The notes below the pieces were generated by a model. The model ran no database searches and was not told the origin of the DNA. It saw only the letters and a list, made by a program, of their open reading frames with translations. 64,000 bases of DNA from Nemertoderma westbladi (Eukaryota > Animalia > Xenacoelomorpha). The translations under genes and the position numbers were made by a program. Shown one piece after another: positions 1 to 64,000 of this stretch (positions are counted from its first letter, which is position 1; the number at the start of each line of letters is the position of its first letter). The DNA lies in the NCBI GenBank assembly GCA_032718475.1, contig JAUCBJ010000697.1:1-64000 (forward strand), read 5' to 3'.

Positions 1-198
1 ACAGCCGCAAACGCATAGCCAACAAATTTATCAAAAGTTTACATACATGTTGTGTTCATGACGAGATGAGTGAAAATTGATCGCGTAATATAAACTAAAA
101 AATTGAGAGTCGGGCCTGGCTCTTCTCCACTTTCTTACCCAATGGATATGTTGTTGTAATAATCTAATATTGGGGCGGCTTTCTCTCGGTAGCGATCA

Positions 199-2566
199 TT
201 ACACAATTGGAGACTCCTTTTGAATATAAATGATCAAAGTGCCCATGTGCGCCATTTTTAGTAGATAGAATAACCCCCAGGTATGGAAAGTATTCTGGAA
301 TTTAATTGACTGGCCGTTGTATTCTAGAACATCATTACCTGATAATCTACCTCCCTTGCGGAACTTTACAGCTTTGGTTTGATCGAGATTTACCTGGAGC
401 CCATTCGTTTTACAATAATCTGCCAATTAATTTAAGCTGATTTGTACGTCTGCGATTGTGTCACCAACAATAACAAGGTCATCAGCATACATAATAACCC
501 ACATAGAAGCGATTACAATGCATGCAGGATGGTCCGCAATGAAAAGACTGAATAATAATGGGGAAAGTTTATCACCCTGCACTACGCCAATTGTTTGTGC
601 GATCGGTTCCAATATGTGAATTCCAACGCAGATACACACAAAGTTTATAGATATCAAGGCCCATATTGCTGTGATGAAGTTCCGACTAATTCTAAGATTC
701 GATTATTTCATGCATAGGATCTCGCGATTTATTGAATCGAAACATTTTCGGAAGTCTACAAAAACGCAATAAACGTGTCCGCCTGTTGGTTGAATTGCGA
801 TGCTTATCCCGTCGTACAGACATCTAACAGCGTCTATCGTGGATCGCGCCTTCCTGACTTCTCTTCCTTCCTTCCTGGAAGTATGCCGTTGCGTTCTGCC
901 CAGCTGTAGAGTCTCATTGCTAAGATAGACATGTATGTTTTTAGCATACACGAAAGTAGCGCTATCCCTCGGTAGCAGTCGGGGGAAGACTTACTCCCTT
1001 TCCCTTTGTATAATGGTATTAAATATGATTTTAGCCATGTAATCGGACACGTAGCTGTCGCAAAGCACACACTGAATATAGTCAATAAGTAGGGGAGTAG
1101 ATGACCGAAACCTAGTTTTAAAGATTCCCCAGTGACACCGTCTGGGCCGGCCGCTTTCCGTTGTTTCTGTTTGTGTACCGCTTCTGTTACCTCTGTAGGG
1201 TCAATCGGTTTATCAAGATCGTCGACCGGTTGTTCTGGAATAGTTGGCAACTGTGGGCGAGTATCCGCTGTGAGTAGTTTCTTTAAATGCGATGTCCAAG
1301 CTTCTTCTGGGACCTGTTGTGCTACGGGTTTCGTTGCAGATTGTCTACCTTTCAATATATTCCAGAATGCTGACGATTCTTCCTCACTGCGTTCAATTCG
1401 TTGCATTTCCTTGCGACTCTCATACAATTTCTTCTTGCGTAATAACATAAGTTTATAGTCCTGTTTGCTGCTATTGTACAATTCTCTTGATTCAATTGTG
1501 GAACTGCAACGAATTGTTTTGAGTTTATCTGCGAGATCCGATCTGGCGAGGTAACACTTTCGGTCGAACCATGGTTTCACACTCCTCGTTTTGGGTTTTG
1601 TTGCAGCTTCAGTGATAGCAGTGTTTATATAACTAGATGCCGAATCAATGTTCTCACTGAGGGCCGTTTGGAAATTATCAGGATTTAAAAGAGAGCCAAG
1701 TTTATCTGTGTCTAAATGTCTAACCGCTGGGGTTCTTTGGTGGCGTTCGGAAATATCATTATTAATTTCAAGTTGTAATTCAATACGCTGATGTTTTGTG
1801 TTAATCGTTGGTTTTACATTCAGTGTAACTGAGTCTATTAGTGTTTCATCTAGGAATACGAGATCGATAACACTACTTCCATTCCAACTGTAGTAAGTCG
1901 GAACATCTGCATCGTTTAAGCTATGTAACCCAGCCAATAGGAGACAATCGCACACTAAACTTCCACGGTCACCAGTATCGAGGCGGCAGTTGAAGTCTCC
2001 AATAATGACCATAGGAGAATTCGTTGCTGATCTGATTGTGTTTATTGTATTAACTAACTCTAGTAATATATCAGTTACTTCGGTATTTGGTTTGAAATAA
2101 CTGCACAAGAACACAAAATTCGCGAAATGTATTGCCAGAACCGATTCGCTTTTGTATAGAACCTTATGAGGAACTCCAATTCTTGTATTAATCCCCACCG
2201 TTATTCCACCAAAAGGTCGTCCATGGTCTCCTTTATTGCAGGGATGATTTATGCAAGAGAATCCTGGAATTGTTAGATCGCTATCGAGAGTTTCGGTTAA
2301 TAACAGGATATCCGATAATGCAAACGTATTATCTATTGTTGTATCCATTGTTGTCTTGGCCCCTTCAACATTCCAGCCAATCACCGATAGGGTGTTTGAG
2401 TTCGCTTTATGATCTACTATGTTAACAACCGGGAATGGCAATTCATTTAATAATTGCGAGTTTTGGAGAGTTTGGAAGCGCGAACAGTGTTTCTTATGTT
2501 TATTTAAACTGGCCAAATAACGATACGGTTTTGTGCATCCCGAACATAGAATGGTTAGTTTATTAT
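199..2566 (-). pseudogene. LINE ORF2 (zinc finger-APE endonuclease-RT), frameshifted
   Basis: APE motifs GWNVEG, LLLTET, IIGDFN, SVIDLVF. RT motifs KAAGPDG, YRGIALL, FVDFRKCFD, GVVQGDKLSPLLF, YADDL are split over ORFs 834-2516, 703-951, 427-657 and 199-426. Confidence 0.9.
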
Positions 2567-2779
2567 TATCAGTCCCCAGTCACTAGCGACTGGGATTCGC
2601 AGGACCAGCACCGTGGCTCCATCATCATCCCGCGCACCGTCAGTCTGGTTTCCGTCGGCCTGGACTCCGTTGGTCCGGACTTCGTCAGTCCGGACGCCGA
2701 CAACCCGGACTCCGTCGGTCCGCGGTTCGTCGGTCGTGGGAACCATCGATGTAAACCCAGAGATTTGTGCTCATTATCA

Positions 2780-3350
2780 TTTAGCTTGTAATTCCTAATG
2801 TGGATGCCGGATTCCCATAGAACTGGATCCATCAGGATTCACCTGATTGCATATCAGATGGAAACTCCTAAAGGATGAATCCTGTCGCATTGCGATGGGT
2901 ATGACAGACTCAAACTGGCGGTTTTCACTCCTGAGAAAGTCCTCGATTTCCTCACCAGTTACACCCGGGTCCAGGCGCCCAATATGGATATGAGCTTTGT
3001 GGACCCTTGGCGCGTCCGTCTCAGCGCGTCGGGGTTGAGCAACATGCAAAGGACCGCCGACTCGGTTGAAATGGATGGGCGGTTGTCTGGCCTGAGTGGG
3101 AATCTCTTCTCTCGGCGATACAGCAATGTGTGTCCTCGCTTGTTGTGGTTGTGTAGTACCGGTAGCAGCACCCGCACCAGTACCACATCTCTGATGGATT
3201 AGGTTTTGACGCTGAGGATGTACAAATCTGGTTCGCACCCGTTTTTGTATTTCGGTGGCCGTCATGGTCGGCGTTGGGATTAGAAGGTGTTCCGCCGCTC
3301 GTTTCAATAGTTCATCCTTCGCTGCTATGGACTCTTCCCGAGCATTTTAC
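2780..3350 (-). pseudogene. LINE ORF1-like fragment with RRM-like segment
   Basis: HIHIGRLDPGVTGEEIEDFL...FRSFHL, then (frameshifted) DPVLWESGIHIRNY; lies directly upstream of ORF2. Confidence 0.6.
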
Positions 3351-4336
3351 AGCTTGTCTAGAGAAATCATATACATTGATGTCAATAGTATTAACCAATC
3401 GGTGGTTGTTTTTCTTCGTCGTTTGTGGTCGACTTCTTATGTTTAACTGAGCGCACCATATTAATTGCTGTAAGCGGATTCAATTTCACTTCATTACCCA
3501 CCAGAAAATGGGACCAGTGGCGTTTTAGCAATATGTTGGGGATACGAGATTACCAATATTAATCTCGTCTCATCACCAACATTGGGGGGGGGGGGGGGGG
3601 GGGGGGACATAAGCCCCAAAGCCACAGAGAAAGGTGAGAGGTCAAACCACCTCGGAGGGAATACAGCTAGTAGAGGCTAGCAGCGGAGGGGAGTGCCAAA
3701 GTGACAATTAGTATATTAGCCAATAGTGGGGAGGGAAGCACGTGGTAAGGGACAGGAAAGCATCCATTGGGTAGAGGGCCAAAGTACAGTAGGAGGTGAA
3801 ACCAATATTCAATGTGTGATTAATCATATATTATCTTACATTACTGGTTTACTGGTCAGTTGAGTTATTCAGTCAGTGCAGACCAGTCATAGTTAATGAC
3901 CGCCACCGGTATACCAGTAACAATTAACTTGTATTTTCTGCTATATTCATTTGCCAGTATCAACGTGTTATCATCGCCCATGTTAATCAATAACGAGAAA
4001 CAACCCAAACTCTTATTGTTTACCCCAACGGCCTTCGGCCAAAGTGAGTGACACGCTTGCCCAGCAGAATGGTGATGAGTACATTTCTAACCCGGTCGGG
4101 ATCTCCGATCACGTCACAATTGCCTCTGGCTGGATCCGTATGAATTCCTCGGCCATTTCGTGGTGTTGAATGTCGGTATAAATAGTAAATATCAATTTAA
4201 AATGGCGTAATATATAATATCAGTAATCCGGAGTTAATGTTGCAGTATAGCACATTCTGACAGTAGTATATTAAAGATGGGAACACATGTGTAATTATAT
4301 ATTTAGAGTAAGAGAGTAAGCAGAGTAAGCTGTTAT

Positions 4337-4790
4337 GAACCACCCTTTACTAACACTGGTGTGGATTTATTTGGCCCTATTGAAGTGTATCGCGCTCGAA
4401 CTATAGTCAAGCGATGGTGCGTTATATTTGTTTGTATGACTTGTAGAGAGATTCATCTAGACATAGTAAATGATTTATCTACTAATAGTTTCATACTCAG
4501 CCTACGCTGACAAATCACTCACTTTGGGACTAGTAACCCAATGCGATCAGATAAACGAGATAAAGGCTTACGTCAATGATTGGAACCAGCGACAGGTAGA
4601 TGATCAACTGAGAGTGGCAGCTTCCAGCTGGACTTTCAATGCCGCTGATGCTCCATGGTGGGGAGGAAGTTGGGAGAGACTTATACGCAGCATCAAGACC
4701 GTGTTTCACTTTGTAGTGCCGTGCCGCGCGTACCTTACTAATGAACTCCTACAAACTCTCATGGAGGAAATCGCCGTGGATTATAATCGT
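4337..4790 (+). pseudogene. BEL/Pao integrase core fragment
   Basis: Translates to PPFTNTGVDLFGP...KRWCVIFVCMTCREIHLD and, after a frameshift, WTFNAADAPWWGGSWERLIRSIK, which are typical BEL/Pao integrase motifs. Confidence 0.85.
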
Positions 4791-5722
4791 TTTATTTAAT
4801 TATAATCATTGGAATAACCTTGTAAATAATATTAGTTAAATTTATTAGTCTATAATATATTTAGATAACGACAGGAAATAAATTCTTTTTATCCCTTCCT
4901 TACTGTCCGTATATTATTCTAAATGCATGATTACACTAAGATGCCGTACTTGTTAAAGTACAATACCATCCCTACTGTACTTTAGGTATTATTGGTAAAC
5001 ATAGAGTATTAGGAATGCAAAGTTCAGATCCTTGTGTCTCGGCTAAACTAAGAAATTGTGTGAGAGATTATAATCAGTGTGAGAGAATCCCCTGTATGTA
5101 TTGAATAGATGCAAAATTAATAAACACCACATAAGGGAGTAATAATAATCTTAAAGCCACTATTAAATAGCATTCCAGATCTGTATGAATGAGGAATACT
5201 CTAATCTCTATTACTAGCTTTGAATAATATCACCTTAGCAACGCCCACACTAGAATTAGAATATAGTTAGAGAACAATAGAAAGCCTGCCACATTAAATA
5301 GAATGCAAGGTGTATAGTATCTAAGGATACACAACAGCAACAGTGACATTCTGGAAAGCATTTGAATAATGGACAAATGGCCCCAAATTGTGCGAATTGT
5401 GGTATGAATGTGGAATTTGTGCATTTATAGGTGAATGTTACTACTCAAATGTGTTTACAGTAGCGAACCGCAATTGTGAAAGTACTCCCATAGCTGCGTC
5501 CAGTGTCTCAAGCATATTGGAGCCCTTGGGACGGACAGTGGAGTGACTCGCGCTGATTATCATTGTTGTTTTGTAGCTACTCCGTTGGCGTAAACATAGT
5601 GACAGCGGTACATCAGCACTGAGGATCTCAGGCTGTCCGGGGGCCGGTCGGGGGAAACCTCGAAGGCAGCGACGCTCGCTAGCCTTACCTCAGAAACTAT
5701 AAACTCTATAAACTCCCCTACA

Positions 5723-6844
5723 ATGACTGAATTGATAAAGGAAGACCTTGGTATTAAGGAGAGATATATGCAACCTCTACAAGCGTTTCTCTATAGTTTG
5801 TTGAGCGTTGACGCTAGTCAATCTAGGACTGCGGATGATGGACGTTACATCAAACCACTGATGACCGAGGAACAACTTAAACAAGAACTCGATTTTCGAA
5901 AATTCACCTCGCGCTATACGCATCGCGATGGTATGTATATGGATTTCTTAACTACTGGTCATCCTATCGACCTACACGATACTGATGCCTTGGATACGGA
6001 GACGGAGATGGTTTTATTTAAGTTTCACGCACAACAGAGTCGAAACGACAAACTACACATCGAGCATGAAAGTTCTATTCGAAATAGGCTAGAAAGAGAA
6101 GATGTGGAAGAACCAGATAAACGTACAAACTTTTATGAATATCTGGAGTTCCTGCGAGAGACTTATCTCAATATCGCTAGCCAACAGAACTTGGAAACTC
6201 GATATCCTCAGGGTATATATCCCGACCCCATGATCGAACTCAAACGATTATATTTCACGATGATGTACCTTACAGCGAATCGACCGCTACCTGTTGTATC
6301 AGACAGCTTCGAACAGATGGAAGAATACTGTAAGACGGGAGAAAGGTCACCAGTGTTTCATCTACAAGATATGCGTCTTTGGTATTATTGTGATGAATGC
6401 CCTAGACCCAATCAACAAACGGAATGCCATAAGCACCCGCAGAGACGTTGCGCTAAACATAGTTTCACGCGCTATACTTACGGGAGTTTTGAGCAAAACC
6501 TATTCGATGTGCCACCCACACTTGCTCGACTCAAACTTTCCTTGAGTAAACCCATGATCAGAGTTTCGGAATACTCAGTCAGACCTCCCCATCCCTTAGT
6601 GCGACCACAAACTCACGATCCTAAAAGTATAACCGACCCTCCTGAGTTATACTCTCTGTTCAAAGATCTAGTTCTACCCGAACAGTTAATCGGTGGCATT
6701 TCAGCTGTTGGTCCTATGAATATCCGTCCAACCTACCTAGCTGGATTAGGACGAGGACACTTTATCTCCCCGTTCAACCCCTATAATCAGCCCGGTTTAG
6801 TGCCTAACCAACCCGTTACCCGAAGCGTAGTAAAGAACGCGTAG
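5723..6844 (+). CDS. Hypothetical 373-aa protein with Cys/His cluster, possibly an accessory ORF of an old mobile element
   Basis: Uninterrupted ATG ORF in non-repetitive sequence; contains WYYCDECPRP...CHKHP..RCAKH. No family recognised. Confidence 0.45.
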   Translation: MTELIKEDLGIKERYMQPLQAFLYSLLSVDASQSRTADDGRYIKPLMTEEQLKQELDFRKFTSRYTHRDGMYMDFLTTGHPIDLHDTDALDTETEMVLFKFHAQQSRNDKLHIEHESSIRNRLEREDVEEPDKRTNFYEYLEFLRETYLNIASQQNLETRYPQGIYPDPMIELKRLYFTMMYLTANRPLPVVSDSFEQMEEYCKTGERSPVFHLQDMRLWYYCDECPRPNQQTECHKHPQRRCAKHSFTRYTYGSFEQNLFDVPPTLARLKLSLSKPMIRVSEYSVRPPHPLVRPQTHDPKSITDPPELYSLFKDLVLPEQLIGGISAVGPMNIRPTYLAGLGRGHFISPFNPYNQPGLVPNQPVTRSVVKNA

Positions 6845-8731
6845 TAAAGAATGCACTTGAAGCGATTCGCCAAAAGGTCGGAAAGGGAACTTATGACATT
6901 TTAGACAAACGCAAGTTGCATCAACAGGTACAGGCTGTGAAGGAATTGTCATTACCGCAATTCAATCGAGAGATTGAAGAGTTAGAGAGAGACATTGAAC
7001 TCAGACATACATATTCGTTACAAGAGTTCTTGAGTGATCGGTTTCGTAGACAAGAAGAGAGGAATCAACTAGAGGAAAAGCATATCTTAACGCAAAAGGT
7101 CTATAATGTAAATAGTTTTCCCCGGAGCACGGGTGCTCGCGGGCAGTCTCCTTTGGGAGGCTGTAACTTCCTCTTACCTTATCCTCTTCCTGCAATCATT
7201 GTGATCAGTGTTACAATAAAAGCGTAGGATTGAGTAATGACGCGAAAGGAAACACATCCATTGTGGTATCTTATGGATACTACTCATTCATATCCTTCCT
7301 CCGTTCTACCCTCCTCTCCCTCTACCCAACGCAATCGAGGATACGAAGCGTTGACAGAGAAACCACCTTCCAACGGTATCTTAAATGAATAAATTTTATA
7401 ATTTATAAATTTAATAAATACCATTATATTATAACCTCTTCCTCTCCCATCTTCTCTACCCAGCGCACTTGGAGCTTCTGTGGAGAATATCGACCAATCA
7501 TAGCTGTATCGTGGTGCTAACGTACCATCTCTTATGAATCCTCCCCATCCCCTTACTGTTTATCTGGATGCTTATATTGGTGTCCATATACCCTGTCCAT
7601 GTATCACCTTGTTGATATTTATAATATCAGCCTCTTTCTCTCTTTACATTGATTGGATAATCAACTAACAACCAACTTCCTCCTGGTCGCGGCCATTGAC
7701 ACAAGGACTGAAAGGATGGAAGAAACTTCGGTGAACAACTGGTACCATTGCGCGTCATAAATCTGGTTGTTCATACCCCTTAATCTTGGGAACCAAACTT
7801 GCGAAATTAGATGAACATAACAAATTCATCCGATTTGAATGTTTCAGGCGCTTTCTGACTCCGTTTCAGAACATTGATAGTCAGTTTAAAGACCGCGCGC
7901 TGACCAAACTCAAGCTGCGAGATTCCGCCGCTGAGAAATTAGATAGTGCCGGATTTGGCTACTGTCCTAACAAGACCTAAAATCCTTTCGGGATATTCAG
8001 TTATGGAGATACAAACTATAAAACCCACCACAAGAATGACTACACCCGTAGAAATTCTGCCAACTGACGAGGAACCTATTTGTATGGAGGCGGATGAAAT
8101 TCAACCCACCATCCCTCGTAGTAGTGATGATGATCACACGCTGGAGTGGTATCAAGGCCCACAACGTCTCACTGCCTATGATTACTGACACACCAGTTAT
8201 GTATCTAGGAAATGCTGCCATTTATGCGCTTCTCATGATCACCATACTCCTTTGACCTCCGATGAACTTTGTTCCTACTTCAAAGAACAACCTCCAATGG
8301 AGATATATGGTGCTTATTGTCTGGCGAGTCAATAATCAACATATCTACGCAGTGTGTCCACAGTTCATGTTGGATTATTTCACTGTTAAGTAGATATCTA
8401 CAGTACCACGTAAAAACTTTCTAAATCCGACGTATTTTGCCTTGATTTGTAGTAGTTGTAATATGCCTACTTCCTATAATAGATATAAGTTCACTGGTGA
8501 TTCTATTGGCGCAGTGGTGAGATAGGTTAAGGCGTTGGTTACATTCTAGGTAGGTCAGGGGTTCGAATCTGGGTCGGGAAATTCATATTTTTGGCTGTTA
8601 AATTGTCGGTTTGATTCAATTAGATAAGCCAATGAGGTGTGCATGAATGAAGCAATGAAGCCGCAACGCGTGGCGACGGTAGAACCGAAGACTTCCTTAC
8701 CGTCCCGCAGACCAGATCGCGGGAACCGGAC

Positions 8732-9943
8732 ATGGTAAGTTTGGCTGGAAGCCAAGATAACATTATTAGGAGTATAGGAGGACACATGGCCCAGATTACT
8801 CGAAATTTCGGAGAAGGTTTTCGCATTTTGCGCGAATTAACCGCCCCAATGTCGAGATACGAGTTCTACACCTTACAGGTAAGGATAGAAAGTAGGGTAC
8901 ATGCCTCCGTAGATAAACTTAAAGGTTTACACGAACTTGCAGAGTTGCGTGGCGACAACTTTACTCAAGTAAAGATAATCGATAAATTGGTAAGTGCGAG
9001 GGAAAGCCTCATTCAGTTTAAGTCAGTTGTAGGATCGACTCAACAAGAGCAACTCGATCAACTGATGGGTGAGTCTGCTTCCGACGCGTTGTTGCAACCT
9101 GAAGAGGAAGATAATGAAGAGGACTATACTGCCTGGACGGAAGGTTAGAGACACTCACCAATTTTCTTCGTAGATGCGGTGTACCGATCGAAGAACTGGA
9201 AGTCAAACCAAGAGGGACGACGGAAGTTCTATCTAAGGAAGGCTTGCCTACCCTATTCCACAACTGGATAGATCATTCGCTAGCATACGGAGCAACATTA
9301 GTGGACAGCGTCGGCAACTACTCGGCGGCGGCATGAGGTCGCACCCCAGCAACGAGACTTCGTAGGAGAAGCGCGGATGCGGATCGCACAAATTAATGCC
9401 GAAGGAGAGAGACGAATGGCTAAATTCCAAGCAGAGTGTGAGTCGATTCGCAATAGTTACGATAACAGGTTTGTTATGTCGGAATCAATTTCGCAACCAC
9501 AAGCGACGTCATCGCCGATTTTGGCAGGTAAGGTAAGTAGTCCACCTACAGTAAGCCATAGTTTACTTGTAGGAAGGGATGAACCCGTGTTTATGACAGT
9601 CAAACAGGTAAGTAAGCCGTTATCAGTTAAACCTGTAACGTGCTGCGCGAACCCAGTCATTTACAGACCAACTATGATTAAACCTGACTGCTTTACTCGA
9701 CCTTTGACACATTGCGTAATGACACATATAACTTCGCGGAAGGCTTGCGAGCCTACCGAACGACAACGGACTAACTTTGAGTTAGAACGGAACTTATCGA
9801 GACCTACGACTTCGTGGAAGGCTTGCGAGCCTACCGAACGACGAAGAACCGGGGATGCCGAACAAAAGCGACGACCGACGAAATTTACACGCCGGACGCG
9901 AACCCGCCAACCACCTTATCCGGATGACAGCGATAGCCAATAA
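8732..9943 (+). pseudogene. Interrupted coding-like region with coiled-coil segments (possible Gag N-terminal remnant)
   Basis: Consecutive plus-strand ORFs 8732-9148 and 9377-9943 with charged helical segments. No diagnostic motif. Confidence 0.25.
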
Positions 9944-10619
9944 CTTGTCTGATTGGAGTGTTGCAATATTACCTGATCTGTAAACACTAATAACGCGGCA
10001 GGGAGAGCTACCTACCAAGTCAACGGCCATAACTCGAGTCTGATGATACTGAAAGCTGGCACTTTGACTTTGAGAACCGCGGTCGTTCCAGAATACTCTA
10101 TATCCTTTAATAATAATAATAATAATGGAAAAATGTAGAACATACTGCAGAAATGCAAAAACTAAGTAAGTTGTAACCACCCCCCCCCCCCCCCCCCCCC
10201 CCATTTGCCCATTGCCAATACCAATTACTTTTTAAGCAATCTGTTGGATTGGAAGCAAGCTTATTTAATCCATCAGATGCTAATGAGTTTCAAAATTTGT
10301 TGGTTTGAATTTAATAATGTGCAAAATAAAACAAGAAATTATAATTTGATCTCAAATAGTTTTGATAAATAGTTTTGATAATTTTGATAAGTGCACTCAA
10401 CTAAATAAATCTTGAAAAATGATTCATAATGTGATTTACCAATACAAGGTTAAGTTTGTGTTTGTTGTTGCGAAAATAAGATATATTCTTTAAGTTTTAA
10501 TTTAAATTTAGCAAGTATCGGGATTTTTCTAATTTCTGAGGGTAGTTCATTCCAATATAGTGGAGGTTGATATGTTATAGAACTCTGGCCAAAATTTGTT
10601 TTGAAAAGTGGCAGTTTTC

Positions 10620-10760
10620 TCTTTTAATAAATTATATGAGCCATTGCAGCTAACCATCTTGTCAGGGATTGTGTCAGTGAGCCAAGATTCGGTAATTCCA
10701 AGAATGCCGTAAACTGTTCGTTTGTTCGCCTCCGCTTTGCAGGACATTGCTTTCGCCGTG
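10620..10760 (-). mobile_element. CR1/L2-type APE endonuclease fragment
   Basis: GILGITESWLTDTIPD...GSYNLL resembles the endonuclease N-terminal motif. Confidence 0.6.
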
Positions 10761-10764
10761 AGGA

Positions 10765-11001
10765 CCAGCCAGTGCATAATCTTGTACTTTGGCAGCCTCA
10801 TGGAGTGAATAAGCATGGTGGACAGCCCATGACTTTCTTGAGACGCATCTTAAAGGACACTGGCCTTGAAGATGCGGATGATCTAGCAAATGTCATGGGT
10901 GATAGGGAGTTGTGGCGGTGCAATTTTGTCGATAATCCGGCACAGCATTCTTAAAAATGCAGCTGCAATGCAGCATGCCGATCCTAGTAGTAGTAGTAGT
11001 A
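10765..11001 (+). mobile_element. RTE-clade LINE 3' end with (TAG)n tail
   Basis: LVLWQPHG...GGQPMTF...DTGL...MGDRELWR is the RTE C-terminal motif, followed by TAGTAGTAG. The same 3' end recurs at 31366-31454. Confidence 0.8.
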
Positions 11002-11561
11002 GCTCGTTTGTACGAAAAGATCCAGATCGGTAAGTTTATTACTAACAGATTGTGCATTAATGAAGCAACATTCTATGAAGGGATCATTTTGTTGTTCTTC
11101 TCCGTTTACGCGTTTTCCGAATGAGGTTTCGTGGAGGTATTACCAACCGAACCATTATCCGTATTATCCTGCCGTCCATTAATTTACCGATTTACACACG
11201 ATTTACATAAAACAATGTAAAATGAATTACCGGAAGTGATTTATTTATATTATTCAGTATTGTGCAGTACTGCAGTATGTATTTTTATATGGGAAAAAAT
11301 TCAATCCATCAATCAAAAAAAGCTTTAATAAGAAAACCCCGACCTCAACCTCAGATAGCCTGTAGCCATAGCCGATAGCCTAGGGCTGTACTGCTGTAGC
11401 GCGTATTCATTTACGATTTCATCGATTTATGCTTAAAGCCTACCAGCAGACCGGTACCAGTAATAACATTTCTGAGATTTACATGCATATTAGGCCTACT
11501 GCTGTATTGTATTAGGCCTACTGCTGTACTGTATTAGGCCTACTATATTTGTATTAAAGAA

Positions 11562-12014
11562 ATGTCAGCGATATCGCAATGGTTCTGGAGCGAGCGTTTC
11601 TGGCTCCCGGATAACGTAACGTGGGCCGACTTAAAGAACGACGGAACTACAACCTACCCCGAGGCCTCGGCCCTGCTCGCTGCGCTGCCTCTCGCTCTAC
11701 TCATCTACCTAATCCGGGTTCTCTCAGAGCGCCTTGTGTTCTCCAACATCGGTATAATGTTCGGTATTCGCTCCTCCAATCATCTCCGTGCGGTGGACAA
11801 CCTAGTGCTGGAGCGGGTTTACGCGTCTGTTAGTCGCAACCCGGACGGTAACCGCATTAAAGGGCTCAGTAAACAGTTGGATTGGAACGAAAAGCAAGTC
11901 CAGGCGTGGTTCCATCTGCGACGCGCCCAGGATCGATCCTCTAGGCTGCAGAAGTTCAATGAAACTATTTGGAGATTCTTATTCTATTTTTTTATATTCA
12001 TGTTCGGATGTCAG
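11562..12014 (+). CDS. CERS: Ceramide synthase (Hox-domain/TLC, CERS2-6/schlank type), coding exon 1
   Basis: WFWSERFWLPDNVTWADL N-terminus; homeodomain-like IKGLSKQLDWNEKQVQAWF..RR; KFNETIWRFLFY. Donor CAG|GTATGT at 12014/12015, phase 0. Confidence 0.92.
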
Positions 12015-12837
12015 GTATGTCTGTAGTGTATGTACAGATGTCATGATGTAGGACTAGTGACTAGGCTAATACCGTAGGAATTGGAATTATTTATTTAATA
12101 AATTAAGTAAAATATAAACATACCGACATATATAGGCCTACAGTCTGACAGTAGACTGGTAGATATAAACACAAAACACAACGATTAAGAAAATGATATA
12201 CTGTATGGTAAGGCAGAGTGCAAATTACGTACATAAATTAAATTAGATACAATTATTTACTTTAGGTTTTTAGTTCAAATTAAACAATTATATAATTCTG
12301 TCAGGCTAAAAACGTGTTTCGGTTAGGCAAGTTTATAAAAGTTAAAAAGTGATAAATTCAGAAATATACCGAAAAATTAAAAAGGTTAAAGTGACGCACC
12401 ATATTTGGGAATGCAAAAATAATTAAAAATTATAATATATTTTATACAGTACCGGTATAGAGCAGTAATTGCATGGCAGAGTAGAGTAAATAGTTCTGAA
12501 TCGTCATAGTGTAAGCTTTGTTTGTCCAGGATTACTCTGAGAGACATAGTCTCATTTCCACAGGGGTCCTGTAGATACAAGACATTAGTGACAGCATCAA
12601 CAGATCTGCCACAGCCAATCAAATACTCATCATATGGCAGTATGGGTGTCTAAACTAATCTGCCAAACAAGAAGGAAAGTTAGGCTGTTACGTAACCTGA
12701 CAGCATGGCATGGAGATAAGCAGTGGAGCAGCCGTTATACAGACTTTATGACGACAAGCTAGTACAGTACGCAAGTACACTGGCGGCCACGTTAACTGAT
12801 GTTAGGGCAAGGCGAACACCATTGTTTGTCGTAGTGG

Positions 12838-13727
12838 CAAGGCGGTTTCCACAAAGTGGTTGGCGGATTCCACAAAGTGGTTAGCGGCTTCCACAAAGTG
12901 GTTGGCGGCTTCCACAAAGTGGTTGGCGGCTTCCACATTGTGGTTGGCGGCTTCCACAAAGTGGTTGTCGGCTTCCACAAAGTGGTTGGCGGATTCCACA
13001 AAGTGGTTGGCGGATTCCACAAAGTGATTGGCGGCTTCCACATTGTGGTTGGCGGCTTCCACAAAGTGGTTGTCGGCTTCCACAAAGTGGTTGGCGGATT
13101 CCACAAAGTGGTTGGCGGATTCCACAAAGTGGTTGGCGGCTTCCACAAAGTGGTTGGCGGCTTCCACAAAGTGGTTGGCGGCTTCCACATTGTGGTTGTC
13201 GGCTTCCACAAAGTGGTTGGCGGCTTCCACAAAGTGGTTGGCGGCTTCCACAAAGTGGTTGGCGGATTCCACAAAGTGGTTGGCGGATTCCACAAAGTGG
13301 TTGGCGGCTTCCACAAAGTGGTTGGCGGCTTCCACAAAGTGGTTGGCGGCTTCCACATTGTGGTTGGCGGCTTCCACAAAGTGGTTGTCGGCTTCCACAA
13401 AGTGGTTGTCGGCTTCCACAAAGTGGTTGGCGGATTCCACAAAGTGGTTGGCGGATTCCACAAAGTGGTTGGCGGCTTCCACATTGTGGTTGGCGGCTTC
13501 CACAAAGTGGTTGGCGGATTCCACAAAGTGGTTGGCGGATTCCACAAAGTGGTTGGCGGATTCCACAAAGTGGTTGGCGGATTCCACAAAGTGGTTGGCG
13601 GATTCCACAAAGTGGTTGGCGGATTCCACAAAGTGGTTGGCGGCTTCCACAAAGTGGTTGGCGGCTTCCACAAAGTGGTAGGCGGCTTCCACAAAGTGGT
13701 TGGCGGATTCCACAAAGTGGTAGGCGA
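12838..13727. repeat. 21-bp tandem array (GGTTGGCGGCTTCCACAAAGT) in the CERS intron
   Basis: Directly visible periodicity; 7-aa repeat ORFs on both strands. Confidence 0.97.
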
Positions 13728-15597
13728 CACTCAGCTGGTCATAGTAATTAACCATAGAGTCTTGGGTTGAGCTAATAGATTGGCTTGTTATTGGTTGTGG
13801 TAAGATCCAGCCAGATTTATTAATATTGACTGCGTTGTAGTGCGAGTGTTAAGTTTACAATAATATTTAAGGAATGGATGAATGAATGACGGTTATTGTA
13901 AATAATAAATAATTGGTTGTATCAAACACATATCTCATTGTATTATATTATAGGCCAGGGCTACTATTTTAAAACATTTATAATACAAGTCATATAATTA
14001 ATATACTGTAAACGTGTGGGGCTGTTTAAAAAAAATAAACGACACTCAGTGAAATGGGGTTAAAAGGTCCCCGGGCATGATGATAACACGGCGAAATGAA
14101 ATAAAAAACCAAATTAAAATTAAGTAAATTAAATATTCATTCATTAAATAAAATTTTATTTAAAACAAAAAATTTAAATTAAAAAAAATATAAAAACTAT
14201 TTAATAAAACTTAATTACTAATTTTTTTTACTCGATGAACCAGTTGTAAAACCTTCACCCCGCTGGGGGGGGGGGGGGGGGGGGGGGATAGATTGTTTTT
14301 ATTATAATATTGTCTATTTGGTCTACCACGAGCCGTTTTTATTCTTATTTCCGTTTTATTATGAAGTGTTTACGTATCAAGGTCCATTTTTTACATTTTA
14401 AACTCGAATTATGTGTAGCCTAGGCCTATTTACAGAACAATTTTAATAGAGTTTAATAATATTAATAATAATTATAAAATAAATCCGGCTTTTAATTCGA
14501 CAAAATTAGATACCATTTATAAAAATCTTCCCAGTTTAGTTCTTCGAACCATTTTGGACAGTTCCTTTTGGACAGTGACTCTTCTAACAGGGTTAGTGTA
14601 TTTGCGTCTCTATATTTGCCGACACAGACGGGGTGGGGCGCATCCAATGATCGAAATATGTTTTAAAACAAATCGGTATCGCAGGTGTATCATAGATTAC
14701 GGGATTAGATTGTAATAAAGTTAAATAGGTGAAGGTTGAAGGGAAGGCGGAGCCATTAGTGGGCTTTGGTAGATCAGTTAGGGCTGTCCCTAATGTTTTC
14801 ATCCTGTAGATTGGGGTTCAGAATAAAAGGTATAAGGTCGTGCGGGATAAAAATTCTAAAATAATGTATAAAACAAAAATATAAAACATTTACTAATAAA
14901 TAGAAATTCTAAAAATGGATCTTCAATCTTTTGTTTGAGTTAATTTGGTCAAATGATATAAAATATAGATGGTAAAAATTCTAAGTCACTTATATGAAGT
15001 AACTATGTATGTATAGATTCAGACATTCGAATAATAATATTATTATAGTTATAATTATTTATTACATGGGAAAACAGTAGGCATATAACTTTTTTTTAAT
15101 TATTCTCGATGGATTTTATATACCGAGTGTCAGCGAGGTTAATAAAGGGTCGAGATAATATTGAATCCAACAATCAGCCCATTTGGAGCACACACTATCA
15201 ATGTAAAGTAGCCAACATCTCATTGTAAAGGATTACTATTTAGTTATAGAGTCACTACTGACTGTCTCACCATGTGGTTTCCTTCAATTGGTAAAGTGAT
15301 CGGATCGTTTATTGTTTTGGTTAGAAAAGCCCGTCTCAGTAACCTGCCCATTTCCCTCAATTGGTAAAGTGGCCGTTTATTGTTTTGGGTAGAAAAGCCC
15401 GCCTTTGTAATCTGCTCCTTTCCCTCAATTGGTTTATAACCCAAAGTAATTATACCCTTATATCTTTCTATTTTATATTAACATATTAAAGATTTTAAAG
15501 TTCTCAAGGAATATTATTAATAATAAGGAGGACTGTATTCAATAGCAACCGTAAGGTAGCTTACCACCTATAGCAAATCAATCGGAAAGATGCAGGA

Positions 15598-15669
15598 GCC
15601 TCCGTGGTGTAGTGGTTAGCATACCTGAACGTTTATCGGGAGACGCGGGTTCGATCCCCGCTGGTGGCG
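15598..15669 (+). ncRNA. tRNA-like element (tRNA pseudogene or SINE head) in the CERS intron
   Basis: A box TGGTGTAGTGG and B box GGTTCGATCCC; folds as a cloverleaf with downstream T-tract. The anticodon loop ACGTTTA lacks U33 and purine 37, and the acceptor stem has a U-U mismatch. Confidence 0.7.
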
Positions 15670-15865
15670 AATTCATTTTTCCCGCTCCATTTGCTATAGA
15701 GTTGGATCATCATTAGTCCTGTTTAATTACTTATAAACTATTAATAATATTTATAAATTTTAAAGTATAAAATTTCCTTTATTACTTGGGGGAATCCAAT
15801 GTTTAATTTTGAATTTTTCAGTTAAATTACCAAAACTTTAAATACCCCCCCCCCCCCCCCATTAG

Positions 15866-16522
15866 ATTCAATCCAACCACGGCTACATCTACAACCTTAA
15901 AGTCTGTTGGCAGGACTACCCCTTCCTCAACGTCCCCTACGACGTCCACATGTACTACATCGTCAGTCTCGCCTTCTACTGCAGTCTACTTATCTCCCAG
16001 TTCACCGATATCAGACGCAAAGATTTCTGGGTCATGTTCACCCACCACATAGTCACCGTGTTCCTCATCAGTTTCTCTTGGGCCGCTAATTTTATCCGAA
16101 TCGGTTGCTGCATCATTGTCATCCACGATTCTTCTGACGTTCTTCTCGAACTCGCTAAGCTCCTCCGCTACATTAAGTACATGTCCTTCTGTAACGTCGC
16201 CTTCGGATTGTTCACCGCCACCTTTTTCGTCACTCGTCTTTACTTCTACCCCGTCTACCTCGTCCACAGCATCCACACCAGCACCGCTGTCGTCGGTTTC
16301 TACCAATCCTGGTACGTCTTTATGGCCCTTTCCGTCTCCCTCGTCTTCATGCATTTCTACTGGTCCATCCTCATCCTCAAAGTCATCTACAACATCGTTA
16401 TCCGCAGCAAAACGGAAGATTCCCGGAGTGATTCCGAGTCGGATCTGCGGGAAGCTGAAGAAGACGACGATAGAGAAGGTTCTGGTAACTCTAACGGGTC
16501 CGTTCCGTCTGGGTATAATTAG
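15866..16522 (+). CDS. CERS: Ceramide synthase, coding exon 2 (TLC/Lag1 motif)
   Basis: Acceptor poly-C-ATTAG|ATT is in frame. [27 protein letters not shown] and FFVTRL motifs, then acidic DSRSDSE tail. Joined CDS is 369 aa. Confidence 0.92.
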
Positions 16523-16547
16523 TTCCGCGTTCCGTCTCGGTATAATT

Positions 16548-17973
16548 AGTTCCGCGTTCCGTCTCGGTACCGCGTTCCGTCTCGGTACCGCGTTCCGTCT
16601 CGGTACCGCGTTCCGTCTCGGTACCGCGTTCCGTCTCGGTACCGCGTTCCGTCTCGGTACCGCGTTCCGTCTCGGTACCGCGTTCCGTCTCGGTACCGCG
16701 TTCCGTCTCGGTACCGCGTACCGTCTCGGTACCGCGTTCCGTCTCGGTACCGCGTTCCGTCTCGGTACCGCGTTCCGTCTCGGTACCGCGTACCGTCTCG
16801 GTACCGCGTTCCGTCTCGGTACCGCGTTCCGTCTCGGTACCGCGTTCCGTCTCGGTACCGCGTTCCGTCTCGGTACCGCGTTCCGTCTCGGTACCGCGTT
16901 CCGTCTCGGTACCGCGTTCCGTCTCGGTACCGCGTTCCGTCTCGGTACCGCGTTCCGTCTCGGTACCGCGTTCCGTCTCGGTACCGCGTTCCGTCTCGGT
17001 ACCGCGTTCCGTCTCGGTACCGCGTTCCGTCTCGGTACCGCGTTCCGTCTCGGTACCGCGTTCCGTCTCGGTACCGCGTTCCGTCTCGGTACCGCGTTCC
17101 GTCTCGGTACCGCGTTCCGTCTCGGTACCGCGTTCCGTCTCGGTACCGCGTTCCGTCTCGGTACCGCGTTCCGTCTCGGTACCGCGTACCGTCTCGGTAC
17201 CGCGTTCCGTCTCGGTACCGCGTTCCGTCTCGGTACCGCGTTCCGTCTCGGTACCGCGTACCGTCTCGGTACCGCGTTCCGTCTCGGTACCGCGTTCCGT
17301 CTCGGTACCGCGTTCCGTCTCGGTACCGCGTTCCGTCTCGGTACCGCGTTCCGTCTCGGTACCGCGTTCCGTCTCGGTACCGCGTTCCGTCTCGGTACCG
17401 CGTTCCGTCTCGGTACCGCGTTCCGTCTCGGTACCGCGTTCCGTCTCGGTACCGCGTTCCGTCTCGGTACCGCGTTCCGTCTCGGTACCGCGTTCCGTCT
17501 CGGTACCGCGTTCCGTCTCGGTACCGCGTTCCGTCTCGGTACCGCGTTCCGTCTCGGTACCGCGTTCCGTCTCGGTACCGCGTTCCGTCTCGGTACCGCG
17601 TTCCGTCTCGGTACCGCGTTCCGTCTCGGTACCGCGTTCCGTCTCGGTACCGCGTTCCGTCTCGGTACCGCGTTCCGTCTCGGTACCGCGTACCGTCTCG
17701 GTACCGCGTACCGTCTCGGTACCGCGTTCCGTCTCGGTACCGCGTTCCGTCTCGGTACCGCGTTCCGTCTCGGTACCGCGTACCGTCTCGGTACCGCGTT
17801 CCGTCTCGGTACCGCGTTCCGTCTCGGTACCGCGTTCCGTCTCGGTACCGCGTTCCGTCTCGGTACCGCGTTCCGTCTCGGTACCGCGTTCCGTCTCGGT
17901 ACCGCGTTCCGTCTCGGTACCGCGTTCCGTCTCGGTACCGCGTTCCGTCTCGGTACCGCGTTCCGTCTCGGTA
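16548..17973. repeat. 18-bp CpG-rich tandem array (CGCGTTCCGTCTCGGTAC) just after the CERS stop codon
   Basis: Near-perfect repeats with an occasional T>A variant. Confidence 0.97.
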
Positions 17974-18084
17974 TAATTAGTTCCGTATTTTCGTTTAATC
18001 GTATTTCTATAATGTTTTGGTACTTTAGGATAACGTTATGATCGTTGCCCTGGTATACACTGGATCACACCGATTGGTTCTTTT

Positions 18085-18090
18085 AATAAA
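18085..18090 (+). promoter_or_regulatory. Candidate CERS polyadenylation signal
   Basis: First AATAAA downstream of the CERS stop codon. Confidence 0.4.
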
Positions 18091-18368
18091 TAAACCTAAT
18101 AGTAGATAGTAATCATCAAGGAGATAATGTTGTGGATAATATTGACTGACACCCAGAGAAAGTTCATTATGAATCCAGATGTTTATTTTATATGAGTTTA
18201 TTAGTTTAACATTAAGTTAATTAATTACATAAATTTGTTCGCCATTATGTTATTAACTGATAATTAAATATAATTAATTTATATCCCCTTATAGACCCCC
18301 CCCCCCCCCCCCCCACCCCACCGCACCGCACCGAGCTCAAATAATGTGGTTCTCCGGACATATAAAAT

Positions 18369-18622
18369 CATGGTTACCACTCACCTGGAAAACCTGGAAT
18401 AGTCCGGGAATTTCATTTGTCATACAGGAAATATGTCATAAGCGAAAATGTGGACAATTTGTAATTTTCTCTGCTCGCTTTGCTCGCCATAATATCCTCA
18501 CATCACTAAATATATAGGTGCACTCTAATCACTTAACTTTGTTTGGAATATAATGAAGCCGCCAATCTCCAGTCAGTGAAAAAGTTAGGGAAAATTGAAA
18601 CTGAACCAGAGTGGCAACCCTG
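18369..18622. mobile_element. Putative non-autonomous DNA transposon (hAT-like ends)
   Basis: Left CATGGTTACCACTC vs right-end reverse complement CAGGGTTGCCACTC (12/14). No clear TSD. Confidence 0.45.
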
Positions 18623-18885
18623 AAGATACCAACTATTTATTTAAGAAATCCATCACCCACATCACATGCACAGGCCGATAATATTATTGCATTGTTCTAG
18701 TTAGTAGTTTATGATTTATTTGATATGTTACAAAGTTGTTATCAGATGCAGCATCTGGTTACCAGTATATCAGTTAATATTTAACTTAACTATGTTAACA
18801 TCATCGGGTTTAACATGATTATTTCACATTTTTAGGATCGTTTTATGTTTCTGTTTTGGTGTCGGTATAATATTATATGTTTATA

Positions 18886-21137
18886 AGGAAGCCGCCACAG
18901 TAACAGAAAGTATATCAGGTAGCCGCCACAGTAACATAAAGTATATCAGGAAGCGGCCACAGTAACATAAAGTATATCAGGTAGCCGCCACAGTAACATA
19001 AAGTATTGGTAGCCATCACAGTAACATAAAGTATATCAGGTAGCCGCCACAGTAACATAAAGTATATCAGGTAGCCGTCACAGTAACATAAAGTATATCA
19101 GGAAGCGGCCACAGTAACATAAAGTATATCAGGTAGCCGTCACAGTAACATAAAGTATATCAGGAAGCCGCCACAGTAACATAAAGTATAGGTAGCCATC
19201 ACAGTAACATAAAGTATATCAGGTAGCCGCCACAGTAACATAAAGTATATCAGGTAGCGGCCACAGTAACATAAAGTATATCAGGTAGCCGCCACAGTAA
19301 CAGAAAGTATATCAGGTAGCCATCACAGTAACATAAAGTATATCAGGAAGCGGCCACAGTAACATAAAGTATATCAGGTAGCCGCCACAGTAACATAAAG
19401 TATTGGTAGCCATCACAGTAACATAAAGTATATCAGGTAGCCGTCACAGTAACATAAAGTATATCAGGAAGCGGCCACAGTAACATAAAGTATATCAGGA
19501 AGCGGCCACAGTAACATAAAGTATTGGTAGCCATCACAGTAACATAAAGTATATCAGGTAGCCGTCACAGTAACATAAAGTATATCAGGAAGCGGCCACA
19601 GTAACATAAAGTATATCAGGAAGCCGCCACAGTAACAGAAAGTATATCAGGTAGCCATCACAGTAACATAAAGTATATCAGGAAGCGGCCACAGTAACAT
19701 AAAGTATATCAGGTAGCCGCCACAGTAACATAAAGTATTGGTAGCCATCACAGTAACATAAAGTATATTAGGAAGCCGCCACAGTAACAAAGTATATCAG
19801 GAAGCCGCCACAGTAACATAAAGTATTGGTAGCCATCACAGTAACATAAAGTATATCAGGTAGCCGTCACAGTAACAGAAAGTATATCAGGTAGCCATCA
19901 CAGTAACATAAAGTATATCAGGTAGCATTCACAGTAACATAAAGTATATCAGGAAGCCGCCACAGTAACAAAGTATATCAGGAAGCCGCCACAGTAACAG
20001 AAGGTATATCAGGTAGCCGCCACAGTAACATAAAGTATAGGTAGCCGTCACAGTAACATAAAGTATATCAGGAAGCCGTCACAGTAACAGAAAGTATATC
20101 AGGTAGCCGCCACAGTAACAAAGTATATCAGGAAGCCGCCACAGTAACATAAAGTATAGGTAGCCGTCACAGTAACATAAAGTATATCAGGTAGCCGTCA
20201 CAGTAACATAAAGTATATCAGGAAGCGGCCACAGTAACATAAAGTATATCAGGAAGCGGCCACAGTAACATAAAGTATAGGTAGCCGCCACAGTAACATA
20301 AAGTATATCAGGTAGCCGTCCCAGTAACATAAAGTATATCAGGTAGCCGCCACAGTAACAAAGTATATCAGGTAGCCGCCACAGTAACAAAGTATATCAG
20401 GTAGCCGTCACAGTAACATAAAGTATATCAGGTAGCCGCCACAGTAACATAAAGTATAGGTAGCCGTCACAGTAACATAAAGTATATCAGGTAGCCGCCA
20501 CAGTAACAAAGTATATCAGGTAGCCGCCACAGTAACAAAGTATATCAGGTAGCCGCCACAGTAACATAAAGTATAGGTAGCCGTCACAGTAACATAAAGT
20601 ATATCAGGTAGCCGCCACAGTAACATAAAGTATAGGTAGCCGTCACAGTAACATAAAGTATATCAGGTAGCCGCCACAGTAACAAAGTATATCAGGTAGC
20701 CGCCACAGTAACAAAGTATATCAGGTAGCCGCCACAGTAACAAAGTATATCAGGTAGCCGCCACAGTAACAAAGTATATCAGGTAGCCGCCACAGTAACA
20801 TAAAGTATATCAGGTAGCCGCCACAGTAACAAAGTATATCAGGTAGCCGCCACAGTAACAAAGTATATCAGGTAGCCGCCACAGTAACAAAGTATATCAG
20901 GTAGCCGCCACAGTAACATAAAGTATATCAGCTAGCCGTCACAGTAACATAAAGTATATCAGCTAGCCGTCACAGTAACATAAAGTATATCAGGAAGCCG
21001 CCACAGTAACATAAAGTATAGGTAGCCGTCACAGTAACATAAAGTATATCAGGAAGCCGCCACAGTAACATAAAGTATAGGTAGCCATCACAGTAACATA
21101 AAGTATTGGTAGCCGTCACAGTAACATAAAGTATATC
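18886..21137. repeat. 31-bp tandem array (CACAGTAACATAAAGTATATCAGGTAGCCGC) with shorter deletion variants
   Basis: Directly visible periodicity. Confidence 0.97.
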
Positions 21138-21699
21138 TCAGGGTCCATTTGGATTTTTTTTATTTCACTAACAGTGGTTATTTATTCTGAGTCGTTGAGT
21201 TAGGAAATTATATTGAATGCACAACAACGTGCACAATGTCTGGAAAAGGAATTGTGTCCGGGGAATCTGAATAAATAATACTTCAACTTTTGGAACACAA
21301 ACTTATTATTTTTATGTTTAATTAATTAGTTTACTATAACATATTGAGTTGTCTTTTGGTGTTGGGTTGGTATCATAGTTATTGAATAATTTATACCCTT
21401 CTGTTACAAAATATTATAATATTATATTCAGGGTAACATAAACCGTCACTTTATCTCACAATCATAGATTTACAATTTTAAAATACAAATTTAATACTTT
21501 TTATACTTTGGTGAAATAAATTCAGACATTTCTTTTACACTTTTGGTGAGTAATATAATTCAACCAGATGAATCTAAACAGTTTCACATTCTATAGAACC
21601 TTGTTTATTAGCTTGACCCTCATATACAATGTAACAATATAGAACAACAAATAAAGCACAACAAAGAAATAAACAATTTTTAAAAGGGGGGGGGGGGGG

Positions 21700-22227
21700 G
21701 GGGGGTAACTCACTCCCAGTCTTTTTTTTGTGTTTTTCGATGTAAAATTTTATGGTTATTCCGAATCTGAAATCAGTTTTTCGATAAGTTGTTACGTTCT
21801 CGAGTTATGGCGTGGCATCTTTTGTAATTTTCACCCAACATTTGAAAATTTGTAATTTTGGTGCATCACCACTTTGGACAACAAAAATAAAAATACCATC
21901 GAACAACAAAAATTTTGAAATATTGTGCTATTTTCGGAATCAGCGCCAAAAATTACCCCGCGCTACAGGTGTCAAAACAAAAAAAGGAGATCATCTTTGA
22001 AAAAATTTGTAAATTGTTAACTTTTGGTGCATGTTTGGTTAGTTGTAAGTTTAATGTCATTTTTCTCCCGTTGGCTTTTCTCTACGTTTTAACTAATTAC
22101 CGATTTTCGTTCTGTTTGCATAATTAATTATGTGGAGGAATATTCCGCGAAAAAATTATTGTGTTGAAAGAATTTTGTTTAAAAAAAAGTTATGGAAAAC
22201 TCACGGAAAAGACTGGTGAACCCCCCC
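21700..22227. mobile_element. Possible MITE
   Basis: Imperfect inverted ends GGG..TCAC..CCAGTCTTTT / AAAAGACTGGTGAACCCC around a non-coding interior. Confidence 0.3.
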
Positions 22228-22692
22228 ATTAATGCCTTAAATACATTGAAACATTTATATCCAGACTGGTGACCCCCCCCCCCCCCCCCCCCGTTCCATT
22301 TGACATAGCTAGCTAACTAACTAGCTAGCTAACTATTCTGCTAAACTAGCAGAATTTTCTGAATTATAATTATTTATCATTCAGTAATTTTTCCTAAAAG
22401 TTACAAGTTTTCTTTCACACAAATTTCAGCATTTAAATAATATATTTAATTACACTAATCTAATATTATATTTTTCATTTATATACGTTTATAAATATAA
22501 ATTTTCGAACTATATATACATATATCTAATCTATACAGACAAGACACAATCAAATCGGTTTTTATCTCCTTTTCTAGTAAAAGGATTAACCGCGCACAAT
22601 TTCTAACAAATGCTATTTATTTATTCACATGTGCGAATTTTAATGAATTTATAAATATGCATCATTACTTTGTAATACACGTATATAAATGC

Positions 22693-24255
22693 AATAAAGT
22701 GCTACATTATAGTACAGCTATCATAAAGTGCTACATTATGGTACAGCTATCATAAAGTGCAACATTATGGTACAGCTATAATAAAGTGCTACATTATGGT
22801 ACAGCTATCATAAAGTGCTACATTATGGTACAGCAATCATAAAGTGCTACATTATGGTACAGCTATCATAAAGTGCTACATTATGGTACAGCTATCATAA
22901 AGTGCAACATTATGGTACAGCTATAATAAAGTGCTACATTATGGTACAGCTATCATAAAGTGCTACATTATGGTACAGCTATCATAAAGTGCTACATTAT
23001 GGTACAGCTATCATAAAGTGCTACATTATGGTACATCTATCATAAAGTGCTACATTATGGTACAGCTATCATAAAGTGCTACATTATGGTACAGCTATCA
23101 TAAAGTGCAACACTATGGTACAGCTATAATAAAGTGCTTCATTATGGTACAGCTATCATAAAGTGCAACATTATGGTACAGCTATAATAAAGTGCTACAT
23201 TATGGTACAGCTATCATAAAGTGCTACATTATGGTACAGCTATCATAAAGTGCTACATTATGGTACAGCTATCATAAAGTGCTACATTATGGTACAGCTA
23301 TCATAAAGTGGAACATTATGGTACAGCTATCATGAAGTGCTACATTATGGTACAGCTATCATGAAGTGCTAGATTATGGTGCAGCTACCATAAAGTGCTA
23401 CATTATGGTACAGCTATCATAAAGTGCTACATTATGGTACATCTATCATAAAGTGCTACATTATGGTACAGCTGTCATAAAGTGCAACATTATGGTACAG
23501 CTATCATAAAGTGCTACATTATGGTACAGCTATCATAAAGTGCAACATTATGGTACAGCTATAATAAAGTGCTACATTATGGTACAGCTATCATAAAGTG
23601 CTAGGTGCAGCTACCATAAAGTGCTAGATTATGGTGCAGCTACCATAAAGTGCTAGATTATGGTACAGCTATCATAAAGTGCTACATTATGGTACATCTA
23701 TCATAAAGTGCTACATTATGGTACAGCTATCATAAAGTGCTACATTATGGTACATCTATCATAAAGTGCTACATTATGGTACAGCTATCATAAAGTGCTA
23801 CATTATGGTACAGCTATCATAAAGTGCAACATTATGGTACAGCTATAATAAAGTGCTACATTATGGTACAGCTATCATAAAGTGCTACATTATGGTACAT
23901 CTATCATAAAGTGCTACATTATGGTACATCTATCATAAAGTGCTACATTATGGTACAGCTATCATAAAGTGCAACATTATGGTACAGCTATCATAAAGTG
24001 CTACATTATGGTACAGCTATCATAAAGTGCTACATTATGGTACAGCTATCATGAAGTGCTAGATTATGGTGCAGCTACCATAAAGTGCTAGATTATGGTA
24101 CAGCTATCATAAAGTGCTAGATTATGGTGCAGCTACCATAAAGTGCTACATTATGGTACATCTATCATAAAGTGCTACATTATGGTACAGCTATCATAAA
24201 GTGCAACATTATGGTACAGCTATCATAAAGTGCAACATTATGGCACAGCTATCAT
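22693..24255. repeat. 29-bp tandem array (ATAAAGTGCTACATTATGGTACAGCTATC)
   Basis: Directly visible periodicity. Confidence 0.97.
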
Positions 24256-24363
24256 GTTATACGTTTACTAAATGTTTATTTTAACACTTCTTTATATCCG
24301 GCGCCTAATATCTACGCTTTACCATCAATGTATTTTAATTGTATTTATTTAATTTGTTTAAAT

Positions 24364-24636
24364 TAGTGTTTAAACGGGATCCCGAAAAACTGGTATCCTG
24401 GCCATCCCGAAGTAAATAGTTAAGTAAATTTGTTGAATATCTGATAAATAGTTCCAGCAGAACGGAAATGTTTACCGAATTTTTATGCCACAAAACCATC
24501 CGGTAATCAATTGCAAAAAGATAAAGTGAGAGTTACCCAAATCCCGCCACATATACTATTAACTTTAAGGAATTTAATCCAAAATTGTAATCCCGAACCT
24601 GGAATTCACCAAAAGTATGATCCCGTTTAAAGACTA
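24364..24636. mobile_element. MITE with 18-bp terminal inverted repeats
   Basis: TAGTGTTTAAACGGGATC ... GATCCCGTTTAAAGACTA (17/18 inverted match); outer TA may be the TSD. Confidence 0.65.
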
Positions 24637-24829
24637 GTTTAACTACTATTTTTGCTGTGCTATACTTGTGTATTAATTGTGTGCCCTTATGATTACTATT
24701 ACACAGTTACATACAAATATGTATGCTATTACATTTTCAACGTTTTAATTTGATAGATTTTTAATGTTGAACTTACGTAATTTGTGGGTCTTAATCGTTT
24801 GAGTGTTAGAATCACACAGAGACAGTAAA

Positions 24830-27800
24830 ATCCACCCAGAAACACTCAGTCAGAAACACTCACCCATGGACACTCACCCAGGGACACTCACCCGCAGACA
24901 CTCACCCAGAGACACTCACTGAGAAACAGTCACCCAGGGACACTCCTACAGAAACACTCACCCAGGGACACTCACCTTGGGACACTCACCTTGGGACACT
25001 CATCCAGGGCACTCACTGAGAAACACTGACACTCATACAGGGACACTCACATTGGGACACTCAACCAGGGACACTCACCTTGGGGCACTCACCTTGGGAC
25101 ACTCACCTTGGGACACTCATCCAGGACATTCACTGAGAAACACTGACATTCAACCAGGGACACTCACCTTGGGACACTCATCCAGGGCATTTACGGAGAA
25201 ACACTGACACTCAACCAGGGACACTCACTCAGAGACACTCACCCAGAGAAACTCACCCAGAGAAACTCACCCAGAGACACTCACCTAGAGAAACACTCAC
25301 CTAGAGAAACTCACCCAGAGACACTCACCTAGAGAAACTCACGCAGAGATATTCACCCGGGGACACTAACCCAGGGACACTCACCTAGAGACACTCACCC
25401 AGGGACACTCACCCGTGACATTCACCTGGAGAAACTCACCCAGAGACACTCACCCAGAGACATTCACCTAGAGAAACTCACCCAGAGACACTCACCTAGA
25501 GAAACTCACCCAGAGACACTCACCCATGATGGATACTCACCAGGGACACTCACCCATGGACACTCACCCAGAGACACTCACCCAGGGACATTCACCTAGA
25601 GAAACTCACCCAGAGACACTCACCTAGAGAAACTCACCCAGAGACACTCACCCATGGATGGATACTCACCCGGGGACACTCACCCAGGGACACTTACGCA
25701 GAGACACTAACCCAGGGACATTCACCAATAGAAACTCACCCAGAGACACTCACCTAGAGAAACTCACCCAGAGACACTCACCCATGGATGGATACTCCCC
25801 CGGGGACACTTCACCCAAGGACACTCACGCAGAGACACTCACCCAGGGACATTCACCAATAGAAACTCACCTAGAGACAGTCACCTAGAGAAACTCACTT
25901 AGAGACACTCACCCAGGGACACACACCCATGGACATTCACCTAGAGAAACTCACCCAGAGACACTCACCTAGAAAGGTCACCCAGAGACACTTACCCATG
26001 GACACTCATCCAGGGACACTCACACCCATGGATGCTCACCCTGGGACTCTCACCCGGAGACACTCACCTAGATAAACTCTCCCAGGAACACTCACCCAGA
26101 GACACTCACCCAGGGACACTCATCCAGGAACACTCACCCAGGGACATTCACCTAGAGACTCTCACCCATGGATACTCACCCAGGGACTCTCACCCAGAGA
26201 CACTCACCCTGGGACACTCACCCAGAGACACTCACCCATGCACACTCACATAGAGACACTCACCTAAAACACTCACCCAGGGACACTCACCCAGAGTCAG
26301 TCACCCAGGACAGTAGTCACCCAGAGACACTCACCCATGGGATACACACTCAGATACACTCACCCAGGGACACTCACCCAGAGACAGTCACCCAGAGGCA
26401 GTCACGCAGAGACACTCACCCAGAGACACTCGCCCAGGGACATTTACCTAGAGACACTCACCCAGGGACACTCACCCAGAGACACTCACCCAGGGACACT
26501 CACCCAGAGACACTCACCCATGGACACTCACCCAGAGACACTCACCCATGATGGATACTCACCAGGGACACTCACCCAGGGACACTCACGCAGAGACACT
26601 CACCCAGGGACATTCACCAATAGAAACTCACCTAGAGACAGTCACCTAGAGAAACTCACTTAGAGACACTCACCCAGGGACACACACCCATGGACATTCA
26701 CCTAGAGAAACTCACCCAGAGACACTCACCTAGAGACACTCACCCAGGGACATTCACCTAGAGAAACTCACCCAGAGACACTCACCTAGAGAAACTCACC
26801 CAGAGACACTCACCCATGGATGGATACTCACCCGGGGACACTCACCCAGGGACACTTACGCAGAGACACTAACCCAGGGACATTCACCAATAGAAACTCA
26901 CCCAGAGACACTCACCTAGAGAAACTCACCCAGAGACACTCACCCATGGATGGATACTCCCCCGGGAACACTTCACCCAAGGACACTCACGCAGAGACAC
27001 TCACCCAGGGACATTCACCAATAGAAACTCACCTAGAGACAGTCACCTAGAGAAACTCACTTAGAGACACTCACCCAGGGACACACACCCATGGACATTC
27101 ACCTAGAGAAACTCACCCAGAGACACTCACCTAGAAAGGTCACCCAGAGACACTTACCCATGGACACTCATCCAGGGACACTCACACCCATGGATGCTCA
27201 CCCTGGGACTCTCACCCGGAGACACTCACCTAGATAAACTCACCCAGAGACACTCTCCCAGGAACACTCACCCAGAGACACTCACCCAGAGACACTCATC
27301 CAGGAACACTACCCAGGGACATTCACCTAGAGACTCTCACCCATGGATACTCACCCAGGGACTCTCAACCAGAGACACTCACCCAGAGACACTCACCCTG
27401 GGACACTCACCCAGAGACACTCACCCATGCACACTCACATAGAGACACTCACCTAAAACACTCACCCAGGGACACTCACCCAGAGTCAGTCACCCAGGAC
27501 AGTAGTCACCCAGAGACACTCACCCATGGGATACACACTCAGATACACTCACCCAGGGACACTCACCCAGAGACAGTCACCCAGAGGCAGTCACGCAGAG
27601 ACACTCACCCAGAGATACTCACCCAGGGACATTTACCTAGAGACACTCACCCATGGATACTAACCCAGGGACACTCACCTAGAGAAACTCACGCATGGAT
27701 ACTAACCCAGGGACTCTCACCCAGAGACACTCACCCAGGGACACTCACCCAGAGACACTCACCCATGGACACTCACCCAGAGACACTCACCTAGAACACT

Positions 27801-28143
27801 CACCCAGGGACACTAACCCAGGGACACTCACCCAGGAACACTCACCCAGGGACACTCACCCAGAGACACTCACCTAGAACACTCACCCAGGGACACTAAC
27901 CCAGGGACACTAACCCAGGGACACTCACCCATGGATACTAACCCAGGGACACTCACCTAGAGAAACTCACGCATGGATACTAACCCAGGGACTCTCACCC
28001 AGAGACACTCACCCAGGTACACTCACCCAGAGACAATCACCCAGGGTCAGTCACCCAGAGACATTCACCTAGAGACACTCACCCATGTATACTCACCCAG
28101 GGACACTCACCTAGAGACACTCACCCATGGATACTAACCCAGA
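24830..28143. repeat. Degenerate 15-bp tandem array (GACACTCACCCAGRG) with a ~1162-bp higher-order duplication
   Basis: Visible periodicity; near-identical ORFs at 25658/26820 and matching ORF starts at 26032/27194. Confidence 0.93.
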
Positions 28144-28551
28144 GCCTGGCCTTGTGTTAGACTATACAATGGTGTTAGTATCCATTGATAAAATATGTTG
28201 TCGCATTATTGGTAATTAATTAATTAACACTATTATAAATATAGATACAATTAAAATCCATTAAATAAATTAGGCCTAACCCTACACCATAATCACATTG
28301 AAAAGTTCAGTGACTTTCTAGAACATTTAGTCCCCGGGGTCTTTAACAACTGATATTCTAGAATATTTCTTCTCTTTTTCGCTCCACATTTTTCTCCTTC
28401 CATTGTTCCGCCTCCTCCAACTTCTCACTAAACCAACGTCTTTCTCTCTTTAGATTATCGGCTACAAAAGCTTCTGCTTTTCTTCTCACTGGAGTGAAAG
28501 AAAATAACACTTTTCACTAAAAGAGAAGTATTATTATTCGTAATAATATTA

Positions 28552-31500
28552 TTATTACTAAGTTACTAAGCCTACTAACCACTCCTAGTCTTAATACTAA
28601 GTTACTAAGCCTACTAACCACTCCTATTCTTATTACTAAGTTAATAAGCCTACTAACCACTCCTATTCTTATTACTAAGTTACTAAGCCTACTAACCACT
28701 CCTAGTCTTATTACTAAGTTACTAAGCCTACTAACCACTCCTATTCTTATTACTAAGTTACTAAGCCTACTAACCATTCCTAGTCTTTTTACTAAGTTAC
28801 TAAGCCTACTAACCACTCATATTCTTATTACTAAGTTACTAAGCCTACTAACCATTCCTAGTCTTATTACTAAGTTACTAAGCCTACTAACCACACCTCG
28901 TCGTATTACTAAGTTAATAAGCCTACTAACCACTCCTAGTCTTATTACTAAGTTACTAAGCCTACTAACCACTCATATTCTTATTACTAAGTTAATAAGC
29001 CTACTAACCACTCCTAGTCTCATTACTAAGTTACTAAGCCTACTAACCACACCTCGTCGTATTACTAAGTTAATAAGCCTACTAACCACTCCTAGTCTTA
29101 TTACTTAGTTACTAAGCCTACTAACCACTCATATTCTTATTACTAAGTTACTAAGCCTACTAACCACTCCTAGTCTTATTACTAAGTTACTAAGCCTACT
29201 AACCACTCCTATTCTTATTACTAAGTTACTAAGCCTACTAACCATTCCTAGTCTTATTACTAAGTTACTAAGCCTACTAACCACACCTCGTCGTATTACT
29301 AAGTTACTAATCCTACTAACCACACCTCGTCGTATTACTAAGTTAATAAGCCTACTAACCACTCCTAATCTTATTACTAAGTTACTAAGCCTACTAACCA
29401 CTCATATTCTTATTACTAAGTTACTAAGCCTACTAACCATTCCTAGTCTTATTACTAAGTTACTAAGCCTACTAACCACTCCTCGTCGTATTACTAAGTT
29501 ACTAAACCTACTGACCACTCCTATTCTTATTACTAAGTTACTAAGCCTACTAACCACTCCTAGTCTTATTACTAAGTTACTAAGCCTACTAACCACACCT
29601 CGTCGTATTACTAAGTTAATAAGCCTACTAACCACTCCTAGTCTTATTACTAAGTTACTAAGCCTACTAAGCACTCCTAGTCTTATTACTAAGTTACTAA
29701 GCCTACTAACCACACCTCGTCGTATCACTAAGTTAATAAGCCTACTAACCACTCCTAGTCTTATTACTAAGTTACTAAGCCTACTAACCACTCCTAGTCT
29801 TATTACTAAGTTACTAAGCCTACTAACCACTCATAGTCTTATTACTAAGTTACTAAGCCTACTAACCAATCCTTGACTTATTACTAAGTTACTAAGCCTA
29901 CTAACCACTCCTAGTCTTATTACTAAGTTACTAAGCCTACTAACCATTCCTAGTCTTATTACTAAGTTACTAAGCCTACTAACCACTCCTAGTCTTATTA
30001 CCAAGTTACTAAGCCTACTAACCACTCCTAGTCTTATTACTAAGTTACTAAGCCTACTAACCACTCCTAGTCTTATTACTAAGTTACTAAGCCTACTAAC
30101 CACTCCTAGTCTTATTACTAAGTTACTAAGCGTACTAACCACTCCTAGTCTTATTAATAAGTTACTAAGCCTACTAACCACTCCTATTCTTATTACTAAG
30201 TTACTAAGCCTACTAACCACTCCTAGTCTTATTACTAAGTTACTAAGCCTACTAACCACTCCTAGTCTTATTACTAAGTTACTAAGCCTACTAACCACTC
30301 CTAGTCTTATTACTAAGTTACTAAGCCTACTAACCACTCCTAGTCTTATTACTAAGTTACTAAGCCTACCAACCACTCCTAGTCTTATTACTAAGTTACT
30401 AAGCCTACTAACCATTCCTAGTCTTATTACTAAGTTACTAAATCCTACTAACCACTCCTCGTCGTATTACTAAGTTACTAAGCCTACTAACCACTCCTAG
30501 TCTTATTACTAAGTTACTAAGCCTACTAACCACTCCTATTCTTATTACAAAGTTACTAAACCTACTAACCACTCCTATTCTTATTACTAAGTTACTAAGC
30601 CTACTAACCATTCCTAGTCTTATTACTAAGTTACTAAGCGTACTAACCACTCCTAGTCTTATTAATAAGTTACTAAGCCTACTAACCACTCCTAGTCTTA
30701 GTACTAAGTTACTAAGCCTACTAACCACTCCTAGTCTTATTACTAAGTTACTAAGCGTACTAACCACTCCTAGTCTTATTAATAAGTTACTAAGCGTACT
30801 AACCACTCCTAGTCTTATTAATAAGTTACTAAGCCTACTAACCACTCCTAGTCTTATTACTAAGTTACTAAGCCTACTAACCACTCCTAGTCTTATTACT
30901 AAGTTACTAAGCCTACTAACCACTCCTAGTCTTATTACTAAGTTACTAAGCCTACTAACCACTCCTAGTCTTATTACTAAGTTACTAAGCCTACCAACCA
31001 CTCCTAGTCTTATTACTAAGTTACTAAGCCTACTAACCATTCCAAGTCTTATTACTAAGTTACTAAATCCTACTAACCACTCCTCGTCGTATTACTAAGT
31101 TACTAAGCCTACTAACCACTCCTAGTCTTATTACTAAGTTACTAAGCCTACTAACCACTCCTATTCTTATTACTAAGTTACTAAACCTACTAACCACTCC
31201 TATTCTTATTACTAAGTTACTAAGCCTACTAACCATTCCTAGTCGTATTACTAAGTTACTAAGCCTACTAACCACACCTCGTCGTAATACTAAGTTAATA
31301 AGCCTACTAACCATTCCTTGTCTTATTACTAAGTTACTAAGCCTACTAACCAATCCTTGTCTTATAGGGAGTTGTGGCGGCGCAATTTTGTTGACAAGCC
31401 GGCACAGCATTCTTAAAAATGCAGCTGCAATGCAGCATGCCGATCCTAGTAGTAGTCTTATTACTAAGTTAATAAGCATACTAACCACTCCTAGTCTTAT

Positions 31501-32063
31501 TACTAAGTTAATAAGCATACTAACCACTCCTAGTCTTATTACTAAGTTACTAAGCCTACTAACCACTCCTAGTCTTATTACTAAGTTACTAAGCCTACTA
31601 ACCACACCTCGTCGTAATACTAAGTTAATAAGCCTACTAACCACTCCTAGTCTTATTACTAAGTTACTAAGCCTACTCACCACTCCTAGTCTTATTACTA
31701 AGTTACTAAGCCCACTAACCACTCCTAGTCTTATTACTAAGTTACTAAGCCTACTAACCACTCCTAGTCTTATTACTAAGTTACTAAGCCTACTAACCAC
31801 TCCTAGTCTTATTACTAAGTTACTAAGCCTACTAACCACACCTAGTCTTATTACTAAGTTACTAAGCCTACTCACCACTCCTAGTCTTATTACTAAGTTA
31901 CTAAGCCTACTAACCACTCCTAGTCTTATTACTAAGTTACTAAGCCTACTAACCACTCCTAGTCTTATTACTAAGTTACTAAGCCTACTAACCACTCCTA
32001 GTCTTATTACTAAGTTACTAAGCCTACTAACCACACCTCGTCGTAATACTAAGTTAATAAGCC
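28552..32063. repeat. 39-bp satellite (CTTATTACTAAGTTACTAAGCCTACTAACCACTCCTAGT), block 1
   Basis: Visible periodicity; 13-aa repeat ORFs. Confidence 0.97.
31366..31454 (+). mobile_element. Severely 5'-truncated RTE insertion in the satellite
   Basis: Near-identical to ~10902-10995; (TAG)n tail; GTCTTAT duplicated at 31359-31365 and 31455-31461; absent at the paralogous site near 40199. Confidence 0.9.
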
Positions 32064-33978
32064 TGTTCGCGGTATTTCAACTTTCCATAACGCGAGTTGA
32101 ATATTTTTGTATTTTATTAAAATTGATTATTCCGATATTACTACTGGGTGCGGGACCATGGGTTTTGGGCACATTCATTAAACTGGGGGCGATTTATGGG
32201 CGAACTTTGGGGCAACTTACAGGGTACGGGAATAATTTCATAGTTATAAGGGCCAGGGGGGATGGAAAATGCAAGCAGTATTCAGGTTAGCCTGAGTACT
32301 ATTAGGCCCTGGCCAACTTCCTGCTGCCTGTAGGGGTGGATTTGGTAATGCGCCAGGCCTAAAGGACAAGGACTGCCCTTAGCGGTCCCTGGCCAACAGC
32401 AGCCATTACGAGACTGAAAAGAACTCGGACCGCTGACTGCTTGTGTCAGGGATTTGCGACGAGAAACGACGGCCCCTTAGTAGCCAAGCCGTTCTGGTTC
32501 TCGATGATCGAACCCTTCGGGGTTCGTGAGGGGTGGAGCGGACACGCGAACGGGTGGCCAACTAACGACTGCCCCCTGAGCTAAGCCGTACTGGTTCTCG
32601 ATGACCGATCCCTTCGGGGTTCGTGAGGGGTGGGACGGACATGCGAAAGGGCTGGCCACAGGACGGGTTCGACGAGGACTGCCCTTAGCGGTCTCTAGTC
32701 AACGGCAGCTATTACGAGACTGAAAAGAACTCGGAACGCTGACTGCTTGTGTCAGGGATTTGCGACGGGAAACGACAGCCCCTTAGTAGCCAAGCCGTTC
32801 TGGTTCTCGATGATCGAACCCTTCGGGGTTCGTGAGGGGTGGAGCGGACACGCGAACGGGTGGCCGACTAACGACTGCCCCCTGAGCTAAGCCGTACTGG
32901 TTCTCGATGACCGATCCCTTCGGGGTTTGCGAGGGGTGGGACGGACATGCGAAAGGGCTGGCCACAGGACGGGTTCGACGAGGACTGCCCTTAGCGGTCT
33001 CTGGTCAACGGCAGCTATTACGAGACTGAAAAGAACTCGGAACGCTGACTGCTTGTACCGGGATCTGCGACGGGAACCGACGACAGACCCCTTAGCCAAG
33101 CCGTACTGGTTCTCGATGATCGTTCCCTTCGGGGTTTGTGAGGGGTGGAACGGACACGCGATGGGGTCGAAAGACAAAGGACTAGACTCTACTGGCCTAC
33201 CGACTGTTCGGAGCAGTTTCTCGGCTGCCGAAGCGACTACGAGCCTGAAAGGGACTCGGAAAGCCTAGGTGGTTGGGTTTCTGCGATGAACCGACGGACC
33301 CCTAGCCAAGCCGTTCTGGTTCTCGATGATCGTTCCCTTCGGGGTTCGTGAGGGGTGGAACGGACACGCGAACGGGTCCACCGACACGACAGACTCCTAG
33401 CTAAGCCGTACTGGTTCTCGATGACCGATCCCTTCGGGGTTCGAGAGGGGCGGTACGGATACGCGACAGAGTCTACCGACTGGACCGACCCTTAGCCAAG
33501 CCGTGCTGGTTCTCGATGATCGTTCCCTTCGGGGTTCGTGAGGGGTGGAACGGACACGCGACAGGGTCGACCGACACCGACACTACGGCACTAAGACTAG
33601 GACCGAGGGAAAATCTGGGGAACATTAGGTAGGCTAAAATCTGAGCGAACAGTGGGTAATTAAATAATATACTGTAGGGATTTATATTGTCGTGTATAAT
33701 TATTGTGAATATTTGGTGTATATTGATTTGGGGAAGCCCAAAATTATTCTCAATCAGGGTTCAACAGGGTTCAATATTGTTGACCAGGTTCAACAGAGTT
33801 CAGTTACATTAAAGAGTATATCCAACTAATGCAGCTTTTTCTCAACCGCAACCCTGCATCTCAGAAATCATTCCTTCTCCAAAATCAATATCCGGTGACT
33901 GGCCGGGGCTCAGTGGTCTGTAAAGTCACGTCTCCAGCATCGGCGTTTTTCCCCCCTGGTGTTGGGATAACGGCAACA
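32064..33978 (+). mobile_element. BEL/Pao LTR, copy 1 (part of the tandem duplication)
   Basis: Starts TGTTCGCGGTAT; likely ends ATAACGGCAACA (imperfect inverted repeat, ATTAAA ~170 bp upstream). Alternative end GCGAACA at 33651. Near-identical to the other two LTRs. Confidence 0.8.
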
Positions 33979-34417
33979 AAATTAAGAATAATTAATGCGG
34001 TTAATTTTGACAGGGTGTCAAAATTAAGAATAATTACGGTCAACTTCAACTGGTGGAAGTTGAGAATCCTTCAATACTCTTCAAAAACTCTCTACGTGCT
34101 TGCCAGCACCCACTACGAGGAAACTCTGGTATTTGAGTTGAGACGAAGTCGTGGTTTAATTAATCAACAAACTCGATCTAACCAACTCGTAGTCGGCAGA
34201 TCACATATTTGGAGAGTTGTTAAGAGGGAATGGAAGTATCGATCACACCCATTGATATAATCCAAGTTGAGCCAGGAATCTGGCACGTCGAAGTTGAAGT
34301 ACAAGGAACGAACGTCGGACGATTCAGGATTACCGTTCGGGTGGTCCAAGCTGAGTACAATACCTACGAGGAACTGTTTTATGACATCGCGTATCTAGCT
34401 ATCGACGAGGTGTTACA

Positions 34418-35526
34418 ATGACGACAAATAACGTATCCGATACCGACGAGATGGATCACCACACAGACTCGGAAGCCGACGAGGTACCAAACGTCAAGAA
34501 CATGACCCGTCGGCTAGGGGCTCTCAAAGGCGGAGTAACCCGAGCGTATCAACGGATGGAGAAACAACTCAAGGGAGTCAAAAACCCCCTCAATGAGGTA
34601 CAAACTCAGCTCCAAAGTATCCGAAATATCCTACAGCGGTACGAAAGAATGATACAGGCGTACCAAGAGCTCGTTCCCTCCACTGATCAGGAAAACTACC
34701 CCAAGTTGGAAGAACACGTTGTACATCTAGATGGGTTCCGCAAACAACACCGGAGGACCCTCAGCCTTGTGAGAGGCTATGAAGAACAGTATTACAAGAG
34801 GGCTGAAAGAACAGACGCGGAATCAGTACGATCCTCCAGCATCAGGACAGCAGTACATCGAAAGAGAACGGGGTCCGCTAGAAATCAGCACTCCAGCGCT
34901 AGGAGCGAGATATCCGGCTCAGCGCACAGTTCTCAAGGGGGGCCGCCACTCCGAGACCAACTGCGAGAACGGAAGGCATTAGCCCTCAAAGCTCGGATGG
35001 AAGATGAGTATATTCAACTGCAAGCCGAGCAAGATATATTAGCCGCCGAAATGCAAAAACGGGAGGCCGAACAAGAGGTCGAACGGCGGGCCGAGCAACA
35101 TAGACAGGAGGCTGAACAACGTGAACGAGAGGCCAGACAAGAGATCGAACAACGTAAATGGGAAGCAGAAATGCGTAAACAACACGCCGAGGCCCAAGCA
35201 ATTCTCACCCACAAAAAGAATGCGGATATTGCGAAACTCGCGGAATACGAAGCCGCACTTATAGAACGAGATATTCAACTATACGAGGACTGGGAAAGGG
35301 ATATAGATCAGGAATATGAACCAATCCCGGTACCGGAATTAGAGAAGTCACTTTCACCAACAGCGGCGAAACTTCCGAAACCCGAGATCCCGCCTACCAT
35401 ACAGTCTACCTTATCGGCACAAGCACCGGTGTTCCATCTCCCACCGGTTACGCTTAAAAATGAGGAACCGTATTTCCCATCCAACCCCACAGCAACGAGT
35501 GTACCCAAGTACGAGCCTGAAAGGGA
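34418..35526 (+). pseudogene. Gag N-terminus truncated by the duplication breakpoint
   Basis: Matches the 43163 ORF up to PKYEPERD, then switches to sequence from 28129. Confidence 0.9.
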
Positions 35527-35946
35527 TACTAACCCAGAGCCTGGCCTTGTGTTAGACTATACAATGGTGTTAGTATCCATTGATAAAATATGTTGTCGCA
35601 TTATTGGTAATTAATTAATTAACACTATTATAAATATAGATACAATTAAAATCCATTAAATAAATTAGGCCTAACCCTACACCATAATCACATTGAAAAG
35701 TTCAGTGACTTTCTAGAACATTTAGTCCCCGGGGTCTTTAACAACTGATATTCTAGAATATTTCTTCTCTTTTTCGCTCCACATTTTTCTCCTTCCATTG
35801 TTCCGCCTCCTCCAACTTCTCACTAAACCAACGTCTTTCTCTCTTTAGATTATCGGCTACAAAAGCTTCTGCTTTTCTTCTCACTGGAGTGAAAGAAAAT
35901 AACACTTTTCACTAAAAGAGAAGTATTATTATTCGTAATAATATTA

Positions 35947-38900
35947 TTATTACTAAGTTACTAAGCCTACTAACCACTCCTAGTCTTAATACTAAGTTAC
36001 TAAGCCTACTAACCACTCCTATTCTTATTACTAAGTTAATAAGCCTACTAACCACTCCTATTCTTATTACTAAGTTACTAAGCCTACTAACCACTCCTAG
36101 TCTTATTACTAAGTTACTAAGCCTACTAACCACTCCTATTCTTATTACTAAGTTACTAAGCCTACTAACCATTCCTAGTCTTTTTACTAAGTTACTAAGC
36201 CTACTAACCACTCATATTCTTATTACTAAGTTACTAAGCCTACTAACCATTCCTAGTCTTATTACTAAGTTACTAAGCCTACTAACCACACCTCGTCGTA
36301 TTACTAAGTTAATAAGCCTACTAACCACTCCTAGTCTTATTACTAAGTTACTAAGCCTACTAACCACTCATATTCTTATTACTAAGTTAATAAGCCTACT
36401 AACCACTCCTAGTCTCATTACTAAGTTACTAAGCCTACTAACCACACCTCGTCGTATTACTAAGTTAATAAGCCTACTAACCACTCCTAGTCTTATTACT
36501 TAGTTACTAAGCCTACTAACCACTCATATTCTTATTACTAAGTTACTAAGCCTACTAACCACTCCTAGTCTTATTACTAAGTTACTAAGCCTACTAACCA
36601 CTCCTATTCTTATTACTAAGTTACTAAGCCTACTAACCATTCCTAGTCTTATTACTAAGTTACTAAGCCTACTAACCACACCTCGTCGTATTACTAAGTT
36701 ACTAAGCCTACTAACCACACCTCGTCGTATTACTAAGTTAATAAGCCTACTAACCACTCCTAGTCTTATTACTAAGTTACTAAGCCTACTAACCACTCAT
36801 ATTCTTATTACTAAGTTACTAAGCCTACTAACCATTCCTAGTCTTATTACTAAGTTACTAAGCCTACTAACCACTCCTCGTCGTATTACTAAGTTACTAA
36901 ACCTACTGACCACTCCTATTCTTATTACTAAGTTACTAAGCCTACTAACCACTCCTAGTCTTATTACTAAGTTACTAAGCCTACTAACCACACCTCGTCG
37001 TATTACTAAGTTAATAAGCCTACTAACCACTCCTAGTCTTATTACTAAGTTACTAAGCCTACTAAGCACTCCTAGTCTTATTACTAAGTTACTAAGCCTA
37101 CTAACCACACCTCGTCGTATCACTAAGTTAATAAGCCTACTAACCACTCCTAGTCTTATTACTAAGTTACTAAGCCTACTAACCACTCCTAGTCTTATTA
37201 CTAAGTTACTAAGCCTACTAACCACTCATAGTCTTATTACTAAGTTACTAAGCCTACTAACCAATCCTTGACTTATTACTAAGTTACTAAGCCTACTAAC
37301 CACTCCTAGTCTTATTACTAAGTTACTAAGCCTACTAACCATTCCTAGTCTTATTACTAAGTTACTAAGCCTACTAACCACTCCTAGTCTTATTACCAAG
37401 TTACTAAGCCTACTAACCACTCCTAGTCTTATTACTAAGTTACTAAGCCTACTAACCACTCCTAGTCTTATTACTAAGTTACTAAGCCTACTAACCACTC
37501 CTAGTCTTATTACTAAGTTACTAAGCGTACTAACCACTCCTAGTCTTATTAATAAGTTACTAAGCCTACTAACCACTCCTATTCTTATTACTAAGTTACT
37601 AAGCCTACTAACCACTCCTAGTCTTATTACTAAGTTACTAAGCCTACTAACCACTCCTAGTCTTATTACTAAGTTACTAAGCCTACTAACCACTCCTAGT
37701 CTTATTACTAAGTTACTAAGCCTACTAACCACTCCTAGTCTTATTACTAAGTTACTAAGCCTACCAACCACTCCTAGTCTTATTACTAAGTTACTAAGCC
37801 TACTAACCATTCCTAGTCTTATTACTAAGTTACTAAATCCTACTAACCACTCCTCGTCGTATTACTAAGTTACTAAGCCTACTAACCACTCCTAGTCTTA
37901 TTACTAAGTTACTAAGCCTACTAACCACTCCTAGTCTTATTACTAAGTTACTAAGCCTACTAACCACTCCTAGTCTTATTACTAAGTTACTAAGCGTACT
38001 AACCACTCCTAGTCTTATTAATAAGTTACTAAGCCTACTAACCACTCCTATTCTTATTACTAAGTTACTAAGCCTACTAACCACTCCTAGTCTTATTACT
38101 AAGTTACTAAGCCTACCAACCACTCCTAGTCTTATTACTAAGTTACTAAGCCTACTAACCATTCCTAGTCTTATTACTAAGTTACTAAATCCTACTAACC
38201 ACTCCTCGTCGTATTACTAAGTTACTAAGCCTACTAACCACTCCTAGTCTTATTACTAAGTTACTAAGCCTACTAACCACTCCTAGTCTTATTACTAAGT
38301 TACTAAGCCTACTAACCACTCCTAGTCTTATTACTAAGTTACTAAGCCTACTGACCACTCCTATTCTTATTACTAAGTTACTAAGCCTACTAACCACTCC
38401 TAGTCTTATTACTAAGTTACTAAGCCTACTAACCACACCTCGTCGTATTACTAAGTTAATAAGCCTACTAACCACTCCTAGTCTTATTACTAAGTTACTA
38501 AGCCTACTAAGCACTCCTAGTCTTATTACTAAGTTACTAAGCCTACTAACCACACCTCGTCGTATCACTAAGTTAATAAGCCTACTAACCACTCCTAGTC
38601 TTATTACTAAGTTACTAAGCCTACTAACCACTCCTAGTCTTATTACTAAGTTACTAAGCCTACTAACCACTCATAGTCTTATTACTAAGTTACTAAGCCT
38701 ACTAACCAATCCTTGACTTATTACTAAGTTACTAAGCCTACTAACCACTCCTAGTCTTATTACTAAGTTACTAAGCCTACTAACCATTCCTAGTCTTATT
38801 ACTAAGTTACTAAGCCTACTAACCACTCCTAGTCTTATTACCAAGTTACTAAGCCTACTAACCACTCCTAGTCTTATTACTAAGTTACTAAGCCTACTAA

Positions 38901-40807
38901 CCACTCCTAGTCTTATTACTAAGTTACTAAGCCTACTAACCACTCCTAGTCTTATTACTAAGTTACTAAGCGTACTAACCACTCCTAGTCTTATTAATAA
39001 GTTACTAAGCCTACTAACCACTCCTATTCTTATTACTAAGTTACTAAGCCTACTAACCACTCCTAGTCTTATTACTAAGTTACTAAGCCTACTAACCACT
39101 CCTAGTCTTATTACTAAGTTACTAAGCCTACTAACCACTCCTAGTCTTATTACTAAGTTACTAAGCCTACTAACCACTCCTAGTCTTATTACTAAGTTAC
39201 TAAGCCTACCAACCACTCCTAGTCTTATTACTAAGTTACTAAGCCTACTAACCATTCCTAGTCTTATTACTAAGTTACTAAATCCTACTAACCACTCCTC
39301 GTCGTATTACTAAGTTACTAAGCCTACTAACCACTCCTAGTCTTATTACTAAGTTACTAAGCCTACTAACCACTCCTATTCTTATTACAAAGTTACTAAA
39401 CCTACTAACCACTCCTATTCTTATTACTAAGTTACTAAGCCTACTAACCATTCCTAGTCTTATTACTAAGTTACTAAGCGTACTAACCACTCCTAGTCTT
39501 ATTAATAAGTTACTAAGCCTACTAACCACTCCTAGTCTTAGTACTAAGTTACTAAACCTACTAACCACTCCTAGTCTTATTACTAAGTTACTAAGCGTAC
39601 TAACCACTCCTAGTCTTATTAATAAGTTACTAAGCGTACTAACCACTCCTAGTCTTATTAATAAGTTACTAAGCCTACTAACCACTCCTAGTCTTATTAC
39701 TAAGTTACTAAGCCTACTAACCACTCCTAGTCTTATTACTAAGTTACTAAGCCTACTAACCACTCCTAGTCTTATTACTAAGTTACTAAGCCTACTAACC
39801 ACTCCTAGTCTTATTACTAAGTTACTAAGCCTACCAACCACTCCTAGTCTTATTACTAAGTTACTAAGCCTACTAACCATTCCAAGTCTTATTACTAAGT
39901 TACTAAATCCTACTAACCACTCCTCGTCGTATTACTAAGTTACTAAGCCTACTAACCACTCCTAGTCTTATTACTAAGTTACTAAGCCTACTAACCACTC
40001 CTATTCTTATTACTAAGTTACTAAACCTACTAACCACTCCTATTCTTATTACTAAGTTACTAAGCCTACTAACCATTCCTAGTCGTATTACTAAGTTACT
40101 AAGCCTACTAACCACACCTCGTCGTAATACTAAGTTAATAAGCCTACTAACCATTCCTTGTCTTATTACTAAGTTACTAAGCCTACTAACCAATCCTTGT
40201 CTTATTACTAAGTTAATAAGCATACTAACCACTCCTAGTCTTATTACTAAGTTAATAAGCATACTAACCACTCCTAGTCTTATTACTAAGTTACTAAGCC
40301 TACTAACCACTCCTAGTCTTATTACTAAGTTACTAAGCCTACTAACCACACCTCGTCGTAATACTAAGTTAATAAGCCTACTAACCACTCCTAGTCTTAT
40401 TACTAAGTTACTAAGCCTACTCACCACTCCTAGTCTTATTACTAAGTTACTAAGCCTACTAACCACTCCTAGTCTTATTACTAAGTTACTAAGCCTACTA
40501 ACCACTCCTAGTCTTATTACTAAGTTACTAAGCCTACTAACCACTCCTAGTCTTATTACTAAGTTACTAAGCCTACTAACCACACCTAGTCTTATTACTA
40601 AGTTACTAAGCCTACTCACCACTCCTAGTCTTATTACTAAGTTACTAAGCCTACTAACCACTCCTAGTCTTATTACTAAGTTACTAAGCCTACTAACCAC
40701 TCCTAGTCTTATTACTAAGTTACTAAGCCTACTAACCACTCCTAGTCTTATTACTAAGTTACTAAGCCTACTAACCACACCTCGTCGTAATACTAAGTTA
40801 ATAAGCC
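35947..40807. repeat. 39-bp satellite, block 2 (with ~1445-bp internal expansion)
   Basis: Same variant order as block 1 plus a repeated sub-block (ORFs 37226-37810 and 38671-39255 are identical). Confidence 0.97.
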
Positions 40808-42723
40808 TGTTCGCGGTATTTCAACTTTCCATAACGCGAGTTGAATATTTTTGTATTTTATTAAAATTGATTATTCCGATATTACTACTGGGTGCGGGAC
40901 CATGGGTTTTGGGCACATTCAATAAACTGGGGGCGATTTATGGGCGAACTTTGGGGCAACTTACAGGGTACGGGAATAATTTCATAGTTATAAGGGCCAG
41001 GGGGGGATGGAAAATGCAAGCAGTATTCAGGTTAGCCTGAGTACTATTAGGCCCTGGCCAACTTCCTGCTGCCTGTAGGGGTGGATTTGGTAATGCGCCA
41101 GGCCTAAAGGACAAGGACTGCCCTTAGCGGTCCCTGGCCAACAGCAGCCATTACGAGACTGAAAAGAATTCGGACCGCTGACTGCTTGTGTCAGGGATTT
41201 GCGACGAGAAACGACGGCCCCTTAGTAGCCAAGCCGTTCTGGTTCTCGATGATCGAACCCTTTGGGGTTCGTGAGGGGTGGAGCGGACACGCGAACGGGT
41301 GGCCAACTAACGACTGCCCCCTGAGCTAAGCCATACTGGTTCTCGATGACCGATCCCTTCGGGGTTCGTGAGGGGTGGGACGGACATGCGAAAGGGCTGG
41401 CCACAGGACGGGTTCGACGAGGACTGCCCTTAGCGGTCTCTGGTCAACGGCAGCTATTACGAGACTGAAAAGAACTCGGAACGCTGACTGCTTGTGTCAG
41501 GGATTTGCGACGGGAAACGACAGCCCCTTAGTAGCCAAGCCGTTCTGGTTCTCGATGATCGAACCCTTCGGGGTTCGTGAGGGGTGGAGCGGACACGCGA
41601 ACGGGTGGCCGACTAACGACTGCCCCCTGAGCTAAGCCGTACTGGTTCTCGATGACCGATCCCTTCGGGGTTCGCGAGGGGTGGGACGGACATGCGAAAG
41701 GGCTGGCCACAGGACGGGTTCGACGAGGACTGCCCTTAGCGGTCTCTGGTCAACGGCAGCTATTACGAGACTGAAAAGAACTCGGAACGCTGACTGCTTG
41801 TACCGGGATCTGCGACGGGAACCGACGACAGACCCCTTAGCCAAGCCGTACTGGTTCTCGATGATCGTTCCCTTCGGGGTTTGTGAGGGGTGGAACGGAC
41901 ACGCGATGGGGTCGAAAGACAAAGGACTAGACTCTACTGGCCTACCGACTGTTCGGAGCAGTTTCTCGGCTGCCGAAGCGACTACGAGCCTGAAAGGGAC
42001 TCGGAAAGCCTAGGTGGTTGGGTTTCTGCGATGAACCGACGGACCCCTAGCCAAGCCGTTCTGGTTCTCGATGATCGTTCCCTTCGGGGTTCGTGAGGGG
42101 TGGAACGGACACGCGAACGGGTCCACCGACACGACAGACTCCTAGCTAAGCCGTACTGGTTCTCGATGACCGATCCCTTCGGGGTTCGAGAGGGGCGGTA
42201 CGGATACGCGACAGAGTCTACCGACTGGACCGACCCTTAGCCAAGCCGTGCTGGTTCTCGATGATCGTTCCCTTCGGGGTTCGTGAGGGGTGGAACGGAC
42301 ACGCGACAGGGTCGACCGACACCGACACTACGGCACTAAGACTAGGACCGAGGGAAAATCTGGGGAACATTAGGTAGGCTAAAATCTGAGCGAACAGTGG
42401 GTAATTAAATAATATACTGTAGGGATTTATATTGTCGTGTATAATTATTGTGAATATTTGGTGTATATTGATTTGGGGAAGCCCAAAATTATTCTCAATC
42501 AGGGTTCAACAGGGTTCAATATTGTTGACCAGGTTCAACAGAGTTCAGTTACATTAAAGAGTATATCCAACTAATGCAGCTTTTTCTCAACCGCAACCCT
42601 GCATCTCAGAAATCATTCCTTCTCCAAAATCAATATCCGGTGACTGGCCGGGGCTCAGTGGTCTGTAAAGTCACGTCTCCAGCATCGGCGTTTTTCCCCC
42701 CTGGTGTTGGGATAACGGCAACA
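40808..42723 (+). mobile_element. 5' LTR (copy 2); 3' boundary inferred
   Basis: Abrupt satellite/TGTTCGC junction; near-identical to 54067-55982. Confidence 0.82.
41120..42315 (+). other. Array of 12 structured-RNA modules within the LTR (also at 32376-33570 and 54380-55573)
   Basis: 8 copies of ..CTCGATGA(T/C)CG..CCCTTCGGGG..CG(T/C/A)GAGGGG.. and 4 copies of TACGAG-CTGAAA-CTCGGA hairpins, with complementary but variable closing stems. Confidence 0.8.
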
Positions 42724-42974
42724 AAATTAAGAATAATTAATGCGGTTAATTTTGACAGGGTGTCAAAATTAAGAATAATTACGGTCAACTTCAACTGGTG
42801 GAAGTTGAGAATCCTTCAATACTCTTCAAAAACTCTCTACGTGCTTGCCAGCACCCACTACGAGGAAACTCTGGTATTTGAGTTGAGACGAAGTCGTGGT
42901 TTAATTAATCAACAAACTCGATCTAACCAACTCGTAGTCGGCAGATCACATATTTGGAGAGTTGTTAAGAGGGA

Positions 42975-43166
42975 ATGGAAGTATCGATCACACCCATTGA
43001 TATAATCCAAGTTGAGCCAGGAATCTGGCACGTCGAAGTTGAAGTACAAGGAACGAACGTCGGACGATTCAGGATTACCGTTCGGGTGGTCCAAGCTGAG
43101 TACAATACCTACGAGGAACTGTTTTATGACATCGCGTATCTAGCTATCGACGAGGTGTTACAATGA
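42975..43166 (+). CDS. 63-aa upstream ORF overlapping the gag start (ATGA); also at 34230 and 56234
   Basis: Protein-like beta/alpha pattern; stop overlaps the gag ATG; the one copy-3 substitution I noticed is synonymous in this frame. Confidence 0.45.
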   Translation: MEVSITPIDIIQVEPGIWHVEVEVQGTNVGRFRITVRVVQAEYNTYEELFYDIAYLAIDEVLQ

Positions 43167-46100
43167 CGACAAATAACGTATCCGATACCGACGAGATGGA
43201 TCACCACACAGACTCGGAAGCCGACGAGGTACCAAACGTCAAGAACATGACCCGTCGGCTAGGGGCTCTCAAAGGCGGAGTAACCCGAGCGTATCAACGG
43301 ATGGAGAAACAACTCAAGGGAGTCAAAAACCCCCTCAATGAGGTACAAACTCAGCTCCAAAGTATCCGAAATATCCTACAGCGGTACGAAAGAATGATAC
43401 AGGCGTACCAAGAGCTCGTTCCCTCCACTGATCAGGAAAACTACCCCAAGTTGGAAGAACACGTTGTACATCTAGATGGGTTCCGCAAACAACACCGGAG
43501 GACCCTCAGCCTTGTGAGAGGCTATGAAGAACAGTATTACAAGAGGGCTGAAAGAACAGACGCGGAATCAGTACGATCCTCCAGCATCAGGACAGCAGTA
43601 CATCGAAAGAGAACGGGGTCCGCTAGAAATCAGCACTCCAGCGCTAGGAGCGAGATATCCGGCTCAGCGCACAGTTCTCAAGGGGGGCCGCCACTCCGAG
43701 ACCAACTGCGAGAACGGAAGGCATTAGCCCTCAAAGCTCGGATGGAAGATGAGTATATTCAACTGCAAGCCGAGCAAGATATATTAGCCGCCGAAATGCA
43801 AAAACGGGAGGCCGAACAAGAGGTCGAACGGCGGGCCGAGCAACATAGACAGGAGGCTGAACAACGTGAACGAGAGGCCAGACAAGAGATCGAACAACGT
43901 AAATGGGAAGCAGAAATGCGTAAACAACACGCCGAGGCCCAAGCAATTCTCACCCACAAAAAGAATGCGGATATTGCGAAACTCGCGGAATACGAAGCCG
44001 CACTTATAGAACGAGATATTCAACTATACGAGGACTGGGAAAGGGATATAGATCAGGAATATGAACCAATCCCGGTACCGGAATTAGAGAAGTCACTTTC
44101 ACCAACAGCGGCGAAACTTCCGAAACCCGAGATCCCGCCTACCATACAGTCTACCTTATCGGCACAAGCACCGGTGTTCCATCTCCCACCGGTTACGCTT
44201 AAAAATGAGGAACCGTATTTCCCATCCAACCCCACAGCAACGAGTGTACCCAAGTACGAGCCTGAAAGGGACTCGGAACGGGACGCCACTCCTCGATCCA
44301 ACAACCCGTTCACATCCACACCACAAACCCGTAGTCGCGTCATCATTAAAACTCCACCTACCATTGATCCATCGAGTATGGGAGAGAGTGCCAATAACTA
44401 TAACCCTCCGAACCACTCCAGTTCGGACAACATCGGCATTATCCGGGCATTGGAAAACCGCCTCTCCATGCCCAAGATGGAGATCCGCACCTTCGAAGGA
44501 GATCCCGTCGATTACCTCAGATTCAAGAAACGGTTCTTTGCGCAGATTGGATCAACGGACATAGCCGATGCACAGAAACTGGTATATTTATCGCAATACC
44601 TGGGTGACAAACCACGCCGAATCATCGCTTGTTTTGAGGGAGGTTCTCATGAAGCATACTACGACGCATGGAAAACTCTAGACAAAAGATACAGAAATAC
44701 CGGGACTATAATTAATAAAACTCTAGAGAAACTGATACAAGACGCGGGATCACTAGGGGACCCACAGAACCTCCAGGAATTTTCAGATTCCATGAAGGAT
44801 GCCTACTACACTCTGAAACCCTTAAATAAGGAGGACCAGGTGAACAACATTCTAAACCTCCGACAGATCGCCCGGAAGTTCCCCGGATGGCTGCAAAGTA
44901 AGTGGGCCTATAAATGCGTAGATCTCCGGCACAGACATCCAGATCGAGATCCCAGCTTCCTCGAAATGTCGGCATTCCTGGACGATATCTCCGAAGCCAT
45001 GAATGACTCGATGTTCTCGAAACAGAGTCTCGCCAAGTTGTACGCAATGGAGAGCAATTACCAGAGCAGGGCACCCACTCCAAACCCAAGATTCCGCCCT
45101 ACTCCTGTGAGTGCGATGGCCATCAGTATGGCTGAGGACTCGGATGACGAGGATTACGAGGAACCGACCTTAGCAGAAGAATGGGCATGCTACCTAGCGA
45201 ATTGGACACCCGAAAGGGAAGGCACCACAGCCTCCCCTATATGTCTCTTCTGCGGAGAGAAACATAAGTTGGAATTCTGCGGAAAGTTCCAGTTTGCTGA
45301 ACTCGTCCCACGCTTCGAGGCGATGATGAAACACCGAGGATGCTTCCGGTGTCTTGGAACAGGTCACTACGTTCGGGATTGCGACCAAAGGTCGTGTTGT
45401 GCGGTTTGTAACGACCTACGTCATCACACGCTCCTCCACATCCCCGCGAACTTCGACTTCACTACCCTCCCCTTTCGGATCGAAGCCAAGCGAAGAGGAG
45501 AAACGAACCACGTTTCCAAAGGAACCCGGATTACCCAACGGAGAGAAACCAATCCGTTTAAAATCTCCACCGATAAACCACAAGTAACCAACATTTCAGC
45601 CACGATTAATCTTATAAATCGCCGCTACATGGTCTTCGCAAAGGTAATCCCGGTAAGGATTCAGGGAGTCGGCAAATCCCTGACGATGCTCGCGTTCCTT
45701 GATAACGGGTCTGACGGAACCATCATCGACCGGGATTTCCTCGAGCAACTCGGCCTAGAATATGAACCTTGTAAACGGCCCATACAAACCATCACCGATA
45801 ACAGAGAGGTAGAGTCTGGGGAGGTGCAACTCCAAATGGAAGGAGTAATGAAGGGCTACGAGACGGTCAAGCTAACCATCAAGAACGCCTTGGTACACAC
45901 AGACCTCCGAGTGCGGTTCCGACAATCAGCCGAGTACGCCCCCCTCATACAATTGGACCGAGACGATGTAGATCTGAGGTGTCCACAGTTGGACGTAAAC
46001 CGCATCACCCTACTGATCGGACTTGATACACCGGAATTACACATACCTACCGGAGATGTCGCCCGATCCATAAAGAAAGATGACGGCTTTTACGCTGAAC

Positions 46101-46981
46101 GAACCATAATGGGATGGACCCTCTGCGGCATCAAGGAAGAAACTACTGACACCTATACATATCTTCCTAAATGTCAGATTAAAGAAAATGTAACATCCGT
46201 GGGATATTGCTCAGCTACAGACCTCGATGAGGATTTATTTCTCGAAACCGAGAGAACCCAGCGGGAGATGACCGGATGCTTTAATGTGGAGACCCGAGAG
46301 TTTGCCGAGAAGGACGAGAATCCGTCCGAGGAAGATCAATATTGTACCAACATTTTTGATCAGGCCACGTTCAAAGACGGACATTGGCGCGTGCCCATGC
46401 TTTGGTGGCTAATAAGGTTGTTGATGATAATAATGACGTTGATAACATTGACACCATTAACGGGAGAGCACGGACTAATCTGCCGTAATACCCGGATGGC
46501 AAACGCCTCAGTTGAGTCCCTCACTCCTAACCACTTACTGGGGAGACCCAAAACCCACGTTCTCCCGGAAACCATGTTCCTGGATCCCAACGAGATCGCG
46601 AAACATACAAACTGGAAAAAGGCCCAAGCGTTGGCAGCGCATTGGTGGAGAATTTGGGCCCAGGAGTACCTCATAACCCTCCGGACCAGGAGGAAATGGA
46701 ACAACACCTACCGGAACGTCGCAGTTGGCGACATGGTACTAGTTAAAGAAGATCTCAATGACCGCGTTCACTGGCCTTTGGCGCGGGTCGTGACCATACA
46801 CCCAAGCAAAGACGGACTTGCGAGGACTGTGACGATACGAACGAAATCGGGCCACTACCAACGCCCCATCCAAAAGCTGTGCCTTCTTGAAGGCAATGAT
46901 AGCGGTGACTCTACGAGAGGTGATAAGTTCCCTACTCAAGATCCTGCTGCAGACATCGGTGACAATGACAAATGCGTTTAA
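43163..46981 (+). CDS. BEL/Pao Gag-protease-integrase C-terminal fusion (RT, RNase H and integrase core missing)
   Basis: DUF1759-like (FEGDPVDYLRF, QKLVYLSQYL); three zinc knuckles (CLFCGEKHKLEFC, CFRCLGTGHYVRDC, CAVCNDLRHHTLLH); protease AFLDNGS; DUF5641-like LTPNHLLG..WAQEYL..VGDMVLV..WPLARV..DG..RPIQKLCLL. No YVDD RT motif. Confidence 0.92.
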   Translation: MTTNNVSDTDEMDHHTDSEADEVPNVKNMTRRLGALKGGVTRAYQRMEKQLKGVKNPLNEVQTQLQSIRNILQRYERMIQAYQELVPSTDQENYPKLEEHVVHLDGFRKQHRRTLSLVRGYEEQYYKRAERTDAESVRSSSIRTAVHRKRTGSARNQHSSARSEISGSAHSSQGGPPLRDQLRERKALALKARMEDEYIQLQAEQDILAAEMQKREAEQEVERRAEQHRQEAEQREREARQEIEQRKWEAEMRKQHAEAQAILTHKKNADIAKLAEYEAALIERDIQLYEDWERDIDQEYEPIPVPELEKSLSPTAAKLPKPEIPPTIQSTLSAQAPVFHLPPVTLKNEEPYFPSNPTATSVPKYEPERDSERDATPRSNNPFTSTPQTRSRVIIKTPPTIDPSSMGESANNYNPPNHSSSDNIGIIRALENRLSMPKMEIRTFEGDPVDYLRFKKRFFAQIGSTDIADAQKLVYLSQYLGDKPRRIIACFEGGSHEAYYDAWKTLDKRYRNTGTIINKTLEKLIQDAGSLGDPQNLQEFSDSMKDAYYTLKPLNKEDQVNNILNLRQIARKFPGWLQSKWAYKCVDLRHRHPDRDPSFLEMSAFLDDISEAMNDSMFSKQSLAKLYAMESNYQSRAPTPNPRFRPTPVSAMAISMAEDSDDEDYEEPTLAEEWACYLANWTPEREGTTASPICLFCGEKHKLEFCGKFQFAELVPRFEAMMKHRGCFRCLGTGHYVRDCDQRSCCAVCNDLRHHTLLHIPANFDFTTLPFRIEAKRRGETNHVSKGTRITQRRETNPFKISTDKPQVTNISATINLINRRYMVFAKVIPVRIQGVGKSLTMLAFLDNGSDGTIIDRDFLEQLGLEYEPCKRPIQTITDNREVESGEVQLQMEGVMKGYETVKLTIKNALVHTDLRVRFRQSAEYAPLIQLDRDDVDLRCPQLDVNRITLLIGLDTPELHIPTGDVARSIKKDDGFYAERTIMGWTLCGIKEETTDTYTYLPKCQIKENVTSVGYCSATDLDEDLFLETERTQREMTGCFNVETREFAEKDENPSEEDQYCTNIFDQATFKDGHWRVPMLWWLIRLLMIIMTLITLTPLTGEHGLICRNTRMANASVESLTPNHLLGRPKTHVLPETMFLDPNEIAKHTNWKKAQALAAHWWRIWAQEYLITLRTRRKWNNTYRNVAVGDMVLVKEDLNDRVHWPLARVVTIHPSKDGLARTVTIRTKSGHYQRPIQKLCLLEGNDSGDSTRGDKFPTQDPAADIGDNDKCV

Positions 46982-47249
46982 ACCCTTCTCATCATGTTGA
47001 CAAACTCTTTTTTAACTGTGATTTATCGACAACGAATTATGGACCCCCCTTAAACCAACTGTAACCACGCAATGGTATTTGTGTTTCCTCGTGTGTTATG
47101 TGGAGTCCAGCATCACCCTGCAGATGTTTCGACTGACGCAGGGTCGTTTATGTATTGTTTACCCTGATTTTGGTCATCGGGACCAATGATATTGGATTAT
47201 TGGAAATGGAAAAGATTTGAAGTGGAATTCATTGTATTCATTGCAGTAT

Positions 47250-47690
47250 GTTATGTTGTCCGTTGCGTGTGCAGTTCGGGGCGTAGGCGGTGTAACGAGT
47301 CCAGCTGTAGATCCCGGATTGCCGCGCAACACCCCCTCTATCCCGTTATTCTGGTGGGTCCATGGTGCATCCACATGACTTCGACGATAGAGGGTTTTAT
47401 GTTTCTCAGTCGCGTTATTCTGGTGGGACCGTTACGTGGATTTTGGGGCGTAGGCGGTGTAACGAGTCCAGCTGTAGATCCCAGAATGTTGCGTAACCCC
47501 ATCCCACATGACTTCGTCGACTGAGCTTTATGTTGTTGGGAGTGTTATTCTGGTGGGTCCATGGTGCATCCACGTGACTTCACTCTCGGCGTCTTCATTG
47601 TCCGTTACGTGCGCAGTTTGGGGCGTAGGCGGTGTAACGAGTCCAGCTGTAGATCCCAGATTGCCGCGTAACACCCCTTCCACGACAAAG
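47250..47690 (+). repeat. Three ~170-bp imperfect direct repeats in the inter-ORF region
   Basis: Identical 38-mer GGGGCGTAGGCGGTGTAACGAGTCCAGCTGTAGATCCC at ~47278, 47445 and 47620. Confidence 0.85.
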
Positions 47691-48059
47691 ATTAACCAAA
47701 GAAAATGATTGAATATAGTTGGAAACGATGAAAAGGATCAGACAACTCTACTATAAACCTGAATGATGACGCGTATGCTGATGAAAATGTAATGATGCGC
47801 ACCCTGGTGCTGCGCTTATAACCAATGATGATAGCCGGGGGGCTATAAACCCAATGATGATGTGGAAATAAATAAATGTGAAAAAATGGTGGAAATAAAT
47901 GTGATGAAATATATGTGGAAATAAATGAAATGTGATGGAATAATAATGAAATGAAAAAAGACAAAAAAAAGGTATAAAAAAGTCTAAAGAAAAGAATTGG
48001 AAAAAAGAAAGGACAAAAACGTCATAAAAAAACTGGTTGGATATTAATGTATAGTTATA

Positions 48060-51000
48060 CTACTACTACTACTAGGTCGAGCGAACTCGGACAGTGGAAA
48101 TGAGATCCTTCCAGGCTTCCCGATTCTCCATAGTTGTCGCAATTTCGTTTCTCCCAAGTTCAGTATCCCTTTCAAGTTGATCTATATATGTTATGGCAGG
48201 TCGTCCACGACTACGCTTTCCATGAGTTGGTTGCCAGAGAAGTAGATCTGGTATGACCTCGTCTTTACTTCGCCAGCAGTGCCCACTGAATCTTAATCTG
48301 CGTTCACGGAGGGTGGTTGATACAGGTGGTATTGTACCATAAAGCTCGGCGTTTGTCATGTGTTGTCTCCAGCTGATGTTTAGGGCTGCCCTTAGTAGTC
48401 TTGTGTAGCAACCATCAATTCGTTGTTCAAGTGATTTAGTCAGTGTCCAGGTCTCACCCCCGTATAAAAATACACTTTCCACTGTGGCTCGAAAGAACTT
48501 AGTCTTCAGGTGCCTGGAGAGATCTGATTTCCAGATGGTATCCATTTTTGATAGAGCTACCCAAGCCTTTGCTTTCCTAACTTCTATGTCCTTTTTGCTA
48601 CTCTCTATCCATGATCCAAGGTACTGGAAGTCATCGACCTTCCTTAGTTGATTATTATCAATGGTTGTCAAGTTTCCATCAACATTAAAGGTCATGAATT
48701 CGGTCTTGGTAGCATTTATGTGCAATCCAACCTCCTTAGCAGCCCTCTCCACTTTATTTAGTAGAAGCTGTGCATCTGCTAGCGTATTAGAGAGCAGGGC
48801 GATGTCATCCGCAAAGTCGGTGTCTGTGACTGTAGTTGCCGGATATCTACTACTTCTGCGTTCTTGAAGTGTGAATCCCAGATCTTCACCTGTTGTGGCC
48901 GTCCTCATTGCGTAATCCAGCACAATTACAAATAGTAATGGTGCTAATGTGTCACCTTGCAGTACGCCAGCCAGGATTGAGAAAAACTCAGTTTCACCAT
49001 CTGGTGAGAGTACCTGCGCTTCTGTGTCACAATATAACAATCCAATGCCAGCAACAATTACTTCTGGTATTCCATAAGCTCTTAGGATTTCAAGCATTTT
49101 ACCTCTATGGATGGAGTCGAATGCCTTCTTGAAGTCCACAAAAGTCATGACTGCGGGGAGATTCTTTGACTTAATTCCTTCAATTAGTCTCCGTAGTGCA
49201 AGTATCTGAGCTATTGTTGATCTACTTGGTCGAAATCCGTTTTGGCTCTTACGCAGTAGTTTCTCTATGTGAGGCCTAATCCTATATAGAATCATTTTAT
49301 TGTATATTTTGGCAGCTACCACAAGCAGACAGATCCCACGATAGTTTGTTGGTATGCCGAGGTCTCCTTTCTTGGGGAGAGGCTTTAGTTGACCTTTAGT
49401 CCAAATTGGTGGTGGCTTTTCCCCTTTTAACATCCGGTTGCAAACATTCAATAATGGTCTATTTAGCACTCCGGTTTTCCATACCTCCGCTGGGATTTCA
49501 TCTAATCCACTCGCTTTATTATTGGACATGCTTTTAATGCTTCTTTGGAGTTCGGCAGGTGTGAAGTCCCCTGTTTATATAGGTAGTGTCTTGTCATATA
49601 TTTTCCTTGTAGGGCTGACCTCGATGTTTGGTGGCTGCCCAAGCAAGTTGCTGAAGTGATTTTTCCACTTCCCAACACGTTCTTCAGGACTATCGGCTTT
49701 GAGGCGCCCCTTTGCACAACTTTTCCGACCAGATACCTCATTTACAGTTTGCCAGGTAAGTCTTGATTGTTGCTGTATGTGAGCAGTTGTAATTGCTTCA
49801 GTTTTATCCTGTATGTACTTTTCCTGGCTGATATTGTAGGCCAATTTAAGATCGTCCTTAGCTTTCTCAACCTTGTTAATGTTTTCGGTTGTTGGTTGTT
49901 CGGTTTTAACTTTGTAGGCTATCTTAAGATCTTCTCTCTTACAAGTAACCTCAGAGTTTTGCCATGGTACATACTGTTTTCGTTTAGGTTTCTGGGGGAT
50001 ATGCCTCTTAGCTGATTCCTTGTGGGCTGTTATTATATTCTGGTATATTGAATCGGTGGATTGGTCTTTATCTATTGACTGAAGTGCTTCAAAGCGGTTT
50101 TGAACTTCTACTGTATAAGCATCCTTTACAGCATTGTCAGTTCTGAGTTTCTCCCAGTCATAGTTGATCCGCCTGCTTGTCCTGGGTTTGCTGGCTCTCA
50201 AACTGAGTCTGATCTCTGCAGTCACAATTCTGTGGTCCGAACCAATTAGGTTGAACGAGCTGTATGCCTCGCAGTTGATCATGCTATTTCTCCACTTTTT
50301 GTTTATAAGGATGTAATCCAGTTGTGCTTTGGTTCCATTAGGGTATTGAAAGGTCCATAGCTTCCCCTTACTCTTTTCGAATGTGTTGTTTGTTGGTATC
50401 AATTCACATTCTTCCATTAGGTCTAAAAGTAAGTACCCATTTCTGCTAGAACAGGTGTTATAGGTGTAACCCTTGATGTCTTCTGGGCCAATTTGCGCAT
50501 TCAGGTCACCAGCAATGACTCTAACATTGTGTTTCGGGATGTCCTTAATAAGTCCAGTCAGTTCTTCATAAAACTTGACTGCTTGTTCTGGCTCTGATGC
50601 ATTGGTTGGACTGTAGCAACATATAACTGTTGTCTTGGGATTCCCATCAAATGTTGCGATCATAACCCTGGAATTTATAGATTCGATGTTGTTTAGGGTC
50701 TTAAGTGCAAATGGGCTTAGCAGAATTCCTACTCCACCAATTGATGCATTGGCCGAGTTTCTTACTGCTGAGCTTGTTACTAACATCCATCCATTCCCAA
50801 TGTCATTGTACTTCATGGCAGTGTCTTCATGACAAATCCGATGTTCTTGGATGCAGATGATGTCGATGTTATATTCCATTGCCAGAGCGACCATGTCACC
50901 CTGTTTGCTCTGTGATTTCAGCGTGCGTGCGTTCATTGTAGCAATATTTAGTGTCTTTTTACATTTCAACAGGTTGGTTCTTCTTTCTTCTCTGTCTTCT

Positions 51001-51111
51001 GTTCCAGTAGCCAATTTATCGACCCCAGCCTGGTGTACCACTGAGGGACGCGGTCCTTGTTGACCCGGGCGACGACCGAGCCGGTATTTCTCCTGGAGGG
51101 TTCTCATACTC
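48060..51111 (-). mobile_element. RTE-clade LINE nested antisense in the LTR element
   Basis: 13-bp TSD ATGTATAGTTATA (48047-48059 and 51112-51124), (TAG)n tail and a single APE+RT frame. Confidence 0.95.
48072..51107 (-). pseudogene. RTE APE endonuclease-reverse transcriptase ORF with one premature TAA (49575-49577)
   Basis: ATMNART, CIQEH, GDLNA, LDYIL, SDH; GVLQGDTLAP, FADDI. ORFs 49575-51113 and 48072-49529 are in the same frame. Confidence 0.93.
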
Positions 51112-51300
51112 ATGTATAGTTATAGTTATAGTAACTGTAAATGCTGAATGTATTAGCAATAAGATGATAGATGCCTATATAGCAATGTTATTAATAAACT
51201 GAATTAAATAAAAAACTGAATTATTCTGCTATCGCTATAGTTTCAGACTTTCTGGACTTATAATTAACTGATCTAATTTGTAACGGATATAATCGTAAAT

Positions 51301-53748
51301 ATGGACCCAAATCGCCAAATTATCGGCGAATTACGTAACACGATAGATCTACTGGAATATTCGCAACCCGGATCCCCTGACTTTGATACAAATTGGAGCA
51401 CCCTGCTAAATGAGAACGTGCGAGTCATTAAATTCACCGGGCGAGAGGGACCGGATTCTAAGAATCTACGAGCCCTCCGGTTAGCCGATGCTAGTACGAG
51501 ACTGAAAAGAACTCGGAACGCAAAGGCAACCGGGGGGGACGATTCGTCATTTTGGGAAACATTCCGGCAGAGCGTCTACAGATCCCGATGTTTGATCTAC
51601 GACAATGAGGGAAACGCGACGCCCACCTCGAAAGCGATTACGTTGGCGAGATGTCAAAGTTTCGTCGACGACAAGAGTACGTACCTCGCCCACTGGGGAA
51701 ACCTGTCGGAGTGTACGGCGACGCTTCGAGAGGAACGCGTATCGATTATCCAGAACCGAGACGACTACCAGGAAAAGTACGGGGCGAAAGAATACGGTCG
51801 ATCCTTAGTCATCGTCCTCGGAACCCTGGACGGTTTGGTACTGGTGTGCCGAATATTCCCGACACCCAGACAGGAAGTGCAGGCAGCCGGAGCGATCTGG
51901 TTGCTGCCTCCGGAAATCCAAAAGATCCTCTTCGATTTCGACGTCATTAAAATCGGGTCGGATATCAAGGCGGATGTCCGGAACGACTACGCGAACGCTC
52001 CTGCAGGAAGAAACCGACGAGACGACCTCAACGCCCTTAGCCATTGCATCGACACTCAAACGCTACTAGCCTGGTTACGATTCGCCGAGTTCATGCGAGG
52101 ATTCCAAGAGGTGAGACCGACGAAATCCGGGATCGGCTACCTCGCTGTGCTAAACGGCGGTATCGACTTCAAACCCCAGAAATTCCGGGACTATAATAAA
52201 ATATACGGTGGATACCCGGGAATAGAAATAAAGAGCGAGCGAGAGGGTCGATGGAAGGACGTTGATCGGAAGTGGACGATACACCAAAGGTGGGAGAATC
52301 CCGATCAACGGAACTACGTTTACGTCGTTATGGAGTGCTACACCGTCGCTAAGTTTATCTGTAAAACTCTCGATAACCTTATTACGGCGGTCCCCCTTTC
52401 CTTCGTCGACTACGACTGGAATGAGGTCATACACCACGCGTTCAAAGCGGTCGAGAACATCGCACCGGGAGAGACTAAAACGCTCGCTGTTATCGATTCC
52501 TGGGACGAGAGCGGACCTTACGACATCCCTACGATTACCGAACTTCTCAGTGCGGAGGAGCCTCTGATCTCTTCGGAAGGAGAAGAGATATGGCTAAACG
52601 AGGGTGTTCTACTCTCCACCCCGAAGCGACAACTCGAGCCGGAGGCCGCGTATGGACCGGCCGCCAAACGGGTTGCCTCGGCCGAACCGATGAAGAGAGC
52701 AGGCGTTTACACCCCACGCGGCTCCGGTAGCCCCGCGAGGGAGGTAGCTACTACAGCTGCATTGAGCGACTTCGGCGACATATGCCAACGGTTATCCCCG
52801 TATCCTTTCCCGGGTGGCGAAGATTGGTCGTCGGAGATTCCGAGTACCAGCCACCAACGGACCCGCTCAGCGATACTGGTCGAGGAGGGCCCCAGCGATG
52901 CGCCGACCCCCGACGATCTCCTCGGTATCCCTCCGTCTAAAACCCCGGCACCTCTTCGCCGACCAGCGGTGGCTACTACACCCGCCGTTCCTCAGGACCC
53001 TATGCGACTAACCCGTTGGTACGCCGAGCAAACTGAATGGATCCACCGCCAGAAACGGTCATCCGAGTTGAGACCAGCGGGATACAAAGAAGGTTATCGG
53101 AGCGAGAACCTACTACGCAAAAGCCTAGCATTCCGCGGGCTACCGACCACCGCGAATATTCCGAAGAGCGACCGACGACTCGAGTATCACGTCGGCGTCC
53201 CGATTCCGATATTTCCAGGTCGAGAGATGCAGTTGGAGGTATGCGGCGACTGTGGTTCGGAGCAGTGCCCATGCGGTAGAAGGAATCGGGTTACCGATTC
53301 ATGCCTCCAGCTCCTTGTGATACTCTATTGCCCATACTGCGCGACATCGGGCCACGACGTTTCCGTCTGTCCGATCCTTTATAACCTCTGCACCACGTGC
53401 GGTTTCCGTGGACATTCCTCTAGCCCCCGCTGCTATATCAAATGTCCAACCAAAGACATTACCGCTATGGGAAATATGGTCATGTTTGAAACATACGCAA
53501 ACAGCCACTTAAAGACCAAGGTTCGGAGAAACGCTCGGAATATTGCGCAGGAGATGGCGTGCGGGTATTTCTCCTTCCCGGAACGCCTCCACACGTCGGC
53601 CACGCTACCTTTCCATTACGTGGATCTGCTACTGAGCGCCGGATTATTCGGTCCATTTGAAGTCATTAGACGATTATACTCGTATAAAGAGGAGTTCGGT
53701 GACGGAGAATGGTTCCTAGAGGCACGCAAATCTGAGTTGGAAAGATGA
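51301..53748 (+). CDS. Accessory ORF2: DEDDy 3'-5' exonuclease-like domain, low-complexity linker and CCHC zinc knuckles
   Basis: ExoI-like LIYDNEG; ExoII-like LPPEIQKILFDFDVIKIGSDIKAD; CIDTQ; ExoIII-like W...YVVME; knuckles CPYCATSGHDVSVC and CTTCGFRGHSSSPRC. Confidence 0.75.
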   Translation: MDPNRQIIGELRNTIDLLEYSQPGSPDFDTNWSTLLNENVRVIKFTGREGPDSKNLRALRLADASTRLKRTRNAKATGGDDSSFWETFRQSVYRSRCLIYDNEGNATPTSKAITLARCQSFVDDKSTYLAHWGNLSECTATLREERVSIIQNRDDYQEKYGAKEYGRSLVIVLGTLDGLVLVCRIFPTPRQEVQAAGAIWLLPPEIQKILFDFDVIKIGSDIKADVRNDYANAPAGRNRRDDLNALSHCIDTQTLLAWLRFAEFMRGFQEVRPTKSGIGYLAVLNGGIDFKPQKFRDYNKIYGGYPGIEIKSEREGRWKDVDRKWTIHQRWENPDQRNYVYVVMECYTVAKFICKTLDNLITAVPLSFVDYDWNEVIHHAFKAVENIAPGETKTLAVIDSWDESGPYDIPTITELLSAEEPLISSEGEEIWLNEGVLLSTPKRQLEPEAAYGPAAKRVASAEPMKRAGVYTPRGSGSPAREVATTAALSDFGDICQRLSPYPFPGGEDWSSEIPSTSHQRTRSAILVEEGPSDAPTPDDLLGIPPSKTPAPLRRPAVATTPAVPQDPMRLTRWYAEQTEWIHRQKRSSELRPAGYKEGYRSENLLRKSLAFRGLPTTANIPKSDRRLEYHVGVPIPIFPGREMQLEVCGDCGSEQCPCGRRNRVTDSCLQLLVILYCPYCATSGHDVSVCPILYNLCTTCGFRGHSSSPRCYIKCPTKDITAMGNMVMFETYANSHLKTKVRRNARNIAQEMACGYFSFPERLHTSATLPFHYVDLLLSAGLFGPFEVIRRLYSYKEEFGDGEWFLEARKSELER

Positions 53749-54057
53749 ACCGACATGATCCCTATGCCTTCGAAAGGAAGAGCCGCCAGGAGACAAGCCG
53801 AAGCGTTACTCACAATGGATGTTGACGCTCCTCTACCAGCCATAGCGATCGATGAGAGTCGACGGGCGAAGAGACGAAAGGCGTATCAGAGAAAGAAATA
53901 GTGGATCGGGATATTCCAGGAACATTTATCGAACATTTATTTTTATACAAACTCTAGGACAAATTAATTAAAAACTATGCAATATTAAATTTGGGTTTTT
54001 TATATTGGGAATGACCTACGCAAACTCAATCTACCGACAGACTTCACGAAGGTCATT

Positions 54058-54065
54058 GGGGGGGA
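54058..54065 (+). other. Polypurine tract
   Basis: GGGGGGGA one base upstream of the 3' LTR TG. Confidence 0.85.
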
Positions 54066-54066
54066 C

Positions 54067-55982
54067 TGTTCGCGGTATTTCAACTTTCCATAACGCGAGT
54101 TGAATATTTTTGTATTTTATTAAAATTGATTATTCCGATATTACTACTGGGTGCGGGACCATGGGTTTTGGGCACATTCAATAAACTGGGGGCGATTTAT
54201 GGGCGAACTTTGGGGCAACTTACAGGGTACGGGAATAATTTCATAGTTATAAGGGCCAGGGGGGGATGGAAAATGCAAGCAGTATTCAGGTTAGCCTGAG
54301 TACTATTAGGCCCTGGCCAACTTCCTGCTGCCTGTAGGGGTGGATTTGGTAATGCGCCAGGCCTAAAGGACAAGGACTGCCCTTAGCGGTCCCTGGCCAA
54401 CAGCAGCCATTACGAGACTGAAAAGAACTCGGACCGCTGACTGCTTGTGTCAGGGATTTGCGACGGGAAACGACGGCCCCTTAGTAGCCAAGCCGTTCTG
54501 GTTCTCGATGATCGAACCCTTCGGGGTTCGTGAGGGGTGGAGCGGACACGCGAACGGGTGGCCAACTAACGACTGCCCCCTGAGCTAAGCCGTACTGGTT
54601 CTCGATGACCGATCCCTTCGGGGTTCGTGAGGGGTGGGACGGACATGCGAAAGGGCTGGCCACAGGACGGGTTCGACGAGGACTGCCCTTAGCGGTCTCT
54701 GGTCAACGGCAGCTATTACGAGACTGAAAAGAACTCGGAACGCTGACTGCTTGTGTCAGGGATTTGCGACGGGAAACGACAGCCCCTTAGTAGCCAAGCC
54801 GTTCTGGTTCTCGATGATCGAACCCTTCGGGGTTCGTGAGGGGTGGAGCGTACACGCGAACGGGTGGCCGACTAACGACTGCCCCCTGAGCTAAGCCGTA
54901 CTGGTTCTCGGTGACCGATCCCTTCGGGGTTCGCGAGGGGTGGGACGGACATGCGAAAGGGCTGGCCACAGGACGGGTTCGACGAGGACTGCCCTTAGCG
55001 GTCTCTGGTCAACGGCAGCTATTACGAGACTGAAAAGAACTCGGAACGCTGACTGCTTGTACCGGGATCTGCGACGGGAACCGACGACAGACCCCTTAGC
55101 CAAGCCGTACTGGTTCTCGATGATCGTTCCCTTCGGGGTTCGTGAGGGGTGGAACGGACACGCGATGGGGTCGAAAGACAAAGGACTAGACTCTACTGGC
55201 CTACCGACTGTTCGGAGCAGTTTCTCGGCTGCCGAAGCGACTACGAGCCTGAAAGGGACTCGGAAAGCCTAGGTGGTTGGGTTTCTGCGATGAACCGACG
55301 GACCCCTAGCCAAGCCGTTCTGGTTCTCGATGATCGTTCCCTTCGGGGTTCGTGAGGGGTGGAACGGACACGCGAACGGGTCCACCGACACGACAGACTC
55401 CTAGCTAAGCCGTACTGGTTCTCGATGACCGATCCCTTCGGGGTTCGAGAGGGGCGGTACGGATACGCGACAGAGTCTACCGACTGGACCGACCCTTAGC
55501 CAAGCCGTGCTGGTTCTCGATGATCGTTCCCTTCGGGGTTCGTGAGGGGTGGAACGGACACGCGACAGGGTCGACCGACACCGACACTACGGCACTAAGA
55601 CTAGGACCGAGGGAAAATCTGGGGAACATTAGGTAGGCTAAAATCTGAGCGAACAGTGGGTAATTAAATAATATACTGTAGGGATTTATATTGTCGTGTA
55701 TAATTATTGTGAATATTTGGTTTATATTGATTTGGGGAAGCCCAAAATTATTCTCAATCAGGGTTCAACAGGGTTCAATATTGTTGACCAGGTTCAACAG
55801 AGTTCAGTTACATTAAAGAGTATATCCAACTAATGCAGCTTTTTCTCAACCGCAACCCTGCATCTCAGAAATCATTCCTTCTCCAAAATCAATATCCGGT
55901 GACTGGCCGGGGCTCAGTGGTCTGTAAAGTCACGTCTCCAGCATCGGCGTTTTTCCCCCCTGGTGTTGGGATAACGGCAACA
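54067..55982 (+). mobile_element. 3' LTR (copy 3), shared as 5' LTR of a tandem second unit
   Basis: Preceded by the PPT and followed by the same leader and gag as LTR copy 2. Confidence 0.85.
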
Positions 55983-56421
55983 AAATTAAGAATAATTAAT
56001 GCGGTTAATTTTGACAGGGTGTCAAAATTAAGAATAATTACGGTCAACTTCAACTGGTGGAAGTTGAGAATCCTTCAATACTCTTCAAAAACTCTCTACG
56101 TGCTTGCCAGCACCCACTACGAGGAAACTCTGGTATTTGAGTTGAGACGAAGTCGTGGTTTAATTAATCAACAAACTCGATCTAACCAACTCGTAGTCGG
56201 CAGATCACATATTTGGAGAGTTGTTAACAGGGAATGGAAGTATCGATTACACCCATTGATATAATCCAAGTTGAGCCAGGAATCTGGCACGTCGAAGTTG
56301 AAGTACAAGGAACGAACGTCGGACGATTCAGGATTACCGTTCGGGTGGTCCAAGCTGAGTACAATACCTACGAGGAACTGTTTTATGACATCGCGTATCT
56401 AGCTATCGACGAGGTGTTACA

Positions 56422-59129
56422 ATGACGACAAATAACGTATCCGATACCGACGAGATGGATCACCACACAGACTCGGAAGCCGACGAGGTACCAAACGTCA
56501 AGAACATGACCCGTCGGCTAGGGGCTCTCAAAGGCGGAGTAACCCGAGCGTATCAACGGATGGAGAAACAACTCAAGGGAGTCAAAAACCCCCTCAATGA
56601 GGTACAAACTCAGCTCCAAAGTATCCGAAATATCCTACAGCGGTACGAAAGAATGATACAGGCGTACCAAGAGCTCGTTCCCTCCACTGATCAGGAAAAC
56701 TACCCCAAGTTGGAAGAACACGTTGTACATCTAGATGGGTTCCGCAAACAACACCGGAGGACCCTCAGCCTTGTGAGAGGCTATGAAGAACAGTATTACA
56801 AGAGGGCTGAAAGAACAGACGCGGAATCAGTACGATCCTCCAGCATCAGGACAGCAGTACATCGAAAGAGAACGGGGTCCGCTAGAAATCAGCACTCCAG
56901 CGCTAGGAGCGAGATATCCGGCTCAGCGCACAGTTCTCAAGGGGGGCCGCCACTCCGAGACCAACTGCGAGAACGGAAGGCATTAGCCCTCAAAGCTCGG
57001 ATGGAAGATGAGTATATTCAACTGCAAGCCGAGCAAGATATATTAGCCGCCGAAATGCAAAAACGGGAGGCCGAACAAGAGGTCGAACGGCGGGCCGAGC
57101 AACATAGACAGGAGGCTGAACAACGTGAACGAGAGGCCAGACAAGAGATCGAACAACGTAAATGGGAAGCAGAAATGCGTAAACAACACGCCGAGGCCCA
57201 AGCAATTCTCACCCACAAAAAGAATGCGGATATTGCGAAACTCGCGGAATACGAAGCCGCACTTATAGAACGAGATATTCAACTATACGAGGACTGGGAA
57301 AGGGATATAGATCAGGAATATGAACCAATCCCGGTACCGGAATTAGAGAAGTCACTTTCACCAACAGCGGCGAAACTTCCGAAACCCGAGATCCCGCCTA
57401 CCATACAGTCTACCTTATCGGCACAAGCACCGGTGTTCCATCTCCCACCGGTTACGCTTAAAAATGAGGAACCGTATTTCCCATCCAACCCCACAGCAAC
57501 GAGTGTACCCAAGTACGAGCCTGAAAGGGACTCGGAACGGGACGCCACTCCTCGATCCAACAACCCGTTCACATCCACACCACAAACCCGTAGTCGCGTC
57601 ATCATTAAAACTCCACCTACCATTGATCCATCGAGTATGGGAGAGAGTGCCAATAACTATAACCCTCCGAACCACTCCAGTTCGGACAACATCGGCATTA
57701 TCCGGGCATTGGAAAACCGCCTCTCCATGCCCAAGATGGAGATCCGCACCTTCGAAGGAGATCCCGTCGATTACCTCAGATTCAAGAAACGGTTCTTTGC
57801 GCAGATTGGATCAACGGACATAGCCGATGCACAGAAACTGGTATATTTATCGCAATACCTGGGTGACAAACCACGCCGAATCATCGCTTGTTTTGAGGGA
57901 GGTTCTCATGAAGCATACTACGACGCATGGAAAACTCTAGACAAAAGATACGGAAATACCGGGACTATAATTAATAAAACTCTAGAGAAACTGATACAAG
58001 ACGCGGGATCACTAGGGGACCCACAGAACCTCCAGGAATTTTCAGATTCCATGAAGGATGCCTACTACACTCTGAAACCCTTAAATAAGGAGGACCAGGT
58101 GAACAACATTCTAAACCTCCGACAGATCGCCCGGAAGTTCCCCGGATGGCTGCAAAGTAAGTGGGCCTATAAATGCGTAGATCTCCGGCACAGACATCCA
58201 GATCGAGATCCCAGCTTCCTCGAAATGTCGGCATTCCTGGACGATATCTCCGAAGCCATGAATGACTCGATGTTCTCGAAACAGAGTCTCGCCAAGTTGG
58301 ACGCAATGGAGAGCAATTACCAGAGCAGGGCACCCACTCCAAACCCAAGATTCCGCCCTACTCCTGTGAGTGCGATGGCCATCAGTATGGCTGAGGACTC
58401 GGATGACGAGGATTACGAGGAACCGACCTTAGCAGAAGAATGGGCATGCTACCTAGCGAATTGGGCACCCGAAAGGGAAGGCACCACAGCCTCCCCTATA
58501 TGTCTCTTCTGCGGAGAGAAACATAAGTTGGAATTCTGCGGAAAGTTCCAGTTTGCTGAACTCGTCCCACGCTTCGAGGCGATGATGAAACACCGAGGAT
58601 GCTTCCGGTGTCTTGGAACAGGTCACTACGTTCGGGATTGCGACCAAAGGTCGTGTTGTGCGGTTTGTAACGACCTACGTCATCACACGCTCCTCCACAT
58701 CCCCGCGAACTTCGACTTCACTACCCTCCCCTTTCGGATCGAAGCCAAGCGAAGAGGAGAAACGAACCACGTTTCCAAAGGAACCCGGATTACCCAACGG
58801 AGAGAAACCAATCCGTTTAAAATCTCCACCGATAAACCACAAGTAACCAACATTTCAGCCACGATTAATCTTATAAATCGCCGCTACATGGTCTTCGCAA
58901 AGGTAATCCCGGTAAGGATTCAGGGAGTCGGCAAATCCCTGACGACGCTCGCGTTCCTTGATAATGGGTCTGACGGAACCATCATCGACCGGGATTTCCT
59001 CGAGCAACTCGGCCTAGAATAGGAACCTTGTAAACGGCCCATACAAACCATCACCGATAACAGAGAGGTAGAGTCTGGGGAGGTGCAACTCCAAATGGAA
59101 GGAGTAATGAAGGGCTACGAGACGGTCAA
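56422..59129 (+). pseudogene. Gag-protease of the truncated tandem unit
   Basis: Four amino-acid differences from the 43163 ORF; TAT>TAG at 59020-59022; homology ends at 59129 and satellite resumes. Confidence 0.9.
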
Positions 59130-61588
59130 CCACTCCTAACTCCTAACCACTCCTAGTCTTATTACTAAGTTACTAAGCCTACTAACCAGTCCTAGTCTTA
59201 TTACTAAGTTACTAAGCCTACTAACCACTCCTAGTCTTATTACTAAGTTACTAAGCCTACTAACCAGTCCTAGTCTTATTACTAAGTTACTAAGCCTACT
59301 AACCACTCCTAGTCTTATTACTAAGTTACTAAGCCTACTAACCAATCCTTGACTTATTACTAAGTTACTAAGCCTACTAACCACTCCTCGTCGTATTACT
59401 AAGTTACTAAGCCTACTAACCACTCCTATTCTTATTACTAAGTTACTAAGCCTACTAACCATTCCTAGTCTTATTACTAAGTTACTAAGCCTACTAACCA
59501 ATCCTTGACTTATTACTAAGTTACTAAGCCTACTAACCACTCCTCGTCGTATTACTAAGTTACTAAGCCTACTAACCACTCCTATTCTTATTACTAAGTT
59601 ACTAAGCCTACTAACCATTCCTAGTCTTATTACTAAGTTACTAAGCCTACTAACCAATCCTTGACTTATTACTAAGCTACTAAGCCTACTAACCACTCCT
59701 CGTCGTATTACTAAGTTACTAAGCCTACTAACCATTCCTAGTCTTATTACTAAGTTACTAAGCCTACTATCCAATCCTTGACTTATTACTAAGTTACTAA
59801 GCCTACTAACCACTCCTCGTCGTATTACTAAGTTACTAAGCCTACTAACCACTCCTATTCTTATTACTAAGTTACTAAGCCTACTAACCACTCCTATTCT
59901 TATTACTAAGTTACTAAGCCTACTAACCATTCCTAGTCTTATTACTAAGTGACTAAGCCTACTAACCACACCTCGTCGTATTACTAAGTTAATAAGCCTA
60001 CTAACCACTCCTAGTCTTATTACTAAGTTACTAAGCCTACTAACCACTCCTAGTCTTATTACTAAGTTACTAAGCCTACTAACCAATCCTTGTCTTATTA
60101 CTAAGTTACTAAGCCTACTAACCACTCCTAGTCTTATTACTAAGTTACTAAGCCTACTAACCAGTCCTAGTCTTATTACTAAGTTACTAAGCCTACTAAC
60201 CACTCCTAGTCTTATTACTAAGTTACTAAGCCTACTAACCAGTCCTAGTCTTATTACTAAGTTACTAAGCCTACTAACCACTCCTAGTCTTATTACTAAG
60301 TTACTAAGCCTACTAACCAGTCCTAGTCTTATTACTAAGTTACTAAGCCTACTAACCACTCCTAGTCTTATTACTAAGTTACTAAGCCTACTAACCAGTC
60401 CTAGTCTTATTACTAAGTTACTAAGCCTACTAACCACTCCTATTCTTATTACTAAGTTACTAAGCCTACTAACCACTCCTAGTCTTATTACTAAGTTACT
60501 AAGCCTACTAACCACTCCTAGTCTTATTACTAAGTTACTAAGCCTACTAACCAGTCCTAGTCTTATTACTAAGTTACTAAGCCTACTAACCACTCCTAGT
60601 CTTATTACTAAGTTACTAAGCCTACTAACCAGTCCTAGTCTTATTACTAAGTTACTAAGCCTACTAACCACTCCTAGTCTTATTACTAAGTTACTAAGCC
60701 TACTAACCAATCCTTGACTTATTACTAAGTTACTAAGCCTACTAACCACTCCTCGTCGTATTACTAAGTTACTAAGCCTACTAACCACTCCTATTATTAT
60801 TACTAAGTTACTAAGCCTACTAACCATTCCTAGTCTTATTACTAAGTGACTAAGCCTACTAACCACACCTCGTCGTTTTACTAAGTTACTAAGCCTACTA
60901 ACCACTCCTATTCTTATTACTAAGTTACTAAGCCTACTAACCATTCCTAGTCTTATTACTAAGTGACTAAGCCTACTAACCACACCTCGTCGTATTACTA
61001 AGTTAATAAGCCTACTAACCACTCCTAGTCTTATTACTAAGTTACTAAGCCTACTAACCACTCCTAGTCATATTACTAAGTTACTAAGCCTACTAACCAC
61101 TCCTAGTCTTATTACTAAGTTACTAAGCCTACTAACCACTCATAGACTTATTACTAAGTTACTAAGCCTACTAACCACTCCTAGTCTTATTACTAAGTTA
61201 CTAAGCCTACTAACCACTCCTATTCTTATTACTAAGTTACTAAGCCTACTAACCACTCCTACTCTTATTACTAAGTTACTAAGCCTACTAACCACTCCTA
61301 GTCTTATTACTAAGTTACTAAGCCTACTAACCACTCATAGACTTATTACTAAGTTACTCAGCCTACTAACCACTCCTAGTCTTATTACTAAGTTACTAAG
61401 CCTACTAACCACTCCTAGTCTTATTACTAAGTTACTAAGCCTACTAACCACTCCTAGTCTTTTTACTAAGTTACTAAGCCTACTAACCACTCCTAGTCTT
61501 ATTACTAAGTTACTAAGCCTACTAACCACTCCTATTCTTATTACTAAGTTACTAAGCCTACTAACCACTCCTAGTCTTTTTACTAAGT
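59130..61588. repeat. 39-bp satellite, block 3
   Basis: Same unit and orientation as blocks 1 and 2. Confidence 0.97.
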
Positions 61589-62552
61589 GACGCAAACAGT
61601 AATAAATATATTGATAAAACACAATTAAAAAAATTAAAAGTAAAGTTCTCTTTGACCATTTGGATTACCCTCAAAGACTGACGTCTTATTTCCAGTGCGG
61701 TCCCCCCAGAACTATACTATAGAAACTCCCGTACTCATTTAGTTACCATTTAAGTATGCAACCCTTGTTACACGTTATACGTTATGGTAAAAGTTATAAC
61801 TTGTTGAGTCCTTTTAATCACACTGAAATTAATATATATCAAACTGAAACTAACCTATGTTAATTTCATCAGATGTTTGTTTTGCTTCAGCCCAACTTAT
61901 AGATATAATGATTACAGCAAGAAATAGTAACATAATTAGTGACTTCATATTTATTAATAATTCAACAATTATTTTCAATACCCAGTTGTTTTAATTGAGA
62001 ATAAGAATATGTTCCAGAATGCAATAAATGTAAATATTTCTTCGGTTATCTTTGTACATAAGGGCCGGAGTTAATTAAGCCCTAATTATGACTCCTTAAT
62101 TCCAATGCCCCCCCCCCCCCCCCCCCCAGTGGAATTTGGCACTCATTTAGTTTTCATGTTCATGTTTTCATGTACAGCAGTGATGCGCCCTGACTTAGTA
62201 GCCTACCCTGACCCCCTTGAGGAGACTTGAATTCAAGTCAACTAAATTTATCGCTAATAAAAAGTAATAATAAAATGTTCTATTACTCAAAATTTATTAT
62301 TTATTTTGTGACAATTTATATTCTTTATATCATGAATTATAATCACATGTTCCTTCCATACTTTCCTTAAATCTAAAATGTAATTTACTAATAATTACTT
62401 TTTCTGCTTGTCATTAGTTACGTGTTATGGAATTTACGCGAACTTAATTATTCTAAAGTGATTGACAATGTTTATGTTGGATTTATCGACAGTTTGGTGC
62501 TGTTGAGTTGGTACATAATAGTCTATCTGCCGTTATTACCCTACCCACAACG

Positions 62553-63449
62553 GAATCTCTCCGACACTGTGCCGAAATCTCTCCGACACTGTGCCGAAAT
62601 CTCTCCGACACTGTGCCGAAATCTCTCCGACACTGTGCCGAAATCTCTCCGACACTGTGCCGAAATCTCTCCGAACTGTGCCGAAATCTCTCCGACACTG
62701 TGCCGAAATCTCTCCGACACTGTGCCGAAATCTCTCCGAACTGTGCCGAAATCTCTCCGACACTGTGCCGAAATCTCTCCGACACTGTGCCGAAATCTCT
62801 CCGACACTGTGCCGAAATCTCTCCGACACTGTGCCGAAATCTCTCCGACACTGTGCCGAAATCTCTCCGAACTGTGCCGAAATCTCTCCGACACTGTGCC
62901 GAAATCTCTCCGACACTGTGCCGAAATCTCTCCGACACTGTGCCGAAATCTCTCCGACACTGTGCCGAAATCTCTCCGACACTGTGCCGAAATCTCTCCG
63001 ACACTGTGCCGAAATCTCTCCGACACTGTGCCGAAATCTCTCCGAACTGTGCCGAAATCTCTCCGACACTGTGCCGAAATCTCTCCGACACTGTGCCGAA
63101 ATCTCTCCGACACTGTGCCGAAATCTCTCCGACACTGTGCCGAAATCTCTTCGACACTGTGCCGAAATCTCTCCGAACTGTGCCGAAATCTCTCCGACAC
63201 TGTGCCGAAATCTCTCCGACACTGTGCCGAAATCTCTCCGACACTGTGCCGAAATCTCTCCGACACTGTGCCGAAATCTCTCCGACACTGTGCCGAAATC
63301 TCTCCGACACTGTGCCGAAATCTCTCCGACACTGTGCCGAAATCTCTCCGACACTGTGCCGAAATCTCTCCGACACTGTGCCGAAATCTCTCCGACACTG
63401 TGCCGAAATCTCTCCGACACTGTGCCGAAATCTCTCAGACACTGCCGAC
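62553..63449. repeat. 22-bp tandem array (GCCGAAATCTCTCCGACACTGT) with 21-bp variants
   Basis: Directly visible periodicity. Confidence 0.97.
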
Positions 63450-63509
63450 ATGACTAAAATTCAACGGTGACATCACGCCGACACTGAGCCGACACAACGC
63501 CCACAAACA

Positions 63510-64000
63510 AAATGACAAAACGGATTTCTAGTAATTGGGACCAAACAACAGTTAGTCAAAGTTAATATCATCGCAATCAAAGTTGGCAATCATAGTACTG
63601 AACCAATGAAAAATGTTCGAAATTTGGGTGCCTATTTTGACTCAACAATGTCAATGGAAACTTTCGTTAGTCGAACATCTAGTGGTGTATCATATCACTT
63701 AAGAAATCTTCGGAAAATACGGCCATATCTTACACAATTGGCAGCAGAAAAGCTAGTTCATTCCTTGATATCAAGTCGTTTGGATTACTGTAATTCACTT
63801 TACTATGGCATCGCTGAATATCAATTTTGATCGATTACAAATATGGCTGCACGCCTCGTGACCCGTATACAAAAGTATGATCATATCACACCGATTCTAA
63901 AACGGCTTCATTGGTTGCCTGTAAGACAACGCATTGAGTTTAAAATACTGTTGCTAGTATACAAGTCAGTTAATGGTCAATCTCCAGATTATATTCAAGA
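63510..64000 (+). mobile_element. L2/CR1-group LINE RT C-terminal fragment
   Basis: KTDFLVIG, VRNLGAYFDS, IRPYLT, LVHSLISSRLDYCNSL, and after a frameshift HITPILKRLHWLPVRQRIEFKIL. Confidence 0.88.

Follow-up and report, generated by a model that had tools for sequence, protein, structure and literature searches.

Organization of the element

Within the window, a stretch of 64,000 nt of Nemertoderma westbladi DNA analysed as a whole, positions 40808–55982 hold a young, BEL/Pao-derived LTR retrotransposon that lacks reverse transcriptase (RT) in the copy studied. It is bounded by a direct pair of LTRs of 1,916 nt each with TG..CA ends (TGTT..AACA), at 40808–42723 and 54067–55982, between which direct comparison finds 8 substitutions, and a polypurine tract (54052–54066) adjoins the 3' LTR. 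ORF1 (43163–46981) and ORF2 (51301–53748) lie in between, and all of these features are on the forward strand. The sequence-only reading had taken 40808–55982 as a single element; the LTRs and ORFs agree with this, but a nested LINE proved foreign to the family and the 3' LTR also belongs to another copy, a truncated one.

The LINE (48047–51120, reverse strand, 3.07 kb) is inserted between ORF1 and ORF2, with an APE endonuclease ORF at 49575–51113, an RT ORF at 48072–49529 and a 13-nt target duplication. Since a LINE-free joint (48046 to 51121) is seen in sequencing runs of three studies, the insertion is specific to this copy and does not belong to the family. One contig of run X4, from another individual, likewise joins the 3' region of ORF1 to ORF2 with no LINE between. 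In that run the depth, which does not give copy number, reaches about 80–285 and 400 in the ORF2 and integrase-tail bins as against 23–40 in the Gag-protease bins, and Gag-protease pieces diverge by 8–11% as against 2–3% for ORF2; these contrasts suggest that ORF2 may move together with different 5' halves.

The 3' LTR also serves, as 5' LTR, the tandem copy that follows, whose internal region (55983–59129, forward strand) is truncated, with ORF1 ending early at 59022 and a satellite cutting the copy off. A second truncated copy, consisting of an LTR and the start of ORF1 (32064–35526, forward strand), has the same left flank and breaks inside a short repeated sequence of ORF1, the B core described below. 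A 39-bp satellite surrounds all element copies in the window and no LTR there adjoins host flank downstream, so that a target-site duplication is unreadable. In the search for a tRNA primer-binding site, the first TGG lies 73 nt downstream of the 5' LTR; no tRNA genes were found in the element, and self-priming at the LTR end was rejected, its duplex being equalled by 9 of 30 shuffles. DNA pattern scans of viral contigs returned 0 matches, and a loose-pattern scan of 13 of 64 metagenome parts returned 121 loci, of which 120 were screened and 0 matched the LTR or either ORF.

Coding capacity

ORF1 encodes 1,272 aa with a BEL/Pao Gag (DUF1759, E 2.7e-14, and zinc knuckles), a protease and an integrase tail (DUF5641, E 3.7e-29), the protease match (Asp_protease_2, E 5.9e-5) scoring 24.1 bits, slightly below the cut-off of 24.3. 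Its 11 relatives are BEL-type. No RT family occurs among its domain matches, and tblastn with the 11 relatives found no pieces of RT, RNase H or integrase core in any frame of 40808–59129. In particular, about 950–1,000 aa present in the BEL relatives are absent at an in-frame junction near 46400–46417. The copy studied is BEL-derived and non-autonomous, without RT, RNase H or integrase core, and the earlier description of an RT-less Gag-protease-integrase C-terminal ORF holds for this copy only. Among the ORF1 differences listed, 16 of 29 fall at third codon positions (P=0.013).

ORF2 encodes 815 aa and is predicted to be a WRN/EXD2/Egalitarian-like DEDDy exonuclease with zinc knuckles, as the sequence-only reading had supposed when it described an exonuclease-like/zinc-knuckle ORF. 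A DEDDy-type 3'-5' exonuclease domain at about aa 85–365 is followed by a low-complexity linker and three Cys/His zinc clusters at aa 648–705. By profile, ORF2 matches EXD2 at E 7.4e-4 and the knuckles of Lin28 at E 5e-5, and more weakly WRN at E 0.15 and Egalitarian at E 0.61, both with collinear Exo motifs; of 30 protein-atlas matches, 25 belong to PF01612 at 0.92. The catalytic-type residues D101 and E103 (ExoI), D225 (ExoII), and Y341 and E345 (ExoIII, with D to E as in several relatives) are kept, and an insertion of about 50 aa follows ExoI. A dead ExoI had been suggested by MAFFT alignments and was overturned by an ungapped block scan, which places the motif best at D101/E103 (equalled by 2 of 200 shuffles). 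The nine relatives at E<=0.001, at least six of them with both domains, form an unnamed family with no informative Pfam match. Relatives P0012, P0014, P0019, P0018 and P0021 share 20–25% identity with ORF2 and come from contigs of 9–19 kb. Pfam gave no match to ORF2 itself, word-indexed protein searches found no relative and a single-sequence search of the PDB found nothing; single-sequence structure models reached pLDDT 33 and 32. Locus searches with ORF2, P0018, P0021 and P0013 in viral contigs and with P0012 in prokaryote genomes confirmed nothing.

With D101, E103, D225 and E345 retained, ORF2 resembles a working nuclease more than a mere adaptor. The proposed analogy with Egalitarian is weakened accordingly: the exonuclease-type domain is shared, but the acidic residues of ORF2 are kept and no LOTUS-like domain is found among its Pfam or PDB matches.

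Hairpin arrays

Each LTR carries, as first counted, a comb of 12 hairpin modules (41118–42314 and 54377–55573, forward strand); eight are of type A and four of type B, arranged as B A A B A A B A B' A A A. Module A (82–88 nt) has a cUUCGg loop and a k-turn-like or 5-nt-bulge centre, module B (about 85–95 nt) a bulged-G-like loop and a GAAA tetraloop, and both have a basal A-GC/GC-GA internal loop; cUUCGg and GAAA are known as stable RNA tetraloops. A covariance model of module A finds 24 of its 24 matches inside the three LTR copies. No Rfam family matches 40700–56100 at E<=5, further Rfam searches giving chance-level results alone (E>=2.5), and the Rfam and tRNA searches rule out known ribozymes, snoRNA, SECIS and tRNA as the identity of the modules.

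It had been proposed that host L7Ae-family proteins bind these hairpins. In favour, all 24 A copies fit the standard k-turn sequence consensus (as given in the available part of PMC5579392), with a 3-nt bulge, tandem G-A/A-G pairs and C-G at -1b/-1n. Against it, the k-turn is the less stable fold, by 4.2–7.5 kcal/mol in 24 of 24 copies under an energy model that has no k-turn term, and two of the four helix pairs in the k-turn register are G-U. K-turn folding can be induced by protein (PMC5689011, PMC6298567). Binding of a host 15.5K/L7Ae protein to module A is a tentative proposal, somewhat less probable than its opposite. A function of module A at the RNA level is moderately supported.

The rods of the LTR array are self-contained, with short linkers and no unbroken helix longer than 8 bp. 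Together with the intact-looking nuclease, these features would suit a processing system in which ORF2 trims the transcript to protein-capped hairpins, yielding small RNAs of 80–95 nt that act as snoRNP-like units or as decoys titrating host 15.5K or silencing factors. The exonuclease and zinc-finger pair recurs in trypanosome RNase D, a guide-RNA trimmer (PMC7797062; atlas lead 0.82), and box C/D RNAs are stabilised by 15.5K binding (PMC5579392). However, a 3'-5' exonuclease alone could not make the 5' ends. Module A, moreover, was rejected as a box C/D snoRNA: its 4b:4n pair is C:G, where box C/D, with its RUGAUGA and CUGA boxes, requires G:C (PMC5689011), and it is without guide regions or an Rfam match. 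Such a processing system is very unlikely.

A second array, overlooked in the first reading, lies between the ORFs (47259–47676, forward strand) and comprises three C and three D modules, one D bearing a C at its apex. The 38-nt apical core of module C is invariant in 3 of 3 copies while its stems vary, with two-sided (compensatory) changes in 3 of 25 pairs. Pairing between C and D loops is predicted at only -3 to -5 kcal/mol. A covariance check had been put forward for the hairpins: compensatory changes are seen in C, but covariation in A is no higher than in shuffled sequences, of which 223 in 500 match it. A function of module C at the RNA level is strongly supported.

The B core, of 24–27 nt, recurs beyond the LTRs in both ORFs, which upholds the earlier observation. 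The ORF1 copy (44253–44278, forward strand) has 24 nt identical to B', is read as KYEPERDSER and forms a weak local stem, no notable stem being found across 81–90 nt (z -0.6). The ORF2 copy (51472–51540, forward strand; core 51493–51518) has 27 nt identical to B2/B3, is read as STRLKRTRNA and sits on a long unrelated stem, with the lowest energy among 237 windows of ORF2. Its z of -4.7 to -5.2, that of the B modules (-2.2 to -3.8 in sense, -0.3 to -2.3 on the reverse strand), of single A modules (-0.2 to -2.7) and of the C/D array (-4.5 in sense, -1.9 in reverse) are to be read against LINE windows, in which z<=-3 also occurs in 4 of 98 and the best is -4.6. Chance expectation of the copies is 8e-10 for ORF1 and 2e-11 for ORF2, and the window holds 15 B-core matches as against 0 in 100 shuffles. 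The B hairpins look RNA-selected because the same core is carried by four non-homologous stems (B1–3, B', ORF1 and ORF2) and is read in two frames (codon position 2 in ORF1, position 1 in ORF2). There is a strong case for a function of module B at the RNA level. The copy in either ORF differs hardly at all from one of the LTR variants, and template switching or conversion could be enough to explain this.

Template switching is also part of the view that the repeats act at the DNA level or are neutral, in which the comb would be a U3 enhancer array or a tandemly duplicated GC-rich palindrome (CGAG-N11-CTCG, a dimeric DNA-binding site). This would accommodate the tandem periods of 306 nt and 95 nt, the A covariation within shuffle range, the stability of the whole LTR array, whose folding energy of -488.6 does not beat that of 15 shuffles (-491.5 +/- 6.9), and a TATAA at 42440, which would place the comb in U3. 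The strand asymmetry, the G-U-rich stems, the two-sided changes in C and the unrelated stem beneath the B core within ORF2 coding sequence all speak against it, and it is considered quite unlikely.

A putative RNA-handling system

The best explanation of the locus, although held at a little under even confidence, combines multivalent RNA hairpins with handling of the element's own RNA through the ORF2 nuclease and the B core, and copying by a helper Pol. The sense RNA, with four classes of repeated hairpins, would likely offer multivalent protein-binding sites; ORF2, predicted to be a 3'-5' exonuclease carrying zinc knuckles, may bind the B core and would trim or guard the RNA during particle assembly; and the RNA in the particle would be copied by the Pol of a helper element, on which the element would depend. 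The purpose would be protection or packaging and not export. ORF2 as the ligand of the B core is, taken singly, a possibility that we would put at appreciably less than even.

An account in which the parts are independent is rather unlikely. The hairpins would be cis elements read by Gag or host proteins for export, transport or second-cistron translation, and ORF2 an unrelated accessory nuclease from a shared retroelement DEDDy pool, acting for instance in 3'-end processing or counter-silencing. The presence of four separate classes of module points to several ligands, and the kept catalytic residues are compatible with such a nuclease. Rotifer LTR elements acquired a DEDDy ORF3 on at least two occasions and Terminons have one too, with neither hairpin arrays nor a demonstrated function reported in the available text (PMC5408684). 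By contrast, a B core about 190 nt into the ORF2 coding sequence, and another in ORF1, would suit feedback by an element-encoded protein, and the Lin28-like knuckles of ORF2 also fit independence poorly. The bolder form of the RNA-handling explanation is unlikely: a self-contained circuit in a BEL/Pao lineage, Rev/RRE-like or snoRNP-mimicking and of a sort undescribed in retrotransposons, in which a DEDDy nuclease with Lin28-like knuckles reads a bulged-G hairpin that occurs in each gene and at four places in the LTR, with host 15.5K drawn to eight k-turns so that the RNA is capped or kinked.

The function of retroelement nuclease ORFs has been an open question since their description in rotifers. 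Here candidate cis targets accompany such an ORF, inside its own coding sequence and short enough to synthesise, which makes the question directly testable. Hairpin binding by ORF2 is a candidate role, and the element would be unusual among jumping genes in managing the RNA it produces. The locus would also bring BEL/Pao into the range of accessory nucleases, establish an as yet unnamed protein family with nine relatives and contribute four RNA motifs that Rfam lacks; should the k-turn reading be true, this transposon would have eight sites at which it co-opts 15.5K, a protein of snoRNPs and U4.

Comparison with known systems

The sequence-only reading knew of no description of this combination. 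No literature report was found of a DEDDy accessory ORF in BEL/Pao or of such hairpin arrays, but Gypsy-type elements of rotifers are known to carry extra DEDDy ORFs. BEL/Pao elements (Belpaoviridae), including the env-bearing roo, Tas, Cer7 and Anakin, share the TG..CA LTRs, polypurine tract, Gag-protease-integrase order, DUF1759/DUF5641 and an extra ORF 3' of pol (PMC3118150, PMC7642597). In contrast, the LTR here is 1.9 kb as against the 0.2–1.2 kb reported in those sources, the element lacks RT, RNase H and integrase core, its extra ORF encodes a predicted nuclease instead of an envelope protein, and hairpin arrays are present.

The Vesta and Juno LTR elements of bdelloid rotifers and the Terminons have a DEDDy-type accessory ORF (ORF3) with an altered acidic motif and a proposed 3'-end processing role (PMC5408684, PMC6431247). 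These belong to retrovirus-like LTR lineages and to Penelope-like elements, and have RT, whereas the present element falls in BEL/Pao and has in addition a distinct triple zinc domain and RNA arrays; the ORFs are likened here by domain type. Trypanosoma brucei RNase D (TbRND) also joins an RNase D-type exonuclease to a C-terminal zinc-finger domain acting on RNA (PMC7797062), but it is a cellular single gene whose knuckle match to ORF2 is weak (7C45, E 0.1).

Egalitarian-BicD and its stem-loop localisation signals, including the I-factor ILS, offer an exonuclease-fold domain and bulged stem-loops in a retroelement coding region (PMC13186709). Egalitarian, however, is a host protein in which LOTUS-like domains together with the exonuclease domain read the stem-loops and the catalytic residues are dispensable (same source), whereas ORF2 has knuckles and intact acidic residues. 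The retroviral CTE and Rev/RRE are structured cis elements with or without an element-encoded partner (PMC3856414), yet match the hairpins here in neither sequence nor structure. Finally, Cassandra, Helenus, Ajax and the retrozymes are non-autonomous LTR elements with structured RNA within the LTR (PMC10886601, PMC6431247); as described in the accessible text, theirs are single 5S/tRNA-derived or hammerhead units with no protein, whereas the element described here has 12 units without Rfam or tRNA match and two long ORFs.

Architecture and genomic setting of the element

The BEL/Pao-derived element (40808-55982, forward strand) is bounded by two LTRs of 1,916 nt each, with ends TGTT..AACA and separated by 8 substitutions, and a polypurine tract lies just 5' of the second LTR. 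The window is rich in satellites. The second LTR also begins a truncated tandem copy that runs to 59129, and a third copy, also truncated, occupies 32064-35526 with the same left flank, so that LTR identity may partly reflect local duplication. Indeed, the left flanks at 31957-32063 and 40701-40807 are identical across 107 nt, and thus a single insertion was probably duplicated later. The target-site duplication is unreadable, as the second LTR is shared with the tandem copy. A 39-bp C-rich satellite surrounds all three copies (28552-32064, 35947-40808, 59143-61588); the third breaks at 35526, within the core of hairpin module B in ORF1, and is followed by 420 nt of unrelated AT-rich DNA. Adjoining the LTR (42724-42812), a canonical primer-binding site was not found, and this stretch instead holds a palindrome of 27 nt (42746-42772) as well as an AT-rich 17-mer that is duplicated. 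Elsewhere in the window there are intron-poor, ceramide-synthase-like gene pieces with homeodomain and TLC domain (11538-12026, 15866-16522), indicative of animal DNA, and open frames of 139-413 aa, one with a Cys/His cluster (5603-7227, 8651-9943), which possibly represent another element with accessory ORFs; the three of these frames that were scanned had no match in Pfam.

ORF1 and the family

ORF1 (43163-46981) carries DUF1759, a zinc knuckle, a protease and DUF5641, and its 11 relatives are all BEL-type polyproteins (24% identity for the best-scoring). Alignment to them stops at 46399 and resumes at 46418, leaving a gap of ~950-1,000 aa of which no remnant was found in any frame of the element. 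Reverse transcriptase is absent from this copy. The inter-ORF region holds an antisense LINE of 3.07 kb with a 13-nt target duplication.

Contigs of four sequencing runs were compared with 42730-54360 (listed: 40/769 substitutions, 15/547 joints, 24/3,737 loose ends). Among the joints listed, the one from 48046 to 51121 recurs in runs X1, X3 and X4, from three studies, and thus the LINE is not part of the family. One X4 contig spans from the ORF1 3' region into ORF2, which therefore belongs to the element. All bins (30/30) are covered in three runs, and third codon positions hold 16/29 listed ORF1 differences (P=0.013, in a support-selected subset). Across 46222-46609, depth falls in both X1 and X3, and one contig of X3 departs from the window sequence upstream of 46518. 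In X4, depth over the integrase tail and ORF2 is several times that over the Gag-protease bins, whose pieces are 8-11% divergent. Because depth here gives no copy number, these patterns are only hints of other 5' halves.

ORF2 as a predicted nuclease

ORF2 (51301-53748, 815 aa) had no match in Pfam, in PDB by single sequence or in a word-indexed protein search, and two structure predictions gave no usable fold. A full HMMER search retrieved 9 relatives (E<=0.001) on contigs of 2-19 kb from ENA, JGI, NCBI and Logan, with no annotation or 'hypothetical', and Pfam scans of these gave no informative family. They share an exonuclease-like N-terminal domain and a triple Cys/His C-terminal domain; in one, P0013, the zinc domain is duplicated and ExoI is degenerate (D-F-K). 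The family profile matches Lin28 knuckles (E 5e-5) and EXD2 (E 7.4e-4). The N-domain profile has 9 weak matches, including WRN (0.15 and 0.16), EXD2 (0.31) and Egalitarian (0.61), and four others of similar score are unrelated proteins; in the alignments shown with WRN and EXD2, ExoI-III are collinear. An atlas assigns PF01612 to 25/30 ORF2 matches, at 0.92.

A loss of ExoI, suggested by MAFFT, was rejected, as an ungapped scan with the ExoI blocks of seven relatives finds D101/E103 (score 11.4, runner-up -0.4; 2/200 shuffles reach it), followed by a ~50 aa insertion. Since D225 and Y341/E345 complete the catalytic set, ORF2 is predicted to encode a DEDDy-type nuclease that is catalytically competent and carries RNA-binding knuckles.

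Hairpin modules

The modules of each LTR are ordered B A A B A A B A B' A A A. Together with the B cores in both ORFs, the RT-less Gag-protease-integrase-tail ORF1 and the exonuclease/zinc-knuckle ORF2, this bears out the anatomy described in the sequence-only reading. Module A is a rod capped by cUUCGg whose centre fits the k-turn consensus in 24/24 copies, with a bulge that reads GAU in all copies but one (GGU), a GA/GA tandem, a C-G pair at -1, 3b:3n as U:U in 5/8 modules and 4b:4n as C:G, following rules in excerpts of PMC5579392, PMC5689011 and PMC6298567. In the nearest-neighbour model, a rival register with a 5-nt bulge comes out more stable by 4.2-7.5 kcal/mol. Covariation among 8 A modules, proposed as a check, did not exceed shuffles (223/500 reach it; basal stem partly misaligned).

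Module B, with what we take to be a bulged-G-like loop and a GAAA tetraloop, has folding z of -2.2 to -3.8. Its core recurs in ORF1 (chance 8e-10) and ORF2 (2e-11), in different frames, and the stems beneath it are unrelated; no window of ORF2 folds better than the one with its copy, and the ORF1 stem is weak. At the bulged-G position, the ORF1 (44253) and ORF2 (51493) copies read AGUA and the LTR copies AUUA (B1-3, the non-B' modules) or ACUA (B'), two separate changes at one base. TATAA (40989, 42440), AATAAA (40921) and ATTAAA (42553) would fit a position of the LTR array in either the 5' leader or the untranslated 3' part.

An array of C and D modules (47259-47676, z -4.5), beyond the earlier reading, is newly recognised: the 38-nt C core is invariant in 3/3 copies on a stem with three two-sided changes, and D cores are likewise placed on differing stems. 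Downstream, 47750-47910 holds TATAAA (47752, 47844) and RTGATGA (47763, 47825, 47854, 47901), which possibly serve ORF2 as an internal promoter or represent box-C-like repeats. None of the four modules matched Rfam. The complete LTR array folds no more stably than shuffles and 4/98 control windows in the LINE reach z<=-3, which tempers the case for module structure. DNA-level or neutral repeats seem improbable. An invariant core on independently evolved stems, at coding and non-coding sites, would be the signature of a protein-binding site, and function of the modules at the RNA level is very probable.

Possible mechanism and comparison with known systems

The likeliest reading, held tentatively, couples this RNA-level function to ORF2: its knuckles would read B, its nuclease would trim or guard RNA ends, host 15.5K, an L7Ae-family protein, may fold module A, and the multivalent RNA would compete for the Pol of a helper element. 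The earlier proposal that ORF2 and/or host L7Ae-family proteins bind the hairpins stands in part: the predicted nuclease and knuckles agree with it, whereas the k-turn register of A is the less stable fold. That hairpins and ORF2 are independent parts is rather unlikely, and processing of the transcript into small RNPs is the least probable account.

Among the papers listed in the literature searches, none reports a BEL/Pao nuclease ORF, or arrays of k-turns or bulged-G loops in LTRs; the family may be held in Repbase or Dfam, in subscription journals or in supplements, all beyond the scope of these searches. Comparisons with Egl (PMC13186709), TbRND (PMC7797062) and CTE/Rev (PMC3856414), and the taxonomy (PMC12440569), draw on portions of these papers. 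In the portions used of PMC3118150 and PMC7642597, recorded BEL/Pao extra ORFs are envelope-like and LTRs measure 0.2-1.2 kb. According to parts of PMC5408684 and PMC6431247, rotifer Vesta/Juno elements and Terminons carry DEDDy extra ORFs of unshown function, and, in sections of PMC10886601 and PMC6431247, Cassandra, Helenus, Ajax and retrozymes hold structured RNA within non-autonomous LTRs.

What the first reader, a model, noticed from the sequence alone, without database searches (positions are those of the whole stretch)
54475..55573. Eight kink-turn/cUUCGg hairpins with covarying closing stems in each LTR
Seen: units at about 54475, 54575, 54781, 54881, 55090, 55300, 55395 and 55490 fold by hand as P1, internal loop (UAGCYAAG/AYAYGCGA), CCGUWC stem, then UCUC-GAU-GA-Y-CG...CCC-UUCG-GGG...CG-N-GA-GGGG. 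P1 varies but stays complementary: GACCCC/GGGGUC, GGACCC/GGGUCC, AGACUC/GAGUCU, CGACCCU/AGGGUCG. Established: a 3-nt bulge followed by tandem G.A/A.G pairs is the canonical kink-turn, the following U.U pair is as in box C/D RNAs, k-turns bind L7Ae-family proteins (15.5K/Snu13, eL30, SBP2), and cUUCGg is an extra-stable tetraloop. Inference: this is a selected, sense-strand, multivalent protein-binding RNA scaffold rather than a neutral minisatellite.
Basis: partly seen in the sequence, partly recalled or inferred. Interest (0 to 1): 0.85.

Follow-up and report, generated by a model that had tools for sequence, protein, structure and literature searches.

The report
Docking-hairpin array in retrotransposon LTR
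The repeated ends of an animal retrotransposon carry eight copies of one hairpin with sequence motifs of RNA bends and docking sites, plus four copies of a second hairpin that recurs inside two of its genes, which likely lets the element's RNA fold up on itself for packaging, a role not yet tested.

Summary
The eight hairpins (A) are real: 24 copies, eight in each of three LTR copies of an internally deleted BEL/Pao retrotransposon. All eight match the standard k-turn descriptor, and their closing stems are unit-specific and pair best with their own partner (rank 2 of 720). The 'internal loop' is an 11-nt GAAA-tetraloop-receptor-like motif over a sheared A·G. A second hairpin (B), capped by GAAA, sits four times between the A units and once each inside gag and ORF2, in different reading frames. 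One contig ends in a template-switch adapter plus an untemplated G at 54277, 29 nt below a TATA box, hinting at capped plus-strand transcription through the array. Caveats: a slipped helix is 4-7.5 kcal/mol more stable than the k-turn register in the Turner model; only 3 of 8 receptors keep the core U; U·U occurs in 5 of 8; no homologous arrays from other species were obtained. Best reading: a selected RNA scaffold in which GAAA loops likely dock into receptors to compact or pair the genomic RNA. Not in Rfam or in my literature searches. Function untested.

The parts
54053..54066 (+). Purine-rich tract (PPT) just before the LTR start
   Evidence: sequence; ICTV profile PMC8742986
54067..55982 (+). 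LTR: starts TGTTCGC; right end unresolved, either 55655 (7-nt inverted match to the start) or about 55982. Other copies start at about 32064 and 40808
54248..54253 (+). TATA-like box, 29 nt upstream of the candidate start site
54277..54277 (+). Candidate capped transcription start (one contig of run X4 with template-switch adapter plus an untemplated G)
54404..54439 (+). B1 hairpin core: 5x4 loop, CGAG/CUCG stem, GAAA tetraloop, on a long lower stem
54471..54564 (+). A1: P1, AGUA/GAA loop-E-like motif, receptor-like motif (C at position 3), k-turn (U:U), cUUCGg
54570..54661 (+). A2: receptor-like motif with U3, k-turn 3b:3n C:U
54710..54745 (+). B2 hairpin core
54777..54870 (+). A3 (duplicate of A1 in the 306-bp repeat)
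54876..54967 (+). A4 (duplicate of A2), 3b:3n C:C
55016..55051 (+). B3 hairpin core
55085..55176 (+). A5
55237..55268 (+). B4 hairpin core (same top as the gag copy)
55295..55386 (+). A6
55390..55481 (+). A7: closest to the canonical 11-nt receptor (U3, U7), 3b:3n C:A
55485..55576 (+). A8
51489..51522 (+). B hairpin inside ORF2, on a 10-bp lower stem; read as STRLKRTR
57508..57541 (+). B hairpin inside gag (also at about 44249-44282); read as YEPERDSER, a different frame from the ORF2 copy
43163..46981 (+). BEL/Pao gag-pol ORF: DUF1759, CCHC knuckle, aspartyl protease, DUF5641; no RT, RNase H or integrase-core match, so internally deleted
51301..53748 (+). ORF2: DEDDy 3'-5' exonuclease-like fold followed by a Cys/His-rich domain
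47256..47680 (+). Second hairpin array between pol and ORF2 (three C units, two to three D units), with an invariant core and compensatory outer stems

Best explanation
The array is a set of RNA hairpins kept under selection in the LTR of a BEL/Pao retrotransposon, and it likely works as a self-docking scaffold in which GAAA loops of the B hairpins would dock into receptor-like motifs of the A hairpins to compact or pair the genomic RNA for packaging. Shown: the A and B hairpins, their motifs, the unit-specific closing stems, and the two extra B hairpins inside gag and ORF2. Inferred: transcription from about 54277 puts the array in R, so it would sit at both ends of the RNA. The predicted k-turn would bend each A arm, probably with help from a host L7Ae-family protein. 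Unit-specific P1 stems would stop neighbouring repeats from cross-pairing. B copies in coding regions would tie the body of the RNA to its ends.
For: Motifs: 8 of 8 A units have G-C/C-G pairs, an AA step, G-Y and a bulged Y in the order of the 11-nt receptor (numbering from PMC10243134). The core G10-C2 pair is invariant. The swapped 1-11 pair is a change that paper scores at only 0.5-1.5 kcal/mol. Ligand present: six GAAA-capped B hairpins per element, all on +. The two coding-region copies match the LTR core at 23 and 20 of 24 nt, against a best of 18 in 500 codon shuffles. They lie in different frames and keep a lower stem with changes on both sides (3 of 10 pairs). k-turn positions follow the folding rules of PMC8191799: -1 pair C:G in 8 of 8, and 3b:3n takes four states, none Watson-Crick. 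Core 13 of 67 against flanks 24 of 28 variable columns, p=2e-9 (units are related, so p is optimistic). Adapter-plus-G contig end at 54277 with TATA at -29. A second array with the same design (invariant core, covarying outer stem) lies before ORF2.
Against: 5 of 8 receptors have C at position 3, and PMC10243134 reports that all substitutions at the U3-A8 step greatly weaken GAAA binding. Searching that paper's 4 supplementary files for these variants gave 0 hits. The k-turn register is 4.2-7.5 kcal/mol less stable than a slipped register in all 8 units, and RNAalifold picks the slipped one; the model has no k-turn term. Covariation within the eight units is modest: 4 of 28 pairs with a change on both sides, 24 of 500 shuffles as high. 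Gene conversion could also homogenise the cores. The units are about six independent types from one family, and no array from another species was seen. The start site rests on one contig of a run labelled 'DNA?'. Whole-array MFE folds favour cross-pairing between repeats.
Confidence: 0.42

Rival explanations
1. The array is mainly a multivalent protein-binding platform. Host 15.5K/Snu13, eL30 or SBP2 would bind the k-turns, and the element's ORF2 protein (Egalitarian/Nibbler-like exonuclease fold plus zinc domain) would bind B. Together they would drive export, germline localisation or protection of the RNA, like Rev/RRE or Egl/localisation signals (recalled).
For: k-turn descriptor met in 8 of 8. 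A competing fold that needs protein to switch is typical of L7Ae sites (PMC5689011 introduction; PMC6298567 abstract start). ORF2 aligns to Nibbler EXO (Z 13.6, rmsd 3.5, 200 aligned) and Egalitarian (Z about 11). Foldseek's top rows are Egl-RNA complexes at E 2e-3. B scattered through ORFs suits a protein-recognised signal.
Against: Does not by itself explain the receptor-like motif or why B is capped by GAAA. The ORF2 model is low-confidence (mean pLDDT 48.7), and many DEDD nucleases score alike. ORF2 keeps acidic residues at the candidate catalytic places (D109, E111, D233, E353), so it may be a nuclease rather than a binder.
Confidence: 0.3
2. The array shields the RNA ends: tightly folded R-region hairpins would block 3'-5' or 5'-3' decay, or set the stop point for trimming by the element's own DEDDy exonuclease.
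For: The element encodes a DEDDy-like ORF2. PMC5408684 suggests 3'-end processing for such ORFs in rotifer LTR elements, untested there (passages). R would be at both RNA ends.
Against: Does not explain internal B copies in gag and ORF2; no RNA-end data at the array.
Confidence: 0.1
3. A neutral or DNA-level repeat: duplication and gene conversion spread one chance hairpin, or the repeats are DNA binding sites for a host or element protein.
For: Clear 306-bp and 95-bp tandem duplications; units not unusually stable; the k-turn descriptor alone is met by about 9-10% of shuffles.
Against: Nested combination in 0 of 5000 shuffles, twice. Plus-strand bias of RNA-only motifs. Cognate P1 pairing. 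B hairpins in two ORFs in different frames with paired lower stems.
Confidence: 0.1
4. A and B together form an undescribed catalytic RNA (self-cleaving or ligating), as hammerheads do in retrozyme LTRs (recalled).
For: Dense tertiary motifs are typical of large ribozymes (recalled).
Against: No Rfam match at E<=10 in 53900-56500, and none credible in 42300-54100. No hammerhead core on + in 40808-55990. Cleaving R eight times would destroy the genome.
Confidence: 0.04

Closest known systems
Standard k-turn (Kt-7, U4, box C/D; Lilley rules, PMC8191799, PMC5689011)
   Same: 3-nt bulge, tandem G·A/A·G, -1 pair C:G, non-Watson-Crick 3b:3n, L3=U.
   Different: Eight copies in a retrotransposon LTR; C-helix has two G·U pairs and a competing slipped register; not box C/D (4b:4n C:G).
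GAAA tetraloop / 11-nt receptor (group I and II introns, RNase P, tectoRNA; PMC10243134)
   Same: C2-G10, A4A5, G6-Y7, A8 and bulged position 9 in order; GAAA-capped hairpins in the same RNA.
   Different: 1-11 pair swapped in all units, C3 in 5 of 8, an extra bulged A above; receptors and loops lie on separate repeated hairpins, some inside ORFs.
Retroviral and Ty1 packaging and dimerisation signals (psi, DIS; recalled, listings only)
   Same: Structured cis-acting hairpins near the RNA end of an LTR element.
   Different: Here probably within R, about 1.2 kb, made of 12 repeated modules of tertiary motifs with satellite copies in coding regions; no kissing-loop palindrome in A or B.
BEL/Pao (Belpaoviridae) elements (PMC8742986); DEDDy ORF3 of bdelloid Juno/Vesta elements (PMC5408684)
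   Same: Gag domains, DUF5641, PPT, TG start; an extra 3' ORF of DEDDy type.
   Different: LTR of 1.6-1.9 kb against 0.2-1.2 kb in the ICTV profile; the DEDDy ORFs in the passages read were in Juno, Vesta and Athena elements; no hairpin array is mentioned in the text seen.

Membership tests
BEL/Pao LTR retrotransposon | BEL/Pao gag-pol domains (DUF1759, CCHC, protease, DUF5641) | tested here: met
   all 15 homologues listed carry DUF1759 or Peptidase_A17 accessions
BEL/Pao LTR retrotransposon | RT, RNase H and integrase core in pol | tested here: not met
   no Pfam match in 43130-46978; this copy is an internally deleted derivative, filed as such
BEL/Pao LTR retrotransposon | PPT, then LTR with TG...CA ends | tested here: inconclusive
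   PPT and TG start seen; right end 55655 or about 55982
BEL/Pao LTR retrotransposon | tRNA-Arg/Gly primer-binding site | tested here: inconclusive
   none recognised by eye in 55655-56420; host tRNA set not available
Standard k-turn | 3-nt bulge plus tandem G·A/A·G between two helices | tested here: met
   8 of 8 by sequence
Standard k-turn | k-turn register is the populated one | tested here: inconclusive
   slipped register favoured by 4.2-7.5 kcal/mol in a model with no k-turn term
Standard k-turn | Kinked geometry and L7Ae-family binding | not testable with these tools
   needs FRET, structure or binding assay
Box C/D snoRNA | Box C (RUGAUGA) and box D (CUGA), recalled | tested here: not met
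   4b:4n is C:G in 8 of 8, U:U in 5 of 8; no Rfam match
11-nt GAAA receptor | G10-C2 pair, A4-A5 platform, A8, G6-Y7, Watson-Crick 1-11 | tested here: met
   8 of 8 by sequence
11-nt GAAA receptor | U3·A8 core pair | tested here: not met
   met in 3 of 8 (A2, A4, A7), C3 in 5 of 8; hence called receptor-like
11-nt GAAA receptor | Docks a GAAA tetraloop | not testable with these tools
   candidate ligand B is present; docking unmeasured
SECIS element | AUGA/GA core plus 9-11 bp helix and apical AA (recalled) | tested here: not met
   AUGA/GA-like core present, but a 7-bp upper stem closed by UUCG with no apical AA
Known self-cleaving ribozymes | Rfam model match or hammerhead core | tested here: not met
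DEDDy exonuclease (ORF2) | DnaQ-like fold | tested here: met
   Z 13.6 to Nibbler EXO; Atlas rows with PF01612 at 0.92; model pLDDT is low
DEDDy exonuclease (ORF2) | Four catalytic acidic residues and activity | tested here: inconclusive
   D109, E111, D233, E353 by a low-identity alignment

The most novel reading that the evidence does not exclude
A natural tectoRNA: an animal retrotransposon builds its genomic RNA into a defined three-dimensional particle from repeated k-turn/receptor arms in R and GAAA hairpins planted in its genes, so that RNA self-assembly, not a single psi site, selects, pairs and circularises genomes.
Probability: 0.28. Interest if true: 0.92.

Novelty: new variant of a known kind. 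Interest (0 to 1): 0.72.

Why it matters
How BEL/Pao elements select and handle their RNA is essentially unknown; the ICTV profile calls their replication poorly understood. This element offers small, repeated, easily synthesised modules with explicit predictions (k-turn, receptor, GAAA donor) that can be probed in vitro. If they dock, it would be a eukaryotic mobile element using the tertiary-motif toolkit of large ribozymes as a repeated building block, and a natural model for RNA nanoarchitecture. It would also link a DEDDy accessory gene to candidate RNA targets.

Tried and rejected
No whole genome is held, so copies elsewhere in the genome could not be aligned. Homologous arrays: an A-core motif in metagenome contigs gave 0 matches. 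ORF2-based locus searches gave none in viral contigs or metagenome contigs (161 pattern hits, 0 confirmed). Alignments A1 and A2 were too diverse for that tool. A cross-species covariation test therefore remains open. ORF2 word searches found 0 relatives; the exhaustive search found 9, all unnamed or 'hypothetical'. Rfam found nothing in 53900-56500 at E<=10 and one chance miRNA row in 42300-54100. No listed run is on record as RNA. The gap in X6's contig across the array (54497 to 55510) may be assembly collapse and is not used as evidence of array-less LTRs. No loose end at 55655 appears among the rows shown (93 rows hidden). Family-wide variant tables show only the top 40 rows and are diluted by eight-fold cross-mapping, so they were not used as a selection test. 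An archaeal H/ACA guide reading was rejected: the 'pocket' is nearly invariant and internally paired, and k-turn H/ACA RNAs are archaeal (recalled). Hammerhead, twister, pistol and HDV readings were checked by eye from recalled cores and by Rfam; none fit. Literature listings held no report of such an array: kink-turn+retrotransposon+LTR, 5 papers; tetraloop receptor+GAAA+retrotransposon, 3; 0; 2; 22; 15 listed; 4. These were listings only, of an open-access library; Repbase reports and subscription papers were not searchable. Earlier scan findings: none by sequence, words or place.

Full report
Context. The window is eukaryotic and satellite-rich. A block starting TGTTCGC occurs at about 32064, 40808 and 54067; the copies are 99.7-99.8% identical. 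The middle copy runs LTR, then a 1283-aa frame with DUF1759, CCHC, aspartyl protease and DUF5641, which are BEL/Pao domains. It has no RT or integrase core, so it is internally deleted. Next come a non-coding stretch interrupted by a minus-strand LINE with a 13-bp duplication at its ends, an 815-aa ORF2, a purine tract and the third LTR. That LTR runs on into another gag, so the window cannot fix the LTR's right end. Two candidates exist: 55655, a 7-nt inverted match to the start, and about 55982. Summed contig depth in runs X1, X3 and X4 falls at about 55955-55995 and not at 55655. The unique sequence just after the array is about two to three times deeper than internal sequence in X1 and X3. 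The tool warns that such depths are a poor measure, so this is a weak hint. It places the array inside an LTR of 1.6-1.9 kb, longer than the 0.2-1.2 kb in the ICTV profile (PMC8742986, whole text).

The observation. All eight have -1b:-1n C:G, a GAU (once GGU) bulge, GA on both strands and 4b:4n C:G. 3b:3n is U:U five times, then C:U, C:C and C:A. Under the rules in PMC8191799 (first fifth of the text), Watson-Crick pairs at 3b:3n block folding while 3b=C and -1 C:G favour it, so the variation seen stays within permitted states. P1 arms differ between units and pair best with their own partner (rank 2 of 720 for six types; 1 of 24 for A5-A8). Variation is concentrated in P1 and the linkers (24 of 28 columns) rather than the core (13 of 67). 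Against this, single units are not unusually stable, and pair-level covariation is modest (4 of 28 pairs; 24 of 500 shuffles as high). A slipped helix beats the k-turn register by 4.2-7.5 kcal/mol in all eight and is the RNAalifold consensus. The energy model has no k-turn term, and many k-turns fold only with protein (PMC5689011, abstract and introduction). The k-turn is therefore plausible but not shown.

It reads GCYAAG on one strand and YAYGC on the other. Against the 11-nt GAAA receptor as numbered in PMC10243134 (passages and section 8), it keeps C2-G10, A4-A5, A8, G6-Y7 and a bulged position 9 in 8 of 8, and swaps the 1-11 pair, a change scored there at 0.5-1.5 kcal/mol. The core U3 is kept in A2, A4 and A7 only. 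The other five have C3, and that paper reports that all changes at this step greatly weaken binding. Below the motif every unit has an A opposite G; A1 and A3 have the fuller AGUA/GAA loop-E pattern (name recalled). The nested k-turn, receptor and cUUCGg arose in 0 of 5000 shuffles for each of A6 and A7, although the descriptor was written after the fact.

Second: the spacers are a second module. B is a CGAG/CUCG stem topped by a short stem and a GAAA tetraloop, above a 5x4 loop and a lower stem. The LTR order is B A A B A A B A B A A A. B also occurs once in gag (57516, and 44257 in the middle copy) and once in ORF2 (51497), always on +. These copies match the LTR core at 20 and 23 of 24 nt; the best of 500 codon shuffles reached 18. 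They are read in different frames, so the constraint is on nucleotides. Their lower stems differ in sequence but stay paired. In ORF2 the hairpin falls where the protein has extra residues relative to most relatives and low model confidence (residues 56-87), as if it had been inserted. A further array of hairpins with an invariant 38-nt core and compensatory outer stems lies at 47256-47680 (3 of 25 pairs with changes on both sides among 3 copies).

Transcription. No run is on record as RNA. However, one contig of run X4 has a loose end before 54277 that equals the 3' end of the SMARTer template-switch adapter printed in PMC9245221, plus one more G. The genome has C at 54276, and that paper treats an untemplated G as a cap tag, 88% of which map near 5' ends (passages). 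A TATA-like box starts 29 nt upstream. This is a single contig, but it gives strand and place: a capped plus-strand RNA starting about 100 nt before B1. If polyadenylation is downstream of the array, which was not mapped, the array is in R and present at both ends of the RNA.

ORF2. Nine distant relatives were found. The model is weak overall (pLDDT 48.7), but residues 40-395 align to DEDD exonucleases: Nibbler at Z 13.6, NrnC at 12.8 and Egalitarian at about 11. DEDDy ORF3s are known from rotifer LTR elements, with untested function (PMC5408684, passages).

Mechanism. Receptor-like motifs and GAAA loops on the same RNA, insulated by unit-specific stems and with donor copies placed in coding regions, most simply suggest RNA-RNA docking that compacts or pairs the genome for packaging and brings its ends together (0.42). 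A protein-binding platform for L7Ae-family proteins or ORF2 is the main rival (0.30), and the two are compatible. End protection (0.10), neutral or DNA-level repeats (0.10) and catalysis (0.04) follow. That the array acts as structured RNA at all I put near 0.85. All docking, binding and function steps are inferred.

Novelty. There is no Rfam match, and the listings of seven searches held no report of such an array. An unchecked earlier scan note describes a different covarying hairpin array in a Perkinsus retroelement. The parts are known motifs and the role resembles known cis-acting signals of LTR elements, but the modular arrangement appears undescribed: a new variant of a known kind, interest 0.72. 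The main gap is that no array from another species could be fetched, so selection is argued from within one family. Supplementary datasets of the receptor paper beyond the four files searched may hold measured affinities for these variants.

Noticed in passing
window 47256-47680: Second hairpin array between pol and ORF2: three C units with an invariant 38-nt core, a 10-nt loop and compensatory outer stems, and two to three D units whose loop holds a wobble-palindromic hexamer that could form a kissing dimer (speculative).
   Followed up: partly
window 48047-51124: Minus-strand LINE (endonuclease plus RT, one stop at 49575-49577) inserted in the BEL/Pao element, with a 13-bp target duplication and a short 3-bp-unit tail.
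   Followed up: partly
window 28552-40808 and 59143-61588: The element sits in a 39-bp satellite; the copies at 32064 and 40808 share the same satellite junction, suggesting a segmental duplication of satellite plus element.
   Followed up: partly
window 35526: The first element copy is truncated in the middle of its gag B hairpin and joined to a duplicate of 28129-28605.
   Followed up: no
window 54066-59129: The 3' LTR continues into a second gag: a tandem LTR-sharing arrangement.
   Followed up: partly
A units, e.g. window 55538-55549: The non-bulged k-turn strand also reads as a C-GNRA-G loop in all eight units (N = U, C or A), though with only a weak stem.
   Followed up: no
window 51301-53748: A DEDDy-like plus Cys/His-rich accessory ORF in a BEL/Pao element, with nine distant unnamed relatives; may be an undescribed ORF family.
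   Followed up: partly
window 12841-28144 and 62554-63444: At least six other satellites (21, 18, 31, 29, 14 and 22 bp units) and a tRNA-Asn gene at 15598-15669.
   Followed up: no
window 5603-6844: 413-aa open frame with no Pfam match.
   Followed up: no
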